From: Bdellovibrionales bacterium
GTDB lineage: Bacteria > Bdellovibrionota > Bdellovibrionia > Bdellovibrionales > UBA1609
Length of the DNA: 56,005 nucleotides
Direction of reading: 5' to 3'
NCBI GenBank assembly: GCA_023299885.1
Contig: JALZUS010000003.1
Location: 1-56,005, forward strand
The notes beneath the pieces were generated by a model. It was not told the DNA's origin. It was given only the letters and a program-made list of their open reading frames with translations, and did not search any database. How positions within the stretch are numbered: position 1 is the stretch's first letter; each line of letters starts with the position of its first letter. The position numbers and the translations under genes were made by a program. Positions 1 to 56,005 of this stretch are shown piece by piece.

Positions 1-506
1 GTTAAGTTGTCCGCCATTGCTAAACCTTGCGATTGTGGCACTGCCGATCCTAATGGGCCATTACTAAGATACACACCTTCTGGAAACAAATGAGACTCGC
101 CATGCCCTGTAAGCTGACTATTTATAGATCTAAAACCTTTTAGTTTATCAATACCTAAACCACCCCAATTATAATTGGCGCGTAAAGCATAAAGACCGTT
201 TTCACAATGGCCACCATCATTTACAAAGTGAAAAAGTTCATGCCATTCTTTCTTAGCTTTTTCAGCTTTATAAAACATATAAGCATGAGTGGCTGACATA
301 ATTTCTGCAAAAGCAGAAGGCCCACCAAAGTGACTAGCCGCTCCACCAAGTACAGCCTGCATATCCATCATAGAAACTAAAGCTCTTGTTGCTGTTGGGT
401 CTGCTAGCTTTAAAGCTGTCCCATCTACAAGACTAGCCTCTGTGAAATACTTTGGATGAGAAGCTGGGTTACCAGCAAGCTTTGTTTTACGCTCAATAGG
501 TTTCAT
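1..506 (-). CDS. Transketolase-like TPP enzyme, N-terminal part (runs off window start)
   Basis: Not in the ORF track; translated by hand from ATG 506 (RBS AAAGGA): MKPIERKTKL...ASHFGGPSAFAEIM...NDGGHCENGLYA...FRSINSQLTGHGESH...LSNGPLGSAVPQSQGLAMA, matching transketolase N-domain motifs (HxG, GH, GPLG). Confidence 0.8.
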   Translation of the reverse strand, partial: MKPIERKTKLAGNPASHPKYFTEASLVDGTALKLADPTATRALVSMMDMQAVLGGAASHFGGPSAFAEIMSATHAYMFYKAEKAKKEWHELFHFVNDGGHCENGLYALRANYNWGGLGIDKLKGFRSINSQLTGHGESHLFPEGVYLSNGPLGSAVPQSQGLAMADNL

Positions 507-713
507 AGGTTGTCCTTTTAGTTGTTCAATAATTATTATCACCCCAAAACCGCTAAATAAAGGCCAGAACGACTTATAAAGCTTCAACAGCTCACATCTA
601 TGCCTATAAATAGTGCTGCAAAAGCCCATCTTGCCCTAAAGGCCCTCGCATACTAGTCTGCTTTTCTAACCAGTTAGGCCGACTTTGGAGGTCTGAGACC
701 AGAGGAGAAAATT

Positions 714-1712
714 ATGGATTTAAAAAGTATTCCTAAAGTTGCATTGCATCGTCACCTAGAGCTATCAGTAAGGCATAGCACAATTAAAGAACTTGCCCCA
801 CAATTTGGCTTTGACGTTTCGACTCAAGAAAAATTTGCTGAAAAGTTTTTACTCACTGAACCTATGGCTGACCTTGGCAGCGCTTTAAGTAAATTCTTAG
901 ACACTCAAAAATTATTAGCCTCTGAAGAAATTTTAGAACGCTTGGCTTTTGAAGCTTGTGAAGACGCCGTTAACGAAGGTATTAAAATTTTAGAGCTACG
1001 CTACGCTCCTACATTTGTACGCTTAGGCCACGAAGACAAACTCACTTACGACCAAATCCATAAAGCTTTTGTTCGTGGTATAGAAAAAGCAGAAGCACAA
1101 TTTAATATTGCAGTTGGCTTAATCTGTATTGTTCAAAGAATTTTACCACTAGAAACTGCAGAAGAAATTATCGATTTTGCAATAGCCAACAAAGATACTT
1201 TTGTAGGTGTTGATTTAGCAGACAACGAAGTAGGCTTTGATTGTAAACCTTTTGCACCTTACTTTAAAAAAGCTAAAGAAGCGGGCCTTGGCATTACTAT
1301 CCATAGTGGCGAAGCTAATGTACCAGAAGCTCCTCAATATATTTTAGATGCTGTTAAAGAATTAGGAGCCACAAGAATTGGTCACGGAGTACAAATACAC
1401 AGAGACCAAGCGGTTATTGATTTTGCAAAAGAAAATAATATTACATTAGAGCTTTGCCCTACTAGTAACTGGCTAACCAATGCTACTGGCGAAACTAAAG
1501 ACCATCCATTTAGAAAGATTATGGAAGCCGGCGTTCGTACAACTATTAATACTGATGACCCTGGTATTTTTAATATTGATATGCTTCATGAGTATAAAGT
1601 TTTACAAGACCAACATGGTTTTACATTAGAAGAGTTTAATAAGTGTAATCAATTTGCTTACGAAGCTAGCTTTATCCCTGAAGAGAAAAAAGCTAAGGTT
1701 TGGAAGAGCTAG
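714..1712 (+). CDS. add: Adenosine deaminase
   Basis: PKVALHRHLE, ELRYAP, HSGE, RIGHG, ELCPTSN and NTDDP motifs; RBS GAGGAG. Confidence 0.92.
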   Translation: MDLKSIPKVALHRHLELSVRHSTIKELAPQFGFDVSTQEKFAEKFLLTEPMADLGSALSKFLDTQKLLASEEILERLAFEACEDAVNEGIKILELRYAPTFVRLGHEDKLTYDQIHKAFVRGIEKAEAQFNIAVGLICIVQRILPLETAEEIIDFAIANKDTFVGVDLADNEVGFDCKPFAPYFKKAKEAGLGITIHSGEANVPEAPQYILDAVKELGATRIGHGVQIHRDQAVIDFAKENNITLELCPTSNWLTNATGETKDHPFRKIMEAGVRTTINTDDPGIFNIDMLHEYKVLQDQHGFTLEEFNKCNQFAYEASFIPEEKKAKVWKS

Positions 1713-1720
1713 TAATAATC

Positions 1721-1751
1721 AAAAAAAGCCTTGTGATTCACACAAGGCTTT
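1721..1751. terminator. Intrinsic terminator between convergent genes
   Basis: AAGCCTTGTG-attca-CACAAGGCTT stem with an A7 run on the left. Confidence 0.8.
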
Positions 1752-1775
1752 AAAATTTTAAAATAAACTCAGTAT

Positions 1776-2348
1776 TTAATCTGTATGCGCAAACTCAATA
1801 TTTAAAACTGTTCCTGACTCTCTAAACACATAAAAATTATAATAAGCACAACTCGCAGAGTCTCCACCCTTAGCATCAGATTTTTTAGCATCAAAAATAT
1901 CTGAAATTACAGCCACAGTACTATCTTCTCGCATATACTTACTAAGCTTTTCACTAGCCTCTGAAGCATATTTACTGACACACTCATAAGAACTAAATCT
2001 ATCTTTATTCGCTTCTGAAACATGGCGCTTATAACTTCTAATTCCGCTCTTTTTACTTGTAGAATATTTTCTCTCGCAGCTCTCGTTTTCTTTTTTTAAT
2101 TTTTTAATAAAGAGACCCACATCAAAAGACTTAGCATTATAGGTGCCCACTCTGCTTCCACCATTGTAGCCACATTCACTCATTGCGTTTGCAATATCAG
2201 TAGCAATATTCTCAGGGTAAGTAATTCTCATAGACTCTTCGGACGATCCATTTTTTGCAGCCTGTAATAAAAGCAAAGAGGAAGCGTTTGAAACACTACT
2301 AAAACCAATCGTTGTTAATATTAATAAAAGTAGACTTCTCATATTCAA
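1776..2348 (-). CDS. Hypothetical exported protein
   Basis: Signal-peptide-like N-terminus (SNA-S), 4 Cys; no family recognised. Confidence 0.7.
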   Translation of the reverse strand: MNMRSLLLLILTTIGFSSVSNASSLLLLQAAKNGSSEESMRITYPENIATDIANAMSECGYNGGSRVGTYNAKSFDVGLFIKKLKKENESCERKYSTSKKSGIRSYKRHVSEANKDRFSSYECVSKYASEASEKLSKYMREDSTVAVISDIFDAKKSDAKGGDSASCAYYNFYVFRESGTVLNIEFAHTD

Positions 2349-2407
2349 ACTCCTTGATATAAAGTCAACATTATTAGCTTTAGAGATATGGAGGCAACCT
2401 ATGAGAG

Positions 2408-2845
2408 TTAAGTTGAAATATTTACCGCTTGCTTAAATTGGCTCATAAGCTCAGAAAGCTCTAAACCGCCAATCCTATCAGCGCCAGCCCACTCATGAAG
2501 CTTACGACCACCCCAATATTCTGTTGGGGTATTTTTGTATCTAGGCACTAAATGAATATGTAAATGATCTACCTGGTGGCCCAAATTAAACTGATACAGA
2601 TGCTCTGGCTTTAAAACTCTCATTATCGCCTTACCACCCATAGCTATTAATTGACCCATTTCCTGAGACTCTTCATCTGTTAGTTCTGCCACAGTAATAA
2701 TATGCCTTTTGGGCTCTATAAATAAGTGGCCGCGATAAACTTTTTGAGTGTCTTTGCTAATATTATAATGAGAAAGGTAGAAATATTTACCCTCATAAAT
2801 TACTGGAAACTCTGCTTTATGTTTTTCGCAAATGAGGCAACTCAT
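2408..2845 (-). CDS. HIT-family hydrolase
   Basis: N-terminal CLIC, PKRH, and HLHIH histidine triad. Confidence 0.9.
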   Translation of the reverse strand: MSCLICEKHKAEFPVIYEGKYFYLSHYNISKDTQKVYRGHLFIEPKRHIITVAELTDEESQEMGQLIAMGGKAIMRVLKPEHLYQFNLGHQVDHLHIHLVPRYKNTPTEYWGGRKLHEWAGADRIGGLELSELMSQFKQAVNIST

Positions 2846-3465
2846 ACTAGGCTTCCTTCTTTTAATTTCACTAAACCAATGGCTTCTTTTTCTATATCTG
2901 AGTATTCATGTGAAGCTATGAGCGCTGGGACATTATTTTCTTTTGCGTAAGCGCTAATAATTCTAAAAAGTTTTAATTTATTTTTTTCATCAAGTGCTGA
3001 AAAAGGCTCGTCCATAATGATAGCCTTTGGCTTGCCCGACAAAGCTCTTAATACAGAAAGTCTTTGCCTTTCACCACCAGACATATTTATGGCTTTTTTA
3101 TTATAACAATCATAAATACCTGCCTCTTCAAACCAATCTTTTAATTGGCTTTCTGGCAGCTTATAGTTTCTTGCATTGGCCGCAAACAAGCAGTTTTTTT
3201 CGGCTGTCATATGGTCAAATAAAATTACATCTTGAAAAACTACACCTAAGCCTTTTTCTTTAATGGGTTTGTTAGAAATATTATTACCATCAACCAGGCA
3301 TTCAAAGTCTGTACTCACCAAACTCAAGATAGAATTAATCAGCGTCGACTTTCCTGAGCCAGAGCTACCCACCAATAAAGTGATGCCACCTGATTTAATT
3401 TCAAGGCTATCAATAGCTAATTTAAAATCTCCAATTTTATAGTTTAAGTTTTTTATCGCTAACAT
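2842..3465 (-). CDS. ABC transporter ATP-binding subunit (ThiQ-like)
   Basis: Walker A GSSGSGKST, MSGGERQR signature, IIMDEPFSALD; lies downstream of the permease and binding protein. Confidence 0.88.
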   Translation of the reverse strand: MLAIKNLNYKIGDFKLAIDSLEIKSGGITLLVGSSGSGKSTLINSILSLVSTDFECLVDGNNISNKPIKEKGLGVVFQDVILFDHMTAEKNCLFAANARNYKLPESQLKDWFEEAGIYDCYNKKAINMSGGERQRLSVLRALSGKPKAIIMDEPFSALDEKNKLKLFRIISAYAKENNVPALIASHEYSDIEKEAIGLVKLKEGSLV

Positions 3466-4795
3466 AAGCTAAACTCCAAAATAGGCCAGCTGTTAAGCCA
3501 CCCACTAGTAATAAAAGTAATACGGTAAAGGCTCCAAGCTCTACTTTATAAGAAGACAATACCGTTTTAGAAAACAAAGCTAGAGTAAAATCATTATAAG
3601 ATAAAAACGAAGATACACCAAAGTCCCCCGCCGTCCAAAGCGCTGCAAACGCACCCGCTTTTAAAGCCATTGGCAAAGCTCGCCTCACATAAACAGGCAT
3701 CCACATTTGAAGAGTATTAGAACCCAAGAATAAACCCGATTGATGGGTTTTAAAATGCTCCTGCCAAAAAGATTCAGCAGTGTATCTTATCAAGTGAGGC
3801 AAAAAGAGCAGCGACAAAACAATAGTAATTTTAAAAGCTGCAAACCATTGGCTTATGGGCCCAATTGGATAAATAAGTAATGACAATAATATAGAGCTTG
3901 GCGCCACTACACCCAATAAAAACTTTCTCGTTTTTAATAATGGGTAAAGCAAACCAGCTGTCAAAAAAAAGAGCACTATCAACAAGCCTACAGCTAAAGA
4001 CAAACCAGCTGTCTTTAAACTTAAAAAGCTTAAACTACTAATAAGATCACTGTCTAAATATGAAAATGCTTTTGCCGATAATCCTTCTTTTAATACTGAA
4101 GACAGTAAGTAAAGTGAAGCCACCACCGGCACTATAAGCCCAATGCGCACACCAAAAGAAGAGATATCATAACTTTTAGAAGTTACACTTTGTTTTTTAT
4201 TTCTTAGCAATACAAAAGACAACACAAGCACTATTAAAAACTGTAATAAGGCCAGTAGCGACGCAAGCCCATAATTAGACTTAATTTTAACAGCGTCATA
4301 AATTGCTATTTCCATACTATAGCTAGCCCCATCAAAAAATAAAGGTACAGACAAACTAGTAAATGAAAGCGCAAAAATCATAAAAAACAAAACAAGCACC
4401 TGATACCTTAAGTCATAATAAAAAATAGCCACTAAAGATTTCAACTGTGAAGCCCCTTCAAACAAAGAAAGCTGTAATTTACCCGAAGCCTCTTTTTGCA
4501 TAAGGTAGTAAATACCCATAGAAGCGACTCCAATATTAAGCAGTATATGAGCTGAAACCGTCTGTAAAAACCCAGAGTACTTGCCCGCAAAAGTAAACCA
4601 CTCCATAACAGCAATAATAACCACTAAGGTTGGAAGCATATTGGGAAGTAGATAAATAAAACTAAAAATGCTTTTATTTTTATTATTTTTTATAGATGCA
4701 ATACCTAAAGCACCAATAAAGCCAAAAACAATAGCAATGCTAGCACTTAAAAAAGCTTGAGCTGTATTAAGGCTAACTATCCCAAAAATATCCAT
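3437..4795 (-). CDS. ABC transporter permease with duplicated TM module (ThiP/FbpB-like, divergent)
   Basis: Multiple TM helices, two degenerate EAA-like loops (FEGASQL, FLGSNTL); operon position. Confidence 0.75.
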   Translation of the reverse strand: MDIFGIVSLNTAQAFLSASIAIVFGFIGALGIASIKNNKNKSIFSFIYLLPNMLPTLVVIIAVMEWFTFAGKYSGFLQTVSAHILLNIGVASMGIYYLMQKEASGKLQLSLFEGASQLKSLVAIFYYDLRYQVLVLFFMIFALSFTSLSVPLFFDGASYSMEIAIYDAVKIKSNYGLASLLALLQFLIVLVLSFVLLRNKKQSVTSKSYDISSFGVRIGLIVPVVASLYLLSSVLKEGLSAKAFSYLDSDLISSLSFLSLKTAGLSLAVGLLIVLFFLTAGLLYPLLKTRKFLLGVVAPSSILLSLLIYPIGPISQWFAAFKITIVLSLLFLPHLIRYTAESFWQEHFKTHQSGLFLGSNTLQMWMPVYVRRALPMALKAGAFAALWTAGDFGVSSFLSYNDFTLALFSKTVLSSYKVELGAFTVLLLLLVGGLTAGLFWSLAYVSDKKLKL

Positions 4796-4797
4796 TA

Positions 4798-5799
4798 CTA
4801 CTTATTATTATTCCAAAATTGAAATGCTTCAGACTTTACTTTTGTAACTTCATGCCAATCAGGCCTAAGCTTTAGCTTTGGTAGTTTTTCAAAATCTGCA
4901 TCAGCTTCTACATTTTTAACAACAGGGAACATATAGTTTTTATTACGTATAAACTTTTGAGCCCTTGGCGTAAGCATATACCTCATAAACTTTTTTGCGA
5001 CCTGACAGTTTTTACAAGTTGCTGGCACGCCCATATATTCTACTTGGTAAGGGTGCCCCTCTTCTATTACAGCCACATTATGTGAAAAATCTTTCTCCTC
5101 TTTCATATGATAAATAAGAGAAGTTAAATAAGAGAATGTAGCTTTCACTTTACCTTTTTGAAAAAGACCATAAGACTTAGACCAACCAGGCGCTACATTA
5201 GAAGGCCTTTCTTTTAGTGGTGAATTTTCAGACTTATAACCCCACAATAAAAACTGAATACCTGCAGTACTGTAATTAGGGCCCGGGATGCTTAAGCTAT
5301 TTTTATAAACATCATAAGCTTGGTTAAATGTTTTGTAGGTTTTTGGATTTTCAGATTCTTCAATAAAAGTCATAGGCGCCCAGTTGTAAGCCACTAACCC
5401 GTCTTTTGATATATTTTTAAAATCATCTATAAAATCAACGTCATATAAGCTGGGCTCATCCCATTTAAAATTAGCAAGTGCTTCATCAAAAGAAAATTGG
5501 TCTAAGCCCACAACAAAATCTATTTCTTTTAATTGTTTCAGTTGGCGCAACATAACTGACGACTCTTCAGCTTTAATAAATTCAACTACGCAGTTACATT
5601 CCTTTTGAAATTCTTTAATTAACGACGGACCCGGGCCAAAATTCCCCATAAATGTTGGGTACGTTAAAACTTTTAATCTTGGGCGCTCTGGCTGATTAGA
5701 GTGATCTAATCTATGAAAAGACCATAAAGTAATCGCCAAGAAGGCCACTGATGTAATAACTACTACAAAGAATAACAATTTTTTTTGTGCTGAACTCAT
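4798..5799 (-). CDS. Thiamine-binding-type ABC substrate-binding protein (TbpA/ThiB-like)
   Basis: LTYPTF..FGPGP, FQKECNC, GWSKSY, FSYLTS, HPYQVEY and NYMFPV are characteristic of TbpA. Confidence 0.85.
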   Translation of the reverse strand: MSSAQKKLLFFVVVITSVAFLAITLWSFHRLDHSNQPERPRLKVLTYPTFMGNFGPGPSLIKEFQKECNCVVEFIKAEESSVMLRQLKQLKEIDFVVGLDQFSFDEALANFKWDEPSLYDVDFIDDFKNISKDGLVAYNWAPMTFIEESENPKTYKTFNQAYDVYKNSLSIPGPNYSTAGIQFLLWGYKSENSPLKERPSNVAPGWSKSYGLFQKGKVKATFSYLTSLIYHMKEEKDFSHNVAVIEEGHPYQVEYMGVPATCKNCQVAKKFMRYMLTPRAQKFIRNKNYMFPVVKNVEADADFEKLPKLKLRPDWHEVTKVKSEAFQFWNNNK

Positions 5800-5863
5800 A
5801 GCCCCTTTTACAATTTGACAGATAAGACTTCAAATGATTATTAGGGTTATATAAGGAGCAATT

Positions 5864-6514
5864 ATGAGAAAATTTGCAGTTGTACTATCTGGTTGTGGTT
5901 ATTTAGATGGGTCTGCCATCACAGAGGCTGTCAGCACCTACATAGCTCTTTCTGAGCTAGGCGCTCATTATGAAAGCTTTGCTCCTAACTCTGACTTTAG
6001 CTCTGCAAATCACAGCGACAATACCTCATCTGAAAACAGAAACGCCCTTACTGAGTCTGCCAGAATCACTCGTGGCCAAACAAAACCACTAGCCGATTTA
6101 AAACCTGAAAATTTTGATGCCCTTATTTTACCTGGTGGCTTTGGCGCTGCTCTTAACTTATCGACTTGGGGCACTGAAGGCTCTAAATGTAGTGTTAACG
6201 AAACCTTATCTTCTATAATTAAAAATTTTCATGAAGACTCTAAACCTATTGGCGCTATTTGTATTGCACCCGCTATCGTAGCAAAAGTTTTAGGAAAACA
6301 TGAAGTCGCACTCACTATTGGCAATGATAAAGCTACCGCCACTGAAATTGAAAAAACAGGGGCCCTTCATGAGGACTGTGATGTTGCCGACTATGTTACT
6401 GACCGTGAAAATAAAATTGTAACCACACCAGCCTACATGTACGGTGATGCCAAACCTAGCGAAGTCTTCAAAGGCATTACTGGCTTAGTTAAAGAACTTT
6501 TTGAAATGGCTTAG
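5864..6514 (+). CDS. elbB: ElbB (DJ-1/PfpI superfamily glyoxalase)
   Basis: VVLSGCGYLDG, ESARITRG, PGGFGAA.NLS, AICIAP, TTPAYM. Confidence 0.92.
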   Translation: MRKFAVVLSGCGYLDGSAITEAVSTYIALSELGAHYESFAPNSDFSSANHSDNTSSENRNALTESARITRGQTKPLADLKPENFDALILPGGFGAALNLSTWGTEGSKCSVNETLSSIIKNFHEDSKPIGAICIAPAIVAKVLGKHEVALTIGNDKATATEIEKTGALHEDCDVADYVTDRENKIVTTPAYMYGDAKPSEVFKGITGLVKELFEMA

Positions 6515-7194
6515 ATTTTAAGAGTATTTAAAATACTTAAATGTTCTTTTGACCACCATAAAGATTCAAATAGCTCTACTTCTTTTACGTAATCTAGCTT
6601 CTGCTTTGGTGCGTGAGAGCCATCAAAAGAAATTTCATCAACAGATTCAACAACTTTATCCACAAAACCATATTCTATAGCTTTTTGTGGACTAAAAATT
6701 TCTGTACTTTTAATAAGTTTTTTTAGCAAAGCCGCATCTACCTTTTGAGACCAGCGTGTAAAGCCTCCCCAGCCTGTAGATAAGTTTTGCTTAGACTGCC
6801 AAAAAGCTATCTTTACATCCGGTAAAGCGACCACTTTATCAAAACAGCTTAAAACTTCTAAACCACCACCATAAACATCACCATCAAGATAAGCTATTTT
6901 TTGGTGCTTAAACATATAAAGCGCATCTAGTGCCTCTAGTATTTTTCTATTAATGGCAACGCCCTGCTTTTTAGTTGTTAGCTTTTTATAGGCTTTCAAA
7001 TCACCACCGGCACAAAAGATATTACGCTTTGGTGCACGCCCTGCAGACTGCCATAGCACTGGCTTTAGAGGCAGTTGTTTTAAAAGCTCTAGCAGCTCTT
7101 CTGCCGGCCCTTGGCCAAAGCTATTAGCCGCCTTAGTATTATCAAAAATTAGCTCGGTGTAATTTTCTTTTTCTGTAAATTTAAAAAACTTCAT
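6511..7194 (-). CDS. Enoyl-CoA hydratase/isomerase family protein
   Basis: FCAGGDL and YGGGLE oxyanion motifs, GWGG, YGFVDKVV. Confidence 0.8.
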   Translation of the reverse strand: MKFFKFTEKENYTELIFDNTKAANSFGQGPAEELLELLKQLPLKPVLWQSAGRAPKRNIFCAGGDLKAYKKLTTKKQGVAINRKILEALDALYMFKHQKIAYLDGDVYGGGLEVLSCFDKVVALPDVKIAFWQSKQNLSTGWGGFTRWSQKVDAALLKKLIKSTEIFSPQKAIEYGFVDKVVESVDEISFDGSHAPKQKLDYVKEVELFESLWWSKEHLSILNTLKI

Positions 7195-8183
7195 TACTTA
7201 GTTTTCCCTAATAGCATATTAAAAAAAGCATTTTTTTCTCTATCAGACCTTAATGAAACATGCTCTACATGGCTGCCTGGTTTATCCAAAAATAAACGCA
7301 TACCCCATAGCCCTGTAGTCGAATTTGGCAATACTGAATAACGCATATCTATTAGGACACCGTCCTCACTAACAGAAACCCACTGATCGCTAAACCAACT
7401 AAATATTTTAATATCTCTGTACTGCAAACTATCCTTAGGTAAATGAGAGGCATCCCTGTCCAATACAAAGAGTTTTGCAGAGCTCCCTTTAATAACTTTT
7501 GTTTTTAAAGCTATCCTGGCTGCATCTACATAAACTTTATCTTTATGCTGATACATCGTTCTCCATAAAATAATATTCCCCAAAGATGGTTTTGCTGTAA
7601 CTCTTGCTGGAGAATGCCCCCTAACAATAGCTTGCTTTATTGTAACCTCTTTTGCCCGCTGATGCTGAAACAATCCTAGCATCATATAAACACAACAATA
7701 TGCTAAACCTATTTTAGCCCATTTATTATTTTTTTTAAAATAAGCTAAGGCTACAAAAATTATTAATGGAAATGTAAACAAGGGGTCAATAATGGAAATG
7801 CTATTCCAGGCAATGCGCTTATAACTAAAGGGCCACAGCAACATGGTGCCATAGGATGTGCAGGCATCTAAAATGGCATGCGAGGCATAACCAAAAAAAG
7901 AAAACTTATATAAATCCTTAAAAGACATATATTTTTTAGCAAACACCCATAAAAATAAAGCGCATAACAAAGCACCTATAGGAATAAAAACTAAGGAATG
8001 CGTAAAATGCCTATGGTACAAATACCCAAACATAGGATCTGTGGCCGACCTAAAAAACACATCAAAGTCAGGTGCTGTACCCGCAAAAAAGCCCACTAAA
8101 GTAGCTTTTTTTATATAGCTAGCCCTAGATTCTGAAGCCTGCGAAAAGCCCCCGCCTATTATCAATTGTGAAATTGAGTCCAT
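7194..8183 (-). CDS. Membrane-bound metal-dependent hydrolase (YdjM/DUF457 family)
   Basis: MDSISQ start, APDFD, HRHFTHS, SHAILDACTSYG, IIDP; start moved to ATG 8183. Confidence 0.88.
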   Translation of the reverse strand: MDSISQLIIGGGFSQASESRASYIKKATLVGFFAGTAPDFDVFFRSATDPMFGYLYHRHFTHSLVFIPIGALLCALFLWVFAKKYMSFKDLYKFSFFGYASHAILDACTSYGTMLLWPFSYKRIAWNSISIIDPLFTFPLIIFVALAYFKKNNKWAKIGLAYCCVYMMLGLFQHQRAKEVTIKQAIVRGHSPARVTAKPSLGNIILWRTMYQHKDKVYVDAARIALKTKVIKGSSAKLFVLDRDASHLPKDSLQYRDIKIFSWFSDQWVSVSEDGVLIDMRYSVLPNSTTGLWGMRLFLDKPGSHVEHVSLRSDREKNAFFNMLLGKTK

Positions 8184-8306
8184 ATCAGAAGCAATATAAT
8201 ACGTTTTAAGCACCTATACACCCTTAAATGCCTGTAAAGATTTCGTGATATCTATGAATAAATAATGCGCTATGTCATATTATCCAAACACAAGGAGCCT
8301 ATTAAA

Positions 8307-8588
8307 ATGTTACGACTTAGCCTTATTCTTATATTTGCACTAGGCATAGCCCAGCTGGCCAATACTAGTGATGTTGGTAGCTATGGACAGGCTTCAATCA
8401 ATAAAGCCATCAATATGAAACTAGAAACTAAAAAGACAGCTATAAATAAAGTGTTTGTTTCTGAAGAAGACATTGCTCAAGAAATTACTCGTGCTTTTAA
8501 AGATGGGCGTAAAATTAATAAACAATTAATAGAAAACTATAACCAAACTCTAGGCTCATGCGAAATTGATTTTAGCTGCGTGAAGTAA
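8307..8588 (+). CDS. Small hypothetical exported protein
   Basis: RBS AAGGAG before ATG 8307; hydrophobic N-terminus; C-terminal Cys pair. Confidence 0.6.
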   Translation: MLRLSLILIFALGIAQLANTSDVGSYGQASINKAINMKLETKKTAINKVFVSEEDIAQEITRAFKDGRKINKQLIENYNQTLGSCEIDFSCVK

Positions 8589-8611
8589 TTAAAAGTTAAT
8601 CAAAAAAAGCC

Positions 8612-8627
8612 TGGCACCTTAGCTGCA
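8612..8627 (+). promoter_or_regulatory. Sigma54-like -24/-12 element oriented antisense to the pilin gene
   Basis: TGGCAC-cttag-CTGCA with exact GG-N10-GC spacing. Confidence 0.35.
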
Positions 8628-8634
8628 AGATAGA

Positions 8635-9210
8635 TCAAAGCGCTCCATTCTTTACATTAATAAGCTCTTTAGTGTGACTCATGGTCCAAGTGTCCTCAGT
8701 AGCACCCCCTAATTGCCCGCAAGCACCCATTAGAAAAGTAGCTGGATTAACCCCAGCACCAGGCGGAAATAATGACGTAGCACACAAATCACCAACAACT
8801 ACGCACTGTGTTCCGTAGCCTGCAATGTCTCCAGACAATTTTTCTGAAAAAGTTCTTCTGCAAATATTATGTGTTTCAAACATAATATTTACATTTACAT
8901 ACTGAGAAATACCATTAAGTGAAAATGGCTTAGTAACAGTCGATGCTGTCGATAAATCGCCAATCCTATACTGATATGCACCCTCTGGCAAAAAACCTAA
9001 TGCAATTAGATTATTATAATATGTATTATGTTCTATTCGAAATATTTTTTGACTCGTATAGAGCCCTGCTAAATTTGATTTAGCTTCACTTTGCTTTGCC
9101 TTACGTTGAAACTTCTGGAACTGTGGTACTGCAACAGCTGATAAAATACCAATAATAGCTACAACTATCATCAGCTCTACAAGTGAAAAACCCTTATTAT
9201 TCTGTAGCAT
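8635..9210 (-). CDS. Type IVa pilin
   Basis: Prepilin cleavage site KG|FSLVELMIVVAIIGILSAVAVP, QSEAKSNL helix, Cys residues and DTWTM C-terminus. Confidence 0.93.
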   Translation of the reverse strand: MLQNNKGFSLVELMIVVAIIGILSAVAVPQFQKFQRKAKQSEAKSNLAGLYTSQKIFRIEHNTYYNNLIALGFLPEGAYQYRIGDLSTASTVTKPFSLNGISQYVNVNIMFETHNICRRTFSEKLSGDIAGYGTQCVVVGDLCATSLFPPGAGVNPATFLMGACGQLGGATEDTWTMSHTKELINVKNGAL

Positions 9211-9224
9211 ACGCCCACCTTATC

Positions 9225-9280
9225 AAATGCTATTTAGCAAATAATAATCGGCACAAATCATTATTTGCTAAATAGCATTT
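9225..9280. repeat. Perfect 21-bp inverted repeat with a 14-bp spacer upstream of the pilin
   Basis: AAATGCTATTTAGCAAATAAT (9225-9245) and ATTATTTGCTAAATAGCATTT (9260-9280). Confidence 0.95.
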
Positions 9281-9350
9281 CTCACATTAGTACATTCTTT
9301 TTTTAAATTCCTATATTGATACAAATATCTTTTCCACTACAACACCAAAC

Positions 9351-9380
9351 AAAAAAATCTCTGTTTCACAGAGATTTTTT
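9351..9380 (-). terminator. Intrinsic terminator after citrate synthase
   Basis: AAAAAATCTCTGT-ttc-ACAGAGATTTTTT. Confidence 0.8.
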
Positions 9381-9423
9381 GTTTTTTAAATTACGCGCCG
9401 GGTTTCAAAAAGTAGCCTGGCAC

Positions 9424-10557
9424 CTATCTATCCGCAGCAGGTTTCCACTTAAGACCTTCGTTGCCTTTCCAGTCACCACGTGGGCGATAAATTCTGTTTT
9501 GATCATACTGCTCAAACACATGAGACAACCAACCGCTTACACGAGAAGTTGCAAATATTGGAGTGTATAAATCTAAAGGGATACCCATGCTGTAGTAAAC
9601 AGTTGCAGAGTAAAAATCTACATTAGGCAGTAAACCTTTTTCACTTGTTACCGTGTTATCTAAAATTTCAGACATTTCATAAAACTTACCGTTACCAGTT
9701 AGCTCTGAAAGGCTTTTGCTCATGCCTCTTAAGATTTTTGCTCTTGGGTCACCGTTTTTGTAAACTCTGTGTCCAAAGCCCATAATCTTTTCTTTATTAG
9801 CTAATGCTGTATTTACCCAATCTTGAGCTTTATCTACAGAACCAATTTCCATTAATGTACGCATCACTTGCTCGTTAGCACCGCCGTGAAGTGGGCCTTT
9901 AAGAGCGCCAATACCTGCAGTAATAGCCGAATAAATGTCACTAAGTGATGACGCAACAACTCTTGTTGTAAATGCAGAGCAGTTTAACTCATGGTCTGCA
10001 TGTAAAATTAAACATGTATCAAATACTTTAACCGCTTCAGCTTTAGGCTCTTCACCTTTTAGCATGTATAAGAAGTTCCAAGCGACTGACTGTCCTGCTT
10101 TTGGAGCAACATAGTCTTTACCTTCACGAAGCCTTTGGAATAAAGCTACTAATGAACCCATTCTACCAGTTAAAGACATTGCTACTTTTTCTTGGTCAGC
10201 TCTGTCTGTTGATTGAGCGTTAGCATCCCATAAAGATAAAGTAGAAACCGCAGACCTTAACCAAGCCATCGGGTGAACATCTTTAGTTGGGAACTTTTTT
10301 AATAACTCAACAAGCTCAGGCTCTAAAGCTAAGCCACTGCTTAACTCTTTACTAAAATCTGATAACTCAGACGCTGTTGGCAGCCTGTTGTTCCATAATA
10401 AATAAATAACTTCTTCAAAACTTGAGTTTTCTGCTAAGTCTTCGATTGTGTACCCACGGTAACAAAGTGTTGCATCAACAATTGATGAAATCTTTGTTGT
10501 ACAAGCCACAACTCCCTCTAAACCACGATCTAATGCTCCACTATATACTTCAGCCAT
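9424..10557 (-). CDS. Citrate synthase / 2-methylcitrate synthase (short type)
   Basis: GLEGV, YRGY, HPM, HADHELN.S, GPLHGGAN, GFGHRVYK, DPRA, PNVDFYS. Confidence 0.95.
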   Translation of the reverse strand: MAEVYSGALDRGLEGVVACTTKISSIVDATLCYRGYTIEDLAENSSFEEVIYLLWNNRLPTASELSDFSKELSSGLALEPELVELLKKFPTKDVHPMAWLRSAVSTLSLWDANAQSTDRADQEKVAMSLTGRMGSLVALFQRLREGKDYVAPKAGQSVAWNFLYMLKGEEPKAEAVKVFDTCLILHADHELNCSAFTTRVVASSLSDIYSAITAGIGALKGPLHGGANEQVMRTLMEIGSVDKAQDWVNTALANKEKIMGFGHRVYKNGDPRAKILRGMSKSLSELTGNGKFYEMSEILDNTVTSEKGLLPNVDFYSATVYYSMGIPLDLYTPIFATSRVSGWLSHVFEQYDQNRIYRPRGDWKGNEGLKWKPAADR

Positions 10558-10667
10558 AATAATCCTCTTTATGTAATTAAAAATTAATAATAGTTAATTT
10601 ATCAGCAGCAGAGCCAAGGTAATACCCCTGACACATTGTTACGCCTAAGAATTATTCAAAGGGCCTG

Positions 10668-11555
10668 CTATGAGCCCGCCAGCTTTAAAACATTGCCCTT
10701 TACTGATGCAGTAACTACCGTTAAGTCCTGCTTGAGCTCCCCACCTTGAGAATGTTTTTTAACGGCCATCAAAATAGAATTCCTAAGCTCATGCACTCCC
10801 GAGGCAGCTCCCAAGGCACTTTGAAACAGCCTCTCAAGGCCAAACTCTTCACCTTCTAAATTTTGAACCTTAATTAATCCCGAAGAAACAAAAATGAGTT
10901 GGTCTTTTGGCTCTAAAATAAGTTGTGCCTCATTAATCTCATCATGAAAATCATTTGAAAACTCTGAAGACTCAACTCCTAAAGGAATCAGCTCTTTACC
11001 TCTTAAAATATAGCCCAAGCAAGAGCCCAGGCGGCTCACTTTGATTTGCAGAGTGCGCCTATCAATCGTTGCATATATCAACGAGACCCTATCAGCCTCA
11101 CCCAATTCTTCTTTAAGCTCTTTTAGTAGGCTCATTAACATTTTTTTAGACGAAGTATATTTTGTCTTATCAAGCTCTTCAGAGCTCTTTAGCAAAACAG
11201 ACAACAATAATGCCGAGGCAGAATGCCCAGAGCAACTAGATACAAACACTCCAAACTTTAGATTTTTCTTTTCATTGTAGATATCAAAATAATCTCCACC
11301 ACTAATAAAACTTGGTAAAAACTTATGGCTAAAATCAAAACCTGGGATATTTGGGAGCTCAGTAGGAACCAATTGGTATTGGAGCTTCTGTAGTAATTTA
11401 TAATGACGATTTATTTGAGCAATTAAGCTCTCTAAGCGCTTATTGGCACTTATCATTTCTTTCTTAAAGTTTTCAATAATGCGATCTTTTTGGACTAAAT
11501 CAGCATTGAGCTCTTTAATTTTGTTTAGTAAAAATTGTTTATCGTTTTCGCTCAC
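10668..11555 (-). CDS. SpoIIE/RsbU-like PP2C-fold protein with N-terminal coiled coil (degenerate active site)
   Basis: LQYQLVP..P.IPG, GGDYFD, N..GEEFG..RL, QDLTVV. Confidence 0.82.
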   Translation of the reverse strand: MSENDKQFLLNKIKELNADLVQKDRIIENFKKEMISANKRLESLIAQINRHYKLLQKLQYQLVPTELPNIPGFDFSHKFLPSFISGGDYFDIYNEKKNLKFGVFVSSCSGHSASALLLSVLLKSSEELDKTKYTSSKKMLMSLLKELKEELGEADRVSLIYATIDRRTLQIKVSRLGSCLGYILRGKELIPLGVESSEFSNDFHDEINEAQLILEPKDQLIFVSSGLIKVQNLEGEEFGLERLFQSALGAASGVHELRNSILMAVKKHSQGGELKQDLTVVTASVKGNVLKLAGS

Positions 11556-11660
11556 CTATAAAGGCTAGGCTCTCAACACAATATGTCAATGCCATCTCTA
11601 CTGAGGTACTAATGCAAAGCTTAAAAAAGAACCGGACTTGAATATTTTTCATAGTTTGGT

Positions 11661-12503
11661 GTGATGAAGACAATGAATTTGAAAGAGCAACTTATCTGGG
11701 ACCAATTAAATATAGAACTTAAATTGTTCTCTATAGATCCTGATCATAATCTTATTCATTTTTTATTAAAGCTTGAAAGCTTTCTAGAACCAGAAAATAA
11801 TTTTTCTACTTTAGAAAACGAAATCACTCAACTTAGCTTTAATCTTTTTAGCCAATGTAAAGATTTGCCTGAAAACTTACAGATTAAAAAACTAAATGAA
11901 TTCTTTTTTAATGAGCTTCAATTTAAGATTGGAAAAAAACAACCCAACTTACTCTTAAGCCAACTTTTAAAGTCTAAAAAAAGCTCTGCCATTACCATCA
12001 ATGTTCTTTACTGCTTTTTTTGTACGCGTCTTAATCTAGCAGTTTTCCCAATAAACCTAAGCTCTAGTGTTTTAAAGTGGGTACGCGGAGGCAAATCAAG
12101 CTATCTCAATCTAGAAAATAATGGAAAGCTTGCCACCGAAAAAGATTTAGTAAAGTTTTTAAATAAGTCTGAGAGCCAAAAAGATATGTTTGAAATATCT
12201 AGCCAGTGCGACCAGCTTGATGACTACCTTGACCAGCTTTGTCAGTCTTACGAAAAAGAAAACAATTATTTCGCAGCCCTCTCTTGCCTTGATCTTTTAT
12301 TGCAAGGGAAACCAAGCCACTTGCCAACTTTAAAAAAGCGATCAGCATTAAAGCAAAAACTAGGCCTCAACAAAGAGGCGCTAAAAGACTTTAATACCTA
12401 TGCTTCATACTCTGAAATGAACACAAGCGACAAAGAACGCCTTATAGAGCTTACAGAATTAGCTCATGGCGATATTCATAATACTTCAACAACAATACAC
12501 TAA
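11661..12503 (+). CDS. SirB1/transglutaminase-like + TPR protein
   Basis: LNEFFFNELQF, LLLSQLL..KK segment, and TPR-like C-terminus (ALKDFNTY). Confidence 0.65.
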   Translation: MMKTMNLKEQLIWDQLNIELKLFSIDPDHNLIHFLLKLESFLEPENNFSTLENEITQLSFNLFSQCKDLPENLQIKKLNEFFFNELQFKIGKKQPNLLLSQLLKSKKSSAITINVLYCFFCTRLNLAVFPINLSSSVLKWVRGGKSSYLNLENNGKLATEKDLVKFLNKSESQKDMFEISSQCDQLDDYLDQLCQSYEKENNYFAALSCLDLLLQGKPSHLPTLKKRSALKQKLGLNKEALKDFNTYASYSEMNTSDKERLIELTELAHGDIHNTSTTIH

Positions 12504-12507
12504 TAGA

Positions 12508-14010
12508 TTAATTAAATTTTTTAATAAAGGTTTCTAGGCTTTTTATGCGCCTTTCCTCTTTATAGCTATCCGTAAAGCCAATAGAATTAGACCTCACCTC
12601 AGGGATTAGGTTGGTTGAAATAACCTGCTCTACAACCTTGTCTTCATAAATATTTTTTTGCTTTTTAACAAACTCTAAAGTTTCAGGACTTAAGTTATTA
12701 TAACAATAAAGTAGCGAGTTGCCGATTTGGGCTAAATTATCACTAAAACCCATAATTCTTTTTTCTAAAAACACTCTGTTATCAGAAAAGTTAAGGAAGC
12801 TTTTATTTCTAAAAAAATCATTAAGCTCGCTATCAATATTCCATAAGACTTTAGAGTATCTCTCTAGCTTTTTTTCAGCGTTATCATTTTTTTGGTCTGA
12901 CTCTAGTAAAATTTCAAACATGCTACTTACTAGCATGGCTGACTTTTTAACTTCTTGAGTCGCCTGTGCTCTCATTAAAGACGAGGCTGACTGAAAAGAG
13001 CTCCCTATAAATAAAAGCTTTTGGTTCTCTTTAGCTACTGGCTCCTGTACCAGCCAAGCCACAAAAGATCTAGATACGAAAAAAAGAGGTATTGTAAAAA
13101 TCAAAAACAATAAGCCAACGGCAATATCAACTAAAGGCAGTAAGTAGATAGCATCTATATAAGAAAATAAGTCATTTATAAGACCTCTGAAATTAAAAAA
13201 TACAATCAAGCACAAAATATTTACAACAGCATAACAAAGCGTGCGCCCCAAACAGAATTTAGCCACCTCAGTTTTTAGCTTCATGCCCAATAGTGACGAC
13301 GGCACAATAGACCCAAAATAGGAGCCTGTCATAACAGGTATAACAAAAGCAGTATGCATATAGCCTGCCTTGTAAAGAGCCATACAGATAAATAATGCCG
13401 ACCACGAGGATCTAAAAAATAAGCCTAATATAAACCCCAGCAAGGAAAACCCTATCCAAACTGAAAATACATGCAGGCTTGTTTCTTGTAACTCAAAAAA
13501 GGCAAAACCAACTTCTGGTTGAGTTGCTAAACCCCAGCCTAGTACTTGAAATGAGGACACCAATAAACCAATAGAAAATAAATAATGGCCAATCAATTCA
13601 AGCTGTTTTACTTTCAAGTAATAAACAAAATAAAAACCTATTGCAAAACATAAAAAACCTAAAGACCCCCACTCGAATATTAATGTCCATATTAGTAGCT
13701 TAGAAGATAGAAGCACACCGGCTAAAAATACAAAGGCCTGCTCTTTACTGACAAGGCCAGAGTTCACAAAGCTTATACATGAAGAATACAAAGTCCCTCT
13801 GGATGGTATGAGTGCCCCCACCCTAAAACCCAATAAATAGTTTCTAACTTGAGACACCTGTATTTTATCAAAAAATGAAGAAAAGAACTTTGAAAAAATA
13901 ATTTGATTAGCGCCAGTAAAGGCACGCTTAGCAATTAAAGAAAAGAAAGTTTGAGAGCAAATAAAAGCACTCAAGAGTATTGCAGCATTCCAATCAAACA
14001 GTAATGACAT
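12508..14010 (-). CDS. Divergent Na/Pi-cotransporter-like membrane protein with PhoU-like C-terminus
   Basis: Many TM helices, SFVNSGLVS..QA, FRSSWSA, GSYFGS repeats, helical cytoplasmic tail. Confidence 0.6.
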   Translation of the reverse strand: MSLLFDWNAAILLSAFICSQTFFSLIAKRAFTGANQIIFSKFFSSFFDKIQVSQVRNYLLGFRVGALIPSRGTLYSSCISFVNSGLVSKEQAFVFLAGVLLSSKLLIWTLIFEWGSLGFLCFAIGFYFVYYLKVKQLELIGHYLFSIGLLVSSFQVLGWGLATQPEVGFAFFELQETSLHVFSVWIGFSLLGFILGLFFRSSWSALFICMALYKAGYMHTAFVIPVMTGSYFGSIVPSSLLGMKLKTEVAKFCLGRTLCYAVVNILCLIVFFNFRGLINDLFSYIDAIYLLPLVDIAVGLLFLIFTIPLFFVSRSFVAWLVQEPVAKENQKLLFIGSSFQSASSLMRAQATQEVKKSAMLVSSMFEILLESDQKNDNAEKKLERYSKVLWNIDSELNDFFRNKSFLNFSDNRVFLEKRIMGFSDNLAQIGNSLLYCYNNLSPETLEFVKKQKNIYEDKVVEQVISTNLIPEVRSNSIGFTDSYKEERRIKSLETFIKKFN

Positions 14011-14027
14011 AGAGCTATTTTAACGCT

Positions 14028-14726
14028 TTAGTTATTAGTATACAAATCATACCTAACACTCTTGCCTGTAAAACTATGCGCCACTAGCTTGTCTTTAGGC
14101 TGCTTAATAGGCCTTTTGACTACTACTCTTGGTATGCCTAGCCCTTTTGCCCATTCTATAAATTGACTCTCAGTTGATGAATCCACAGTGAAGCTTTCAT
14201 TAATTTTTCTAAAAAGCTGCATATCTTTTTTAGGTAATGCTGATTTATTCACATGATGAAACATTGGGTCTATATAAATGACATCAGCATCTGTATCATT
14301 CACTTCTAAACTATTACCAAAAACTAAATTTAATCCAGAAAAACTATCGATGCTTTTAGTAGCTACGCTTATAGCTGATTTTGAAAGCTCATACACAAGA
14401 GGCTGAATTTCAAAAGCTGTCACTTCATGGCCCAAGAGTAACATTTTATGGCTATCTTTAAGGAGACCAGCCGTCGCATCTAATATTTTTTTAGAACCCT
14501 TGCCAATTGCTTTAGCAAAAACAGAGCCTTCAAGCTTGAAGTATTTTTTTGAAAAATCAAAACCTACGCCCTTTAAATCTTTATAATCGACGCAAAGCCC
14601 ATCTTTTGCTTTTTTTAAGTAAAAGGCCTCTTTGTTACCTTTTTGGCTGACTATAGGCCAACCATGAGAGGCTGATATCTCATGAGCCCATTGGCTGTCA
14701 TCATCATCAGCAAGGATAAAAATCAC
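14028..14726 (-). CDS. rsmJ: 16S rRNA m2G1516 methyltransferase
   Basis: ILDATAGL.KDS, VIYIDPMF, SALPKKDMQLF, RVVVKRP, RYDLY. Confidence 0.9.
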   Translation of the reverse strand: MIFILADDDDSQWAHEISASHGWPIVSQKGNKEAFYLKKAKDGLCVDYKDLKGVGFDFSKKYFKLEGSVFAKAIGKGSKKILDATAGLLKDSHKMLLLGHEVTAFEIQPLVYELSKSAISVATKSIDSFSGLNLVFGNSLEVNDTDADVIYIDPMFHHVNKSALPKKDMQLFRKINESFTVDSSTESQFIEWAKGLGIPRVVVKRPIKQPKDKLVAHSFTGKSVRYDLYTNN

Positions 14727-14727
14727 A

Positions 14728-15789
14728 TTAGATCCAAAAACTGATTAAAACAAAAGTACTTAATAGAACATGAAGATCAACAACTCTGTATCTTAAGCTT
14801 TCTAAGTCTGAAGACAAAGGAGACCGTGAACCCAATATAGTCCTAAGAATACCCCAGCAATAAAAGCCATATGGAAACAATAAAAACAAAGCTATAGAGG
14901 CTGTGCTAAATGAATACATGAAACCAGCAAACAAGGTCCAATTAAGAAACAATTGATAACCTATAAATTTTTTAGCCTTATCAAAACCTAAATAAGTCAC
15001 TAAATTTCTTTCTCCAGAACGAGAATCAGCCACTATATTTTCTAGTTGCCTTGCTTGCATAATTAAAAAAGCAAGCTGCCCAAACAACAAACTCAATGCC
15101 CACTCTTTTGCGCCCATTGGGCTACCAAGGACACTAGTGAAACCAAAGACAATTAATGGTCCAAAGCAAATAAAAGCTAAAATTTCTCCAAAACCTATGG
15201 CTTTAAGGTTAGGCCCATTGAAGCTGTAAATTAAAACGAGTAAAGAAATAAAAAGCACTGAAGCTATAAATATGAGCGGCTGGTTAATTAACACGAAAAA
15301 TCCAACTGCAGCACCCATGCCAAACATAATTACACCCAAAGATTTTACAAAGTTAGCTGGCAACCAACCTTTTTGAATCACTTGACTGCCGCCAAGTTGG
15401 TTCACCCTATCAGAGCCACCCATATGGTCTTTATAATCATTCAGTGCAAATACTGCCGAGTGAAAGCAAAATAAAGAAAGCAATGAAAGGCCCATATATA
15501 AGATATCAACAGACTGTCCCTTAGAGAAAGCATACCCAATGCAAGCGATTGCGGGCCCAAAAGAAAGGCTAAGCCATTCAACCCTAAAAAGCTTACCTAG
15601 TAATAATATTATATTAGGTAATTTAATTTGATCTTTTTCAAATATTAAAAAAGTAACTTTCTCGTTCTCAGTATTTGCATAAAAAACTTTTTGAGGAATA
15701 GCACGCTTATGACTTGAAAAAGTGCCATCTAAATAGGATTGAAACTCTTTGTCTTTTTTTAATACTGTCACAAATTCAGGAGTACTCAT
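14728..15789 (-). CDS. UbiA-family prenyltransferase, MenA-like paralog with N-terminal extension
   Basis: NDYKDHMGGSD, GGSQVIQKG, GFGEILAFICFGP; ATG 15789 overlaps the upstream TGA (ATGA). Confidence 0.82.
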   Translation of the reverse strand: MSTPEFVTVLKKDKEFQSYLDGTFSSHKRAIPQKVFYANTENEKVTFLIFEKDQIKLPNIILLLGKLFRVEWLSLSFGPAIACIGYAFSKGQSVDILYMGLSLLSLFCFHSAVFALNDYKDHMGGSDRVNQLGGSQVIQKGWLPANFVKSLGVIMFGMGAAVGFFVLINQPLIFIASVLFISLLVLIYSFNGPNLKAIGFGEILAFICFGPLIVFGFTSVLGSPMGAKEWALSLLFGQLAFLIMQARQLENIVADSRSGERNLVTYLGFDKAKKFIGYQLFLNWTLFAGFMYSFSTASIALFLLFPYGFYCWGILRTILGSRSPLSSDLESLRYRVVDLHVLLSTFVLISFWI

Positions 15790-16712
15790 TTTTGTTTTCT
15801 CCAATACAATAATTCAGGTAAAGGCTTTAAGTTTTCTATTAAAGCTTTTGGCGCATGCTGAGAAAGCTCCAGTAAATAATGATTGTATTTAGCAATAAGC
15901 TCTTCATTCTCGGCATCAAACTGCGAGAGTTTGTCTATAAAATAATTTTTACCAACAACATTGTAAATATCATCTAATGTTTGAACTTTTTTATAGTCTT
16001 CAACTATAGGCCTTGAAAGCTCAGACAATAAATAAGCAGAAAAAGAATTCATATAGCCTGACTTTAAATCACCCAAAATAGCCTTACCTTCAGCATTCCT
16101 AATATCAAAATCTAATAAGTCATCACTTCTTTGAAATAATAAGCCAAGGATTACTCCCAGTTCGTTTAAAATTTCATAAATCTCTTTAGACTTATTTTCT
16201 TGAGCAATAAAAGGAGCCACCAAACACCACTTAAACAATGATCCTGTTTTTAACTTATGCACTTGATCTAGCTGAGACGCTTTAACGCTCCAGTCATGAA
16301 CCAAAGAATCTTGTATCCACTCACCCTCTAGTAAGTCTGAAATAGTTTGAGCTGTTTTTTGAATTAATTCTAAATTGCCATAAGAAGATAAATTAACCAT
16401 AACTCTAGCCAATAAATAGTCACCAGCAAGGACAGCATACTCTGGAGTATACTTTAGCCAAGCCGCTGTTTTATTTCTCCTTAATGCAGACCTATCAATA
16501 AGATCATCATGTAAAAGAGAGGCGTTATGGATAAACTCAATAGTTTGGCATAAAAGAAGAAGAGTTTTTTTATCTATACCCAGAGGCTCAGCTACAAAAC
16601 TTACTAACTTAGAGCGGAAGCCTTTACCGCCAGTAAATAAATCATCATACAAACCATTTAACTTAGGTAAGTATTTTGGGAAATCGCTCGACTGATAATA
16701 TTTTAAACTCAT
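15786..16712 (-). CDS. Trans-polyprenyl diphosphate synthase
   Basis: GGK.FR, HNASLLHDDLID (FARM), AVLAGDYLL, KTGSLF, FQRSDDLLD (SARM). Confidence 0.92.
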   Translation of the reverse strand: MSLKYYQSSDFPKYLPKLNGLYDDLFTGGKGFRSKLVSFVAEPLGIDKKTLLLLCQTIEFIHNASLLHDDLIDRSALRRNKTAAWLKYTPEYAVLAGDYLLARVMVNLSSYGNLELIQKTAQTISDLLEGEWIQDSLVHDWSVKASQLDQVHKLKTGSLFKWCLVAPFIAQENKSKEIYEILNELGVILGLLFQRSDDLLDFDIRNAEGKAILGDLKSGYMNSFSAYLLSELSRPIVEDYKKVQTLDDIYNVVGKNYFIDKLSQFDAENEELIAKYNHYLLELSQHAPKALIENLKPLPELLYWRKQK

Positions 16713-16779
16713 TGTTCTTGTTTTAATAGATTTGGTACCTATGGTAAAGCCATAGTTATTATGCCTGCACGAGCTACGC

Positions 16780-17847
16780 CTAGATTAACCCTAAGGCTTC
16801 AATAATTTTTGGAATCTGTGGTTTACCCAATGCTGACCTGGGTATTTCAGAAAGTTGGTAAATTTTACTGACCCTATTTGGTCCCTCCGCATTTAAATTA
16901 TAAGCCTCAATACGGGCTGAAACCTCACTAAACACACTGCTTTCAGATATAACAATTAATCTATTTTCTGTACGACCATCTTTAACAAAAGCTAATTCTA
17001 TTTTTTGCGCCCATTGAGGATAGTTTTTCAATAACTCTGATTTGATCTGCTCTTTATCCACCAAAACACCTAATATTTTTTTAGATGATGAGTCTCTACG
17101 CACTGATATTAACTGATTGGACTCTATAATAGCTTTATCTGAAGTTAAAAAATCATGCTCTCGTTTTTTGATACTTTTTTTTAGGGGGCAGTAATAACCT
17201 TCAAATAAGAAATCACTTTTTATTTTTAAAAACCCCTCATTATTTATGCTTGGTCTAACATGACTTAAAAAATTTAATGCTGGGTAAGCATAAGAAGCCA
17301 AGCTCTCTAATGAGGCTGTTGCTACTTGAGAGCCCGCCTCAGACAAACCGTATGTTGGAAGAATAGGCCAACCTAAATCTCTGGCTTTTTTATAAAGGCT
17401 AGAACTGATGGCGCCGCCCCCTACAAGGACAAATCGTATATGTTGAGGTGCTTTTAGATTTTTCTCTACTAAATCATAAACTTGAGTGGGCACCAGCGAA
17501 CTCACTGTGGCTTTTTTAATTTTTTTAATAAATACTTCTGGGTTCCATTTTTCTTTACTTGAGATAATTTGAAAGCCTGCGCTATAAGCACGAGCGCCTA
17601 CTGATAAAGAAGCTACATGATGAGAAGGTAAGACATCAAGCCAAGTATCTTTAGCTGTCATATTTAAAAATTGATTGGCAGATTCAGCAGCTTTTAAAAA
17701 TTTATTTTTTTTATAAGCTATCCATTTAGAATCCGCCGTACTGCCTGAAGTCTGATAAAATATAAAATTATCTTCAACATCTAGTCCCAAAGGCTTAGAG
17801 GCTCCAACCCAAATATTATCTCTGCTGCTAAACAGTGAGCTATGCAT
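16780..17847 (-). CDS. menE: O-succinylbenzoate-CoA ligase
   Basis: TSGST, LPSHHV, SLVPTQ, TYGLSEAGSQ, IPRSALGK; within the men cluster. Confidence 0.85.
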   Translation of the reverse strand: MHSSLFSSRDNIWVGASKPLGLDVEDNFIFYQTSGSTADSKWIAYKKNKFLKAAESANQFLNMTAKDTWLDVLPSHHVASLSVGARAYSAGFQIISSKEKWNPEVFIKKIKKATVSSLVPTQVYDLVEKNLKAPQHIRFVLVGGGAISSSLYKKARDLGWPILPTYGLSEAGSQVATASLESLASYAYPALNFLSHVRPSINNEGFLKIKSDFLFEGYYCPLKKSIKKREHDFLTSDKAIIESNQLISVRRDSSSKKILGVLVDKEQIKSELLKNYPQWAQKIELAFVKDGRTENRLIVISESSVFSEVSARIEAYNLNAEGPNRVSKIYQLSEIPRSALGKPQIPKIIEALGLI

Positions 17848-18838
17848 TTAAAATTTTCCAAGGAAGCTTTTCTAAATCTGAACTAGAGCCAAACCCTATA
17901 TCTTCTTTTGGGACAATGTGTGGGCCTTTAACTTCGAAAGGCTGAAAGTGTGCATCCCACTCGAATTGCTCTCCTGGTAAAAATCCACAGTCCATAAGCT
18001 TATCTTTAATAAAAAACTGTAACTTAATCGCCATGGCCATAGCTGATAAAATACCAAAAGGATGATCCATACTATGTGTCACTACGAAGTGAAGGTTTTT
18101 ACTTTTTACCTTTTTAAGTCTTTCAATAATATTATATCGACCAGGCTTTAACACCATGACATCTGCAGCTAGGTTTTCGAAATCTATATCTAATGCACAA
18201 TTATCAATTGCTAATTTTACGCCAAAAGACTGCAAATGGCTCCACTCTTCATCATTATAGTTACAAATATCTTCTACAAATTGGATCTTAGATTTAGCCT
18301 CCGCTGACAGCTGACTTAAAAAAGCTTTAGCTTGTTCAAAACTTAAAAGATTATTAAAATCAAATCTCCATAACAAATTGGATCCCGCACTCAATTGCTC
18401 TATGGTTTCAATATTTTGAGCAGTCGCTAGATCAGACTTTATCTTAATAACCTTAAATCCTTCTTTTTCTATAGCTTTTAAACTCTCAATTGTAAGTTCA
18501 TCCAAGCTAGAAATAAGCTTATGGTTTCTTAACATAAAACCTGAGGCCAATAGATCCGTATCGTTGCTACGCGCCTGCGCATCCAACATAGAAAGAGTCA
18601 TAGCATTTTTCACTAAGTCTGAAGGTTGGTCTAACAACAAACCCTCCATCTGAAAACTTAATGGTGCGTCTTTAAAAAAAGGTTTTGGACAAATATCAGC
18701 GTAACCAAATTGCCCAGGCTTCCATTCACAACCTATAATACAACCTTCTTGGTTAGATACAGTTGATTTTGACCGGTTGAGAGGCTTTAAGCCTTTTAAA
18801 TCATAATTATATATTTTTATACTAAGTGGTAACATCAA
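17840..18838 (-). CDS. menC: O-succinylbenzoate synthase (enolase superfamily)
   Basis: KIK, RFDFN, FVED, AID, VLKP motifs; men cluster context. Confidence 0.82.
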   Translation of the reverse strand: MMLPLSIKIYNYDLKGLKPLNRSKSTVSNQEGCIIGCEWKPGQFGYADICPKPFFKDAPLSFQMEGLLLDQPSDLVKNAMTLSMLDAQARSNDTDLLASGFMLRNHKLISSLDELTIESLKAIEKEGFKVIKIKSDLATAQNIETIEQLSAGSNLLWRFDFNNLLSFEQAKAFLSQLSAEAKSKIQFVEDICNYNDEEWSHLQSFGVKLAIDNCALDIDFENLAADVMVLKPGRYNIIERLKKVKSKNLHFVVTHSMDHPFGILSAMAMAIKLQFFIKDKLMDCGFLPGEQFEWDAHFQPFEVKGPHIVPKEDIGFGSSSDLEKLPWKILNA

Positions 18839-19724
18839 TTATTAATCCTACACAAAATAATAAACTATAGATAATACAAATCTTTGAAGACTCTGCTAAA
18901 TACTGGTTATACCTAGACGAAGGCTCTTCTTTAAACAGCTTAACAACTAGCCTTAACACCAAAAGAAAGGCTATCAATGGCAGAAAAGCCGCCCACTTTA
19001 GACCTTGGCCCCACCAAAAAAAACTACAAGAAAATATAGCCACGTAAATAAAAAGCACTTCATAGCGACTAAAAGTTAAACCAAATCTAGCAGCCAATGT
19101 CATTTTATTCACTTTTTTATCTTCTTTATAATCACGCATATTATTAATCACAATTAATACTGTTGCTAAGAGCCCTGCCTGCAACCCAGCAATAAAGCTA
19201 ATTAAATCATACTGGCCTGCTTGCAAATAATAAGTACCGCCGACAGCAACAAAGCCAAAAAAAATAAGGACAAATAAATCACCTAGTCCCAAATATGCTA
19301 AAGGAAAGGGCCCACCCGTATAACCATAAGCAAAAAATAAAGAAAGTAAGCCAACAAACAATATAGGCATACCCCCTTCAAGCACCAAAGGGATAGACAG
19401 CAAAGCCGCTAACAACAAGCAACCATAAGCCATTTTCATAACATGTTCGTAAGTATAAACTCCTGATTGAATCATTCGTTTTGGACCTAAGCGTGTTTCT
19501 TTGTCTGCACCTTTTTTAAAGTCCTTAGCATCATTTATAAAATTTGTAGCAATCTGTATTAATAGCGCTGCCAATAAAGTTAGTAACATTATTGTTTTAT
19601 TAATAGAACCAATACTCACAAAAGCTAATGTCGTACCAATAGCTACAGGGACTACTGCAGCTGATAAGGTTTTTACTCTTAAAGATAATAAAAAAGGCCT
19701 AAGTTTCACTAGATAAAACCCCAT
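18822..19724 (-). CDS. menA: 1,4-dihydroxy-2-naphthoate prenyltransferase
   Basis: R.KTL.AA..P, QIATNFINDAKDFKKGAD, YTGGPFPLAYLGLGD, NNMRDYKED. Confidence 0.93.
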   Translation of the reverse strand: MGFYLVKLRPFLLSLRVKTLSAAVVPVAIGTTLAFVSIGSINKTIMLLTLLAALLIQIATNFINDAKDFKKGADKETRLGPKRMIQSGVYTYEHVMKMAYGCLLLAALLSIPLVLEGGMPILFVGLLSLFFAYGYTGGPFPLAYLGLGDLFVLIFFGFVAVGGTYYLQAGQYDLISFIAGLQAGLLATVLIVINNMRDYKEDKKVNKMTLAARFGLTFSRYEVLFIYVAIFSCSFFWWGQGLKWAAFLPLIAFLLVLRLVVKLFKEEPSSRYNQYLAESSKICIIYSLLFCVGLIIDVTT

Positions 19725-20445
19725 CTACCATATCTTTACACCAATGCTCTGGACAAAAAAGAGTCCTATGGCCAATACCGCTTAGGTATTTAAATTTACC
19801 ATTTAATGATTTTTGCATTTTCTTATAAAGCTCAGTGTACTTTATGTCTTTATCACCACAAATCCAATGGTGCTTATCCAGCTGCTCTTTTGGAATAATA
19901 ATTTGAGCGGGCGACCATCTCTTAAAAGCTAAAGAGAGTTTATCTTTATTGTAGTTTTCAGATTTTCTTAATTGGAGATCATCATGTTTAAAAACATCAA
20001 GGGTCTGCCACTCCTCAAAAGCACTGTTAAAACCAGAGTCCCTAGAGAATTTATCAGCCCATATATTGTCCCAATTTTTTCTTTCTAAAACCAAGCCATC
20101 AACATCTTTCTCAGGGTAATGAAATTTAGAAATACCTGGATGAACCGACAATAAATGCATTGATTTTACAGGATGAACTCTTTCCTGATTCAACTTTAAA
20201 GCTAATCTTCCACCCATAGAATAACCTACGAAATGAATGGTCTCACTTTTTGAATTTTTAGAAATATACTGATTAAGCTCATTCCACGTGTTTAAGGGCG
20301 ACAACTGACTTTTTCGAGAAAAATAATCCATAAAAAGACATTGAGTTTCTTTAGCAAAGCCTGCCGGCAAGAGTCTTACCAGTAAATCCCAATCTGAAGG
20401 CTGACCCAGAAAACCTGGGAAAAAAACAATGCTTCTTTTAAACAT
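19699..20445 (-). CDS. menH: SHCHC synthase (alpha/beta hydrolase)
   Basis: GFLG...DW, GYSMGGRLAL, GDKD.KY, GH. Confidence 0.85.
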   Translation of the reverse strand: MFKRSIVFFPGFLGQPSDWDLLVRLLPAGFAKETQCLFMDYFSRKSQLSPLNTWNELNQYISKNSKSETIHFVGYSMGGRLALKLNQERVHPVKSMHLLSVHPGISKFHYPEKDVDGLVLERKNWDNIWADKFSRDSGFNSAFEEWQTLDVFKHDDLQLRKSENYNKDKLSLAFKRWSPAQIIIPKEQLDKHHWICGDKDIKYTELYKKMQKSLNGKFKYLSGIGHRTLFCPEHWCKDMVDGVLSSET

Positions 20446-21901
20446 GCAGACTATCCAAAAAGTTTATAGTTTGATTATTATCAATGACACATTCTATCAC
20501 TATAGCCTCTTCGTTATATTTTTTAAAACCCTCTGAGTCAGTGACTAAATGATAATCCATATTAAACATTTGAGCCCACGGCTTAAACGATAAGCTATGA
20601 TTATTTTCTAAACTTTCTAGTAATTTATTGTCTTTAAAAATTTTTGAAAAAATCTTGCCACCGCCATTATTAATAACAACAACTCTAAGCCTAACATTTT
20701 CTAAAGACTGATGAGCCCACAAAGCCTGCATGTCATACAGTGCCGACTGGTCTCCCACAACAACCCACAAATCCTTACCAGCTTCAGCACAACCCATAGC
20801 CGTAGAAATAAGCCCATCGATACCATTAGCACCCCTATTGGCATAAATTTTTTGTTTCTTTTTTGTTTCCGCAAAATCATCCCAATTTCTAATGACCATA
20901 CTGTTTCCTAAAAAAACAACAGAGTCCTCTGGAATAATACTTGATAAATAATAAATAAAACTGGGCTCTGCTAGAGGGTATTTCTCATAATTATAATTTA
21001 AGCTTTTAAGCCCATCGTTCACTCCATCATTAATTTCACCAGGAACATTTAAAGAACTTATTGGCCTAGCACTTTCTTTAATTCTAGATAAACCTGAAAA
21101 AATAGCCTTAGAAAAACTCTTTACTGGTAAGTTCGATTTCTCTAAGTCTCTCCATAGCCTGATAGTGGGCACCGAACCAATTCTTATAATGCTATCAAAT
21201 ACTGACTCAACGTAGCTTAAAGACAATTGGCTTGAGTGAATCTTTAATTGATTAATTTCTGGCTCACTCTTTAAATTTGAAGAGGACTCCAGATAAGACA
21301 TTAAATTATGTTTTTTTAAAAATAAAGCTACCGACTCTCGCTCATCATGAGTTAGAGCACCAACTATAACTAAAGGCTTTTTAAAGAAGCCTTCCGCACT
21401 CACTTTACTTACTACTTGCTTTGTTTTTTGACCAAGCAACGGCTCATCAAACCCAATATTAATATGAACTTGCCCGCTTAACTGATTAAGCTGAGTCTCG
21501 CCCTCTAAATCGTACTCATGAGTGGCAAAACCAGAAAACAAATGAGCTTGATCAATAGCCTGAGGCGCGCCAGAGCCTCTAAAGCTCTTAGGCCTATCAG
21601 CAGAAAGTATAATTATTGGAGTTGCACTATAGTAAGCCTCAATAAAAGCAGATAAACATTCAGAAACAGCAGTACCTGATGTAGTGACTACAACAGCAGG
21701 TTTATTAGTTTTTTTACCTAAACCCAAAGCAAAAAAGCTTGCACTTCTTTCGTCAAAAAAATGATGCGTGTTAATAGCTTCTGTAGATTCAATAACTGAA
21801 AGTAGCGGTGCGCAGCGCCCACCAGGACAAATCACAAAATCAGTTACACCAAAAGCAACAAGCTGATTAATAATTTTCTTTGAGGCCTCTAAATTTGTCA
21901 T
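20438..21901 (-). CDS. menD: SEPHCHC synthase
   Basis: CPGGR, DERSASFFALG, TTSGTA, SADRP, GAPQAIDQ, NRGANGIDG, NNGGG.IF. Confidence 0.95.
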   Translation of the reverse strand: MTNLEASKKIINQLVAFGVTDFVICPGGRCAPLLSVIESTEAINTHHFFDERSASFFALGLGKKTNKPAVVVTTSGTAVSECLSAFIEAYYSATPIIILSADRPKSFRGSGAPQAIDQAHLFSGFATHEYDLEGETQLNQLSGQVHINIGFDEPLLGQKTKQVVSKVSAEGFFKKPLVIVGALTHDERESVALFLKKHNLMSYLESSSNLKSEPEINQLKIHSSQLSLSYVESVFDSIIRIGSVPTIRLWRDLEKSNLPVKSFSKAIFSGLSRIKESARPISSLNVPGEINDGVNDGLKSLNYNYEKYPLAEPSFIYYLSSIIPEDSVVFLGNSMVIRNWDDFAETKKKQKIYANRGANGIDGLISTAMGCAEAGKDLWVVVGDQSALYDMQALWAHQSLENVRLRVVVINNGGGKIFSKIFKDNKLLESLENNHSLSFKPWAQMFNMDYHLVTDSEGFKKYNEEAIVIECVIDNNQTINFLDSLHV

Positions 21902-22968
21902 AACTCTTTCATTCCAATAGATTCTTTAACCGAGTTTCTTTTTAAAACAAGCTCTGTCCATTCTTTACCACAGTCACTCTGCTCTACAACCCCACACCCA
22001 GAGCCGATATAAAGCTGCCTCGAGTCCCATTGCAAATTTCTAATAGCAACTGCTATCTCCAGACTATCCTCAAGCAAGACGCCAAAGGGAGCTCCATAAA
22101 TTTCTCTATCTAGCTTTTGTCTTATTTTTTTCATTTCAGGCTTCCAAGATTCTACTCTTGGAAACAAGCCTAAGGCAGCTGTAGGATGTAATGATTTTAT
22201 CATGGAGCCGACAAGATCTTCATATTTTTTTTTGCTACCCAACTGATTATTTAGCTGGTTACCTAACCCACTATCTAATTGAGCCGAAATCAAAGTCTTT
22301 AAGTGCTTTAAAGACTTTAAAACAACTTCTTTGGTTTGTGATGTTTCTATTTTATTCGCAACAGCACTTAGTTGTCTTTTTATATCCTCAACAACAAGGC
22401 CATGCTCGTGCATCTCTTTAGCATCTTCTAATAGATTCTTACTAGAGTCTGCAGAGGCCGTACCCGCCAAAGCCATAGTTTCAAAACAATTATCTTCTAT
22501 TTTAAATAAAACTTCAGGCGTATAACCAATAATACCTTTTTGTTGATCCCAAAAACCATATAAAGAACCCTCATGCTTTAAAGAGAGTAAACTAAACAAG
22601 CAAGATGAAAGCTCGTCAGCAAGCAAAGGCCTCATAGAGGTTTCATAGACGATAGGAACCATTTTATCAAAATTAGATTTTTTTATTTTTTCAAAATACT
22701 GATTAAAAATTTTCTTTTCAGGTAGCAACCAATCTCGTACTGGGTTTATTTCTTTTAACTTTTTTCGAAGATCAGACTTATCTAATATAATATTATTCTC
22801 ATAGTTAACAAAAGGCGACGCCTCTTCGAGATAAAAATCAGTATGATAGTAGCTTGGATAACTCTTGATTTTTGAACTTTTCACAGCTTGCCCCCAGGAG
22901 ATAATCACCTTTGGACTTCCCGCTTTGGAAAAAATAGCTCCTGAATTCAAAAATTTATTAACATCCAA
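21898..22968 (-). CDS. menF: Isochorismate synthase
   Basis: TPE, MALAGT, KE.HEH.LVV, LHPTAALG, VAIR, GCGVV..S..EW.E. Confidence 0.9.
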   Translation of the reverse strand: MDVNKFLNSGAIFSKAGSPKVIISWGQAVKSSKIKSYPSYYHTDFYLEEASPFVNYENNIILDKSDLRKKLKEINPVRDWLLPEKKIFNQYFEKIKKSNFDKMVPIVYETSMRPLLADELSSCLFSLLSLKHEGSLYGFWDQQKGIIGYTPEVLFKIEDNCFETMALAGTASADSSKNLLEDAKEMHEHGLVVEDIKRQLSAVANKIETSQTKEVVLKSLKHLKTLISAQLDSGLGNQLNNQLGSKKKYEDLVGSMIKSLHPTAALGLFPRVESWKPEMKKIRQKLDREIYGAPFGVLLEDSLEIAVAIRNLQWDSRQLYIGSGCGVVEQSDCGKEWTELVLKRNSVKESIGMKEL

Positions 22969-23075
22969 AATAAGCTCTCCTGCTTCAGTTTAATAATAGT
23001 ACTATTTGAGAATAAATTCTACGACTAAACCCTATTATCCTTGCTTGCCTTCTCTGTTCATAATAAAAAACACCT

Positions 23076-23870
23076 ATGAGTAAAAAGACAACGACCTTTA
23101 AATTAGGAAATACCACAATCGGAGATGGAAATTTTGCAGTTATTGCAGGGCCTTGTTCAATTGAATCTGAAGAGCAATTACTATCAACAGCTCAATTTGT
23201 TAAAGAGCATGGAGCTTGTGGCCTAAGAGGTGGAGTTTACAAACTAAGAACTCGCCCCGGCACTTTTCAAGGACTAGGACAAGAAGCCTATAATTACGTA
23301 AAAGTAGCTAAAGAAAAAACTAAGCTTCCATTTGTCGCAGAAATTACGGACCCAAGACAAGTGAGTGAGCTTTATGAAGTTTGTGATATGTTTCAGGTCG
23401 GCGCTCGCAATATGCACAACTATGCTCTTTTAAAAGAGCTTGGTAAAATTGACAAACCTGTACTTTTAAAACGAGGATTTGCAGGGCTTATTTCTGAATG
23501 GATTTACGCTGCAGAATATATCCGCATTGAAGGCAATAACAGCGTTGCTCTTTGTGAGCGTGGCATTCGAACTTTTGAAACGGCCTATAGAAATACTTTT
23601 GATATTAATGCCATCGCCTATATAAAAAAACATTCAGACCTCCCTATTATTGCAGATACTTCACATGGGACTGGCGAGCGTGAACTCGTTAGCCCTGTAG
23701 CCTTGGGTGCACTAGCTGCAGGAGCTGACGGGCTGATTGTTGAAGTTCACCCCAATCCAAGTGTTGCAAAGTCAGATAAAGACCAAGCTTTAACATTTGA
23801 TGACTTTAAAACTTTAATGAGTAATCTAAACACAATAGCCAAAGCCATGGGTAAAGAAATTACTTTATAA
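23076..23870 (+). CDS. DAHP synthase type I-beta (catalytic domain only)
   Basis: IAGPCSIES, GG.YK.RT, QVGARNM.N, LLKRG, CERGIRTFE, D.SH.TG, EVHP.P, SD..Q. Confidence 0.93.
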   Translation: MSKKTTTFKLGNTTIGDGNFAVIAGPCSIESEEQLLSTAQFVKEHGACGLRGGVYKLRTRPGTFQGLGQEAYNYVKVAKEKTKLPFVAEITDPRQVSELYEVCDMFQVGARNMHNYALLKELGKIDKPVLLKRGFAGLISEWIYAAEYIRIEGNNSVALCERGIRTFETAYRNTFDINAIAYIKKHSDLPIIADTSHGTGERELVSPVALGALAAGADGLIVEVHPNPSVAKSDKDQALTFDDFKTLMSNLNTIAKAMGKEITL

Positions 23871-23882
23871 AAAGAGGAATGA

Positions 23883-24590
23883 ATGAAACACACAGAGCCA
23901 AAACCAGAAAAAGTACAAAATTTATTTGGAAGCATTGCAAAAACTTATGATACAGCTAACGATGCTATGACTTTTGGAATGGCTAGGCTTTGGAGAAGAA
24001 AACTAGTGAAAGTTTCTGGCGCCAAACAAGGTGACTCTATCTTAGATTGTGCTACAGGCACAGGCGACCTAGCTATTGATTTTAAAAAAGTTGTTAAAGA
24101 AGGGGCTGTAATAGGATCTGACTTTTCTCCTGAAATGCTTTCTTTTGCTGGCCCTAAAGCGAAAAAACAAAATTTAGATATTTTATTTGAAATTGCCGAC
24201 GCCACACAACTTAAGTACTCATCACAACAGTTTGATATAACAAGTATCGCTTACGGCATAAGAAATGTAGGCAGCCTAGAAAAGGCCTTTTCAGAATTAG
24301 CCCGCGTTACTAAACCTGGTGGCAAGGTAATGATTTTAGAAACAGGTACGCAAAAAAACCCAATAGTACGTACTCTTATTTCTTTATATTTCACAAAAAT
24401 AGTACCTATTATTGGAGGCCTTATATCTAAAGAGAAGTGGGCTTACGATTACCTTAATGACACCTCTAGAAATTTCCCCGGAGGAGAAGACTTTGCTCAA
24501 CTCTTAAGAGAGACCCAGCTTTTTTCTGAAGTAAAATGTAAAACTCTTATGCTGGGTGCCAGCTATATTTACACTGGCGTAGTAAAATAA
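23883..24590 (+). CDS. menG: Demethylmenaquinone methyltransferase (MenG/UbiE)
   Basis: F.SIA..YD..ND.M.FG, LDCATGTGD, DFS..ML, YGIRNV, AYDYL. Confidence 0.92.
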   Translation: MKHTEPKPEKVQNLFGSIAKTYDTANDAMTFGMARLWRRKLVKVSGAKQGDSILDCATGTGDLAIDFKKVVKEGAVIGSDFSPEMLSFAGPKAKKQNLDILFEIADATQLKYSSQQFDITSIAYGIRNVGSLEKAFSELARVTKPGGKVMILETGTQKNPIVRTLISLYFTKIVPIIGGLISKEKWAYDYLNDTSRNFPGGEDFAQLLRETQLFSEVKCKTLMLGASYIYTGVVK

Positions 24591-24689
24591 ACCTTCTATA
24601 TAAAAAATAAATTCACATATAGTATATTTTTAATAACCTCTACTTAACTATCATAGGTCTATTTATTTGATTTGCATCTTAGACTCTCT

Positions 24690-25913
24690 ATGAAACAAAT
24701 CATTATACTCCTGCTACTTCTTAGCCCATTACAATCTGTCGCTAAAGACTACTTTATCACCCAAGGCGAAAGCCTCTACCTACCCGTATCGCCCTCGTCA
24801 CGTATTATAGTAGGTAATAGTAATATTATTAGCATTAAAGACTTGGGCAGTAAGATAAAAATATCAACCAAGAAAAAAGGCTTTTCAGCTTTAAAAATTG
24901 GGCTAAAAAGCCATAATGTTTATAGCGTAAATACCTTAGAAAAAGATCTTTACTATAAGCTACAAGAACTCATGAAAACCTTTAAGGGCTTAAAACTTAA
25001 AATGCTTAACAAAGAAGTCACTATTGAAGGAAAACTACTAAGGGTTTCTGATTATATTAACATTAAAGACCTAGCTGCTACTTCAAAACAGCCTTTACGT
25101 TGGAGGGCAAGGCCTCATAAAAATATCATTAAACCCTTTAATAAATACATTAAAAATGAACTTTTAAAATTTGGAATTGAAGCTCACTCTATTGAAAATG
25201 GTGCTGATGTATACCTACATAAAGACTATAAAAAATTGAGCCTTGAAAAGAAACTGCCTGGCATAAATTTTTATTACCTTAGCCACACACCCAAGCTTAG
25301 TAAAAAAATTAAAACAAAACTCTATTTTTTAGAAATGAGTCGATCGGCACAAAAAAAGCTAGGTGTTAACTGGGAGCAAAGTTTAAAAAAACAGCTATCG
25401 CCAACAACGACTACTACTGGTGCTCTTACCGCTTTTATCAGCGCACTTGAAGATACTGGCAATGGTCAGCTTTTAGCTAAACCTCACATTATTACAAATT
25501 CTGGAACCCAAGGTCAGTTTTTAGCTGGTGGCGAATTCCCAATTAGAAGCTACAATAGTGAAAACTCAGGAAGCATCAGTTGGAAGACTTACGGCATACA
25601 GCTTAATATCACTCCAACATATTATAAAAATAAAATTCATATAGATATTCATTCTGAAACCTCTAACATTGATCCAAGCACTAGTATTGATGGCATACCG
25701 GGCCTTAAAACTAATAAAGTCACGTCCACTATCACCCTTAAGAATAAAGCCATTAGTGTTTTATCTGGCGTTTATAAATTAGAGCATATGGAAGGTGTTA
25801 AACAAATACCCATCCTAAGCAATTTGCCCATACTCGGAGAACTCTTTAAAAGCCATACCTTCATGAAGCGTGAAAGCGACCTTGTCATTTTAGTGCAAGC
25901 AGAGGTTTTATGA
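24690..25913 (+). CDS. Tad/Flp pilus secretin (CpaC/RcpA-like)
   Basis: Signal peptide; LLAKP, FLAGGEFPI, W..YGI.L.ITP, IPILSNLPILGELFKS. Confidence 0.85.
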   Translation: MKQIIILLLLLSPLQSVAKDYFITQGESLYLPVSPSSRIIVGNSNIISIKDLGSKIKISTKKKGFSALKIGLKSHNVYSVNTLEKDLYYKLQELMKTFKGLKLKMLNKEVTIEGKLLRVSDYINIKDLAATSKQPLRWRARPHKNIIKPFNKYIKNELLKFGIEAHSIENGADVYLHKDYKKLSLEKKLPGINFYYLSHTPKLSKKIKTKLYFLEMSRSAQKKLGVNWEQSLKKQLSPTTTTTGALTAFISALEDTGNGQLLAKPHIITNSGTQGQFLAGGEFPIRSYNSENSGSISWKTYGIQLNITPTYYKNKIHIDIHSETSNIDPSTSIDGIPGLKTNKVTSTITLKNKAISVLSGVYKLEHMEGVKQIPILSNLPILGELFKSHTFMKRESDLVILVQAEVL

Positions 25914-27010
25914 GTATTGATAAACAGCGCAAAGCTTATAACGAGTTAAATAATGAAATAAATAAAACAAGCCCATCTGTTTTTTCAAATTTTGAAAAAT
26001 TCAAAAGCTCTGAAATACTTATAAAACAAAATATTAATAAAATTTCTAAAAATTATGACGATAAAACTATCGCAGCTATTTCTCGCGAAAGCCTTGGCTA
26101 TGGCCCACTAGAGGGTTTAATTGATAACCCAGATATTACAGAGATTATAATTAATAGTTATAATGAGATTTTTTTTGAAAATGATAGAAAATTTGAAAAA
26201 CATTCTCAAGTTTTCTCAACACCAGAAAGCTACTTGCAATTTATCAGAACACTTTCTTCTGAAGCTAATATAAAACATGACATCAATACGCCTTTTAGCA
26301 ATGGGCAGTGGCAAAATTTTAGGGTGCACTTAATTGCACCTCCACTAGCAGCAAACACACAACTTACCTTAAGGCGCATCAAAGAAAACGGCTGGGACTT
26401 AGAAAGCCTTATAAATAACAGCCTTATGACAGCACCACAGGCTGAAAAGTTAAAAACATTCTATAAAGATAAAAAAAGCTTACTTATTATTGGCCCGACA
26501 GGCACAGGCAAAACCTCACTTGTTAATTCGCTACTTAAGCTCTCAAAACCTTTAGAACGTATAGTTTGCCTTGAAGATACCGACGAAATTAAATTACCAA
26601 ACACATTATCCACAAAGTTACTCACAAGAATGGATCTCCATAAAAGGCTTCAAGATTTTGAGCTTTCTGATCTCATTATTCAATCGTTAAGAATGCGGCC
26701 AGACAGGCTTATATTAGGCGAAGTCAGGGGCAAAGAAGCAAAAGATTTATTAATGACATTCTCTACAGGGCACAAAGGCGGTATAGCTACCTTGCATGCT
26801 GAAAACCCCAAGCAAGCTTTATGGCGCCTAGAAATGTTAGTACAAATGGGCGCCCCTTCATGGAGCAATGATGGCATTAGACGGCTTATTAAACTGGGCA
26901 TAGATTATGTTATTACCCTAGGCTTTGAGGGCAATAAGCGAAAGCTTACTGGCATCCATAAAATACAAAGCCTAGAACCAACAGGATTTTTATTTAAAAA
27001 TGAAACTTAA
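25910..27010 (+). CDS. Tad pilus assembly ATPase (CpaF/TadA)
   Basis: GYGPLEGLI...ITEIIIN, GPTGTGKT, LEDTDE, LRMRPDRLILGEVRG.EA, TGHKGGIATLHA. Confidence 0.9.
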   Translation: MSIDKQRKAYNELNNEINKTSPSVFSNFEKFKSSEILIKQNINKISKNYDDKTIAAISRESLGYGPLEGLIDNPDITEIIINSYNEIFFENDRKFEKHSQVFSTPESYLQFIRTLSSEANIKHDINTPFSNGQWQNFRVHLIAPPLAANTQLTLRRIKENGWDLESLINNSLMTAPQAEKLKTFYKDKKSLLIIGPTGTGKTSLVNSLLKLSKPLERIVCLEDTDEIKLPNTLSTKLLTRMDLHKRLQDFELSDLIIQSLRMRPDRLILGEVRGKEAKDLLMTFSTGHKGGIATLHAENPKQALWRLEMLVQMGAPSWSNDGIRRLIKLGIDYVITLGFEGNKRKLTGIHKIQSLEPTGFLFKNET

Positions 27011-28791
27011 TCTTTTTTAATAGTCCTAATGCCTAACTCTAACAATTGATCACGGTCTACCGCGCTTGGCGCCGAACTCATCAAACAAGTAGCTTTAGCT
27101 GTTTTAGGGAAAGCAATTACGTCGCGGATAGCGTCTGTGTCACATAAAATCATAACAAGCCTATCCAAGCCCCATGCAATACCACCATGTGGAGGCGTTC
27201 CATAGCTTAAAGCCTCAATAAAGAAACCAAATTTCTCTTTAGCTTCATCTTCTGTTAAGCCTAACGATTTAAAAATAGCCTTTTGTTGATCTTGCTGATG
27301 GATACGAATACTTCCGCCCGCAATCTCATGGCCATTACAAACTAAATCATAAGCCTTAGCTTTTAAATCATGAAAATTCTTAGTGTTATTAGCAACTAAG
27401 TCACCTGCAGAGTCTGCATCAGGAGCTGTAAACGGATGGTGACAAGCGACCCAGCGGCCTTCATCTGGCGCATAATCAAATAACGGAAAGCTTGTGACCC
27501 AGCAAAAAGAGTCTTCAACTCCTTCTGTAACTTTTAACTCTTTACCCAAATGGCTTCTTAAAAACCCTAATGAATTTAAACAAGTTAATTTATCATCAGC
27601 CACTATTAAAGCCGCTCCAGATTTTTCAACACCACAAGCCTTTAAAACTTCCTTTAGCTTATCTTCACTAAAAAACTTAGAAACTGGAGACTGTAGTTTT
27701 CCGCTTTCATCAATTTTAATCCACACCAAACCTTTAGCACCCATTTGCTTGGCACTTGCTGTTAATTTATCAAACTGAGTACGGCTGTAGTGACCTATAC
27801 CCTCTACCCCAAAACCCTTAATGTAAGCGCCTCTTGAGATAACATCTGAAAATACTTTGAAGTCTGTGCCTTCAAAATTAGGCTTTAAATCAATAAGCTT
27901 CCAAGGAATTCTTAAGTCAGGCCTATCAGATCCATAATCTTCCATAACGTCGTCATACTTATAGATAGGAACCTTAGGGATATCTTTACCTTTAAATTCT
28001 TTCCATAGTTTTTTTAATAACTTTTCGTTAACAGCCATCACATCGTCTTCATCGACAAAGCTCATTTCAATATCTATTTGGCTAAACTCTGGCTGGCGAT
28101 CTGCACGCAAATCTTCGTCACGAAAACAACGAGCAATCTGAAAATATTTATCAAAACCAGAAATCATTAATAACTGTTTTAAAGTTTGCGGGCTCTGAGG
28201 AAGTGCATAAAAATCGCCATGGTTAACTCTTGAAGGCACCAAGTAATCACGCGCGCCTTCTGGAGTGCTTTTATAAAGTATAGGTGTTTCAATTTCTAAA
28301 AAGTCTTCTTCTGTTAAAAACTGCCTCACCATTTGCATCGTTTTATGGCGAGTAATCATATGTGATTGTAATTTTTTAGAGCGTAACTCTAAGTATCTAT
28401 ATTTTAATTTTAAACTCTCAGTTACCTTTTCATCACTAATTTGAAACGGAGTTGTTTCAGCAGCAGATAAAATATCAAATTCTTCTGCTATAATTTCTAT
28501 AGCACCTGTTGGTATTTTTTTATTTTCCATGCCCTCCGGCCTCTTATTGACCTTGCCTTTAAGAGCCACAACATACTCAGTCCTGACATCTTTTGCCGAA
28601 GCTTGAGCCGCTTGCTGAGGGTCAAGAACCACCTGCACTATACCTTCTCTGTCTCTAAGGTCTATAAAAACCAGGCCACCATGATCACGCCTTGTATCCA
28701 CCCAACCCATAAGGACAACAGTTTCGCCGGCATTATCTGCTGCAAGCCTGCCGCAATAATGAGTTCTTTTTTCTTTAGATACAAAGTTCAC
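27007..28791 (-). CDS. aspS: Aspartate--tRNA ligase, probably non-discriminating (Asp/Asn)
   Basis: RTHYCG, RRDHGG, ALPQSPQ, FRDEDLRADRQPEF, GLDR, VIAFPKT; GTG 28791 follows an AAGGAG RBS. Confidence 0.97.
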   Translation of the reverse strand: MNFVSKEKRTHYCGRLAADNAGETVVLMGWVDTRRDHGGLVFIDLRDREGIVQVVLDPQQAAQASAKDVRTEYVVALKGKVNKRPEGMENKKIPTGAIEIIAEEFDILSAAETTPFQISDEKVTESLKLKYRYLELRSKKLQSHMITRHKTMQMVRQFLTEEDFLEIETPILYKSTPEGARDYLVPSRVNHGDFYALPQSPQTLKQLLMISGFDKYFQIARCFRDEDLRADRQPEFSQIDIEMSFVDEDDVMAVNEKLLKKLWKEFKGKDIPKVPIYKYDDVMEDYGSDRPDLRIPWKLIDLKPNFEGTDFKVFSDVISRGAYIKGFGVEGIGHYSRTQFDKLTASAKQMGAKGLVWIKIDESGKLQSPVSKFFSEDKLKEVLKACGVEKSGAALIVADDKLTCLNSLGFLRSHLGKELKVTEGVEDSFCWVTSFPLFDYAPDEGRWVACHHPFTAPDADSAGDLVANNTKNFHDLKAKAYDLVCNGHEIAGGSIRIHQQDQQKAIFKSLGLTEDEAKEKFGFFIEALSYGTPPHGGIAWGLDRLVMILCDTDAIRDVIAFPKTAKATCLMSSAPSAVDRDQLLELGIRTIKKD

Positions 28792-28845
28792 AGTACACTC
28801 CTTAGACATATTGAAAATTAAGACCACATGAGGTTATAATGACCC

Positions 28846-29148
28846 ATGCCAAAAATCAATTTATCTCATAGTTCAAAACTCAGTCCAGAAGAAGCTTTTG
28901 AAAAAGTTTGCTGCATTATCGAAGAAGACAAACAACTCAAAAGCCTAGACTCTGGTTATCAGTGTGATTTCAACAAAAAGAAGCTCTGCGGAAGTGCCAA
29001 GAGCAAATTTTTCAAAGCAGACCTATCTGTTACTGAGTCTAAGTCCGGTAGTGATATTGAAATCATTATAGACCTTCCAATGAAATTTGCCCTTGCTAAG
29101 GGAATGATCACAAAAACCCTACAAAACAAGATGAAGTCAGTGCTATAA
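28846..29148 (+). CDS. Small protein resembling the 'polyhydroxyalkanoic acid system' (PHA_gran_rgn) family
   Basis: 100 aa; MPKI...H.S.L..EEA N-terminus and IDLP..F...KG.I C-terminal pattern. Confidence 0.6.
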   Translation: MPKINLSHSSKLSPEEAFEKVCCIIEEDKQLKSLDSGYQCDFNKKKLCGSAKSKFFKADLSVTESKSGSDIEIIIDLPMKFALAKGMITKTLQNKMKSVL

Positions 29149-29158
29149 AGAGGTCGTA

Positions 29159-30064
29159 ATGACCAGCGACGACAAGAAATCAAAAAAACCAAAGATGCCT
29201 GCCATTAAAGAAAAGGCATTAAGTGTAACGGACCCCCTGGGCCGATACATGGCTGAGGTTAAAAAATACCCCCTCCTTTCAAAAGAAGAAGAAAAGCGCC
29301 TAGCACTACTTTTTTATGATGAAGGCGATCAGTCAGCCGCCGAGCAGCTAGTGACTGCTAATTTACGCTTCGTTGTAAAGATTGCTGCTGAGTATTCTAA
29401 GTTTGGAAATAAGATGATCGACCTCATACAAGAGGGCAATATGGGCCTCATGCATGGGGTTAGACAATACAACCCCTATAATGGTGCCCGCCTTATAACT
29501 TATGCTGTTTGGTGGATACGCGGCTACATTCAAGAATACCTCATGAAGCAACACTCTATGGTTAGAGTTGGGACCACGGCCAACCAAAGAAAGCTTTTTT
29601 ATCAATTACGCAAACAAAAAGAAGAGCTAGAGCGACTTGGTTTTGATGCTGGTGTAAAAAAATTAAGTGGCCAACTTGGGATTTCTGAAAAAGAAGTTTC
29701 TGAAATGACTCAAAGAATGTCTGGTGGCGACATCAGTCTTAACAAACCCATTAATCAAGATGGGACAACAACTCTGATCGAGCTTCAGCAAGATGAATAT
29801 CAGTCACAAGCTGACGATCAGCTGGGGAATAAAGAAGAAATACAGCAATTAAGAGAAAGCATTAACAGCATTAAAGATCAGCTGAATGCTCGTGAAATTG
29901 AATTATTAAATGATAGGCTACTTTCAGACTCACCAAAAACTTTAAAAGTGATTGGCGATAAATATGGAGTGTCACGAGAGGCGGTTCGCCAAATGGAAGC
30001 TCGCCTTCTTAAAAAAATTAAAGCTAAGCTTCATGAAGCCTTAGACATAGACTCAGGAAATTGA
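29159..30064 (+). CDS. rpoH: RNA polymerase sigma-32 factor
   Basis: LVTANLRFVVKIA, DLIQEGNMGLM, YAVWWIR, RpoH-box-like QRKLFYQLR, SREAVRQME. Confidence 0.92.
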   Translation: MTSDDKKSKKPKMPAIKEKALSVTDPLGRYMAEVKKYPLLSKEEEKRLALLFYDEGDQSAAEQLVTANLRFVVKIAAEYSKFGNKMIDLIQEGNMGLMHGVRQYNPYNGARLITYAVWWIRGYIQEYLMKQHSMVRVGTTANQRKLFYQLRKQKEELERLGFDAGVKKLSGQLGISEKEVSEMTQRMSGGDISLNKPINQDGTTTLIELQQDEYQSQADDQLGNKEEIQQLRESINSIKDQLNAREIELLNDRLLSDSPKTLKVIGDKYGVSREAVRQMEARLLKKIKAKLHEALDIDSGN

Positions 30065-30828
30065 GCCCCAAGTTTGCCTCTTAACTTACCAATAGCTTGT
30101 GCATGCAACTGAGAAACACGGCTTTCTGTCACTCTCAAAATTTTACCAATTTCTTTAAGGTTTAAATCTTCGTAGTAGTAAAGTGATAGTACTAATCTTT
30201 GTCTTTCAGGAAGCTCTTCAATAGCTACAGTCATTGTCTTTTTAACTGACTTTACATTTAATTGCGCTACTGGGTTATTGAATTTAATTTCATCTAAAAT
30301 ACTTAGGATTGATTTTTTATCAACATTGCTTAACGTAGCCTGGTCATCAATAGACAAAAGGCTCACTGGCTTTACAGTATTCACTAATTTGTGAAACTCA
30401 GTCATCGTCATTTTAAGCTCTGCTGCTACCTCAGGGTCTTCTGGCAAACGGCCTAGCTCAATTTCAAGCTTATTGATTGTACGATCTAATAATTTAGATT
30501 TATCACGAACAGAACGAGGAACCCAATCTTGTGCTCTAAGCTCATCTAAGATGGCACCACGAATCCTGAACTCAGCATAAGTTTTAAATTTGTTGTCACG
30601 AGTAGAGTCATACTTATTAATAGCATCCATTAAACCAATAACACCACTTGATATTAAATCATCTAACTCTATGTTTGATGGCAAACGCATTGCAATTTTT
30701 TGCGCGATAAATTTAATTAGTGGAGCGTACTCGGTGATCAGCCTGTCTTTTTGCTGATCAGTTAAAAGACTCGGAGTCTCTTTATACTTCTTTAACAGGC
30801 TTGCTACGTTACTCTTCTCTGACATCAC
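30031..30828 (-). CDS. fliA: RNA polymerase sigma-28 factor (FliA/WhiG)
   Basis: DDLISSGVIGL, YAEFRIRGAILDELRAQDWVPRSVR, LSLYYYEDLNLKEIG, TESRVSQLH. Confidence 0.96.
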   Translation of the reverse strand: MMSEKSNVASLLKKYKETPSLLTDQQKDRLITEYAPLIKFIAQKIAMRLPSNIELDDLISSGVIGLMDAINKYDSTRDNKFKTYAEFRIRGAILDELRAQDWVPRSVRDKSKLLDRTINKLEIELGRLPEDPEVAAELKMTMTEFHKLVNTVKPVSLLSIDDQATLSNVDKKSILSILDEIKFNNPVAQLNVKSVKKTMTVAIEELPERQRLVLSLYYYEDLNLKEIGKILRVTESRVSQLHAQAIGKLRGKLGAQFPESMSKAS

Positions 30829-31094
30829 TTCACTCCTTTGAACTAATGATTATTATACTAATTTGAGACTCTGTTTTATACGGTCAAATAAAAAACAAAT
30901 ACTCGCTTCCATTCTTTTCTACAAAAACTTCATTGTTTTCATAGGCTTAACATTGTTTAACTTCTTGTTTTTACAATGTTATTTTGTATCGATCTGAAAC
31001 ATAAAAAATATTTTTTCTTTTCTTTCTCTTGTCTCAACCTGATACACATTTTATTTCTATCAACACTTTCGCAACACTCTTGGTTTCTTTTTTC

Positions 31095-31949
31095 TTATAT
31101 TGCCTTTTGCATGTATTCACTCACATGGCGCTGGCTTTCTACTTTAGATACAAACCTTGTCTTGAAAATGTTTTTAATAAATAAGTACTGTGTCCCTTCG
31201 ATCTCTATAACCAAGAGCTTTTGAAAAAGCCCCAAGCTATACTCATCAGACACATGTACAAAGCTATTTGAGTTAAATATTTTTTTCTTTCTTTTAAAAG
31301 AACCAATAAATACAAAGAAAAGTGCAGCCAATAATAAAGCCATAGCTGCATAGACAATGCCTTGTAAATTTTTCTCAAAATTTGATGGATTACGCTCAAT
31401 AGAATTAACCGAAATCTGATCAGCCTGTGTCTTACTTATAACCGGAGCTAAAGCCTCAACAGGTGTCTTATCAGTATTCTTATTGGTAGTTTTTTCTTGA
31501 ACCTCTTGCTCAATCTCACCAAGCCTTTGGCTTAATTCAAATGAAGGCTTTAAATTAATGAAGTTTTCAAGGTTTAAGCTCAAACGCTTTCCATCTTTTT
31601 CCGCCACAAACTTATCTTTTACAGATAAAGCGTCAAAGCCTTTCTCAAAAACAATACGCACTCTCATTGTGTTCTTATCATATTGATAAAAAGAGACTTT
31701 ATTTATTTTTTGAGTATTTTCAGGGCTGAATTCTGCTTTTCTCATTACAATAGAGTTAGGAATACTAAGTTGTATAATATTAGAAAAATAACTCGTTTTA
31801 ATTTTGTTATTTTTTAAAGCCTCGTCAAAAAATACGTTGATATTGAATTTACCATTCTTTTGCTCGTAATTATGACTTCTATAAAAAGGCTTAGCATAAG
31901 ATATACTACACGAAAGTAAAATAGCCGCCATTAATGCTTTTTGATACAT
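31095..31949 (-). CDS. FliO-like protein (signal peptide, AMIN-like domain, TM helix, FliO-like C-domain), divergent
   Basis: C-terminal FVHVSDEYSLGLFQKLLVIEIEGTQYLFI after a TM helix resembles FliO; position after fliL and the fliM-like gene. Confidence 0.6.
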   Translation of the reverse strand: MYQKALMAAILLSCSISYAKPFYRSHNYEQKNGKFNINVFFDEALKNNKIKTSYFSNIIQLSIPNSIVMRKAEFSPENTQKINKVSFYQYDKNTMRVRIVFEKGFDALSVKDKFVAEKDGKRLSLNLENFINLKPSFELSQRLGEIEQEVQEKTTNKNTDKTPVEALAPVISKTQADQISVNSIERNPSNFEKNLQGIVYAAMALLLAALFFVFIGSFKRKKKIFNSNSFVHVSDEYSLGLFQKLLVIEIEGTQYLFIKNIFKTRFVSKVESQRHVSEYMQKAI

Positions 31950-32792
31950 TTAAGCTCCCTTCATTTCATGCTGAGTGCTTATAGAAAAACTAACTACACC
32001 CTCTTTAATAGTGATTTCACCAGTCTCTATACGAACCCTATCAACCACTAAATAGAACGGATACACCGCTAGAACTTCAAAAGATTTTTTAGCGATCTCA
32101 TCTAGATTAATATTTTCAAGATAAGCATATGTGCTCACCTTTAAAGAATCTCTTGTATTAAAAATTTCAAAATTAAGGCTATCAATATCTACAGAAACTA
32201 TATTTTCTTGAGTGAGCTCTGCAATCACAGCATCTTCAAAATAAAGGGCTAAATTCGCATTAATTTTCTCAGCCAAAGTAGACTTTGCAACCACTACATT
32301 CTTTTTAGTGATTGGAGTCACTACAGCTAAATCCGCAGTACGCGACTTAAAGTAATTTGCAGGCACACTTATCTTTATCATTTGATCTTCAAAGTTAAAA
32401 CGATAAAGAGTAGCTGATTCATTATTTTCAAAGCCATCCAATAAAGCGGAAGCTTTTAAAATTTGCTTTGATACATTATTTTGAATTTTAGAAAAGATAT
32501 GCTTTTCTAAATGACTAGGCTTACTAGCACTAGCATAAGCTTTACGCGAATACTCTTTAGAAAGAAGCTCTCTATTAACAGTATTACTAATTTCAAGATC
32601 AATACTTTCAACATCATTTTCTAAAGGCTTAGAGTCGATAAAATAAAGATCTATTTTATAACCTAAACGATCTGTAAAAATAGACTCTAAAGTCTCAGAA
32701 AGCTTATCAATACCATCTACAGCATTTGTGTTGCTGCCAGAAAATACAGCCTGTATGGCCTGAAGTTCTGTCTGTGATAATTTATCGCTCAT
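31950..32792 (-). CDS. Highly divergent FliM/FliN-like protein
   Basis: N-terminal LSQTELQAI resembles the FliM LSQxEIDALL peptide; C-terminal PFYLVVDRVRIETGEITIKEG resembles a SpoA/FliN domain; synteny. Confidence 0.45.
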   Translation of the reverse strand: MSDKLSQTELQAIQAVFSGSNTNAVDGIDKLSETLESIFTDRLGYKIDLYFIDSKPLENDVESIDLEISNTVNRELLSKEYSRKAYASASKPSHLEKHIFSKIQNNVSKQILKASALLDGFENNESATLYRFNFEDQMIKISVPANYFKSRTADLAVVTPITKKNVVVAKSTLAEKINANLALYFEDAVIAELTQENIVSVDIDSLNFEIFNTRDSLKVSTYAYLENINLDEIAKKSFEVLAVYPFYLVVDRVRIETGEITIKEGVVSFSISTQHEMKGA

Positions 32793-32814
32793 TCTTTTCC
32801 CTTACAGCAAGCTA

Positions 32815-33243
32815 TTACAGCTTGGCTCCTATATATGTGACACTTAAAACTTCGCCTTGAGTTAAAAAGTCATTTATAAAAAGCTGAAGCTCTTTACCCA
32901 TTTTATTTTGACCTTTTTTACTTAATACCGTGTCTGAAGTGTTTGAAGAAAAAGTCATAGAAATCATATTTTCAAACTGACTCCCCATACTATCTATTTC
33001 TTGTTTTACACGGTTGTTACTGCAGTATAATTTAAAATCAAGCTCGTAAGCCTTAATTCCTTTATTTGAATTTAATCTCACTAGTAGTTTTTTTTCTGAT
33101 ATATGATTGCTTGTTCTAGGCTTAACCTCTACCACTTGATTAGGAACATTGTTTGTTTCTTTGTGAGTGTTTAATGACCTGTACATAAATAATCCTGCAC
33201 TGATCATAAGAGTTAAAATTAAAAAAGGTTTTATCAACATCAC
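32815..33243 (-). CDS. fliL: FliL-like flagellar basal-body-associated protein
   Basis: N-terminal TM helix; LVRL, QEID, FSSNT...S..G...L..FINDFL..G.V..V pattern of FliL. Confidence 0.72.
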   Translation of the reverse strand: MMLIKPFLILTLMISAGLFMYRSLNTHKETNNVPNQVVEVKPRTSNHISEKKLLVRLNSNKGIKAYELDFKLYCSNNRVKQEIDSMGSQFENMISMTFSSNTSDTVLSKKGQNKMGKELQLFINDFLTQGEVLSVTYIGAKL

Positions 33244-33255
33244 ACAAGTATCAAT

Positions 33256-33271
33256 TGCAACACGGATACCA
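33256..33271 (-). promoter_or_regulatory. Sigma54 -24/-12 promoter for the fliL operon
   Basis: Minus strand TGGTAT-ccgtg-TTGCA, GG-N10-GC, immediately upstream of fliL. Confidence 0.65.
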
Positions 33272-33417
33272 AGCAGACCTTGTGACAGACAAGATGCTTA
33301 AAACAAATCTAGAGTGTTTGAAAAACGTCTAGGATCTGAATTTTGTCGATTTTAATAACTATAAGACTAATTTTTGACTGGCCCTAAGAAAGGCCACTGG
33401 ACTTAGTGTGGTCGAAA

Positions 33418-34233
33418 CTACAAAGTTTCTTTAAGCTTACTAATAGATAAATCATGAAGGGTACCGTTAGTAGCTAAGATGCTCTTAGAGTCCATGGCAA
33501 AAGTATCACCACTATATTGAGAAACACGGCCGCCAGCTTCTTCTACCAGTAATGAGCCCGCAGCTACATCCCATGGCTTTAATCCTGATTCCCAGAAGAT
33601 ATCAATTACACCGGCCGCCACCAAACATAAATCATAAGCAGCAGACCCCGTACGTCTAAAGCCTCTTATGCCTGAAATCATTTTTGAAAACCTTTGAATT
33701 TGCTGGTTAAGCACTTCTTTATCTGGAGCAATAAATCCAGTCGCCATTAATGCCTGCGAGTACTCTCCCCTAGAACTTACTGATATCTGATGAGTCCCTT
33801 CAGGAGTTTTTAAATAGGCACCCTTATTCTTTTCTACGTAAAATGTGTGCTTGAGTTCGGGCAAGTGCACTACACCGACCTGCATTTGACCATCTACTTC
33901 GACGCCAATGCTAGTGCAGTACAATGGGACTCCATATATATAGTTAGTTGTCCCATCTAATGGATCAATAATCCAGCGAGTACCCTCAGAGCTTAATAGG
34001 CTACCACCGTCTTTGAAGTGAGACTCTTCTGCAATAATGTTATGATCTGGAAAGCTCTTTTTTATTATGGATATAATAGCGTCTTCACAGGCCTCGTCCG
34101 CCTCTGAAACTAGCCCTTCATTATTTTTTTCTCTGATATTTTTAAGCTGGCCTTTGTATTTTAAAAGTATTTCAGCCGCTTTATCTGCAGCCTCTAACCC
34201 CACCTCAAGAATTTTGTTATTTGAAACGTTCAT
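33418..34233 (-). CDS. suhB: Inositol monophosphatase family protein
   Basis: LVSEAD, AEES, WIIDPLDGTTNY, RRTGSAAYDL, KPWDVAAG.L.V.EAGG; start taken at ATG 34233. Confidence 0.93.
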   Translation of the reverse strand: MNVSNNKILEVGLEAADKAAEILLKYKGQLKNIREKNNEGLVSEADEACEDAIISIIKKSFPDHNIIAEESHFKDGGSLLSSEGTRWIIDPLDGTTNYIYGVPLYCTSIGVEVDGQMQVGVVHLPELKHTFYVEKNKGAYLKTPEGTHQISVSSRGEYSQALMATGFIAPDKEVLNQQIQRFSKMISGIRGFRRTGSAAYDLCLVAAGVIDIFWESGLKPWDVAAGSLLVEEAGGRVSQYSGDTFAMDSKSILATNGTLHDLSISKLKETL

Positions 34234-34360
34234 GAAGTCAGCATACCTCAAAAGAACTGCATTATCTATACTATTGATTCTACTTAACATTAGATTTTTA
34301 CTTAGATTCAAGATACCATTTTAAAAAAGCGTTGTGACAACGACTCAACCGGAGGCCCAA

Positions 34361-34981
34361 ATGTCTGAAGAAGAAAACAACAATGATTCTAAAATGCAAT
34401 CTTTTGCTAAGCTTATTTTATTTTTATTCATTTCTTTAGTTTCTTTTGCAACAGGTACATTTGTTGGTAAAAATCTTGATTCATCAAAAAGCAGCACAAA
34501 AAGTGTTTTAATAGAACCCAACAATGAGGTTCAGTCTGATATTGCTATTTTAGAAGACGAAAGTGATAACGATGAAGCTACTACAATTATCACCGAAGAA
34601 GATGTCTCCGAAGAAATTAAGGCCATAGATAGCCCTGCAATTCAAAAGATAGCTAAGGAATTCGAAGCCACAAAAAAGAAATTAGCAGAAAAAATTGCTA
34701 ATCGTCCCAAAACAAAAAAAGCTATTGTGCCTGCAGCCTTCAAATACACTATTCAAGTTTCTTCTTACTCTTTAGAGTCTGAAGCGCAAACAAAGGTTAA
34801 GAATTTAAAAGCTCGTGGCTTTGATAAAGCTTTTTATATCCCTGCAGTAGTAAGAGGAACCACTTGGTACAGAGTCGGTCTTGATTTCTTTGAAACCTAC
34901 AAAGAGGCTGATAATAAAAAAACCTCTCTTACAAAACGTGGCGCTATTTCTGATGCTATTGTACAAAAAGTAGAGCTTTAA
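34361..34981 (+). CDS. Bitopic SPOR-domain protein
   Basis: RBS GGAGG; one TM helix, acidic linker, YTIQVSSY...A...L...G...WYRVGL SPOR domain. Confidence 0.88.
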   Translation: MSEEENNNDSKMQSFAKLILFLFISLVSFATGTFVGKNLDSSKSSTKSVLIEPNNEVQSDIAILEDESDNDEATTIITEEDVSEEIKAIDSPAIQKIAKEFEATKKKLAEKIANRPKTKKAIVPAAFKYTIQVSSYSLESEAQTKVKNLKARGFDKAFYIPAVVRGTTWYRVGLDFFETYKEADNKKTSLTKRGAISDAIVQKVEL

Positions 34982-34991
34982 AAAATATTTT

Positions 34992-36281
34992 ATGAAGCTC
35001 TTTATTTTTATAGGGCTTTTGCTCACACTATCAGGCTGCCAAAGCTCACCAAAGTCCATCAAACTTATGTGGCCCATCATGCAGTCTGTAACCGATGAGA
35101 CTTCAACTACTTTTGTTATTCAAAAGCAAAAAACAGAAGCCCTCCAATACTATTATTTTGATACTACATGGAAAAAAATTAACTCTATTAAATCTTATCA
35201 GCGCAACGACTCTGATATAGCTATTGAGCATTTATCCCTTTCTGGACTTTCTCATTTAAAAAACTATAAACTTAAAATAAAATCACATAGCAATGAAGAC
35301 ATTAGAAACTTTAAAACCATTACCTATAAAGATAATTACAACTTTAAGGCAGCCTCTTGTATTGTTGATGGACAGCCTAAAACATTAAACCCCATCATGA
35401 ATCAAATGACCTCGTCACCCACTGATTTTTTCTTATTGATTGGAGACAATGTTTATATAGACTTTGACCCCAAGAAACTAATAAAACTTAAACACGTAAC
35501 ACCAAAAATTATCTGGGACCGTCATACTCAAGCCAGAAAGGCTTTCCCACTGTTTTATCTGAAAAATCTTAAACCCATTTTAGCCTCGTGGGACGATCAT
35601 GATTATGGCAAAAATAATGGAAATAAATTTTTTAAATATAAAAACACTTCGCTTAATGCTTTTAAGATATTTTTTGGTTTAAAAAAAATATCTTCTAAAA
35701 ATTATGAAGACGGCCCTGGCCTCTCTTATACTGCCAAATTTGGAACACAACAGTTTATATTTTTAGATAATCGATATTTTAGAGACAAAAAAGGTAAAGG
35801 TAGCCACTGGGGGCCGCAACAAGAAGAATGGCTCCTTAACTTACTAAATAACTCTACTACACCCTCATGGATTATTAATGGCGACCAACTTTGGGGCGGA
35901 TATCACCCTTTTGAATCTTTCGAAGGTGACAGGCCTCATCACTTTAAAGCCATAATGAAAAAAATTGCGCAGGCATCACCCCACCCTATTGCTTTTTTAA
36001 CTGGGGATCGTCACCTTTCTGAAGTTATGGAAATTAGTGAAACTGATTTTAAATACAAAACAATTGAAATAACGGCCAGCCCTCTTCATGCAAAGCTTTA
36101 CCCTAGCCGATGGGACAAAAACCCCAACCCAAGACAAATACAAGGAATAGCGCAGACTCATAATTATGTCGTAATAAGAAGTAAGTCTGATGACCGTCAA
36201 ATGAGTGGCGAGGTCTTATCAGTTGGACCAAAGAATAAGATTTTATTTAAACATAAATTTAAAGTGAGTACTGAACAATAA
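34992..36281 (+). CDS. PhoD-family alkaline phosphatase/phosphodiesterase lipoprotein
   Basis: Lipobox LSGC; ASC, GDNVYID, WDDHDYG.NN, LDNRYFR, TGDRH. Confidence 0.9.
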   Translation: MKLFIFIGLLLTLSGCQSSPKSIKLMWPIMQSVTDETSTTFVIQKQKTEALQYYYFDTTWKKINSIKSYQRNDSDIAIEHLSLSGLSHLKNYKLKIKSHSNEDIRNFKTITYKDNYNFKAASCIVDGQPKTLNPIMNQMTSSPTDFFLLIGDNVYIDFDPKKLIKLKHVTPKIIWDRHTQARKAFPLFYLKNLKPILASWDDHDYGKNNGNKFFKYKNTSLNAFKIFFGLKKISSKNYEDGPGLSYTAKFGTQQFIFLDNRYFRDKKGKGSHWGPQQEEWLLNLLNNSTTPSWIINGDQLWGGYHPFESFEGDRPHHFKAIMKKIAQASPHPIAFLTGDRHLSEVMEISETDFKYKTIEITASPLHAKLYPSRWDKNPNPRQIQGIAQTHNYVVIRSKSDDRQMSGEVLSVGPKNKILFKHKFKVSTEQ

Positions 36282-36329
36282 AAGCAGCTAGCACTGGAAG
36301 ACACCTCTTAGGTTTGATAGCATCTTTAC

Positions 36330-37379
36330 ATGAGCAAACAACAAACATTATTAGAACTAGAAGCAGAACTTAAAAAATTAATATCTACAGAAATGGGCCG
36401 AAGAAGCTTTTTAACAGCTCTCCCATTATTAATGACAGCTTGTGCAACGTCGGGACAAACACGCTACCGTGAAGGCGATAACCGTGGGCAAGCAACAAGC
36501 ATGACTGTTGGTGATGAAGTCCGAATGACGGCTGAAGTTTTACCAAAAATGAAACAAGAGTATCCGGTAATACCAAACCCAGAGCTGCAAAGATATATTT
36601 CAAACCTGGGTACACGAATAGCCATTAAGAATGGCTTACAAGGAAACCCTTATAATTATAACTTTAGTGTTGTCGATGTCGGCTATGTAAATGCTTTTGC
36701 CCTACCTGCTGGAACAGTATTTATTACTGCACCTTTAATAGCTATGGCTGATAGCGAAGCTGAACTTGCTGGAGTTGTCGGGCATGAAATTGGCCACATA
36801 CAAGCACGACATACAGCTGAAAGAATGCATGCACAAAATAAATCTAAAGGAAAATCATTACTTTTAAGCCTAGGCACTGGCCTCTTAGGAGCGGCTGCAG
36901 GCTACGGGCTAGGGCAAGTTGTTTGTAGACGCTCAAGCCGAGCTGAAGAAAAAGCCTGTTTAAATAAAACATTACAACTTGGAGCTGTCGCTGGTTTTAG
37001 TGGCGGGCTTTTAATACAACAATTTGGTTTTATGGCTAACTCTCGAGAAGATGAGATGGAAGCCGATCGCATTTCTTTTAATACAGCTTTTAAAGCTGGC
37101 TACCATAAAGATTATGTCGGTAAATTTTACGATAAACTTTTAGTAATGAATCAACAATCTCATGGTAAGCAACAGCAAGATGTTGTTAGCGTTGCTTTAG
37201 CTGATGTTATGAGCACTCATCCACCAAGCATTAATCGCGTTAACCAAATGAAACAAATGGCCAGTACCGTTCAAAACCCTGCAGGAACAAAAATTTCTAC
37301 AAAATCTTTTGAACGTGCAAAAAGCATAGCTAAACAATATGCTGCCAGAGCACAATCTGCTGCAAAAGCACGCAGTTAA
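36330..37379 (+). CDS. M48-family zinc metallopeptidase (BepA-like), possible Tat lipoprotein
   Basis: VNAFALPAG, ELAGVVGHEIGH, SREDEMEAD, STHP; GRRSFL...LMTAC. Confidence 0.9.
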   Translation: MSKQQTLLELEAELKKLISTEMGRRSFLTALPLLMTACATSGQTRYREGDNRGQATSMTVGDEVRMTAEVLPKMKQEYPVIPNPELQRYISNLGTRIAIKNGLQGNPYNYNFSVVDVGYVNAFALPAGTVFITAPLIAMADSEAELAGVVGHEIGHIQARHTAERMHAQNKSKGKSLLLSLGTGLLGAAAGYGLGQVVCRRSSRAEEKACLNKTLQLGAVAGFSGGLLIQQFGFMANSREDEMEADRISFNTAFKAGYHKDYVGKFYDKLLVMNQQSHGKQQQDVVSVALADVMSTHPPSINRVNQMKQMASTVQNPAGTKISTKSFERAKSIAKQYAARAQSAAKARS

Positions 37380-37544
37380 TCCTTTTGAATGCCGCCCCAC
37401 AGCTGGTTCCAAAGTGGGGCGAAACAACACCAAAGTCTTGCTTTTCTGGATATTATGACACCAGAACAATATGAAATATCCTAAATAATTAGGCCATAAT
37501 GGCCCCAAAAAAACTTTTAACCCTTTTATTTTCGATCTGTGTCT

Positions 37545-37560
37545 TGGCATCTTTCCTGCT
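37545..37560 (+). promoter_or_regulatory. Sigma54 -24/-12 promoter
   Basis: TGGCAT-ctttc-CTGCT, about 50 bp upstream of ATG 37612. Confidence 0.6.
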
Positions 37561-37611
37561 TTATAAAGTGGTGAGGGTTACAAAAAAACAAAACACTAAA
37601 GGAGTGGTTAT

Positions 37612-38355
37612 ATGTATAAAAAAATTCTTACACTTGCGACTATTGGAGCGGCCTTATTACTGGCATCACCTGCACAAGCTTACCAAGAAGTAGTTAATCT
37701 TCGGTTAGGACAACTAGAAGTTCGGGGACAAAACCAACTCCTTAATATAGGACAGCAGCTAAGGTCTAGAGGCTATAGCTTAATAGGCAAAGAGGTTGTC
37801 TCTGTGACAGTAAATGCTGTAAGCAGAGTAGGTTTACGCACTAATCAATACGGAACACTCAGTTTAAGATCTGGATTTAATACAACTTACCCACAAACCG
37901 TTTATGGAGATCGACATGCATATCAAAGTCCACGATCTCGAGATTTTCAACAAGTTACTTTATACACACCTTACTCAAGAACAGCATCCAACAGCCAAGT
38001 TTCTCTAGTTGTTGACGGACCTATTAAGCTTGGACAAATCAGAGTTGTTTTAAATAATACAAGAAGAGCACCAGTAAACCGTACACCTAGAGGTTGTTAC
38101 ACGGATAGACATCATCGCACTATTTGTAACGGAGTTATTATAGACAGCGGCCGTAGAGACAGAACAAGAGGCTGTACTGTAAACAGAAGAGGACAACGAG
38201 TATGTACAGGGAACGACAGTCGTCGTGGTAATGACCGTACTGATGGCAGGCGTGGAAATGACAGACGTGATGATAGCCGCTCTGACAGAAACCGTGGCGG
38301 AAGCGACCGTGGTAATGACAGAGGGAACGATCGCGGAAGACGAGGCGGAAGATAG
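37612..38355 (+). CDS. Secreted hypothetical protein with Cys/Arg hairpin repeats and an R/G/D-rich tail
   Basis: RBS AAGGAG; signal peptide (AQA); low-complexity GNDR repeats at the C-terminus. Confidence 0.8.
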   Translation: MYKKILTLATIGAALLLASPAQAYQEVVNLRLGQLEVRGQNQLLNIGQQLRSRGYSLIGKEVVSVTVNAVSRVGLRTNQYGTLSLRSGFNTTYPQTVYGDRHAYQSPRSRDFQQVTLYTPYSRTASNSQVSLVVDGPIKLGQIRVVLNNTRRAPVNRTPRGCYTDRHHRTICNGVIIDSGRRDRTRGCTVNRRGQRVCTGNDSRRGNDRTDGRRGNDRRDDSRSDRNRGGSDRGNDRGNDRGRRGGR

Positions 38356-38465
38356 TCTCTACCCTATTGAATTAAAATCATTGGACTTGTTAGCAAGCCC
38401 ATAAAAAATAAAATGGTGGTAATTTAGAGGGGGCAAGAAAATTCAATTAAACTTTATTTAGACAC

Positions 38466-38496
38466 AAAAAAAGAGAGCTCATGGGCTCTCTTTTTT
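38466..38496. terminator. Bidirectional intrinsic terminator
   Basis: AAAAAAAGAGAGCTC-at-GGGCTCTCTTTTTT between convergent genes. Confidence 0.85.
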
Positions 38497-38546
38497 ATTG
38501 CTTGTTTTTTATTTTGCTTACCAGCTAGATCTGATTATTGGCTCGC

Positions 38547-38852
38547 TTACCAGCTCGACTTAGTTACTCCAGGTAGCTCACCACGAGAAGCCATCTCTCT
38601 GAAAGCAATACGAGATAAACCAAATTTTCTCAGATGACCACGAGGGCGACCTGTAACAAAACAACGACGAATTACTCTATGGATAGACGTATCTCTTGGA
38701 AGCTTTTGTAACTTCATACGCGCTTCCCAACGCTCTTCTTCAGTAGCTTTCATATCGACAGCTTTTTTTCTTAATTCAGTACGATAAGCTGTGTATTTTT
38801 CAGCTCTTTCTTGATTCTTTTTATTCTTATCAATCATGCTCTTTTTAGCCAT
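38547..38852 (-). CDS. rpsN: 30S ribosomal protein S14 (101-aa, zinc-free type)
   Basis: MAKKSM...LQKLPRD.S..R...[30 protein letters not shown]; RBS AAGGAG, ATG 38852. Confidence 0.96.
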
Positions 38853-38981
38853 TAGCAGAGTCTCCTTAGTAATAAGTAGTTCTCTCGTAGTAGTGCCCAA
38901 AATGCAAGAATCTGGGATGACAATATGTATTAATTACCAGTAGAAGTGACCCTAAGGTCCTGAGCCTTTATTCTCCTCCCC

Positions 38982-41231
38982 ATGGAAGCTGACTTTTTTG
39001 CTAAAAAACTAAACCCTATGCAGCTAGAAGCCGTTAAATCGGTCCATGGCCCCCTACTCATATTGGCTGGAGCTGGCTCTGGAAAAACAAGGGCCCTCAC
39101 CTACAGGATGATATATCTCATCTCCGAAGGCGAAGCCTCGCCCTCAGAGATTTTAGCTGTAACATTTACCAATAAAGCCGCCCGTGAAATGGAGCAACGC
39201 TGCTGGAAAGCCCTAGACGAGTTTGGCATCCCATTATCTGAACCACCATGGATTAGTACTTTTCACTCTACATGTACAAAAATTCTAAGAGAGCATATTC
39301 ATTTATTAGACTACCAGCCCTTCTTTAATATTTATGATGCTTCTGATTCACTACAGCTCATTAAAAAAATATTAGCTACATTAAATATTAACGACAAAGC
39401 TTATCCAGCAAAAGGTTTTAAAGCTAAAATTGACGAGGCCAAATCATCAGCACTACTACCCGATGACCTTCCTCAAAAAAATGACAGCCTCATGGATGAT
39501 AAACAAATTGAGGTTTATAAGTATTACGAAGAAGAGCTTAAAAAAGCTAACTCTATAGATTTCAGTGGATTACTTTTAAAAACATACGAACTTTTTAGAA
39601 ACTACCCCGCCATCCTAGAAATGTATCAAGACCGCTTTCGCTTTATTATGGTAGACGAGTATCAAGATACCAACCATGTCCAATATCTAATTGTTAAAAT
39701 GTTAGCGCAAAAATATAAAAATATTTGTGTTGTCGGCGACGAAGACCAATCGATATATAGCTGGCGTGGCGCTGACATCAGAAATATTTTAGATTTTGAA
39801 AAAGATTTTGATAATTGCAAAATGATTAAACTAGAACAAAACTATCGCTCATCTAAAAATATCGTAGAAGCAGCTACTCACTTAATTAAAAATAACTCTC
39901 AAAGAAAAGAGAAAGAGCTTTTTACTAATAATAATGAAGGCTCTAAAATTTTAATTAAAGAAGTGAACACCGACTACGATGAAGCTCGCTTTGTTTTAAG
40001 TAAAATCCGGCACCTTACAGAGGTGGATACTCATAACTATAATGAGATTGCTGTTTTCTACAGAACCAATGCTCAGTCACGTGTACTTGAGGACCAACTA
40101 CGAAGTAACGGTATACCTTACAAACTGATTGGGTCTTTAAAGTTCTATGAGCGTAAAGAGATTAAAGATATTTTATCTTATATGAAATTAGCCATCAATG
40201 TGTCTGATGATATATCACTTAAACGCATCATTAATGTGCCAGCACGTGGCATAGGAAAAACTACTGTTACAAAATTAGAAATGCTAGCTGACACCAACGG
40301 CTTTAGGCTTTTTGAAGCTATACGCGTGGCCTGCACTCAAAAACTTGTGCACTCGGGCGCTGTTAAAAAGCTTTTTAATTTTTACGCCATGATTGGACAA
40401 TTTCAAAATGACGTAAAAGAACTTAAGCCTTCAGAAGTGTTTCAAAATATTTTAGAAAAAACAGAGTATGCTATAAGACTAAAAGCTGAGAACTCAGTTG
40501 AAGCCACAAACCGTATAAAAAATATTGAAGAATTCTACAATGCTATACTTCAGTTTGAAGAAGAGCGTGGCGACGATGCCACCATGGTTAACTTTTTAGA
40601 AGAGATGGCTTTGGTTTCTGATGCCGACAACATCGATGAAGATGAAAAATCTGTAACCTTAATGACTTTGCATTTATCTAAAGGCCTTGAGTACCCTAAC
40701 GTATTTATTGTTGGTATGGAAAACGGACTATTTCCAGGATTTAGAAGCATTGAAGGTGATTTTGAAGCTATGGAAGAAGAGCGCCGCCTAGCTTATGTGG
40801 GCCTTACCCGTGCAGAGAAAAACTTATTTTTATCTTATGCCCGAACTCGCCGTGTTTGGGGACAAGAGCAAAACCATATGCCAAGCACATTCTTAAGTGA
40901 AATCCCAGAGCAATATGTAGTACACGAGCGTAGCAGTGACCCCAACAGACCTCGCGCTATACTTGGCAAACCTTCTTGGAAAAAAACCAAATTTAAAGCA
41001 GAAGAAACTTTTGATAGCTTTCCTGATTATGAAAATCAAAGTAACGATTTTTATGCAGAAGGCTCTGGATCGAGCTACCAACGTGGTATGCGTGTAAAGC
41101 ATCCTACCTTTGGGCCCGGTACTATTTATAAAGTAGAAGGCAGCGGTGACACAGAAAAAGTAACTGTTAAGTTTCCAAACAACAGGCTTAAAAAGTTTGT
41201 GACTAAATATGCTCGCCTTGAGGTTTTGTAG
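38982..41231 (+). CDS. UvrD/PcrA ATP-dependent DNA helicase
   Basis: AGAGSGKT, TFTNKAA, VDEYQDTN, GDEDQSIY.WRGA, QNYRS, YRTNAQSR, TLH.SKGLE, EERRLAYV; C-terminal V.HP.FG Tudor-like domain. Confidence 0.96.
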   Translation: MEADFFAKKLNPMQLEAVKSVHGPLLILAGAGSGKTRALTYRMIYLISEGEASPSEILAVTFTNKAAREMEQRCWKALDEFGIPLSEPPWISTFHSTCTKILREHIHLLDYQPFFNIYDASDSLQLIKKILATLNINDKAYPAKGFKAKIDEAKSSALLPDDLPQKNDSLMDDKQIEVYKYYEEELKKANSIDFSGLLLKTYELFRNYPAILEMYQDRFRFIMVDEYQDTNHVQYLIVKMLAQKYKNICVVGDEDQSIYSWRGADIRNILDFEKDFDNCKMIKLEQNYRSSKNIVEAATHLIKNNSQRKEKELFTNNNEGSKILIKEVNTDYDEARFVLSKIRHLTEVDTHNYNEIAVFYRTNAQSRVLEDQLRSNGIPYKLIGSLKFYERKEIKDILSYMKLAINVSDDISLKRIINVPARGIGKTTVTKLEMLADTNGFRLFEAIRVACTQKLVHSGAVKKLFNFYAMIGQFQNDVKELKPSEVFQNILEKTEYAIRLKAENSVEATNRIKNIEEFYNAILQFEEERGDDATMVNFLEEMALVSDADNIDEDEKSVTLMTLHLSKGLEYPNVFIVGMENGLFPGFRSIEGDFEAMEEERRLAYVGLTRAEKNLFLSYARTRRVWGQEQNHMPSTFLSEIPEQYVVHERSSDPNRPRAILGKPSWKKTKFKAEETFDSFPDYENQSNDFYAEGSGSSYQRGMRVKHPTFGPGTIYKVEGSGDTEKVTVKFPNNRLKKFVTKYARLEVL

Positions 41232-42405
41232 ATTTAATCTCTTCCCACTCTGATTTGTAAGCCTGACTCACTTCAGGCTTCACAATATTAAGCGGATTTT
41301 TATAAACACCCTCTTTATTATCCCAACCCTTAAAGTGCCATTCTTTATCTGATTGTGAAGTTATAAAGTTTGGTGTTAACCCAGCCTTGCCGCCACCACC
41401 TGGGATATCTAAAGATAGGTTAGGCATAGCCAGCCCTGACATATGACCCCACAACTCTTTTTGAATAGCTAAACTATCCTGGATACTTGTTCGCAAGTGA
41501 TCTGTACCCTCTGAAGGGTCACACTGAAACATATAGTATGGACGCACACGTAAATATAAAAGCCTACGAGACAAAGCCTGCACAATGGCAGCATTATTAT
41601 TTATTCCGTTTAATAAAACCATTTGGTTATAAACAGGCACACCGTTATCGACTAACAACTCTAAACATTTCGCTGCCTCTATAGTGATTTCATCTGGGTG
41701 GTTAAAGTGAGTCATTAAATAAACAGGCTTATACTTTTTTAATAGGCCTACTAATTCTGCTGTTATTCTAAATGGATTAACCACTGGCATGCGAGAACCT
41801 ATACGAATAATTTCTATGTGCTCTATCTGTCTTAAGTCAGATAATACTTTTTCTAACTTTGAATCTGAAAGTGTTAAAGGATCGCCACCTGATAAAATAA
41901 CCTCACGCAACGATTTTGTTTTTTTAATATAGCTTAAAGCTTCTTCGTACTCCGATGCCTTTGGAAACACTTGCTCTTGGCCGGTAAAATGTTTTCTTGT
42001 GCAGTAACGGCAGTATACATTGCAAAAATCTGTTACTAAAAACAAACAACGGTCAGAGTACCTATGGATAATTCTTTTTTGTGGCCTATTCGCGTTTTCG
42101 CCTAAAGGGTCTAACATAGATTGCTGGCCTTCAAAAAGCTCTTGTGTTTTTGGAAGTATAATTTGGCGGACAGGGTCTTTAACTGAGCCCGAAGCACTCG
42201 CAACAGCCGCATAGTAAGGAGAAACTCTTACTTTAAAAATCTTATCATTACCCGAGAAAGCCTTCGCTTCATTTTCAGTGAGTGAAAATACTTTTTCAAA
42301 GTCTGACTTTACCTTCAATGAATGCTTAACTTGCCACTTCCAAGAGGTCCAATCCTCTTGCGAAACCACTTTGGGCTTATTTATTTGTCTCCAGTTAAAC
42401 TTCAT
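41203..42405 (-). CDS. KamA-family radical SAM lysine 2,3-aminomutase
   Basis: WKWQ, DPLGE, HRY.DR, CNVYCRYCTR, LSGGDPL, HFNHP.E, PYY, PGGGGK. Confidence 0.93.
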   Translation of the reverse strand: MKFNWRQINKPKVVSQEDWTSWKWQVKHSLKVKSDFEKVFSLTENEAKAFSGNDKIFKVRVSPYYAAVASASGSVKDPVRQIILPKTQELFEGQQSMLDPLGENANRPQKRIIHRYSDRCLFLVTDFCNVYCRYCTRKHFTGQEQVFPKASEYEEALSYIKKTKSLREVILSGGDPLTLSDSKLEKVLSDLRQIEHIEIIRIGSRMPVVNPFRITAELVGLLKKYKPVYLMTHFNHPDEITIEAAKCLELLVDNGVPVYNQMVLLNGINNNAAIVQALSRRLLYLRVRPYYMFQCDPSEGTDHLRTSIQDSLAIQKELWGHMSGLAMPNLSLDIPGGGGKAGLTPNFITSQSDKEWHFKGWDNKEGVYKNPLNIVKPEVSQAYKSEWEEIKSTKPQGEHI

Positions 42406-42659
42406 AAAATGGTTATAGCGAGTGTTGATGATAACTTCTAGAGCCTTTGCGCCACATAAATGCCTCAGACTGATACTAAATCACTGTATAAAAACCTAAA
42501 AACCCCGTCAGAATTCTAAACACTATAAGTGCTTGAAATTAATGGGGTTTCTCAGGCTGAGACAAAACCTCCCCTGTTTTTAACAAGACTCAATTAAAAC
42601 TTAAAACCTTCAGTCTCAAAAAACTAAGTCATTTCAGGCACTTAATTTTTTAAGAACAT

Positions 42660-42675
42660 TGGCACTCCTATTGTA
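42660..42675 (+). promoter_or_regulatory. Sigma54-like promoter (variant -12)
   Basis: TGGCAC-tccta-TTGTA upstream of ATG 42751; the -12 reads GT rather than GC. Confidence 0.5.
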
Positions 42676-42750
42676 TTAATAAGAGGTAAGTAGGCGAAAC
42701 AAAGTTATTTAAAAACGATTTTTAAATAACACTAAAAAAGAGGATAACAT

Positions 42751-44379
42751 ATGAAAACAAACAAATTAGGCTTTTTAGGTTTATTAGCAATCATAGCATT
42801 TAACTATGCTTTAATGGAAAAAAGCCCTCTTCAGTTTATTAAAAAAGACGCCCCAAGAAGTTTAGCCGGTGAATTAGCTATCTCTGTACCTAGTACTTCA
42901 GAGGTTGTACAAGCTGCACCTGTAACAATTGAAATTCTTGGTACGATCTCGTCTACTAAAGACTTAAACACTGCCTCTGACTTATGTTTTTCACATATAG
43001 AAAAAGACATAACAACTTCTGGTTCACCAAAAAGTACTTGTTACTTCACATCAAAAGTTTGTGGTACTGACATTACAAACAACTATGAAATCGATTTAAG
43101 GACTGCATCAAAACTAAATGCAGATAAAGAAAACTTAACAACTGCTGAAAAAAGAAAAAACACTAAAGAGTATGTTCTTACTAAAATAACTGAAGGCTAC
43201 AAATCTGTTACAAATTCATTTTGTGCAAAGAAAACAGCTGAAGCACCTGCTAGCAAAACAGACACTACTGAAACTGCTAAAGGATTACTTCCTAGCATTG
43301 CATTAGGCAAGGCAAACACTGACGTAGCTCAAAAGACTGCTGAAGTAGTAAAAGAAGTATCTATCCGTGAAGAATGTACTGCTATTAGAAAAAATGTAAA
43401 ATCTGACAGAAGAAGTCGTAGATCTGCAACTGTAGCCGCTGAAACTGCTGCCTCTAGATACGCCAACAGAAGTGCAAAAACATCTCGCCCAGAAACAAGA
43501 GATGAAAGCCAAGATGAAGACTTAACAGAAGAGCTTATCGCAGATGCTGAGTATATTTTATTTAATGAAGATACAACAAAAAGTGAACTAAGCCATTGCT
43601 TAGATGAATTTAGAAAGTCTAAAAATAATACTTTAAAAAATATAGCTAAAGATTATAAAACAGCTAAAAAGCATGAAGAAAAAATTGCTAAAGAAGTAGA
43701 AAACAGTCTTTCTAACTATGACTTAGCTGCTGCTAAAATTAACCAAAACCAAAGCCTATGCTTACAGCAAGCTCAAATTAGACTTTCACAAAGCACAATA
43801 CAGCAACCACAACAAAATTTTAACCAACCACAGTTTCAAAATCAGTTAGCTCAAATTCAACAGAACTTACAAAACTTAAACCAAGGCGCACAACAAGCCT
43901 ACCAAACACAAGTAAGTGCTTGTAATGCTCAATACAATACAAACATATTAACAAGCCAGTACTCTAACGGTTTAAATAACTACTTAACTAATAGCAGCCA
44001 GTATGTTCAGAGCAAGGTTCAGTCTAGCAGCATTCTTGAAAACTACAGAAGCTGGGTAAGAACTGAAATCTCTGCAGTACAAAATGCATTAGGATACAAC
44101 ACTCAGTTTACAAACCCATCATTTGTACCTGGAACTACCCAAAGAACATTTGATACCTCTAGCCTTACAAATATCCAACAGCCAGTAATTTCGCCAAGTG
44201 TTGCTAACCCAAACTTTGCGCCTAACACTGTGCCCGGTACAAGAACATTATCTACAAACAGCAGTGTTACTGGTGTTTACACACAGACTCCACAAGTAGC
44301 TCTTCCTAATTTTGCAGCCCCTAGAAGTGGTGCTTCAGTTACAGTGCCTACTAACAGACAGCCACTAGTAAGACGATAA
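42751..44379 (+). CDS. Hypothetical exported/membrane-anchored protein with Q/N-rich and P/T-rich regions
   Basis: RBS GAGGA; N-terminal hydrophobic segment; 8 Cys; terminator downstream. Confidence 0.8.
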   Translation: MKTNKLGFLGLLAIIAFNYALMEKSPLQFIKKDAPRSLAGELAISVPSTSEVVQAAPVTIEILGTISSTKDLNTASDLCFSHIEKDITTSGSPKSTCYFTSKVCGTDITNNYEIDLRTASKLNADKENLTTAEKRKNTKEYVLTKITEGYKSVTNSFCAKKTAEAPASKTDTTETAKGLLPSIALGKANTDVAQKTAEVVKEVSIREECTAIRKNVKSDRRSRRSATVAAETAASRYANRSAKTSRPETRDESQDEDLTEELIADAEYILFNEDTTKSELSHCLDEFRKSKNNTLKNIAKDYKTAKKHEEKIAKEVENSLSNYDLAAAKINQNQSLCLQQAQIRLSQSTIQQPQQNFNQPQFQNQLAQIQQNLQNLNQGAQQAYQTQVSACNAQYNTNILTSQYSNGLNNYLTNSSQYVQSKVQSSSILENYRSWVRTEISAVQNALGYNTQFTNPSFVPGTTQRTFDTSSLTNIQQPVISPSVANPNFAPNTVPGTRTLSTNSSVTGVYTQTPQVALPNFAAPRSGASVTVPTNRQPLVRR

Positions 44380-44439
44380 TTTATTTTAAATTTAACTCTG
44401 CAAAGGATTTGCTAATGTTATCTTAAGTGTTCGCCCACT

Positions 44440-44469
44440 TAGCCAGCTTTGAAAAAAGCTGGTTTTTTT
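44440..44469 (+). terminator. Intrinsic terminator
   Basis: AGCCAGCTTT-gaaa-AAAGCTGGTT followed by a T run. Confidence 0.85.
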
Positions 44470-44485
44470 ATTTAGTGGCTTTATC

Positions 44486-44519
44486 AAAAAAAAGCCCAGG
44501 AAACTTTCGCTCCCTGGAC
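44486..44519 (-). terminator. Intrinsic terminator with GAAA tetraloop
   Basis: Minus strand GTCCAGGGAGC-GAAA-GTTTCCTGGGC followed by T8. Confidence 0.75.
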
Positions 44520-44570
44520 CCCCCACCGCTCTCACATGTTGTATTCTAAGATGTCAGATCTCTGTTGCTT

Positions 44571-45920
44571 TTAAAAATGAACAACGGCTTTAGTAAATAA
44601 TCCAATAGTTGTGCTCGTTTCAAAAGCTGATGAGCCGCCTTCAAATGCAGAGCCAGGAAGTAACACAGCACCACCTGCTGTTAATGATAACCTCTCATGA
44701 GGCTTCCAATTAACAAATAAATCAAATTCATAACCTAAGTCCTTATCAGTAGATCCGGTAAACTCTTCATCCATAAAGCCTGCAGTTATACGAACGTCAG
44801 TGCTCCACTCACTATTCCACTGATAGCTAAGCATTGGAGCTATATAAAATGCATTACTAATGGCTTCTTTATCAAAACGACTAATAGATGGGTCATTATT
44901 TAAAGGATTATTTGTTTTCAATAAGTCTTGCTGGCCAAGCTTATAGTTAAACATTAAATGAGCAACGTCATAGTTTCTTGCAAAGGTAAAACCTTCGTAA
45001 GTATCTGTTGTAGAATCATCATCTCCAGAGGCATAACCCAATTTAAAGTTAAGCTTCCATTTAGACCACTCATAATTAACTTCGGCAGCAACACCAACAC
45101 TACCAGATGCCTTTACTCTTGAACCCGTTACATTGTCAGCCACGCCCAAATCACCGCTTTGAGTAGCACCCTCTAAAGACCATCCCCAGTTTTCATACTG
45201 GCGCTTAATAAATAAAGAGTAAGTTGTTAGGTTTAAGTCGCCATCTTGAAAGTAATTGCCTGTATGTAAACCAAAAGTACCTTGAGAGGCTTTTCGCTTT
45301 TGAAAATAAAGGCCCATGTCTAGGCCTGTATCTGGGCGCTTATAATCAAGCTGAATGATAAAATCTCTGATGTCATCATTATCAGAAATAGAACCCTCTA
45401 ATAATTTTGCATACATTGGCGTCACTGTGAAATTACCAATTTCAACTTTAACAGCCGCTAAGTCTCGGCTATTTAACCAATGGTCATAATCACCATGGCC
45501 GCTATTATTAAGTATCCCTAAACCAAAATCTAAAGGAGCGCGACCTAGTACAAATAAAAAGTTGTCGTAACCATAGTTAAGATACATTTCATTAACAGCA
45601 ACATCTCTTGGCGCTAATTTGCTACCAGCAAACGGGTCAGTATCAGAACCTCCCCATAAAGAACCTAACTGATCTACATCTGAATCATTAAAAATATCAA
45701 AGCGACCTCTAATTTCTATAGTGTCAGTAGCCTGAATTGTTGGGTTTAGAACCAAATGATGAGTGCCGTAACTAACATCTCCAGCTTGGCCATCCAAACT
45801 GAGGTCATCGATTGAATGAGCTTCAAAACGGTAATGCCCAGACCAATCTATGAGGCCATAAGCCATAGCCGGCTGAAATAATAAAAAGAAAACAACTAAC
45901 TGACGAAATGCGAAAACCAT
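44571..45920 (-). CDS. Outer-membrane beta-barrel protein (porin/alginate-export-like)
   Basis: Signal peptide, alternating beta-strand pattern, GYASGD, DLGYEFD, C-terminal Phe. Confidence 0.8.
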   Translation of the reverse strand: MVFAFRQLVVFFLLFQPAMAYGLIDWSGHYRFEAHSIDDLSLDGQAGDVSYGTHHLVLNPTIQATDTIEIRGRFDIFNDSDVDQLGSLWGGSDTDPFAGSKLAPRDVAVNEMYLNYGYDNFLFVLGRAPLDFGLGILNNSGHGDYDHWLNSRDLAAVKVEIGNFTVTPMYAKLLEGSISDNDDIRDFIIQLDYKRPDTGLDMGLYFQKRKASQGTFGLHTGNYFQDGDLNLTTYSLFIKRQYENWGWSLEGATQSGDLGVADNVTGSRVKASGSVGVAAEVNYEWSKWKLNFKLGYASGDDDSTTDTYEGFTFARNYDVAHLMFNYKLGQQDLLKTNNPLNNDPSISRFDKEAISNAFYIAPMLSYQWNSEWSTDVRITAGFMDEEFTGSTDKDLGYEFDLFVNWKPHERLSLTAGGAVLLPGSAFEGGSSAFETSTTIGLFTKAVVHF

Positions 45921-46059
45921 AAAGAATCCTCTTCCAATACTTAAGTACGTATTAAAATTTAAACATTATTTAGAGTAAAAAAGAAGTCCTTATTAATATG
46001 TGCCGCAATCATGAGCTTGTTTTGTACTTCAAACAATAAGTGCGCCTAATATATATGCA

Positions 46060-48291
46060 CTAATACCCGCTAAGGATTAGCTCTGTATTTTTTTGCTCTT
46101 TTTCAGAGGCGTTTGGTATTTTACTCAGCACCTCTTTAGGGCTTAAAGATTTAATAACAACATCTTCAGGCCATTCAAAATCTTCAGGCTTGTTATCTAC
46201 TTTTTTCATAAGATCTAACCATAACCTTAAGGCACCACTCGCCCCTGTTAAGCCCGTTGATGTTGCATCATCTTTACCAATCCATGTGACGGCTAAATAC
46301 CTTGGAGTAAAGCCAACAAACCAAGAGTCTTTAGTGCCTGTTGTTGTCCCCGTTTTACCAGCAGCAATACCCGTAAACCCCAAAGGTGCACTGGCTCTTG
46401 CTGTACCGCTCACTAATGTTTGCTTCATCATGCCCACAAGCTGAGCCACCTTACTAGCCTCAATCACTTGATTATTTATTGGCTCCCACTCATACAACAA
46501 TTTATCTTTTTGGTTTTTAACTTGGAAAATACTATGTAAGTCTTTCTTTTTACCCATACTAGCAATAGTTGTATAAGCCCTAGCTAAATCAAAGGGCTCT
46601 AGCTCAAAAGAGCCCAAGCTTAATGACGGCAAAGGTTTAATCTTAGAGCGAACACCCATTTTTTTAGCCATAGAAACAATATCAGATAACCCCGTCTCTA
46701 TCCCAAGCCTTGCTGTTGGCACATTTAAAGAATTTTTTAAAGCATAGTAAGCAGGAACCTCTCCAAGAAAATCATTGTCATAATTTCTAGGGGTCCACGA
46801 TTGCCCTTGGTATTTATGAGTGAACGGTTCGTCATTTAAAACTGACAATGGGTTAATAATAGCTTTTTCTAAAGCCGTTAAATAAACAATGGGCTTCATA
46901 ACAGAGCCCACTTGCCGTTTAGATTCAATAGCACGGTTATACTGTGTCTTAGAAAAAGAACGGCCACCAATTAAAGCCACAATCTCTGCTTTAATATGGT
47001 CTACCAAAATAACAATAGTTTGCAGGTCTTTCTTTTTATCAAAACTATTTTTAAAGCCTACTAAAATTTTATCTACACTTTTTTCTGCAAAACTTTGGGC
47101 TGATAAATCTAAAGTGGTGTAAACCTTTAAGCCGTCTTCATTTTTAATATTAAGCTCTTCTAGCTCTTTATATACTTTTTGCACAAAATAAGAGGCTGAT
47201 AATTTTTTAGAAGAGCCCGTCTTTTTTGGTAATGGTTTTTTAATAGCACTTTCATAATCTGATGGCGTTATATATTTAAGAGCTGCCATTTTTTTAAGGA
47301 CAGACTGCCTGCGTTTCATAGCGTTTTCTTGCTGAGTGAATGGGTTGTAGCGCCCCGGAGAATTCAGTAAGGCCGCTAGCATGGCACACTCATCTAGATT
47401 TAAGTTTTCTACTTTTTTACCGTAATAATAATTAGCAGCAGCAGAAAATCCCCTAACCTGAAAAGCACCATCTTGGCCCATGTATATAACATTTAAGTAA
47501 GCGCTTAAGATTTTATCTTTACTGACCCTGCGCTCTAAAGCCAAAGTCATTAAAATTTCTGTAAGCTTTCTTTTAAGTGTTTTCTCACTAGTTAAAAAAT
47601 AATTTTTTACGAGCTGCTGTGATATAGTGCTGCCACCTTGTGAATACCTGGCCGACTTTAAATTAGCAATAATTGCTCTGGCTATACCAAAAGGATTAAT
47701 CCCCCTATGAGTAATAAAGCTTTTATCTTCTATAGCTGTAATCGCTTGGACACACTGAACTGGCACCTGCCCTACGCCAACAACATCCCTTAAAAGAGGC
47801 TGCTTATTATAAAATTGAGCAAATAAAGTTGGAGGCAGCATTACTTTATGACTAATACTCTTTGCATACTCTGTTTGGTTAGGACTGTATTCTTTGTGAT
47901 TAATTATATTTGCAACTTTATTGTTTTCATCAACAACAATAATATAACGCTGGCTATGACTAACCTTAACTTCCCAACAGTCTGAAACTATAAACTCTGA
48001 TAAGCCTAAACATAATTGAGAGTTAGGGTTATAAGCTTTTGCAGCTGTTATGTTTTCAAGATTGCCACGCTTAAAGTAACTTTTTAAAAGACGCTGTCTC
48101 AAAGAGCTTGCGTTAAAGGTATCCCCCTCATTAATAATATAAGGCTTGGAGTAAATTTCTACTGCTGGCGGAAACCAGCCTTTTTTAGTGGCCTCCTGGA
48201 TGCGGTCATCGAGCTTATAAGTCCAAGCCACTAAAGCGACTAAAACGGCTACACCTAAAAATACTAAAGCTAAAAAAATCTTTTTAAACAT
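46060..48291 (-). CDS. mrcB: Class A penicillin-binding protein (PBP1B-like)
   Basis: EDKSF..H.G, QGGSTISQQLVKN, RKLTE; SVMK, SLN, KTGT; UB2H-like region after the TM helix. Confidence 0.9.
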   Translation of the reverse strand: MFKKIFLALVFLGVAVLVALVAWTYKLDDRIQEATKKGWFPPAVEIYSKPYIINEGDTFNASSLRQRLLKSYFKRGNLENITAAKAYNPNSQLCLGLSEFIVSDCWEVKVSHSQRYIIVVDENNKVANIINHKEYSPNQTEYAKSISHKVMLPPTLFAQFYNKQPLLRDVVGVGQVPVQCVQAITAIEDKSFITHRGINPFGIARAIIANLKSARYSQGGSTISQQLVKNYFLTSEKTLKRKLTEILMTLALERRVSKDKILSAYLNVIYMGQDGAFQVRGFSAAANYYYGKKVENLNLDECAMLAALLNSPGRYNPFTQQENAMKRRQSVLKKMAALKYITPSDYESAIKKPLPKKTGSSKKLSASYFVQKVYKELEELNIKNEDGLKVYTTLDLSAQSFAEKSVDKILVGFKNSFDKKKDLQTIVILVDHIKAEIVALIGGRSFSKTQYNRAIESKRQVGSVMKPIVYLTALEKAIINPLSVLNDEPFTHKYQGQSWTPRNYDNDFLGEVPAYYALKNSLNVPTARLGIETGLSDIVSMAKKMGVRSKIKPLPSLSLGSFELEPFDLARAYTTIASMGKKKDLHSIFQVKNQKDKLLYEWEPINNQVIEASKVAQLVGMMKQTLVSGTARASAPLGFTGIAAGKTGTTTGTKDSWFVGFTPRYLAVTWIGKDDATSTGLTGASGALRLWLDLMKKVDNKPEDFEWPEDVVIKSLSPKEVLSKIPNASEKEQKNTELILSGY

Positions 48292-48375
48292 CTTTTTGGT
48301 TATAAAACAAAGACCCTCAGGCTTCAAACAAAACTCTACCTTGACTTAATAAGCACCCTGCCTTGTAGTTAAGGC

Positions 48376-48654
48376 ATGAGGATAACACCAAAGCAAATAA
48401 ATCGTTTAGTGAGTATGATATTTAAAGAGCTTAAAGAAGGCTCACTAATAGAGTTTAAAACAAAAGAAGAAGCCGCCTTTAAAAGGGCCATCGAAATCGT
48501 TAACCAAGATTTTGAGCGCGAAAAAGACTTAGACGAAGAAGTGAATCAAATGATGGACGACCTAGAGCGCCAACAGGGTGCCGACTTCCAAAGGTATAAA
48601 ATGTTTCCATTACTTAAAAAGCGCTTAGCCGAAAAAAAAGGAATTGTCTTATGA
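48376..48654 (+). CDS. DUF507-like protein
   Basis: MRITPKQI start, E..LD.EV, MF..LKKRLA.KKG.VL end. Confidence 0.75.
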   Translation: MRITPKQINRLVSMIFKELKEGSLIEFKTKEEAAFKRAIEIVNQDFEREKDLDEEVNQMMDDLERQQGADFQRYKMFPLLKKRLAEKKGIVL

Positions 48655-48920
48655 TCTCAGATGCACGACTTGGACATTTAGCTTCAATAATAATAGATAA
48701 ACTTTGGAAAGACGATATTGTCGACTACACCGATGAAGAGCGCGCTGTCCGCATGGCCAGAAAAGCCGCCTCTAACTTTGGCCAAGAGTTTAAAGACATC
48801 GATGCCAAAGCTAAAAAAATGGTAGCTTCGCTTAAACGCGGCGTTGTTGAAGGCAGCCCCGAATGGGATGTTATGTACCGCAAATATTTCGAAGAAGAGC
48901 TTAATAAGCGCGGTAATTAG
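48651..48920 (+). CDS. DUF507-like protein
   Basis: ID..A...V.SLKRGVVEGSPEWDVMYRKYFEEEL; ATGA-coupled to the upstream gene. Confidence 0.78.
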   Translation: MISDARLGHLASIIIDKLWKDDIVDYTDEERAVRMARKAASNFGQEFKDIDAKAKKMVASLKRGVVEGSPEWDVMYRKYFEEELNKRGN

Positions 48921-48955
48921 TTTTAATAAAATTATACTTTAACTATGTACCTTTA

Positions 48956-50032
48956 TTAAAATTTGAGAGAGCACATAAAACTGCTCATTCTTTTTCCATT
49001 CTTAATATCAGATATTTCTTGATTAACTTCATCAGCTGAAATTCTCTCCGACATGAGTAGCTCTTTGTCGCGCAGTGACAGCTGTAGGAAATTTACAATA
49101 GGCTCCATGTTTATATTTTTATCTTGAAATAGACGCCTTAAGCAAAGGTAGCTATCAAAATTAATCTCATCTATTCTTTTCTGCACAACCCCAGCAAGCC
49201 TGTTTTTAAGATTTTCTGAACCCTGACTATCAATATCCGCTACCAAAGCTTTAAGCGCATCCCTGTCTTTACTTTCAATATAATTTATAAAACTAGCCAC
49301 CAAGTAATCATTTTCACTACTATATTTTCTCTTCTCTAGCTCTTGTCTTAGCAAAAAAAACACACTGTTATACTCAGTGATTGCCATTGGATTAACTTCA
49401 AGCTTTGAGGTTACTACACTCGATAGCAGACCAATAATAAATTTTAATGAGTTACCATTTAAATTTGCTAATTCTTCTTTTGAAAACTTTAAATTTGTAG
49501 AATTAAAACCAGAACTACTTGTTGAATAAATACTGTTAACAGCCTGCATCTCTTCTTTTAATAATAATTTAATTTCATTACTTATATTATTGTTAGACTC
49601 TAAATAGCTTTTCTTTTCGCAGCTATAGTAGTCAATATTATCATTACTAATATCATAACTCTTTTTTAAATTTTTAATACTTGTTTTCTCATACAAAGCT
49701 GACTTCACCCACCCTTGCTTTTGATAGATAACAGCGTCACTCACATATACAAAAGAATGAAGGCCACTGGCATAGCCAATCGCACCCTCTTGTGGGCTTT
49801 CTAATTTTTCACACAACTCTGAAGCAAGTATAGCCTCAAGCTCACCAAAGCTAGTGTATCCGACATAATCAATTAAGCCTGACATATATAAAGAGGCATT
49901 ATTACAGTTTGGGCCAGCCAAATCACTCAAGTTACTTTTTAAGTACTCAAACTTACTTTCAATAGTAGCTGAAGCAATTGCTGACATTAAAGTAACTGTA
50001 ATTATAAGTAAAAATTTATTATCTATTTTCAT
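48956..50032 (-). CDS. Secreted hypothetical protein, possible papain/NlpC-like N-domain
   Basis: Signal peptide (ASA); GPNC...HSFVY...KQG pattern. Confidence 0.7.
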   Translation of the reverse strand: MKIDNKFLLIITVTLMSAIASATIESKFEYLKSNLSDLAGPNCNNASLYMSGLIDYVGYTSFGELEAILASELCEKLESPQEGAIGYASGLHSFVYVSDAVIYQKQGWVKSALYEKTSIKNLKKSYDISNDNIDYYSCEKKSYLESNNNISNEIKLLLKEEMQAVNSIYSTSSSGFNSTNLKFSKEELANLNGNSLKFIIGLLSSVVTSKLEVNPMAITEYNSVFFLLRQELEKRKYSSENDYLVASFINYIESKDRDALKALVADIDSQGSENLKNRLAGVVQKRIDEINFDSYLCLRRLFQDKNINMEPIVNFLQLSLRDKELLMSERISADEVNQEISDIKNGKRMSSFMCSLKF

Positions 50033-50045
50033 ATATATAGTTAAA

Positions 50046-50061
50046 TGCAGAATGAGTGCCT
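50046..50061 (-). promoter_or_regulatory. Sigma54 -24/-12 promoter
   Basis: Minus strand AGGCAC-tcatt-CTGCA, ending 14 bp upstream of ATG 50032. Confidence 0.55.
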
Positions 50062-50375
50062 ACCAAAAGCCACTAAAATAGATGTGAGCTTGATATCATA
50101 AGTATATTACAAAAATTGGCACAACTTTAACTAGAGCACTAAACACCCATCTCATTTTTAACCTTTTCATGTGCCCCGGGGGTCCAATAATTAATCCCCC
50201 AAATGTGCCATTCTGGGGCCAAAGTGACACTAATCTGGTCAATTATGCAATATTTTCATGGCATTTTGGCTTTCTTATAAAATTTAAAAACCCTATAACT
50301 ACCTGTAATTACTTTACTTATTAAAAACGCAACAATCATACTACATTTGGCAGGACTTTTGCTCAGTATATACGT

Positions 50376-52235
50376 ATGAGCAAGCGAACATTATTTAAAA
50401 AGAACTACAAAATAATAGGCCTAAAAACCTTAAGACTTTGTGCTGCTCTATTATTAACGACTATTTTAACAAATTTTAAATTCCACTCTGTTGAGTCTTT
50501 CTTTTTTGATATGAGGGTTAAATATAAACCCACATCAATGGTGTCTGACATTGTTAAAACAATAACAATAGACCAAGAAACATTAGAAGCCTTAGGACAA
50601 GAGCCCGATGCTGTACAACACACTGATCTTTTTAAAAAGCTTCAGGCTGCTAAGCCCTTAGCTGTTGTTTACGAAGCCGATATAGAAAATGTTGTGGGCT
50701 CTTATGAAGAGCTCGAAAACATGACAAAAAGCACTAGTGAAATTCCTTTTTACGTAGCTGCAAACACTCTGGCTGCCAAAGGTTTAGAGCATACTCTTAC
50801 ATTGCCGCCTCCAATGGAAACCATTAAAGTGGTTCAAGGGCCCAGGACTTCTGACACACATTCTTTTGCAAAAGATGGAGTAACACGTAGGCTTATTTAC
50901 TCATACCAAGATAAAAAAACTTTACATGGTGTTTTAGCTGACAAAGTAAACCAACATAAAAGTCATGATGACTACAATGGTATGTTTTACTTTATCGAAA
51001 CACAGCAAGCCTTAATAGACTATAAACCAAAGGGCTCATACCCAGGAACTAGCTTTTCTAAGCTTTTATCTGGCGAAACTGGTTTTGAAAAATTTAGAGG
51101 AAAAATAGTAATCATTGGCCATGATTCAGGTACACATACAAAGGATTACGTAAGGACTCCTTTTTCTAAAACTGTAAATGCTATGTCTTCATTAGAGCTT
51201 CACGCCAACATGATGGACACTCTTATTTTAGACTCGGCACCTATACAGCCACCTAAATGGATTACATTTTTTATTACTTTCTTTATCTCTTATATTGTAA
51301 TCATTGGCGTATTAATGCTGACTCCAGTACAAGGCCTAAACTCATTATTAATTGCATGTTTTTCTTTCATGGTAATTAGTTATGTTTTAGCAAGCTTTGC
51401 CAATGTTTACTTAACAATGGCTCACCCTTTAATTGCCGCTTTTTTATGTTACTACTTTGCTGTCCCTTACAGGCTTATCAGAGAAAACCAAAAAAGCTGG
51501 GAGTACTACCAAAAAAATAAACTTCTTACACAAGTTGAAGAGCTTAAATCTAACTTTTTAAGAATGATGTCACATGATTTAAAAACGCCACTTGCAAGAA
51601 TTGCTGGCATGACTGATATCATTAAACGTGACTCTAATGCTTTAAGTGTAGGGCAAACAGATGCCATTGATACTATTAAACAGTCGTCTCAAGAGCTTAC
51701 AGAATTTATCGGATCTGTATTAAGCTTAGGTCGTATTGAGAGTAAAGAAATTAAACTTCAACTTCAAAGCAGAGACGTTAATGTTTTACTAGATGAAGTT
51801 GTTAAAAAAGCAGAGTACTTAGCTCAAAAGAAAAATATTGAAATTATTAAAGAGTTTGAACCTTTATTTAGTATCCAAGTTGATACCGAGCTTATTCGTC
51901 AGGTTTTCACTAACCTTATCGAAAACGCTATTAAATATAGCCCTGAAAACTCTAAAGTCTTAGTAAGCACTGAAGACCGTGATGGAAAAGTGATTGTACA
52001 AGTAGCTGACCAAGGGATTGGGATTTCTCAATCAGAGCAAGAAAATATATTTGTTAAATTTTACAGAAGTCGTGAGGTTTCTAATACAAATATCAAAGGC
52101 TCTGGCCTTGGCCTTTACCTCGCTAAATATTTTGTAAACTTACATGAAGGCGAAATTACAATTGAAAGTGAAACCAATAAGGGTTCGACGTTCCAAGTGG
52201 AACTTCCAACCAGCTTACACACAGTAAGTAATTAA
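50376..52235 (+). CDS. CHASE2-domain sensor histidine kinase
   Basis: DGVTRR, GKIVIIG, ELHAN (CHASE2); 3 TM helices; SHDLKTP, NLIENAIKYS, DQGIGI, GSGLGL. Confidence 0.93.
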   Translation: MSKRTLFKKNYKIIGLKTLRLCAALLLTTILTNFKFHSVESFFFDMRVKYKPTSMVSDIVKTITIDQETLEALGQEPDAVQHTDLFKKLQAAKPLAVVYEADIENVVGSYEELENMTKSTSEIPFYVAANTLAAKGLEHTLTLPPPMETIKVVQGPRTSDTHSFAKDGVTRRLIYSYQDKKTLHGVLADKVNQHKSHDDYNGMFYFIETQQALIDYKPKGSYPGTSFSKLLSGETGFEKFRGKIVIIGHDSGTHTKDYVRTPFSKTVNAMSSLELHANMMDTLILDSAPIQPPKWITFFITFFISYIVIIGVLMLTPVQGLNSLLIACFSFMVISYVLASFANVYLTMAHPLIAAFLCYYFAVPYRLIRENQKSWEYYQKNKLLTQVEELKSNFLRMMSHDLKTPLARIAGMTDIIKRDSNALSVGQTDAIDTIKQSSQELTEFIGSVLSLGRIESKEIKLQLQSRDVNVLLDEVVKKAEYLAQKKNIEIIKEFEPLFSIQVDTELIRQVFTNLIENAIKYSPENSKVLVSTEDRDGKVIVQVADQGIGISQSEQENIFVKFYRSREVSNTNIKGSGLGLYLAKYFVNLHEGEITIESETNKGSTFQVELPTSLHTVSN

Positions 52236-52277
52236 GTAGAACGTTTTTAAAAAACTTAACATAGAAAGGACTATGAT

Positions 52278-53741
52278 ATGTTAAAAGTTTTAGTAGTAGA
52301 TGACGATGCAGGATTGAGGCTCTCAGTAAAGAGCTCACTCTTAGAGACAGGCCGTTTTGAAGTTGAAGAGGCTTTTGATGGCGTTAATGCCATGGAAAAA
52401 TTTAAAGAAGGCTCTTATAACCTTGTGGTTTTAGATGTTGATATGCCAAGAATGAATGGCCTTGAAACTTTAAAAGCTCTTAAAGCCCATGACCCCTCTG
52501 TGATTGTTATTATCATGACGGCTTACGCAACTATTGATGATGCTGTACAAGCTGTACGCGATGGCGCTTATAACTATATTTCTAAACCTGTTAGTAGCGA
52601 AGCCTTACTGGCTTTAGTAGATAAAGCTTTAAGTGCACATAGCCTTATTTCTCAAGTGGCGGCTTCTGCACCTGAATTAACAATGGGTTCTAGAAAAATT
52701 ATTGGTAACACAGCGCAAATGCAAAAAGTGTTTCATATTATTGACCGTTTATCTAAAGTGGATACACCTGTTTTAGTGCGTGGTGCTTCTGGTACTGGTA
52801 AAGAAATGGTAGCAAGAGCTATTCACTTAAACTCAACTTTTAAAGATGGGCCATTTGTACCTATTAACTGCTCTGCCATCCCAGAAAACTTATTTGAGTC
52901 AGAATTATTTGGCCACGAAAAAGGCGCTTTTACAGGCGCTGACCAACGTAAAATTGGTAAGTTTCAATTTGCTGAAGGCGGGACCATTTTCTTAGATGAG
53001 CTTGGTGATATGCCAGTCCTTATGCAAGTTAAATTATTACGTGTGTTACAAGAAAAAATGTTTACACCTGTTGGCGCCAATAGAGAAATCCAATCTAATG
53101 TTAGGATTATTGCTGCCACTAACAGACCTTTAGAAGAAATGATGACTAAAGGTACATTCCGTGAAGATTTATATTACAGACTTAATGTAATGCCGATCTT
53201 TTTACCAGAGCTTAAAAAACGTATTAATGATGTAGACCATTTAACAAATACATTTATTAAAAAGTTTAATGAGCGCCAAGGCAAAAAAGTAATTGGCGTA
53301 TCTAGCGAAGCTATGGCTTGCCTTAAAAAGTACACATGGCCTGGAAACATTCGTGAGCTTGAAAACGTGATTGAGCATGCTTTTATTTTAGTAGAAAACA
53401 ATATGATCACTTTAAGCGCACTACCCGAAAACATCTTAATGGCTGCAGGTATAGATATCAGCGCCGCTAATTTAAACCCGGTAGCTATGGAGCCTAACAA
53501 ACCAGCCGCTGAAGTGAGTACTGGCGAAAAGAAAGATAGCGATTATATCAAAATCGAAGGCGATCAATTAGATTTTAGCCGCCATAAAGAAGCCTTTGAA
53601 AGAGAGTTTATTGTTAAAGCCTTAACTATGTTTAAAGGCCGAATCAATCAAACAGCATTACATGCAAATATCCCAAAAAAGACATTACTTCGTAAAATTG
53701 AAAAGTACGGATTAAATGCAAAGGATTATTCTGCACAATAA
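52278..53741 (+). CDS. Sigma54-dependent NtrC-family response regulator
   Basis: REC domain (DDD, DVDMP, KP), GASGTGKE, GAFTGA, FLDE, FREDLYYRL, WPGNIREL, Fis-like HTH. Confidence 0.95.
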   Translation: MLKVLVVDDDAGLRLSVKSSLLETGRFEVEEAFDGVNAMEKFKEGSYNLVVLDVDMPRMNGLETLKALKAHDPSVIVIIMTAYATIDDAVQAVRDGAYNYISKPVSSEALLALVDKALSAHSLISQVAASAPELTMGSRKIIGNTAQMQKVFHIIDRLSKVDTPVLVRGASGTGKEMVARAIHLNSTFKDGPFVPINCSAIPENLFESELFGHEKGAFTGADQRKIGKFQFAEGGTIFLDELGDMPVLMQVKLLRVLQEKMFTPVGANREIQSNVRIIAATNRPLEEMMTKGTFREDLYYRLNVMPIFLPELKKRINDVDHLTNTFIKKFNERQGKKVIGVSSEAMACLKKYTWPGNIRELENVIEHAFILVENNMITLSALPENILMAAGIDISAANLNPVAMEPNKPAAEVSTGEKKDSDYIKIEGDQLDFSRHKEAFEREFIVKALTMFKGRINQTALHANIPKKTLLRKIEKYGLNAKDYSAQ

Positions 53742-53788
53742 TTTTTAAAGCAGCAGGTTTACTGGCCCGCTGTAAGTAAAAAAACTTT

Positions 53789-53819
53789 AAGCCCTCGTCT
53801 AGTCAACGAGGGCTTTTTT
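53789..53819 (+). terminator. Intrinsic terminator
   Basis: AAGCCCTCGT-ctagtca-ACGAGGGCTTTTTT. Confidence 0.85.
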
Positions 53820-53920
53820 ATGCCTACTTAACACTAGACCAAAAGGCTAAATAATAACTAATTAATGCTTCTTTTACACTTCTTAGTGATAATTTATATC
53901 ACTACCAAGAGGAGAAAATA

Positions 53921-54451
53921 ATGAAATTTATATTTAGTATTATCGTAGTATTAAGCGCTTTACCTGCACTAGGTAACAGCCATCTTATCGATTTTAGCGC
54001 TGATAATTTTTTAGACTTTGACACATTAGAAATTAATATTGATTACCAATACGAAGTAATGCCAGGCCTAACAATAGGGCCTAAATTATTTTTTACAGGA
54101 GAAGGTAGTGTCGGCGAAATTGACCAGCAGTATGTCGGTATAGGATTAGCCGCTTTCTATAAAATTTCTGGAAACTGGTACTTAAATGCTGAAGCTTCTC
54201 ATGTAGAAACTAAAACCTTTACCGCTATAGATGAAGTTAAAGACAGCGGGCTTCTTTACTCACTTGGTTTTGGTTATCACTGGGCATGGGATACATTTAG
54301 CCTAAAAATCGGCTTAGCTCTTACAGAAACTGAAATTGATTATGAAGACTCTACGGTAAATACAGCAGACGGCAATAGCGGAGCCAGTGGCTTTGCCTTT
54401 GGAGAGGGCAGCGAAATTGAACCGGTTATCCGAGTTGGCTGGGCCTTTTAA
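53921..54451 (+). CDS. Small outer-membrane beta-barrel protein
   Basis: Signal peptide, amphipathic strands, GYHWAW, C-terminal RVGWAF. Confidence 0.8.
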   Translation: MKFIFSIIVVLSALPALGNSHLIDFSADNFLDFDTLEINIDYQYEVMPGLTIGPKLFFTGEGSVGEIDQQYVGIGLAAFYKISGNWYLNAEASHVETKTFTAIDEVKDSGLLYSLGFGYHWAWDTFSLKIGLALTETEIDYEDSTVNTADGNSGASGFAFGEGSEIEPVIRVGWAF

Positions 54452-54470
54452 AAAAATAACTATTAAAAAC

Positions 54471-54504
54471 AAAAAAGCCTTCATAGAAATATGAGGGCTT
54501 TTTT
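54471..54504 (+). terminator. Intrinsic terminator
   Basis: AAAAAAGCCTTCATA-gaaa-TATGAGGGCTTTTTT. Confidence 0.85.
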
Positions 54505-54697
54505 ATGCTTAAAAATTACCAACAAGCTTGTCCTATTTTTTAGACTGACCTGCCCACAGGCCAACCACATAAACTCCCCTGTCAAACAGGTATTTACCAA
54601 AGCGCTCTGTTTTCAAGCTGGTACAATTCTTACAAGCTGCTTCCCTAATATTTTTGAGCTATTCAAGACCAAACATTTGTGAGAACTTTACTCCCCT

Positions 54698-55258
54698 ATG
54701 GGGATATCTTACTTTGCACCGCAAGCTTATACAAAAGAGACATTGGCAGAAGCCTTTGAGTGGCTTAAAAAACAGCCCGCTCATGTAAAGCAATTTACTA
54801 AGTCAGCCGACGAACTCGTTTCGCTGTACCTTAATAGTAAAAAACAAGGCGGAAAAGTTTCTGAAAGCTTTATTAAAGACCTTGCTGGCTTAGCAAAAGA
54901 CCTTGAGGCTTTTGAAGAAGAAAAGCAGCATACTTTTCAACAAATGACTCAACAACAGCAGCCACCCGTTCCTACACCTCCAGCAGCACCTACTCGTGCT
55001 ACCGCTGCTCAAACTGTTGCGCCGCAATCACCTACCCCGCAACCATCTGCACCAAAAAACCAAGTACCAATAATGACTAGTGCAGTGGCAAATCCAGTAA
55101 ATAATACAAGTACTGAGGCTACTCAAAATCATTTTCACCTTGATATCCGAAGCCAAGAGTTTATTAACCAAACTAAGCACCGCTTTAACCTTAATTCTGA
55201 TGGTGAAGCCTTAAGAATGCTAATTGTTTTAGGTTACGAAAAAATCCAAAGCATATAG
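54698..55258 (+). CDS. Hypothetical protein: two small domains joined by a P/Q/T-rich linker
   Basis: Intact ORF; C-terminal RFNLNSDGEALRMLI helix pair. Confidence 0.72.
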   Translation: MGISYFAPQAYTKETLAEAFEWLKKQPAHVKQFTKSADELVSLYLNSKKQGGKVSESFIKDLAGLAKDLEAFEEEKQHTFQQMTQQQQPPVPTPPAAPTRATAAQTVAPQSPTPQPSAPKNQVPIMTSAVANPVNNTSTEATQNHFHLDIRSQEFINQTKHRFNLNSDGEALRMLIVLGYEKIQSI

Positions 55259-55352
55259 GCCCTTACGACCTGTTATTACCACCCATAAATAGCCTAATAA
55301 TTGACCTTCTATAAGCTTCTGCTATTACTTTAATATACATAAGGAAATAGCC

Positions 55353-56005
55353 GTGGAACAAAACTATAAAGACAGCATTCATTTACCAAAAACCTCTTTT
55401 TCTATGAAGGCCAATCTCGCAACAGCTGAGCCCAAACAAATAGAAAACTGGAACAAAAATAAATCTTACGAAAAAATGATTGATGGCAAAACAGAACTTT
55501 TTGTTATGCCCGATGGCCCTCCTTATGCGAACGGCTCTATCCATGTAGGACATGCACTTAATAAATTACTTAAAGATTTTATTATTAAATACAAAAATCT
55601 ATCTGGTAAAAAAGCTGTATTTATACCTGGCTGGGATTGCCATGGCTTACCTATTGAATTGAATGTCACTAAAAAGTTAGGCTCTAAACGCAAAGACATG
55701 ACTGACCAACAAGTCCGCGAACTTTGCCGTAAAGAGGCTCACAAATGGGTCGATCATCAAAAAGAGCAATTTAAGCGTTTAGGTATTTTAGCTGATTGGG
55801 AAAACCCTTACCTTACTTTGCACCCTGATTACGAGGCTGAAGAAGTACGAGTACTTGCAAAAATTTTAGAAAATGGAGTCTTAGTCCGAGGTGAAAAACC
55901 TGTTTACTGGTGCCCAGCCCTACAAACAGCACTGGCTGCGGCAGAAGTAGAGTACAAAGACATTACTAGCCCTTCTATTTACACAAAGTTTTTTGTTGAA
56001 GACGG
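55353..56005 (+). CDS. ileS: Isoleucine--tRNA ligase, N-terminal part (runs off window end)
   Basis: GTG 55353 after AAGGA; YKDSIHLPKTSFSMKANL, DGPPYANG.IHVGH, PGWDCHGLPIE, TALAAAEVEY. Confidence 0.96.
   Translation, partial: MEQNYKDSIHLPKTSFSMKANLATAEPKQIENWNKNKSYEKMIDGKTELFVMPDGPPYANGSIHVGHALNKLLKDFIIKYKNLSGKKAVFIPGWDCHGLPIELNVTKKLGSKRKDMTDQQVRELCRKEAHKWVDHQKEQFKRLGILADWENPYLTLHPDYEAEEVRVLAKILENGVLVRGEKPVYWCPALQTALAAAEVEYKDITSPSIYTKFFVED

Follow-up and report, generated by a model that had tools for sequence, protein, structure and literature searches.

A collapsed flagellar operon with an intact fliA gene in a Bdellovibrionales bacterium apparently without a flagellum

Why should a bacterium keep an intact gene for sigma-28 (FliA) at the end of an operon from which most of the flagellar genes have gone? 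This question is raised by a stretch of 56,005 nucleotides from a Bdellovibrionales bacterium (the window, to which coordinates refer unless another contig is named). On its minus strand, a sigma-54 (-24/-12) motif of the form TGGTAT-N5-TTGCA (33256-33271) lies 5′ of an open frame for a FliL-like protein of 142 aa (32815-33243). Two further open frames follow, namely orf280 (31950-32792), which encodes a 280-aa orphan in the fliM/fliN slot, and orf284 (31095-31949), which encodes a 284-aa FliO orthologue and whose start codon comes immediately after the orf280 stop. An AT-rich gap of 266 bp (30829-31094) then separates the FliO-like gene from fliA (30031-30828), which encodes 265 aa and has its own ribosome-binding site. 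The promoter motif, the four minus-strand open frames and the gap all lie where the original prediction had placed them. Its statement that the structural genes are very divergent and FliA is conserved also holds, as FliL and FliO fall below family cut-offs and orf280 matches no family, whereas FliA reaches 269.4 bits against TIGR02479 (cut-off 189.6) and exceeds the cut-offs of Pfam sigma-70 regions r2, r3 and r4.

The operon, its flanks and its promoter

On the fliL side, the locus is bordered by genes for an inositol monophosphatase (IMPase; 33418-34311, minus strand) and a SPOR-domain protein (34334-34981, plus strand). On the fliA side lie AspRS (27007-28827, minus strand), a 100-aa ORF (28846-29148, plus strand) and RpoH (29159-30064, plus strand), the last of which overlaps the 3′ end of fliA by 34 nt. 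The same AspRS/RpoH and IMPase/SPOR flanks occur in flagellated Bdellovibrionales relatives, with the IMPase and SPOR neighbours adjoining fliL in genomes G007, G003, G001 and G009. In flagellated G007 and G009, the slot is filled by fliL-fliM-fliN-fliO-fliP-fliQ-fliR-flhB-flhA-flhF-flhG-fliA, and the starts of fliA and fliL are 10.5 kb apart in G009 versus 2.4 kb here. Because the flanks match those of flagellated relatives, the locus is orthologous to their operon and lacks about 8 kb of it; a collapsed fliL to fliA operon, as had been proposed, is what the shared flanks and the removed middle reveal. No trace of fliN, fliPQR, flhBA or flhFG was detected at the locus by tblastn. Identity to the nearest flagellated relative is 26% for FliL and 27% for FliO versus 76% for FliA and 65% for AspRS; a comparison of two flagellated genomes gives 75% for FliL and 82% for FliM.

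We propose that the locus derives from the main flagellar operon of a Bdellovibrionales bacterium by one or more internal deletions totalling approximately 8 kb. The deletions would have removed fliN, fliP, fliQ, fliR, flhB, flhA, flhF and flhG as part of a genome-wide loss of flagellum and chemotaxis. What would survive is the conserved sigma-54 promoter, fliL in first position, a remodelled gene at the place of fliM, an AMIN-type fliO and, in last position, fliA. The best overall explanation, and one that we consider probable, combines this deleted operon with a non-flagellar FliA regulon and with relic genes that are kept for a non-flagellar job.

The promoter motif reads TGGTATCCGTGTTGCA on the minus strand (33256-33271). 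The pattern TGGYAYN5TTGCW matches only here in the 56-kb window, where 0.30 matches are expected and 27 of 100 shuffled sequences contain at least one. Of 28 flagellated relatives, 25 have a motif of the same type in front of fliL, as do 6 of 10 further loci, and rpoN is found in the genome. RpoN together with an activator would drive the remnant operon, and hence at least part of fliA expression. Within the gap (30829-31094), tblastn detects nothing that can be recognised as part of the deleted genes, and no strong sigma-70 promoter or terminator is apparent. Misassembly of the gap, a danger to which the original prediction had itself drawn attention, is unlikely, as a contig from run X1 (possibly the source sample) covers 29000-32374 with zero differences. 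Contigs of run X2 reach into the gap from either side (29485-31052 and 31077-31524), and none of the X2 contigs listed bridges 31053-31076.

The three genes upstream of fliA

The FliL-like gene occupies the fliL slot of the relatives, as the first gene in the operon. Hydropathy indicates a single N-terminal membrane helix in its product, and the FliL periplasmic domain follows. The protein scores 19.8-20 bits against Pfam PF03748, under the cut-off of 24.6, and matches NCBIfam FliL models with an E of 5.7e-10, yet far under their cut-offs. The solved FliL structure 7sgn is matched over residues 54-136 (E 1e-4; 9hmf_O, E 0.0065), and FliL of G007 used as a tblastn query finds the gene with an E of 6.5e-10. 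Homologues in sister lineages are 81% (P0007) and 85% (P0008) identical. No flagellar MotA/MotB stators with which the protein could associate were found in the genome.

The product of orf284, which occupies the fliO slot, consists of a signal peptide, a periplasmic AMIN domain (approximately residues 19-134), a linker, a membrane helix (about 194-220) and a cytoplasmic FliO beta-domain; the AF2 model has a helix at 192-219 and then four strands at 231-270. It is a FliO orthologue with an AMIN domain like those of AmiC and PilQ. Against TIGR03500 it obtains 17.4 bits (E 0.0034; cut-off 55.25), and Pfam FliO (PF04347) has no match anywhere in this genome. Full-length similarity (blastp/tblastn) links it to the long FliO proteins encoded by G008 (E 1e-8) and G027, which Pfam FliO does recognise in both cases. 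The AMIN domain has no Pfam hit and is recognised from the AF2 model (pLDDT 70 overall, about 90 for the N-terminal domain): VIA-align matches 4bin with a Z of 11.5 and an rmsd of 2.5 over 102 residues, with further AMIN matches to PilQ entries at Z 10.9, 10.4 and 10.3 and the next hit at 6.6. Foldseek gives an E of only 0.004-0.06 for this domain. Homologues in sister lineages are 74% (P0004) and 70% (P0005) identical, and the FliO-like C-terminal domain is nearly invariant across three lineages.

The third protein, encoded by orf280, appears to be cytoplasmic, having no hydrophobic segment. It matches no family and has no Pfam hit, including the FliM middle domain PF02154. A single homologue (P0002; 59% identity by BLASTP, 63% in the alignment) is present among 5.8 billion proteins, and none among 1.84 billion representatives. 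Its designation as FliM/N-like can apply, and then to FliM, only to the first 21 or so residues and fails for the remainder, in which neither FliM nor FliN profiles find any signal. With hhalign, positions 1-21 and no others align to FliM 1-21 (P 0.005, probability 7%); the N-terminus ranks first against the FliM N-terminal profile among 1734 crude-ORF N-termini, but with an E of 0.49. This LSQxE..A-type peptide, presumably the CheY-binding segment of FliM, is identical over 15 residues in orf280 and P0002. When the sequence from residue 26 to the end is compared with the FliM profile of 28 relatives, scores as high as the real one come from 463 and 279 of 1000 shuffles. Assignment of orf280 to FliN/SpoA (PF01052) was rejected, since its C-terminal part (residue 191 to the end) fits the FliN profile no better than shuffles do and FliMN_C has no match anywhere in the genome. 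AF2 gives only a poor model of this protein (pLDDT 38.6).

Apparent loss of the flagellum and retention of the relics

The assembly of this 1.84 Mb genome comprises 86 contigs and is 91.79% complete. Family searches of the assembly gave no match to FHIPEP, Flagellin_N, FliMN_C, FliP, YscJ_FliF, Flg_bb_rod or FliG_C, nor to CheW or MCPsignal. The eleven operon proteins of G007, used as tblastn queries against the genome, recovered only ParA/SRP54 paralogues, with no match for FliP, FliQ or FliR. The genome has five MotA_ExbB-family genes, each of them TolQ/ExbB-like, and no true MotA; one of these five sets adjoins a GltG/GltJ-like gliding gene. A second relic locus, elsewhere in the genome, carries a truncated FlgG-like gene and a FlgM-like gene. 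The whole-genome search for the missing flagellar genes therefore located none elsewhere in the assembly, and the organism apparently has no flagellum. Because the assembly is 91.8% complete and in 86 contigs, such searches do not prove that the genes are absent, and they might lie in the unassembled 8%; alternatively, a misassembly might have fused fliO to fliA, for which the interval unbridged by the X2 contigs leaves some room. We consider both highly improbable. Nine family searches and tblastn with eleven proteins all came back empty, and genes from several separate loci would have to be missing simultaneously. The locus in which relatives carry them is itself present in the assembly, without them. 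The X1 contig crosses the supposed junction without a difference, the truncated FlgG-like gene and its FlgM-like neighbour reveal decay at another place, and the same state is seen in ten of the 40 relatives searched, four of these ten genomes being closed single contigs.

If the flagellum is gone, the relics could be functionless, with frames that stay open only because a stop would be polar on fliA, whose expression would depend on the sigma-54 promoter 5′ of fliL, or the loss could merely be recent. With fliL in first position, a deletion in which the promoter survives tends to leave this gene in place, and fliA is last; the low identities of FliL and FliO to the nearest flagellated relative, set against those of FliA and AspRS, and the differing relic content of other lineages also fit such a view. 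However, the relics have homologues with 63-85% identity overall in one sister lineage or two, and their divergence from these is not that of drifting sequence. After simulated neutral drift to the sister identities, the three frames stay open in 0, 1 and 86 of 1000 runs. A null that permits no stops and is otherwise neutral is likewise rejected, the replacements being too conservative in all three genes: none of 200 nulls matches the observed value in four of five comparisons, and 2 of 200 reach it in the fifth (the FliL-like protein versus P0008). Conservation in orf280 and orf284 is also too clustered (0 of 200 nulls), the FliO-like C-terminal domain is nearly unchanged, and most strain variants are synonymous (11 versus 5 nonsynonymous for the two genes pooled; P = 6e-5 to 8e-4). 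Moreover, fliA is set off by the 266-bp gap and its own ribosome-binding site, and fliL is retained even in genomes of 1.2-1.5 Mb. Functionless relics are in our judgement unlikely. With the divergence between sister lineages judged from protein sequences, purifying selection is shown to act on the proteins of all three relic genes, and the conservative, clustered replacements and mostly synonymous variants bear out the view that they are retained as working proteins.

On the explanation that we prefer, FliL (anchored in the membrane), AMIN-FliO (binding peptidoglycan) and the FliM-derived protein (cytoplasmic) would be kept for a non-flagellar job. Whether they might do this job as one new peptidoglycan-anchored complex is a separate matter, and we rate that idea as slightly less likely even than functionless relics. 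Such a complex could act in a non-flagellar motor (of the TolQR/ExbBD/Agl type, as in gliding) or in FliA/FlgM control, FlgM being no longer exportable. The gene arrangement implies co-transcription, in particular of orf280 and orf284, which directly abut, and all three genes occur together in a sister lineage, the longest contig listed for each protein being 8470 bp. The five TolQ/ExbB-like sets, one of them beside the gliding gene, the invariant FliM-type N-terminal peptide and the sigma-28-type sites at a stand-alone receiver gene and two PilZ genes are also compatible with the idea. On the other hand, contact between the three proteins is hypothetical, and FliO and FliM have no known partnership in flagella. 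Other flagellum-less lineages retain different subsets of the relics, which argues against one conserved new module. An envelope module of three co-working proteins, as the original prediction envisaged, is not supported.

FliA, its candidate regulon and comparison with known systems

FliA is 70-78% identical to the proteins of most relatives and is present in all 41 genomes searched, including all 11 without FlhA and FliM; in the same set, FlhA is found in 30 and FliM in 29. A scan for FliA promoters revealed candidate sigma-28-type sites strongly enriched 5′ of genes. With TAAA-N14-16-(G)CCGATA(A/T), 9 of 20 matches are located no more than 150 nt 5′ of a co-oriented ORF, a number reached by none of 179 controls with a permuted -10 box (mean 0.8). 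The Bdellovibrio-type pattern T[AT]AA[AG]-N15-17-CCGATA yields 20 upstream rows (16 sites), compared with a mean of 1.2 and a maximum of 7 in 60 controls. FliA would transcribe a non-flagellar regulon, with candidate members among surface or secreted proteins that fit no known family; two PilZ proteins, the stand-alone receiver and a regulator of the Fis type are further candidates. With the pattern used, no counterpart of the receiver-gene site was seen at 11 orthologous loci. FliA is probably restrained by a FlgM-like protein encoded elsewhere, for which the candidate is a 72-aa ORF (C5:45721-45939) that scores 24.8 bits against PF04316 as a protein and 24.1 in a genome search (cut-off 25); the match is limited to the C-terminal half of the model, and TIGR03824 gives an E of 8.6e-5.

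In Bdellovibrio bacteriovorus, FliA is described, in the cited part of the study, as a global regulator of the attack phase, and 92 of 140 promoters of this phase carry TTAAG-N16-CCGATA (PMC3627812). The non-flagellar regulon would continue this role, and the proposal that FliA was kept after flagellar loss as a lifestyle regulator fits the published account in so far as that part describes it. The two bacteria belong to the same order, FliA is 74% identical, and the same promoter type is enriched 5′ of genes, mostly of unknown function. In contrast to the flagellated B. bacteriovorus with its full operon, the present genome yielded only some 16-18 candidate sites, and the flagellar targets are gone.

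Non-flagellated Legionella, both those of clade III (e.g. L. oakridgensis) and L. longbeachae, retain fliA and flgM or a few regulators, according to the sections cited of PMC5655016. As reported there, the flagellar regulon is lost, sigma-28 and an anti-sigma factor are retained, and FliA controls non-flagellar genes. In contrast to Legionella, relics of FliL, FliO, a FliM-derived ORF and a truncated FlgG-like gene persist here under selection, the host belongs to the Bdellovibrionales, and loss is repeated in several lineages with reduced genomes. The AMIN-TM-FliO architecture has been reported for the Bdellovibrionota, and FliO also for non-flagellates, in the passages cited from PMC12248157; orf284 resembles these cases in its architecture and in the retention of FliO without FliPQR. 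It differs from those described there in lying in its own operon remnant beside the FliL-like gene, the FliM-derived gene and fliA, and in scoring below family thresholds. Because other lineages have already been reported to retain FliA, FlgM or FliO once the flagellum is lost, this is not the undescribed kind of system for which the original prediction had taken it as a candidate, and is better viewed as a case of a known theme, the persistence of FliA in bacteria that have lost their flagella, with relic genes evolving as working proteins.

In flagellar motors, FliL is a stomatin-like, stator-associated ring protein, as stated in the excerpts cited from PMC6426602 and PMC8794807. The FliL-like protein shares with it one membrane helix and a periplasmic FliL domain that matches 7sgn, but is encoded in a genome without MotA/MotB or a flagellum and is only distantly related to the FliL of the nearest relative. 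On a tree of the 41 genomes, obtained by a 'quick' search with three markers that include FliA itself and showing long branches, the flagellum-less state requires 6 changes, at least 4 of which are forced by well-supported branches. The lineages concerned differ in what they keep: some have fliL only, one has fliO-flhF-flhG and one has nothing. The operon copy of fliL adjoins fliA also in genomes G002, G017, G018 and G031.

Layout and ancestry of the shortened operon

Four open reading frames on the minus strand make up the locus, in the layout given by the original prediction: a FliL-like gene (32815-33243, 142 aa), a 280-aa ORF without a family match (orf280, 31950-32792), a FliO-like gene of 284 aa (orf284, 31095-31949) and, beyond a gap of 266 bp (30829-31094), fliA (30031-30828, 265 aa). 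On the same strand upstream of the FliL-like gene lies the sigma-54 motif TGGTATCCGTGTTGCA (33256-33271), and the window contains no other match to TGGYAYN5TTGCW (0.30 expected). Of 28 flagellated relatives, 25 have a motif of the same type upstream of fliL, as do six of ten further loci, and rpoN is present in the genome to which the window belongs. The window also encodes (50376-53741) a CHASE2 histidine kinase and, after it, a receiver/sigma-54-activator/AAA+ response regulator, a candidate for activating sigma-54 promoters of the kind that precedes the FliL-like gene.

The neighbouring genes establish the ancestry of the locus. On the fliA side these are AspRS, a 100-aa ORF and RpoH, on the fliL side an inositol monophosphatase and a SPOR protein, and identical flanks are found in flagellated relatives. 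In two relatives, G007 and G009, the slot carries fliL-fliM-fliN-fliO-fliP-fliQ-fliR-flhB-flhA-flhF-flhG-fliA, each gene being confirmed by Pfam or blastp. The operon spans 10.5 kb in G009 vs 2.4 kb in the window, and with these common flanks the predicted collapse stands: judged from sequence and gene order, the locus is the orthologous flagellar operon without its middle. When proteins of relatives were compared with the window by tblastn, FliL (E 6.5e-10) and FliO (E 1e-8 over its whole length) gave the sole matches, and no remnant of another operon gene was detected in the window, the gap included. A scan of the gap for a promoter or terminator returned nothing beyond shuffle level, and among RNA runs none was listed as containing this stretch. 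Among the 80 nearest FliA loci, the usual flhA/flhF/flhG genes lie upstream in 73, four are shortened (L110, L129, L131 and L149) and three are cut by contig ends.

A misassembly at 30829-31094 could in principle mimic such a collapse. Contigs from sequencing run X2 enter the gap from both ends and, among those listed, none bridges 31053-31076. A contig from run X1, which may be the source sample, is continuous over 29000-32374 with zero differences from the window, and we consider misassembly of the locus unlikely.

The rpoH gene on the plus strand and fliA on the minus strand are convergent, with 3' ends that overlap by 34 nt (30031-30064); G009 carries between the two genes a 303-aa ORF that belongs to no known family. 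The window also carries a type IV pilin gene (8635-9210), a secretin and T2SSE-type ATPase pair (24672-27010), and a menaquinone-type biosynthesis run (14728-22968) of chorismate-binding, TPP enzyme, hydrolase, UbiA, OSBS, AMP-ligase and polyprenyl synthase genes.

Flagellar genes in the genome and its relatives

The assembly comprises 1,838,699 bases in 86 contigs, with a completeness of 91.79% and a contamination of 0.08%. Family searches, for which positive controls in known genomes matched every time, found no match in this 91.79% complete assembly for FHIPEP/FlhA, Flagellin_N, FliMN_C, FliP, YscJ_FliF, Flg_bb_rod, CheW, MCPsignal or FliG_C, and tblastn with the operon proteins of G007 returned ParA-like and SRP54-like paralogues and nothing else. 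All five MotA_ExbB-family genes are TolQ/ExbB-like. The organism appears, from its gene content, to have no flagellum; the original prediction had proposed its loss or relocation. The five TolQ/ExbB-TolR/ExbD-like sets (loci L002-L006) are found in a genome of 1.84 Mb; one is Tol-Pal with TolA, and another adjoins a GltG/GltJ-like adventurous-gliding gene.

A second relic locus (L081) lies at positions 45065-46838 of contig C5 of the same genome. It holds a gene for a 219-aa FlgG-like protein in which the D1 core alone is kept (PF22692, 47.9 bits; TIGR02488, E 2.9e-26), overlapping by 4 nt with a 72-aa FlgM-like ORF (24.8 bits; cut-off 25), and a gene resembling a REP-associated tyrosine transposase on the opposite strand, followed by csrA.

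Across 41 genomes (that of the window and 40 relatives), FliA is present in all, FlhA in 30 and FliM in 29. Both FlhA and FliM are absent from 11 genomes of 1.2-2.4 Mb (G000, G002, G004, G006, G012, which is just 80% complete, G017, G018, G019, G022, G027 and G031). Decay is in progress in two further operons: in G003 (L048, L079) fliM is interrupted by four in-frame stops and flhA is split, and G008 (L050) retains fliL-fliO-fliPQR with flhB and flhA both shortened, then flhF and fliA, has no fliM, and lacks fliN and flhG at this locus. On a tree of AspRS, FliA and RpoH (41 rows, 1132 columns), the flagellum-less state requires six changes, at least four of them forced by starred branches, and the genome of the window is sister to flagellated G009 (SH-aLRT 88); the tree comes from a quick search, includes FliA itself as a marker and has long branches in four rows. 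Given an inferred flagellated ancestry and at least four changes, we read these as independent losses.

Upstream of fliA, the surviving content varies from one of these genomes to another: fliL alone in G002, G017 and G018; fliL and fliO in G031; fliO, flhF and flhG in G027; a short ORF linked to G007 FliL in G022 (blastp E 4e-4); and nothing in G006. In G019, G004 and the shortened locus L149, a short ORF, which is FliL-like in G019 alone and there faintly (Pfam E 0.0069), accompanies an unrecognisable ORF of 242-317 aa. Derivation of these larger ORFs (312, 317 and 242 aa in G019, L149 and G004) from FlhF was rejected by blastp and the FlhF profile. In a genome-wide search, 5 of the 11 flagellum-less genomes have a FliL-domain match, in each case the copy adjoining fliA, and this operon copy is kept even in genomes of 1.2-1.5 Mb. 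In most flagellated members of the order there are three such matches: the operon copy, one in a frame of ~170-200 aa and a third in a frame of mostly ~300-380 aa. Two of the 11 flagellum-less genomes pass Pfam FliO, and five have a FlgM match, three above the cut-off. The G006 locus (L196), on a 1.6-Mb single contig of odd amino-acid make-up, has two in-frame TGA codons in AspRS and one TAA in FliA, which possibly reflect TGA recoding or else sequencing errors.

The relic proteins and their constraint

The FliL-like protein scores 19.8 bits against a Pfam cut-off of 24.6, with an NCBIfam E of 5.7e-10; solved FliL structures are matched as well, 7sgn over residues 54-136 (E 1e-4) and 9hmf_O (E 0.0065). 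It has one N-terminal membrane helix and the FliL periplasmic domain. The public call of this protein (P0006, 130 aa) places the start 12 codons further downstream (33207-33243), which would cut the helix; the longer form is backed by a sister homologue (P0007). On this longer reading, only ~12 nt separate the sigma-54 -12 element from the start codon, and the transcript would be nearly leaderless.

The FliO signal in orf284 is faint (residues 204-257; TIGR03500, E 0.0034). Its AF2 model (mean pLDDT 70.1, about 90 over residues 20-130) begins with a signal-peptide-like helix and a beta-rich domain; after a linker come a helix at residues 192-219 and a C-terminal sheet of four strands. Foldseek matches alone were weak. 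The N-terminal domain superimposes on the AMIN domain of AmiC with Z 11.5 (rmsd 2.5 Å over 102 residues) and on that of PilQ with Z 10.3-10.9, the next fold reaching Z 6.6. The modelled architecture is AMIN-TM-FliO, like that described for Bdellovibrionota in a preprint (PMC12248157) that also notes FliO homologues in certain organisms without flagella.

The remaining relic, orf280, has no hydrophobic segment. It found no match in the 40 relatives, none by tblastn against the loci of relatives in all frames, no confirmed match among 290 pattern matches in JGI metagenome contigs, nothing but itself among 1.84 billion representatives and no usable match in the ESM Atlas; across searches its sole relative is P0002. 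Its AF2 model (pLDDT 38.6) is too poor for a structure search. The prediction of a FliM/N-like protein holds at best for the first 21 residues, which match FliM positions 1-21 (hhalign P 0.005), and is not supported for the remainder, which scores against profiles no better than shuffled sequence. Compared with a FliM N-terminal profile, this N-terminus is the top of 1734 from the same genome, weakly (7.0 bits, E 0.49). We read the agreement between this top score and the position of the ORF in the fliM slot, were the two unrelated, as a 1-in-1734 coincidence, and orf280 is probably FliM-derived at its N-terminus only. A MAFFT alignment to FliM that seemed colinear by eye was discarded, the profile tests giving it no support, and an in-frame stretch resembling FlhF residues 197-241 (E 0.039) was judged a chance match, given a tiny search space and 18 queries.

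The divergence noted in the original prediction is pronounced: identity to the nearest flagellated relative is 26% for FliL and 27% for FliO vs 76% for FliA, 65% for AspRS and 64% for RpoH, and orf280 belongs to no family. Between two flagellated genomes, FliL is 75% and FliM 82% identical. Such divergence might be that of genes drifting neutrally. A search of 5.8 billion proteins yielded homologues of all three genes from one sister lineage, at 81% (P0007, FliL-like), 63% (P0002, orf280) and 74% identity (P0004, orf284), each with a record whose longest contig is 8470 bp, and another source provided homologues of two genes (P0008, 85%, FliL-like; P0005, 70%, orf284). When neutral drift to these identities was simulated, frames stayed open in 0 of 1000 simulations for orf280, 1 of 1000 for orf284 and 86 of 1000 for the FliL-like gene. 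Replacements are too conservative for a stop-free neutral null (matched by 0/200 nulls in four of five comparisons, 2/200 in the fifth), conservation in orf280 and orf284 is clustered beyond the same null (0/200), and the FliO-like C-terminal domain is nearly invariant among homologues. Strain variants in runs X1 and X2 have synonymous to nonsynonymous ratios of 5:3 in orf280, 6:2 in orf284, 11:0 in RpoH and 0:1 in the FliL-like gene (orf280 and orf284 jointly, P = 6e-5 to 8e-4). The open-frame simulations, stop-free null and strain variants together argue for purifying selection on the relics, whose pattern in these comparisons we read as a burst of change that gave way to constraint. Over 32375-32412, inside orf280, X1 has two 98-base contig versions, one identical to the window and the other with six differences (four synonymous, two conservative), which indicates that two strains coexist.

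FliA and possible roles of the retained genes

The collapsed operon with its retained relics is real, and it offers a clean natural experiment on what single flagellar proteins do without a flagellum. FliL and FliO are two of the least understood flagellar proteins; an apparently selected AMIN-FliO and FliM-derived orphan, together with an often-kept FliL, points to non-flagellar roles for both. One speculative and rather improbable scheme is that FliL, AMIN-FliO and the FliM-derived protein were exapted together after the loss as a peptidoglycan-anchored inner-membrane complex. This would be either coupled to TolQR/Agl-type proton-driven gliding units or a checkpoint that frees FliA from FlgM without an export gate, with the FliM-type N-terminal peptide still docking a stand-alone CheY-like receiver.

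The proposal that this is an undescribed kind of system is not supported. Retention of fliA and flgM after flagellar loss is known from Legionella clade III and L. longbeachae, according to PMC5655016, and in both cases the sigma-28 gene outlives the flagellum. Unlike in Legionella, structural-gene relics apparently under selection persist here within what is left of their operon, and a collapse of this kind is found repeatedly among reduced-genome Bdellovibrionales, often with fliL adjoining fliA; these two aspects extend the known theme. Search listings of literature outside subscription journals gave no paper on flagellum-less Bdellovibrionales keeping fliA or fliL.

By its sequence, the 265-aa protein is unambiguously a FliA/WhiG sigma-28 factor (TIGR02479, 269.4 bits against a cut-off of 189.6; regions 2, 3 and 4 present), and the predicted conservation of FliA extends to 74% identity with the protein of B. 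bacteriovorus. In that species, 92 of 140 attack-phase promoters carry TTAAG-N16-CCGATA, and the authors conclude that FliA became the global attack-phase regulator (PMC3627812). A scan for FliA promoters gave an upstream enrichment suggestive of a regulon. TAAA-N14-16-(G)CCGATA(A/T) has 20 matches in the genome, of which nine precede an ORF in the same orientation by no more than 150 nt; when the -10 box was permuted, 179 controls averaged 0.8 upstream matches, and none was as high as nine. The Bdellovibrio-type motif gave 20 upstream rows, representing 16 distinct candidate sites, vs an average of 1.2 in 60 controls, the highest of which gave 7. This putative small regulon could define a core lifestyle programme of uncultured Bdellovibrio relatives. 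The genes behind the candidate sites mostly have no family match, and several look like lipoprotein genes; others encode a stand-alone receiver protein (C30:10890-11294; in 11 orthologous loci the pattern used found no such site), a Fis-type regulator and two PilZ proteins.
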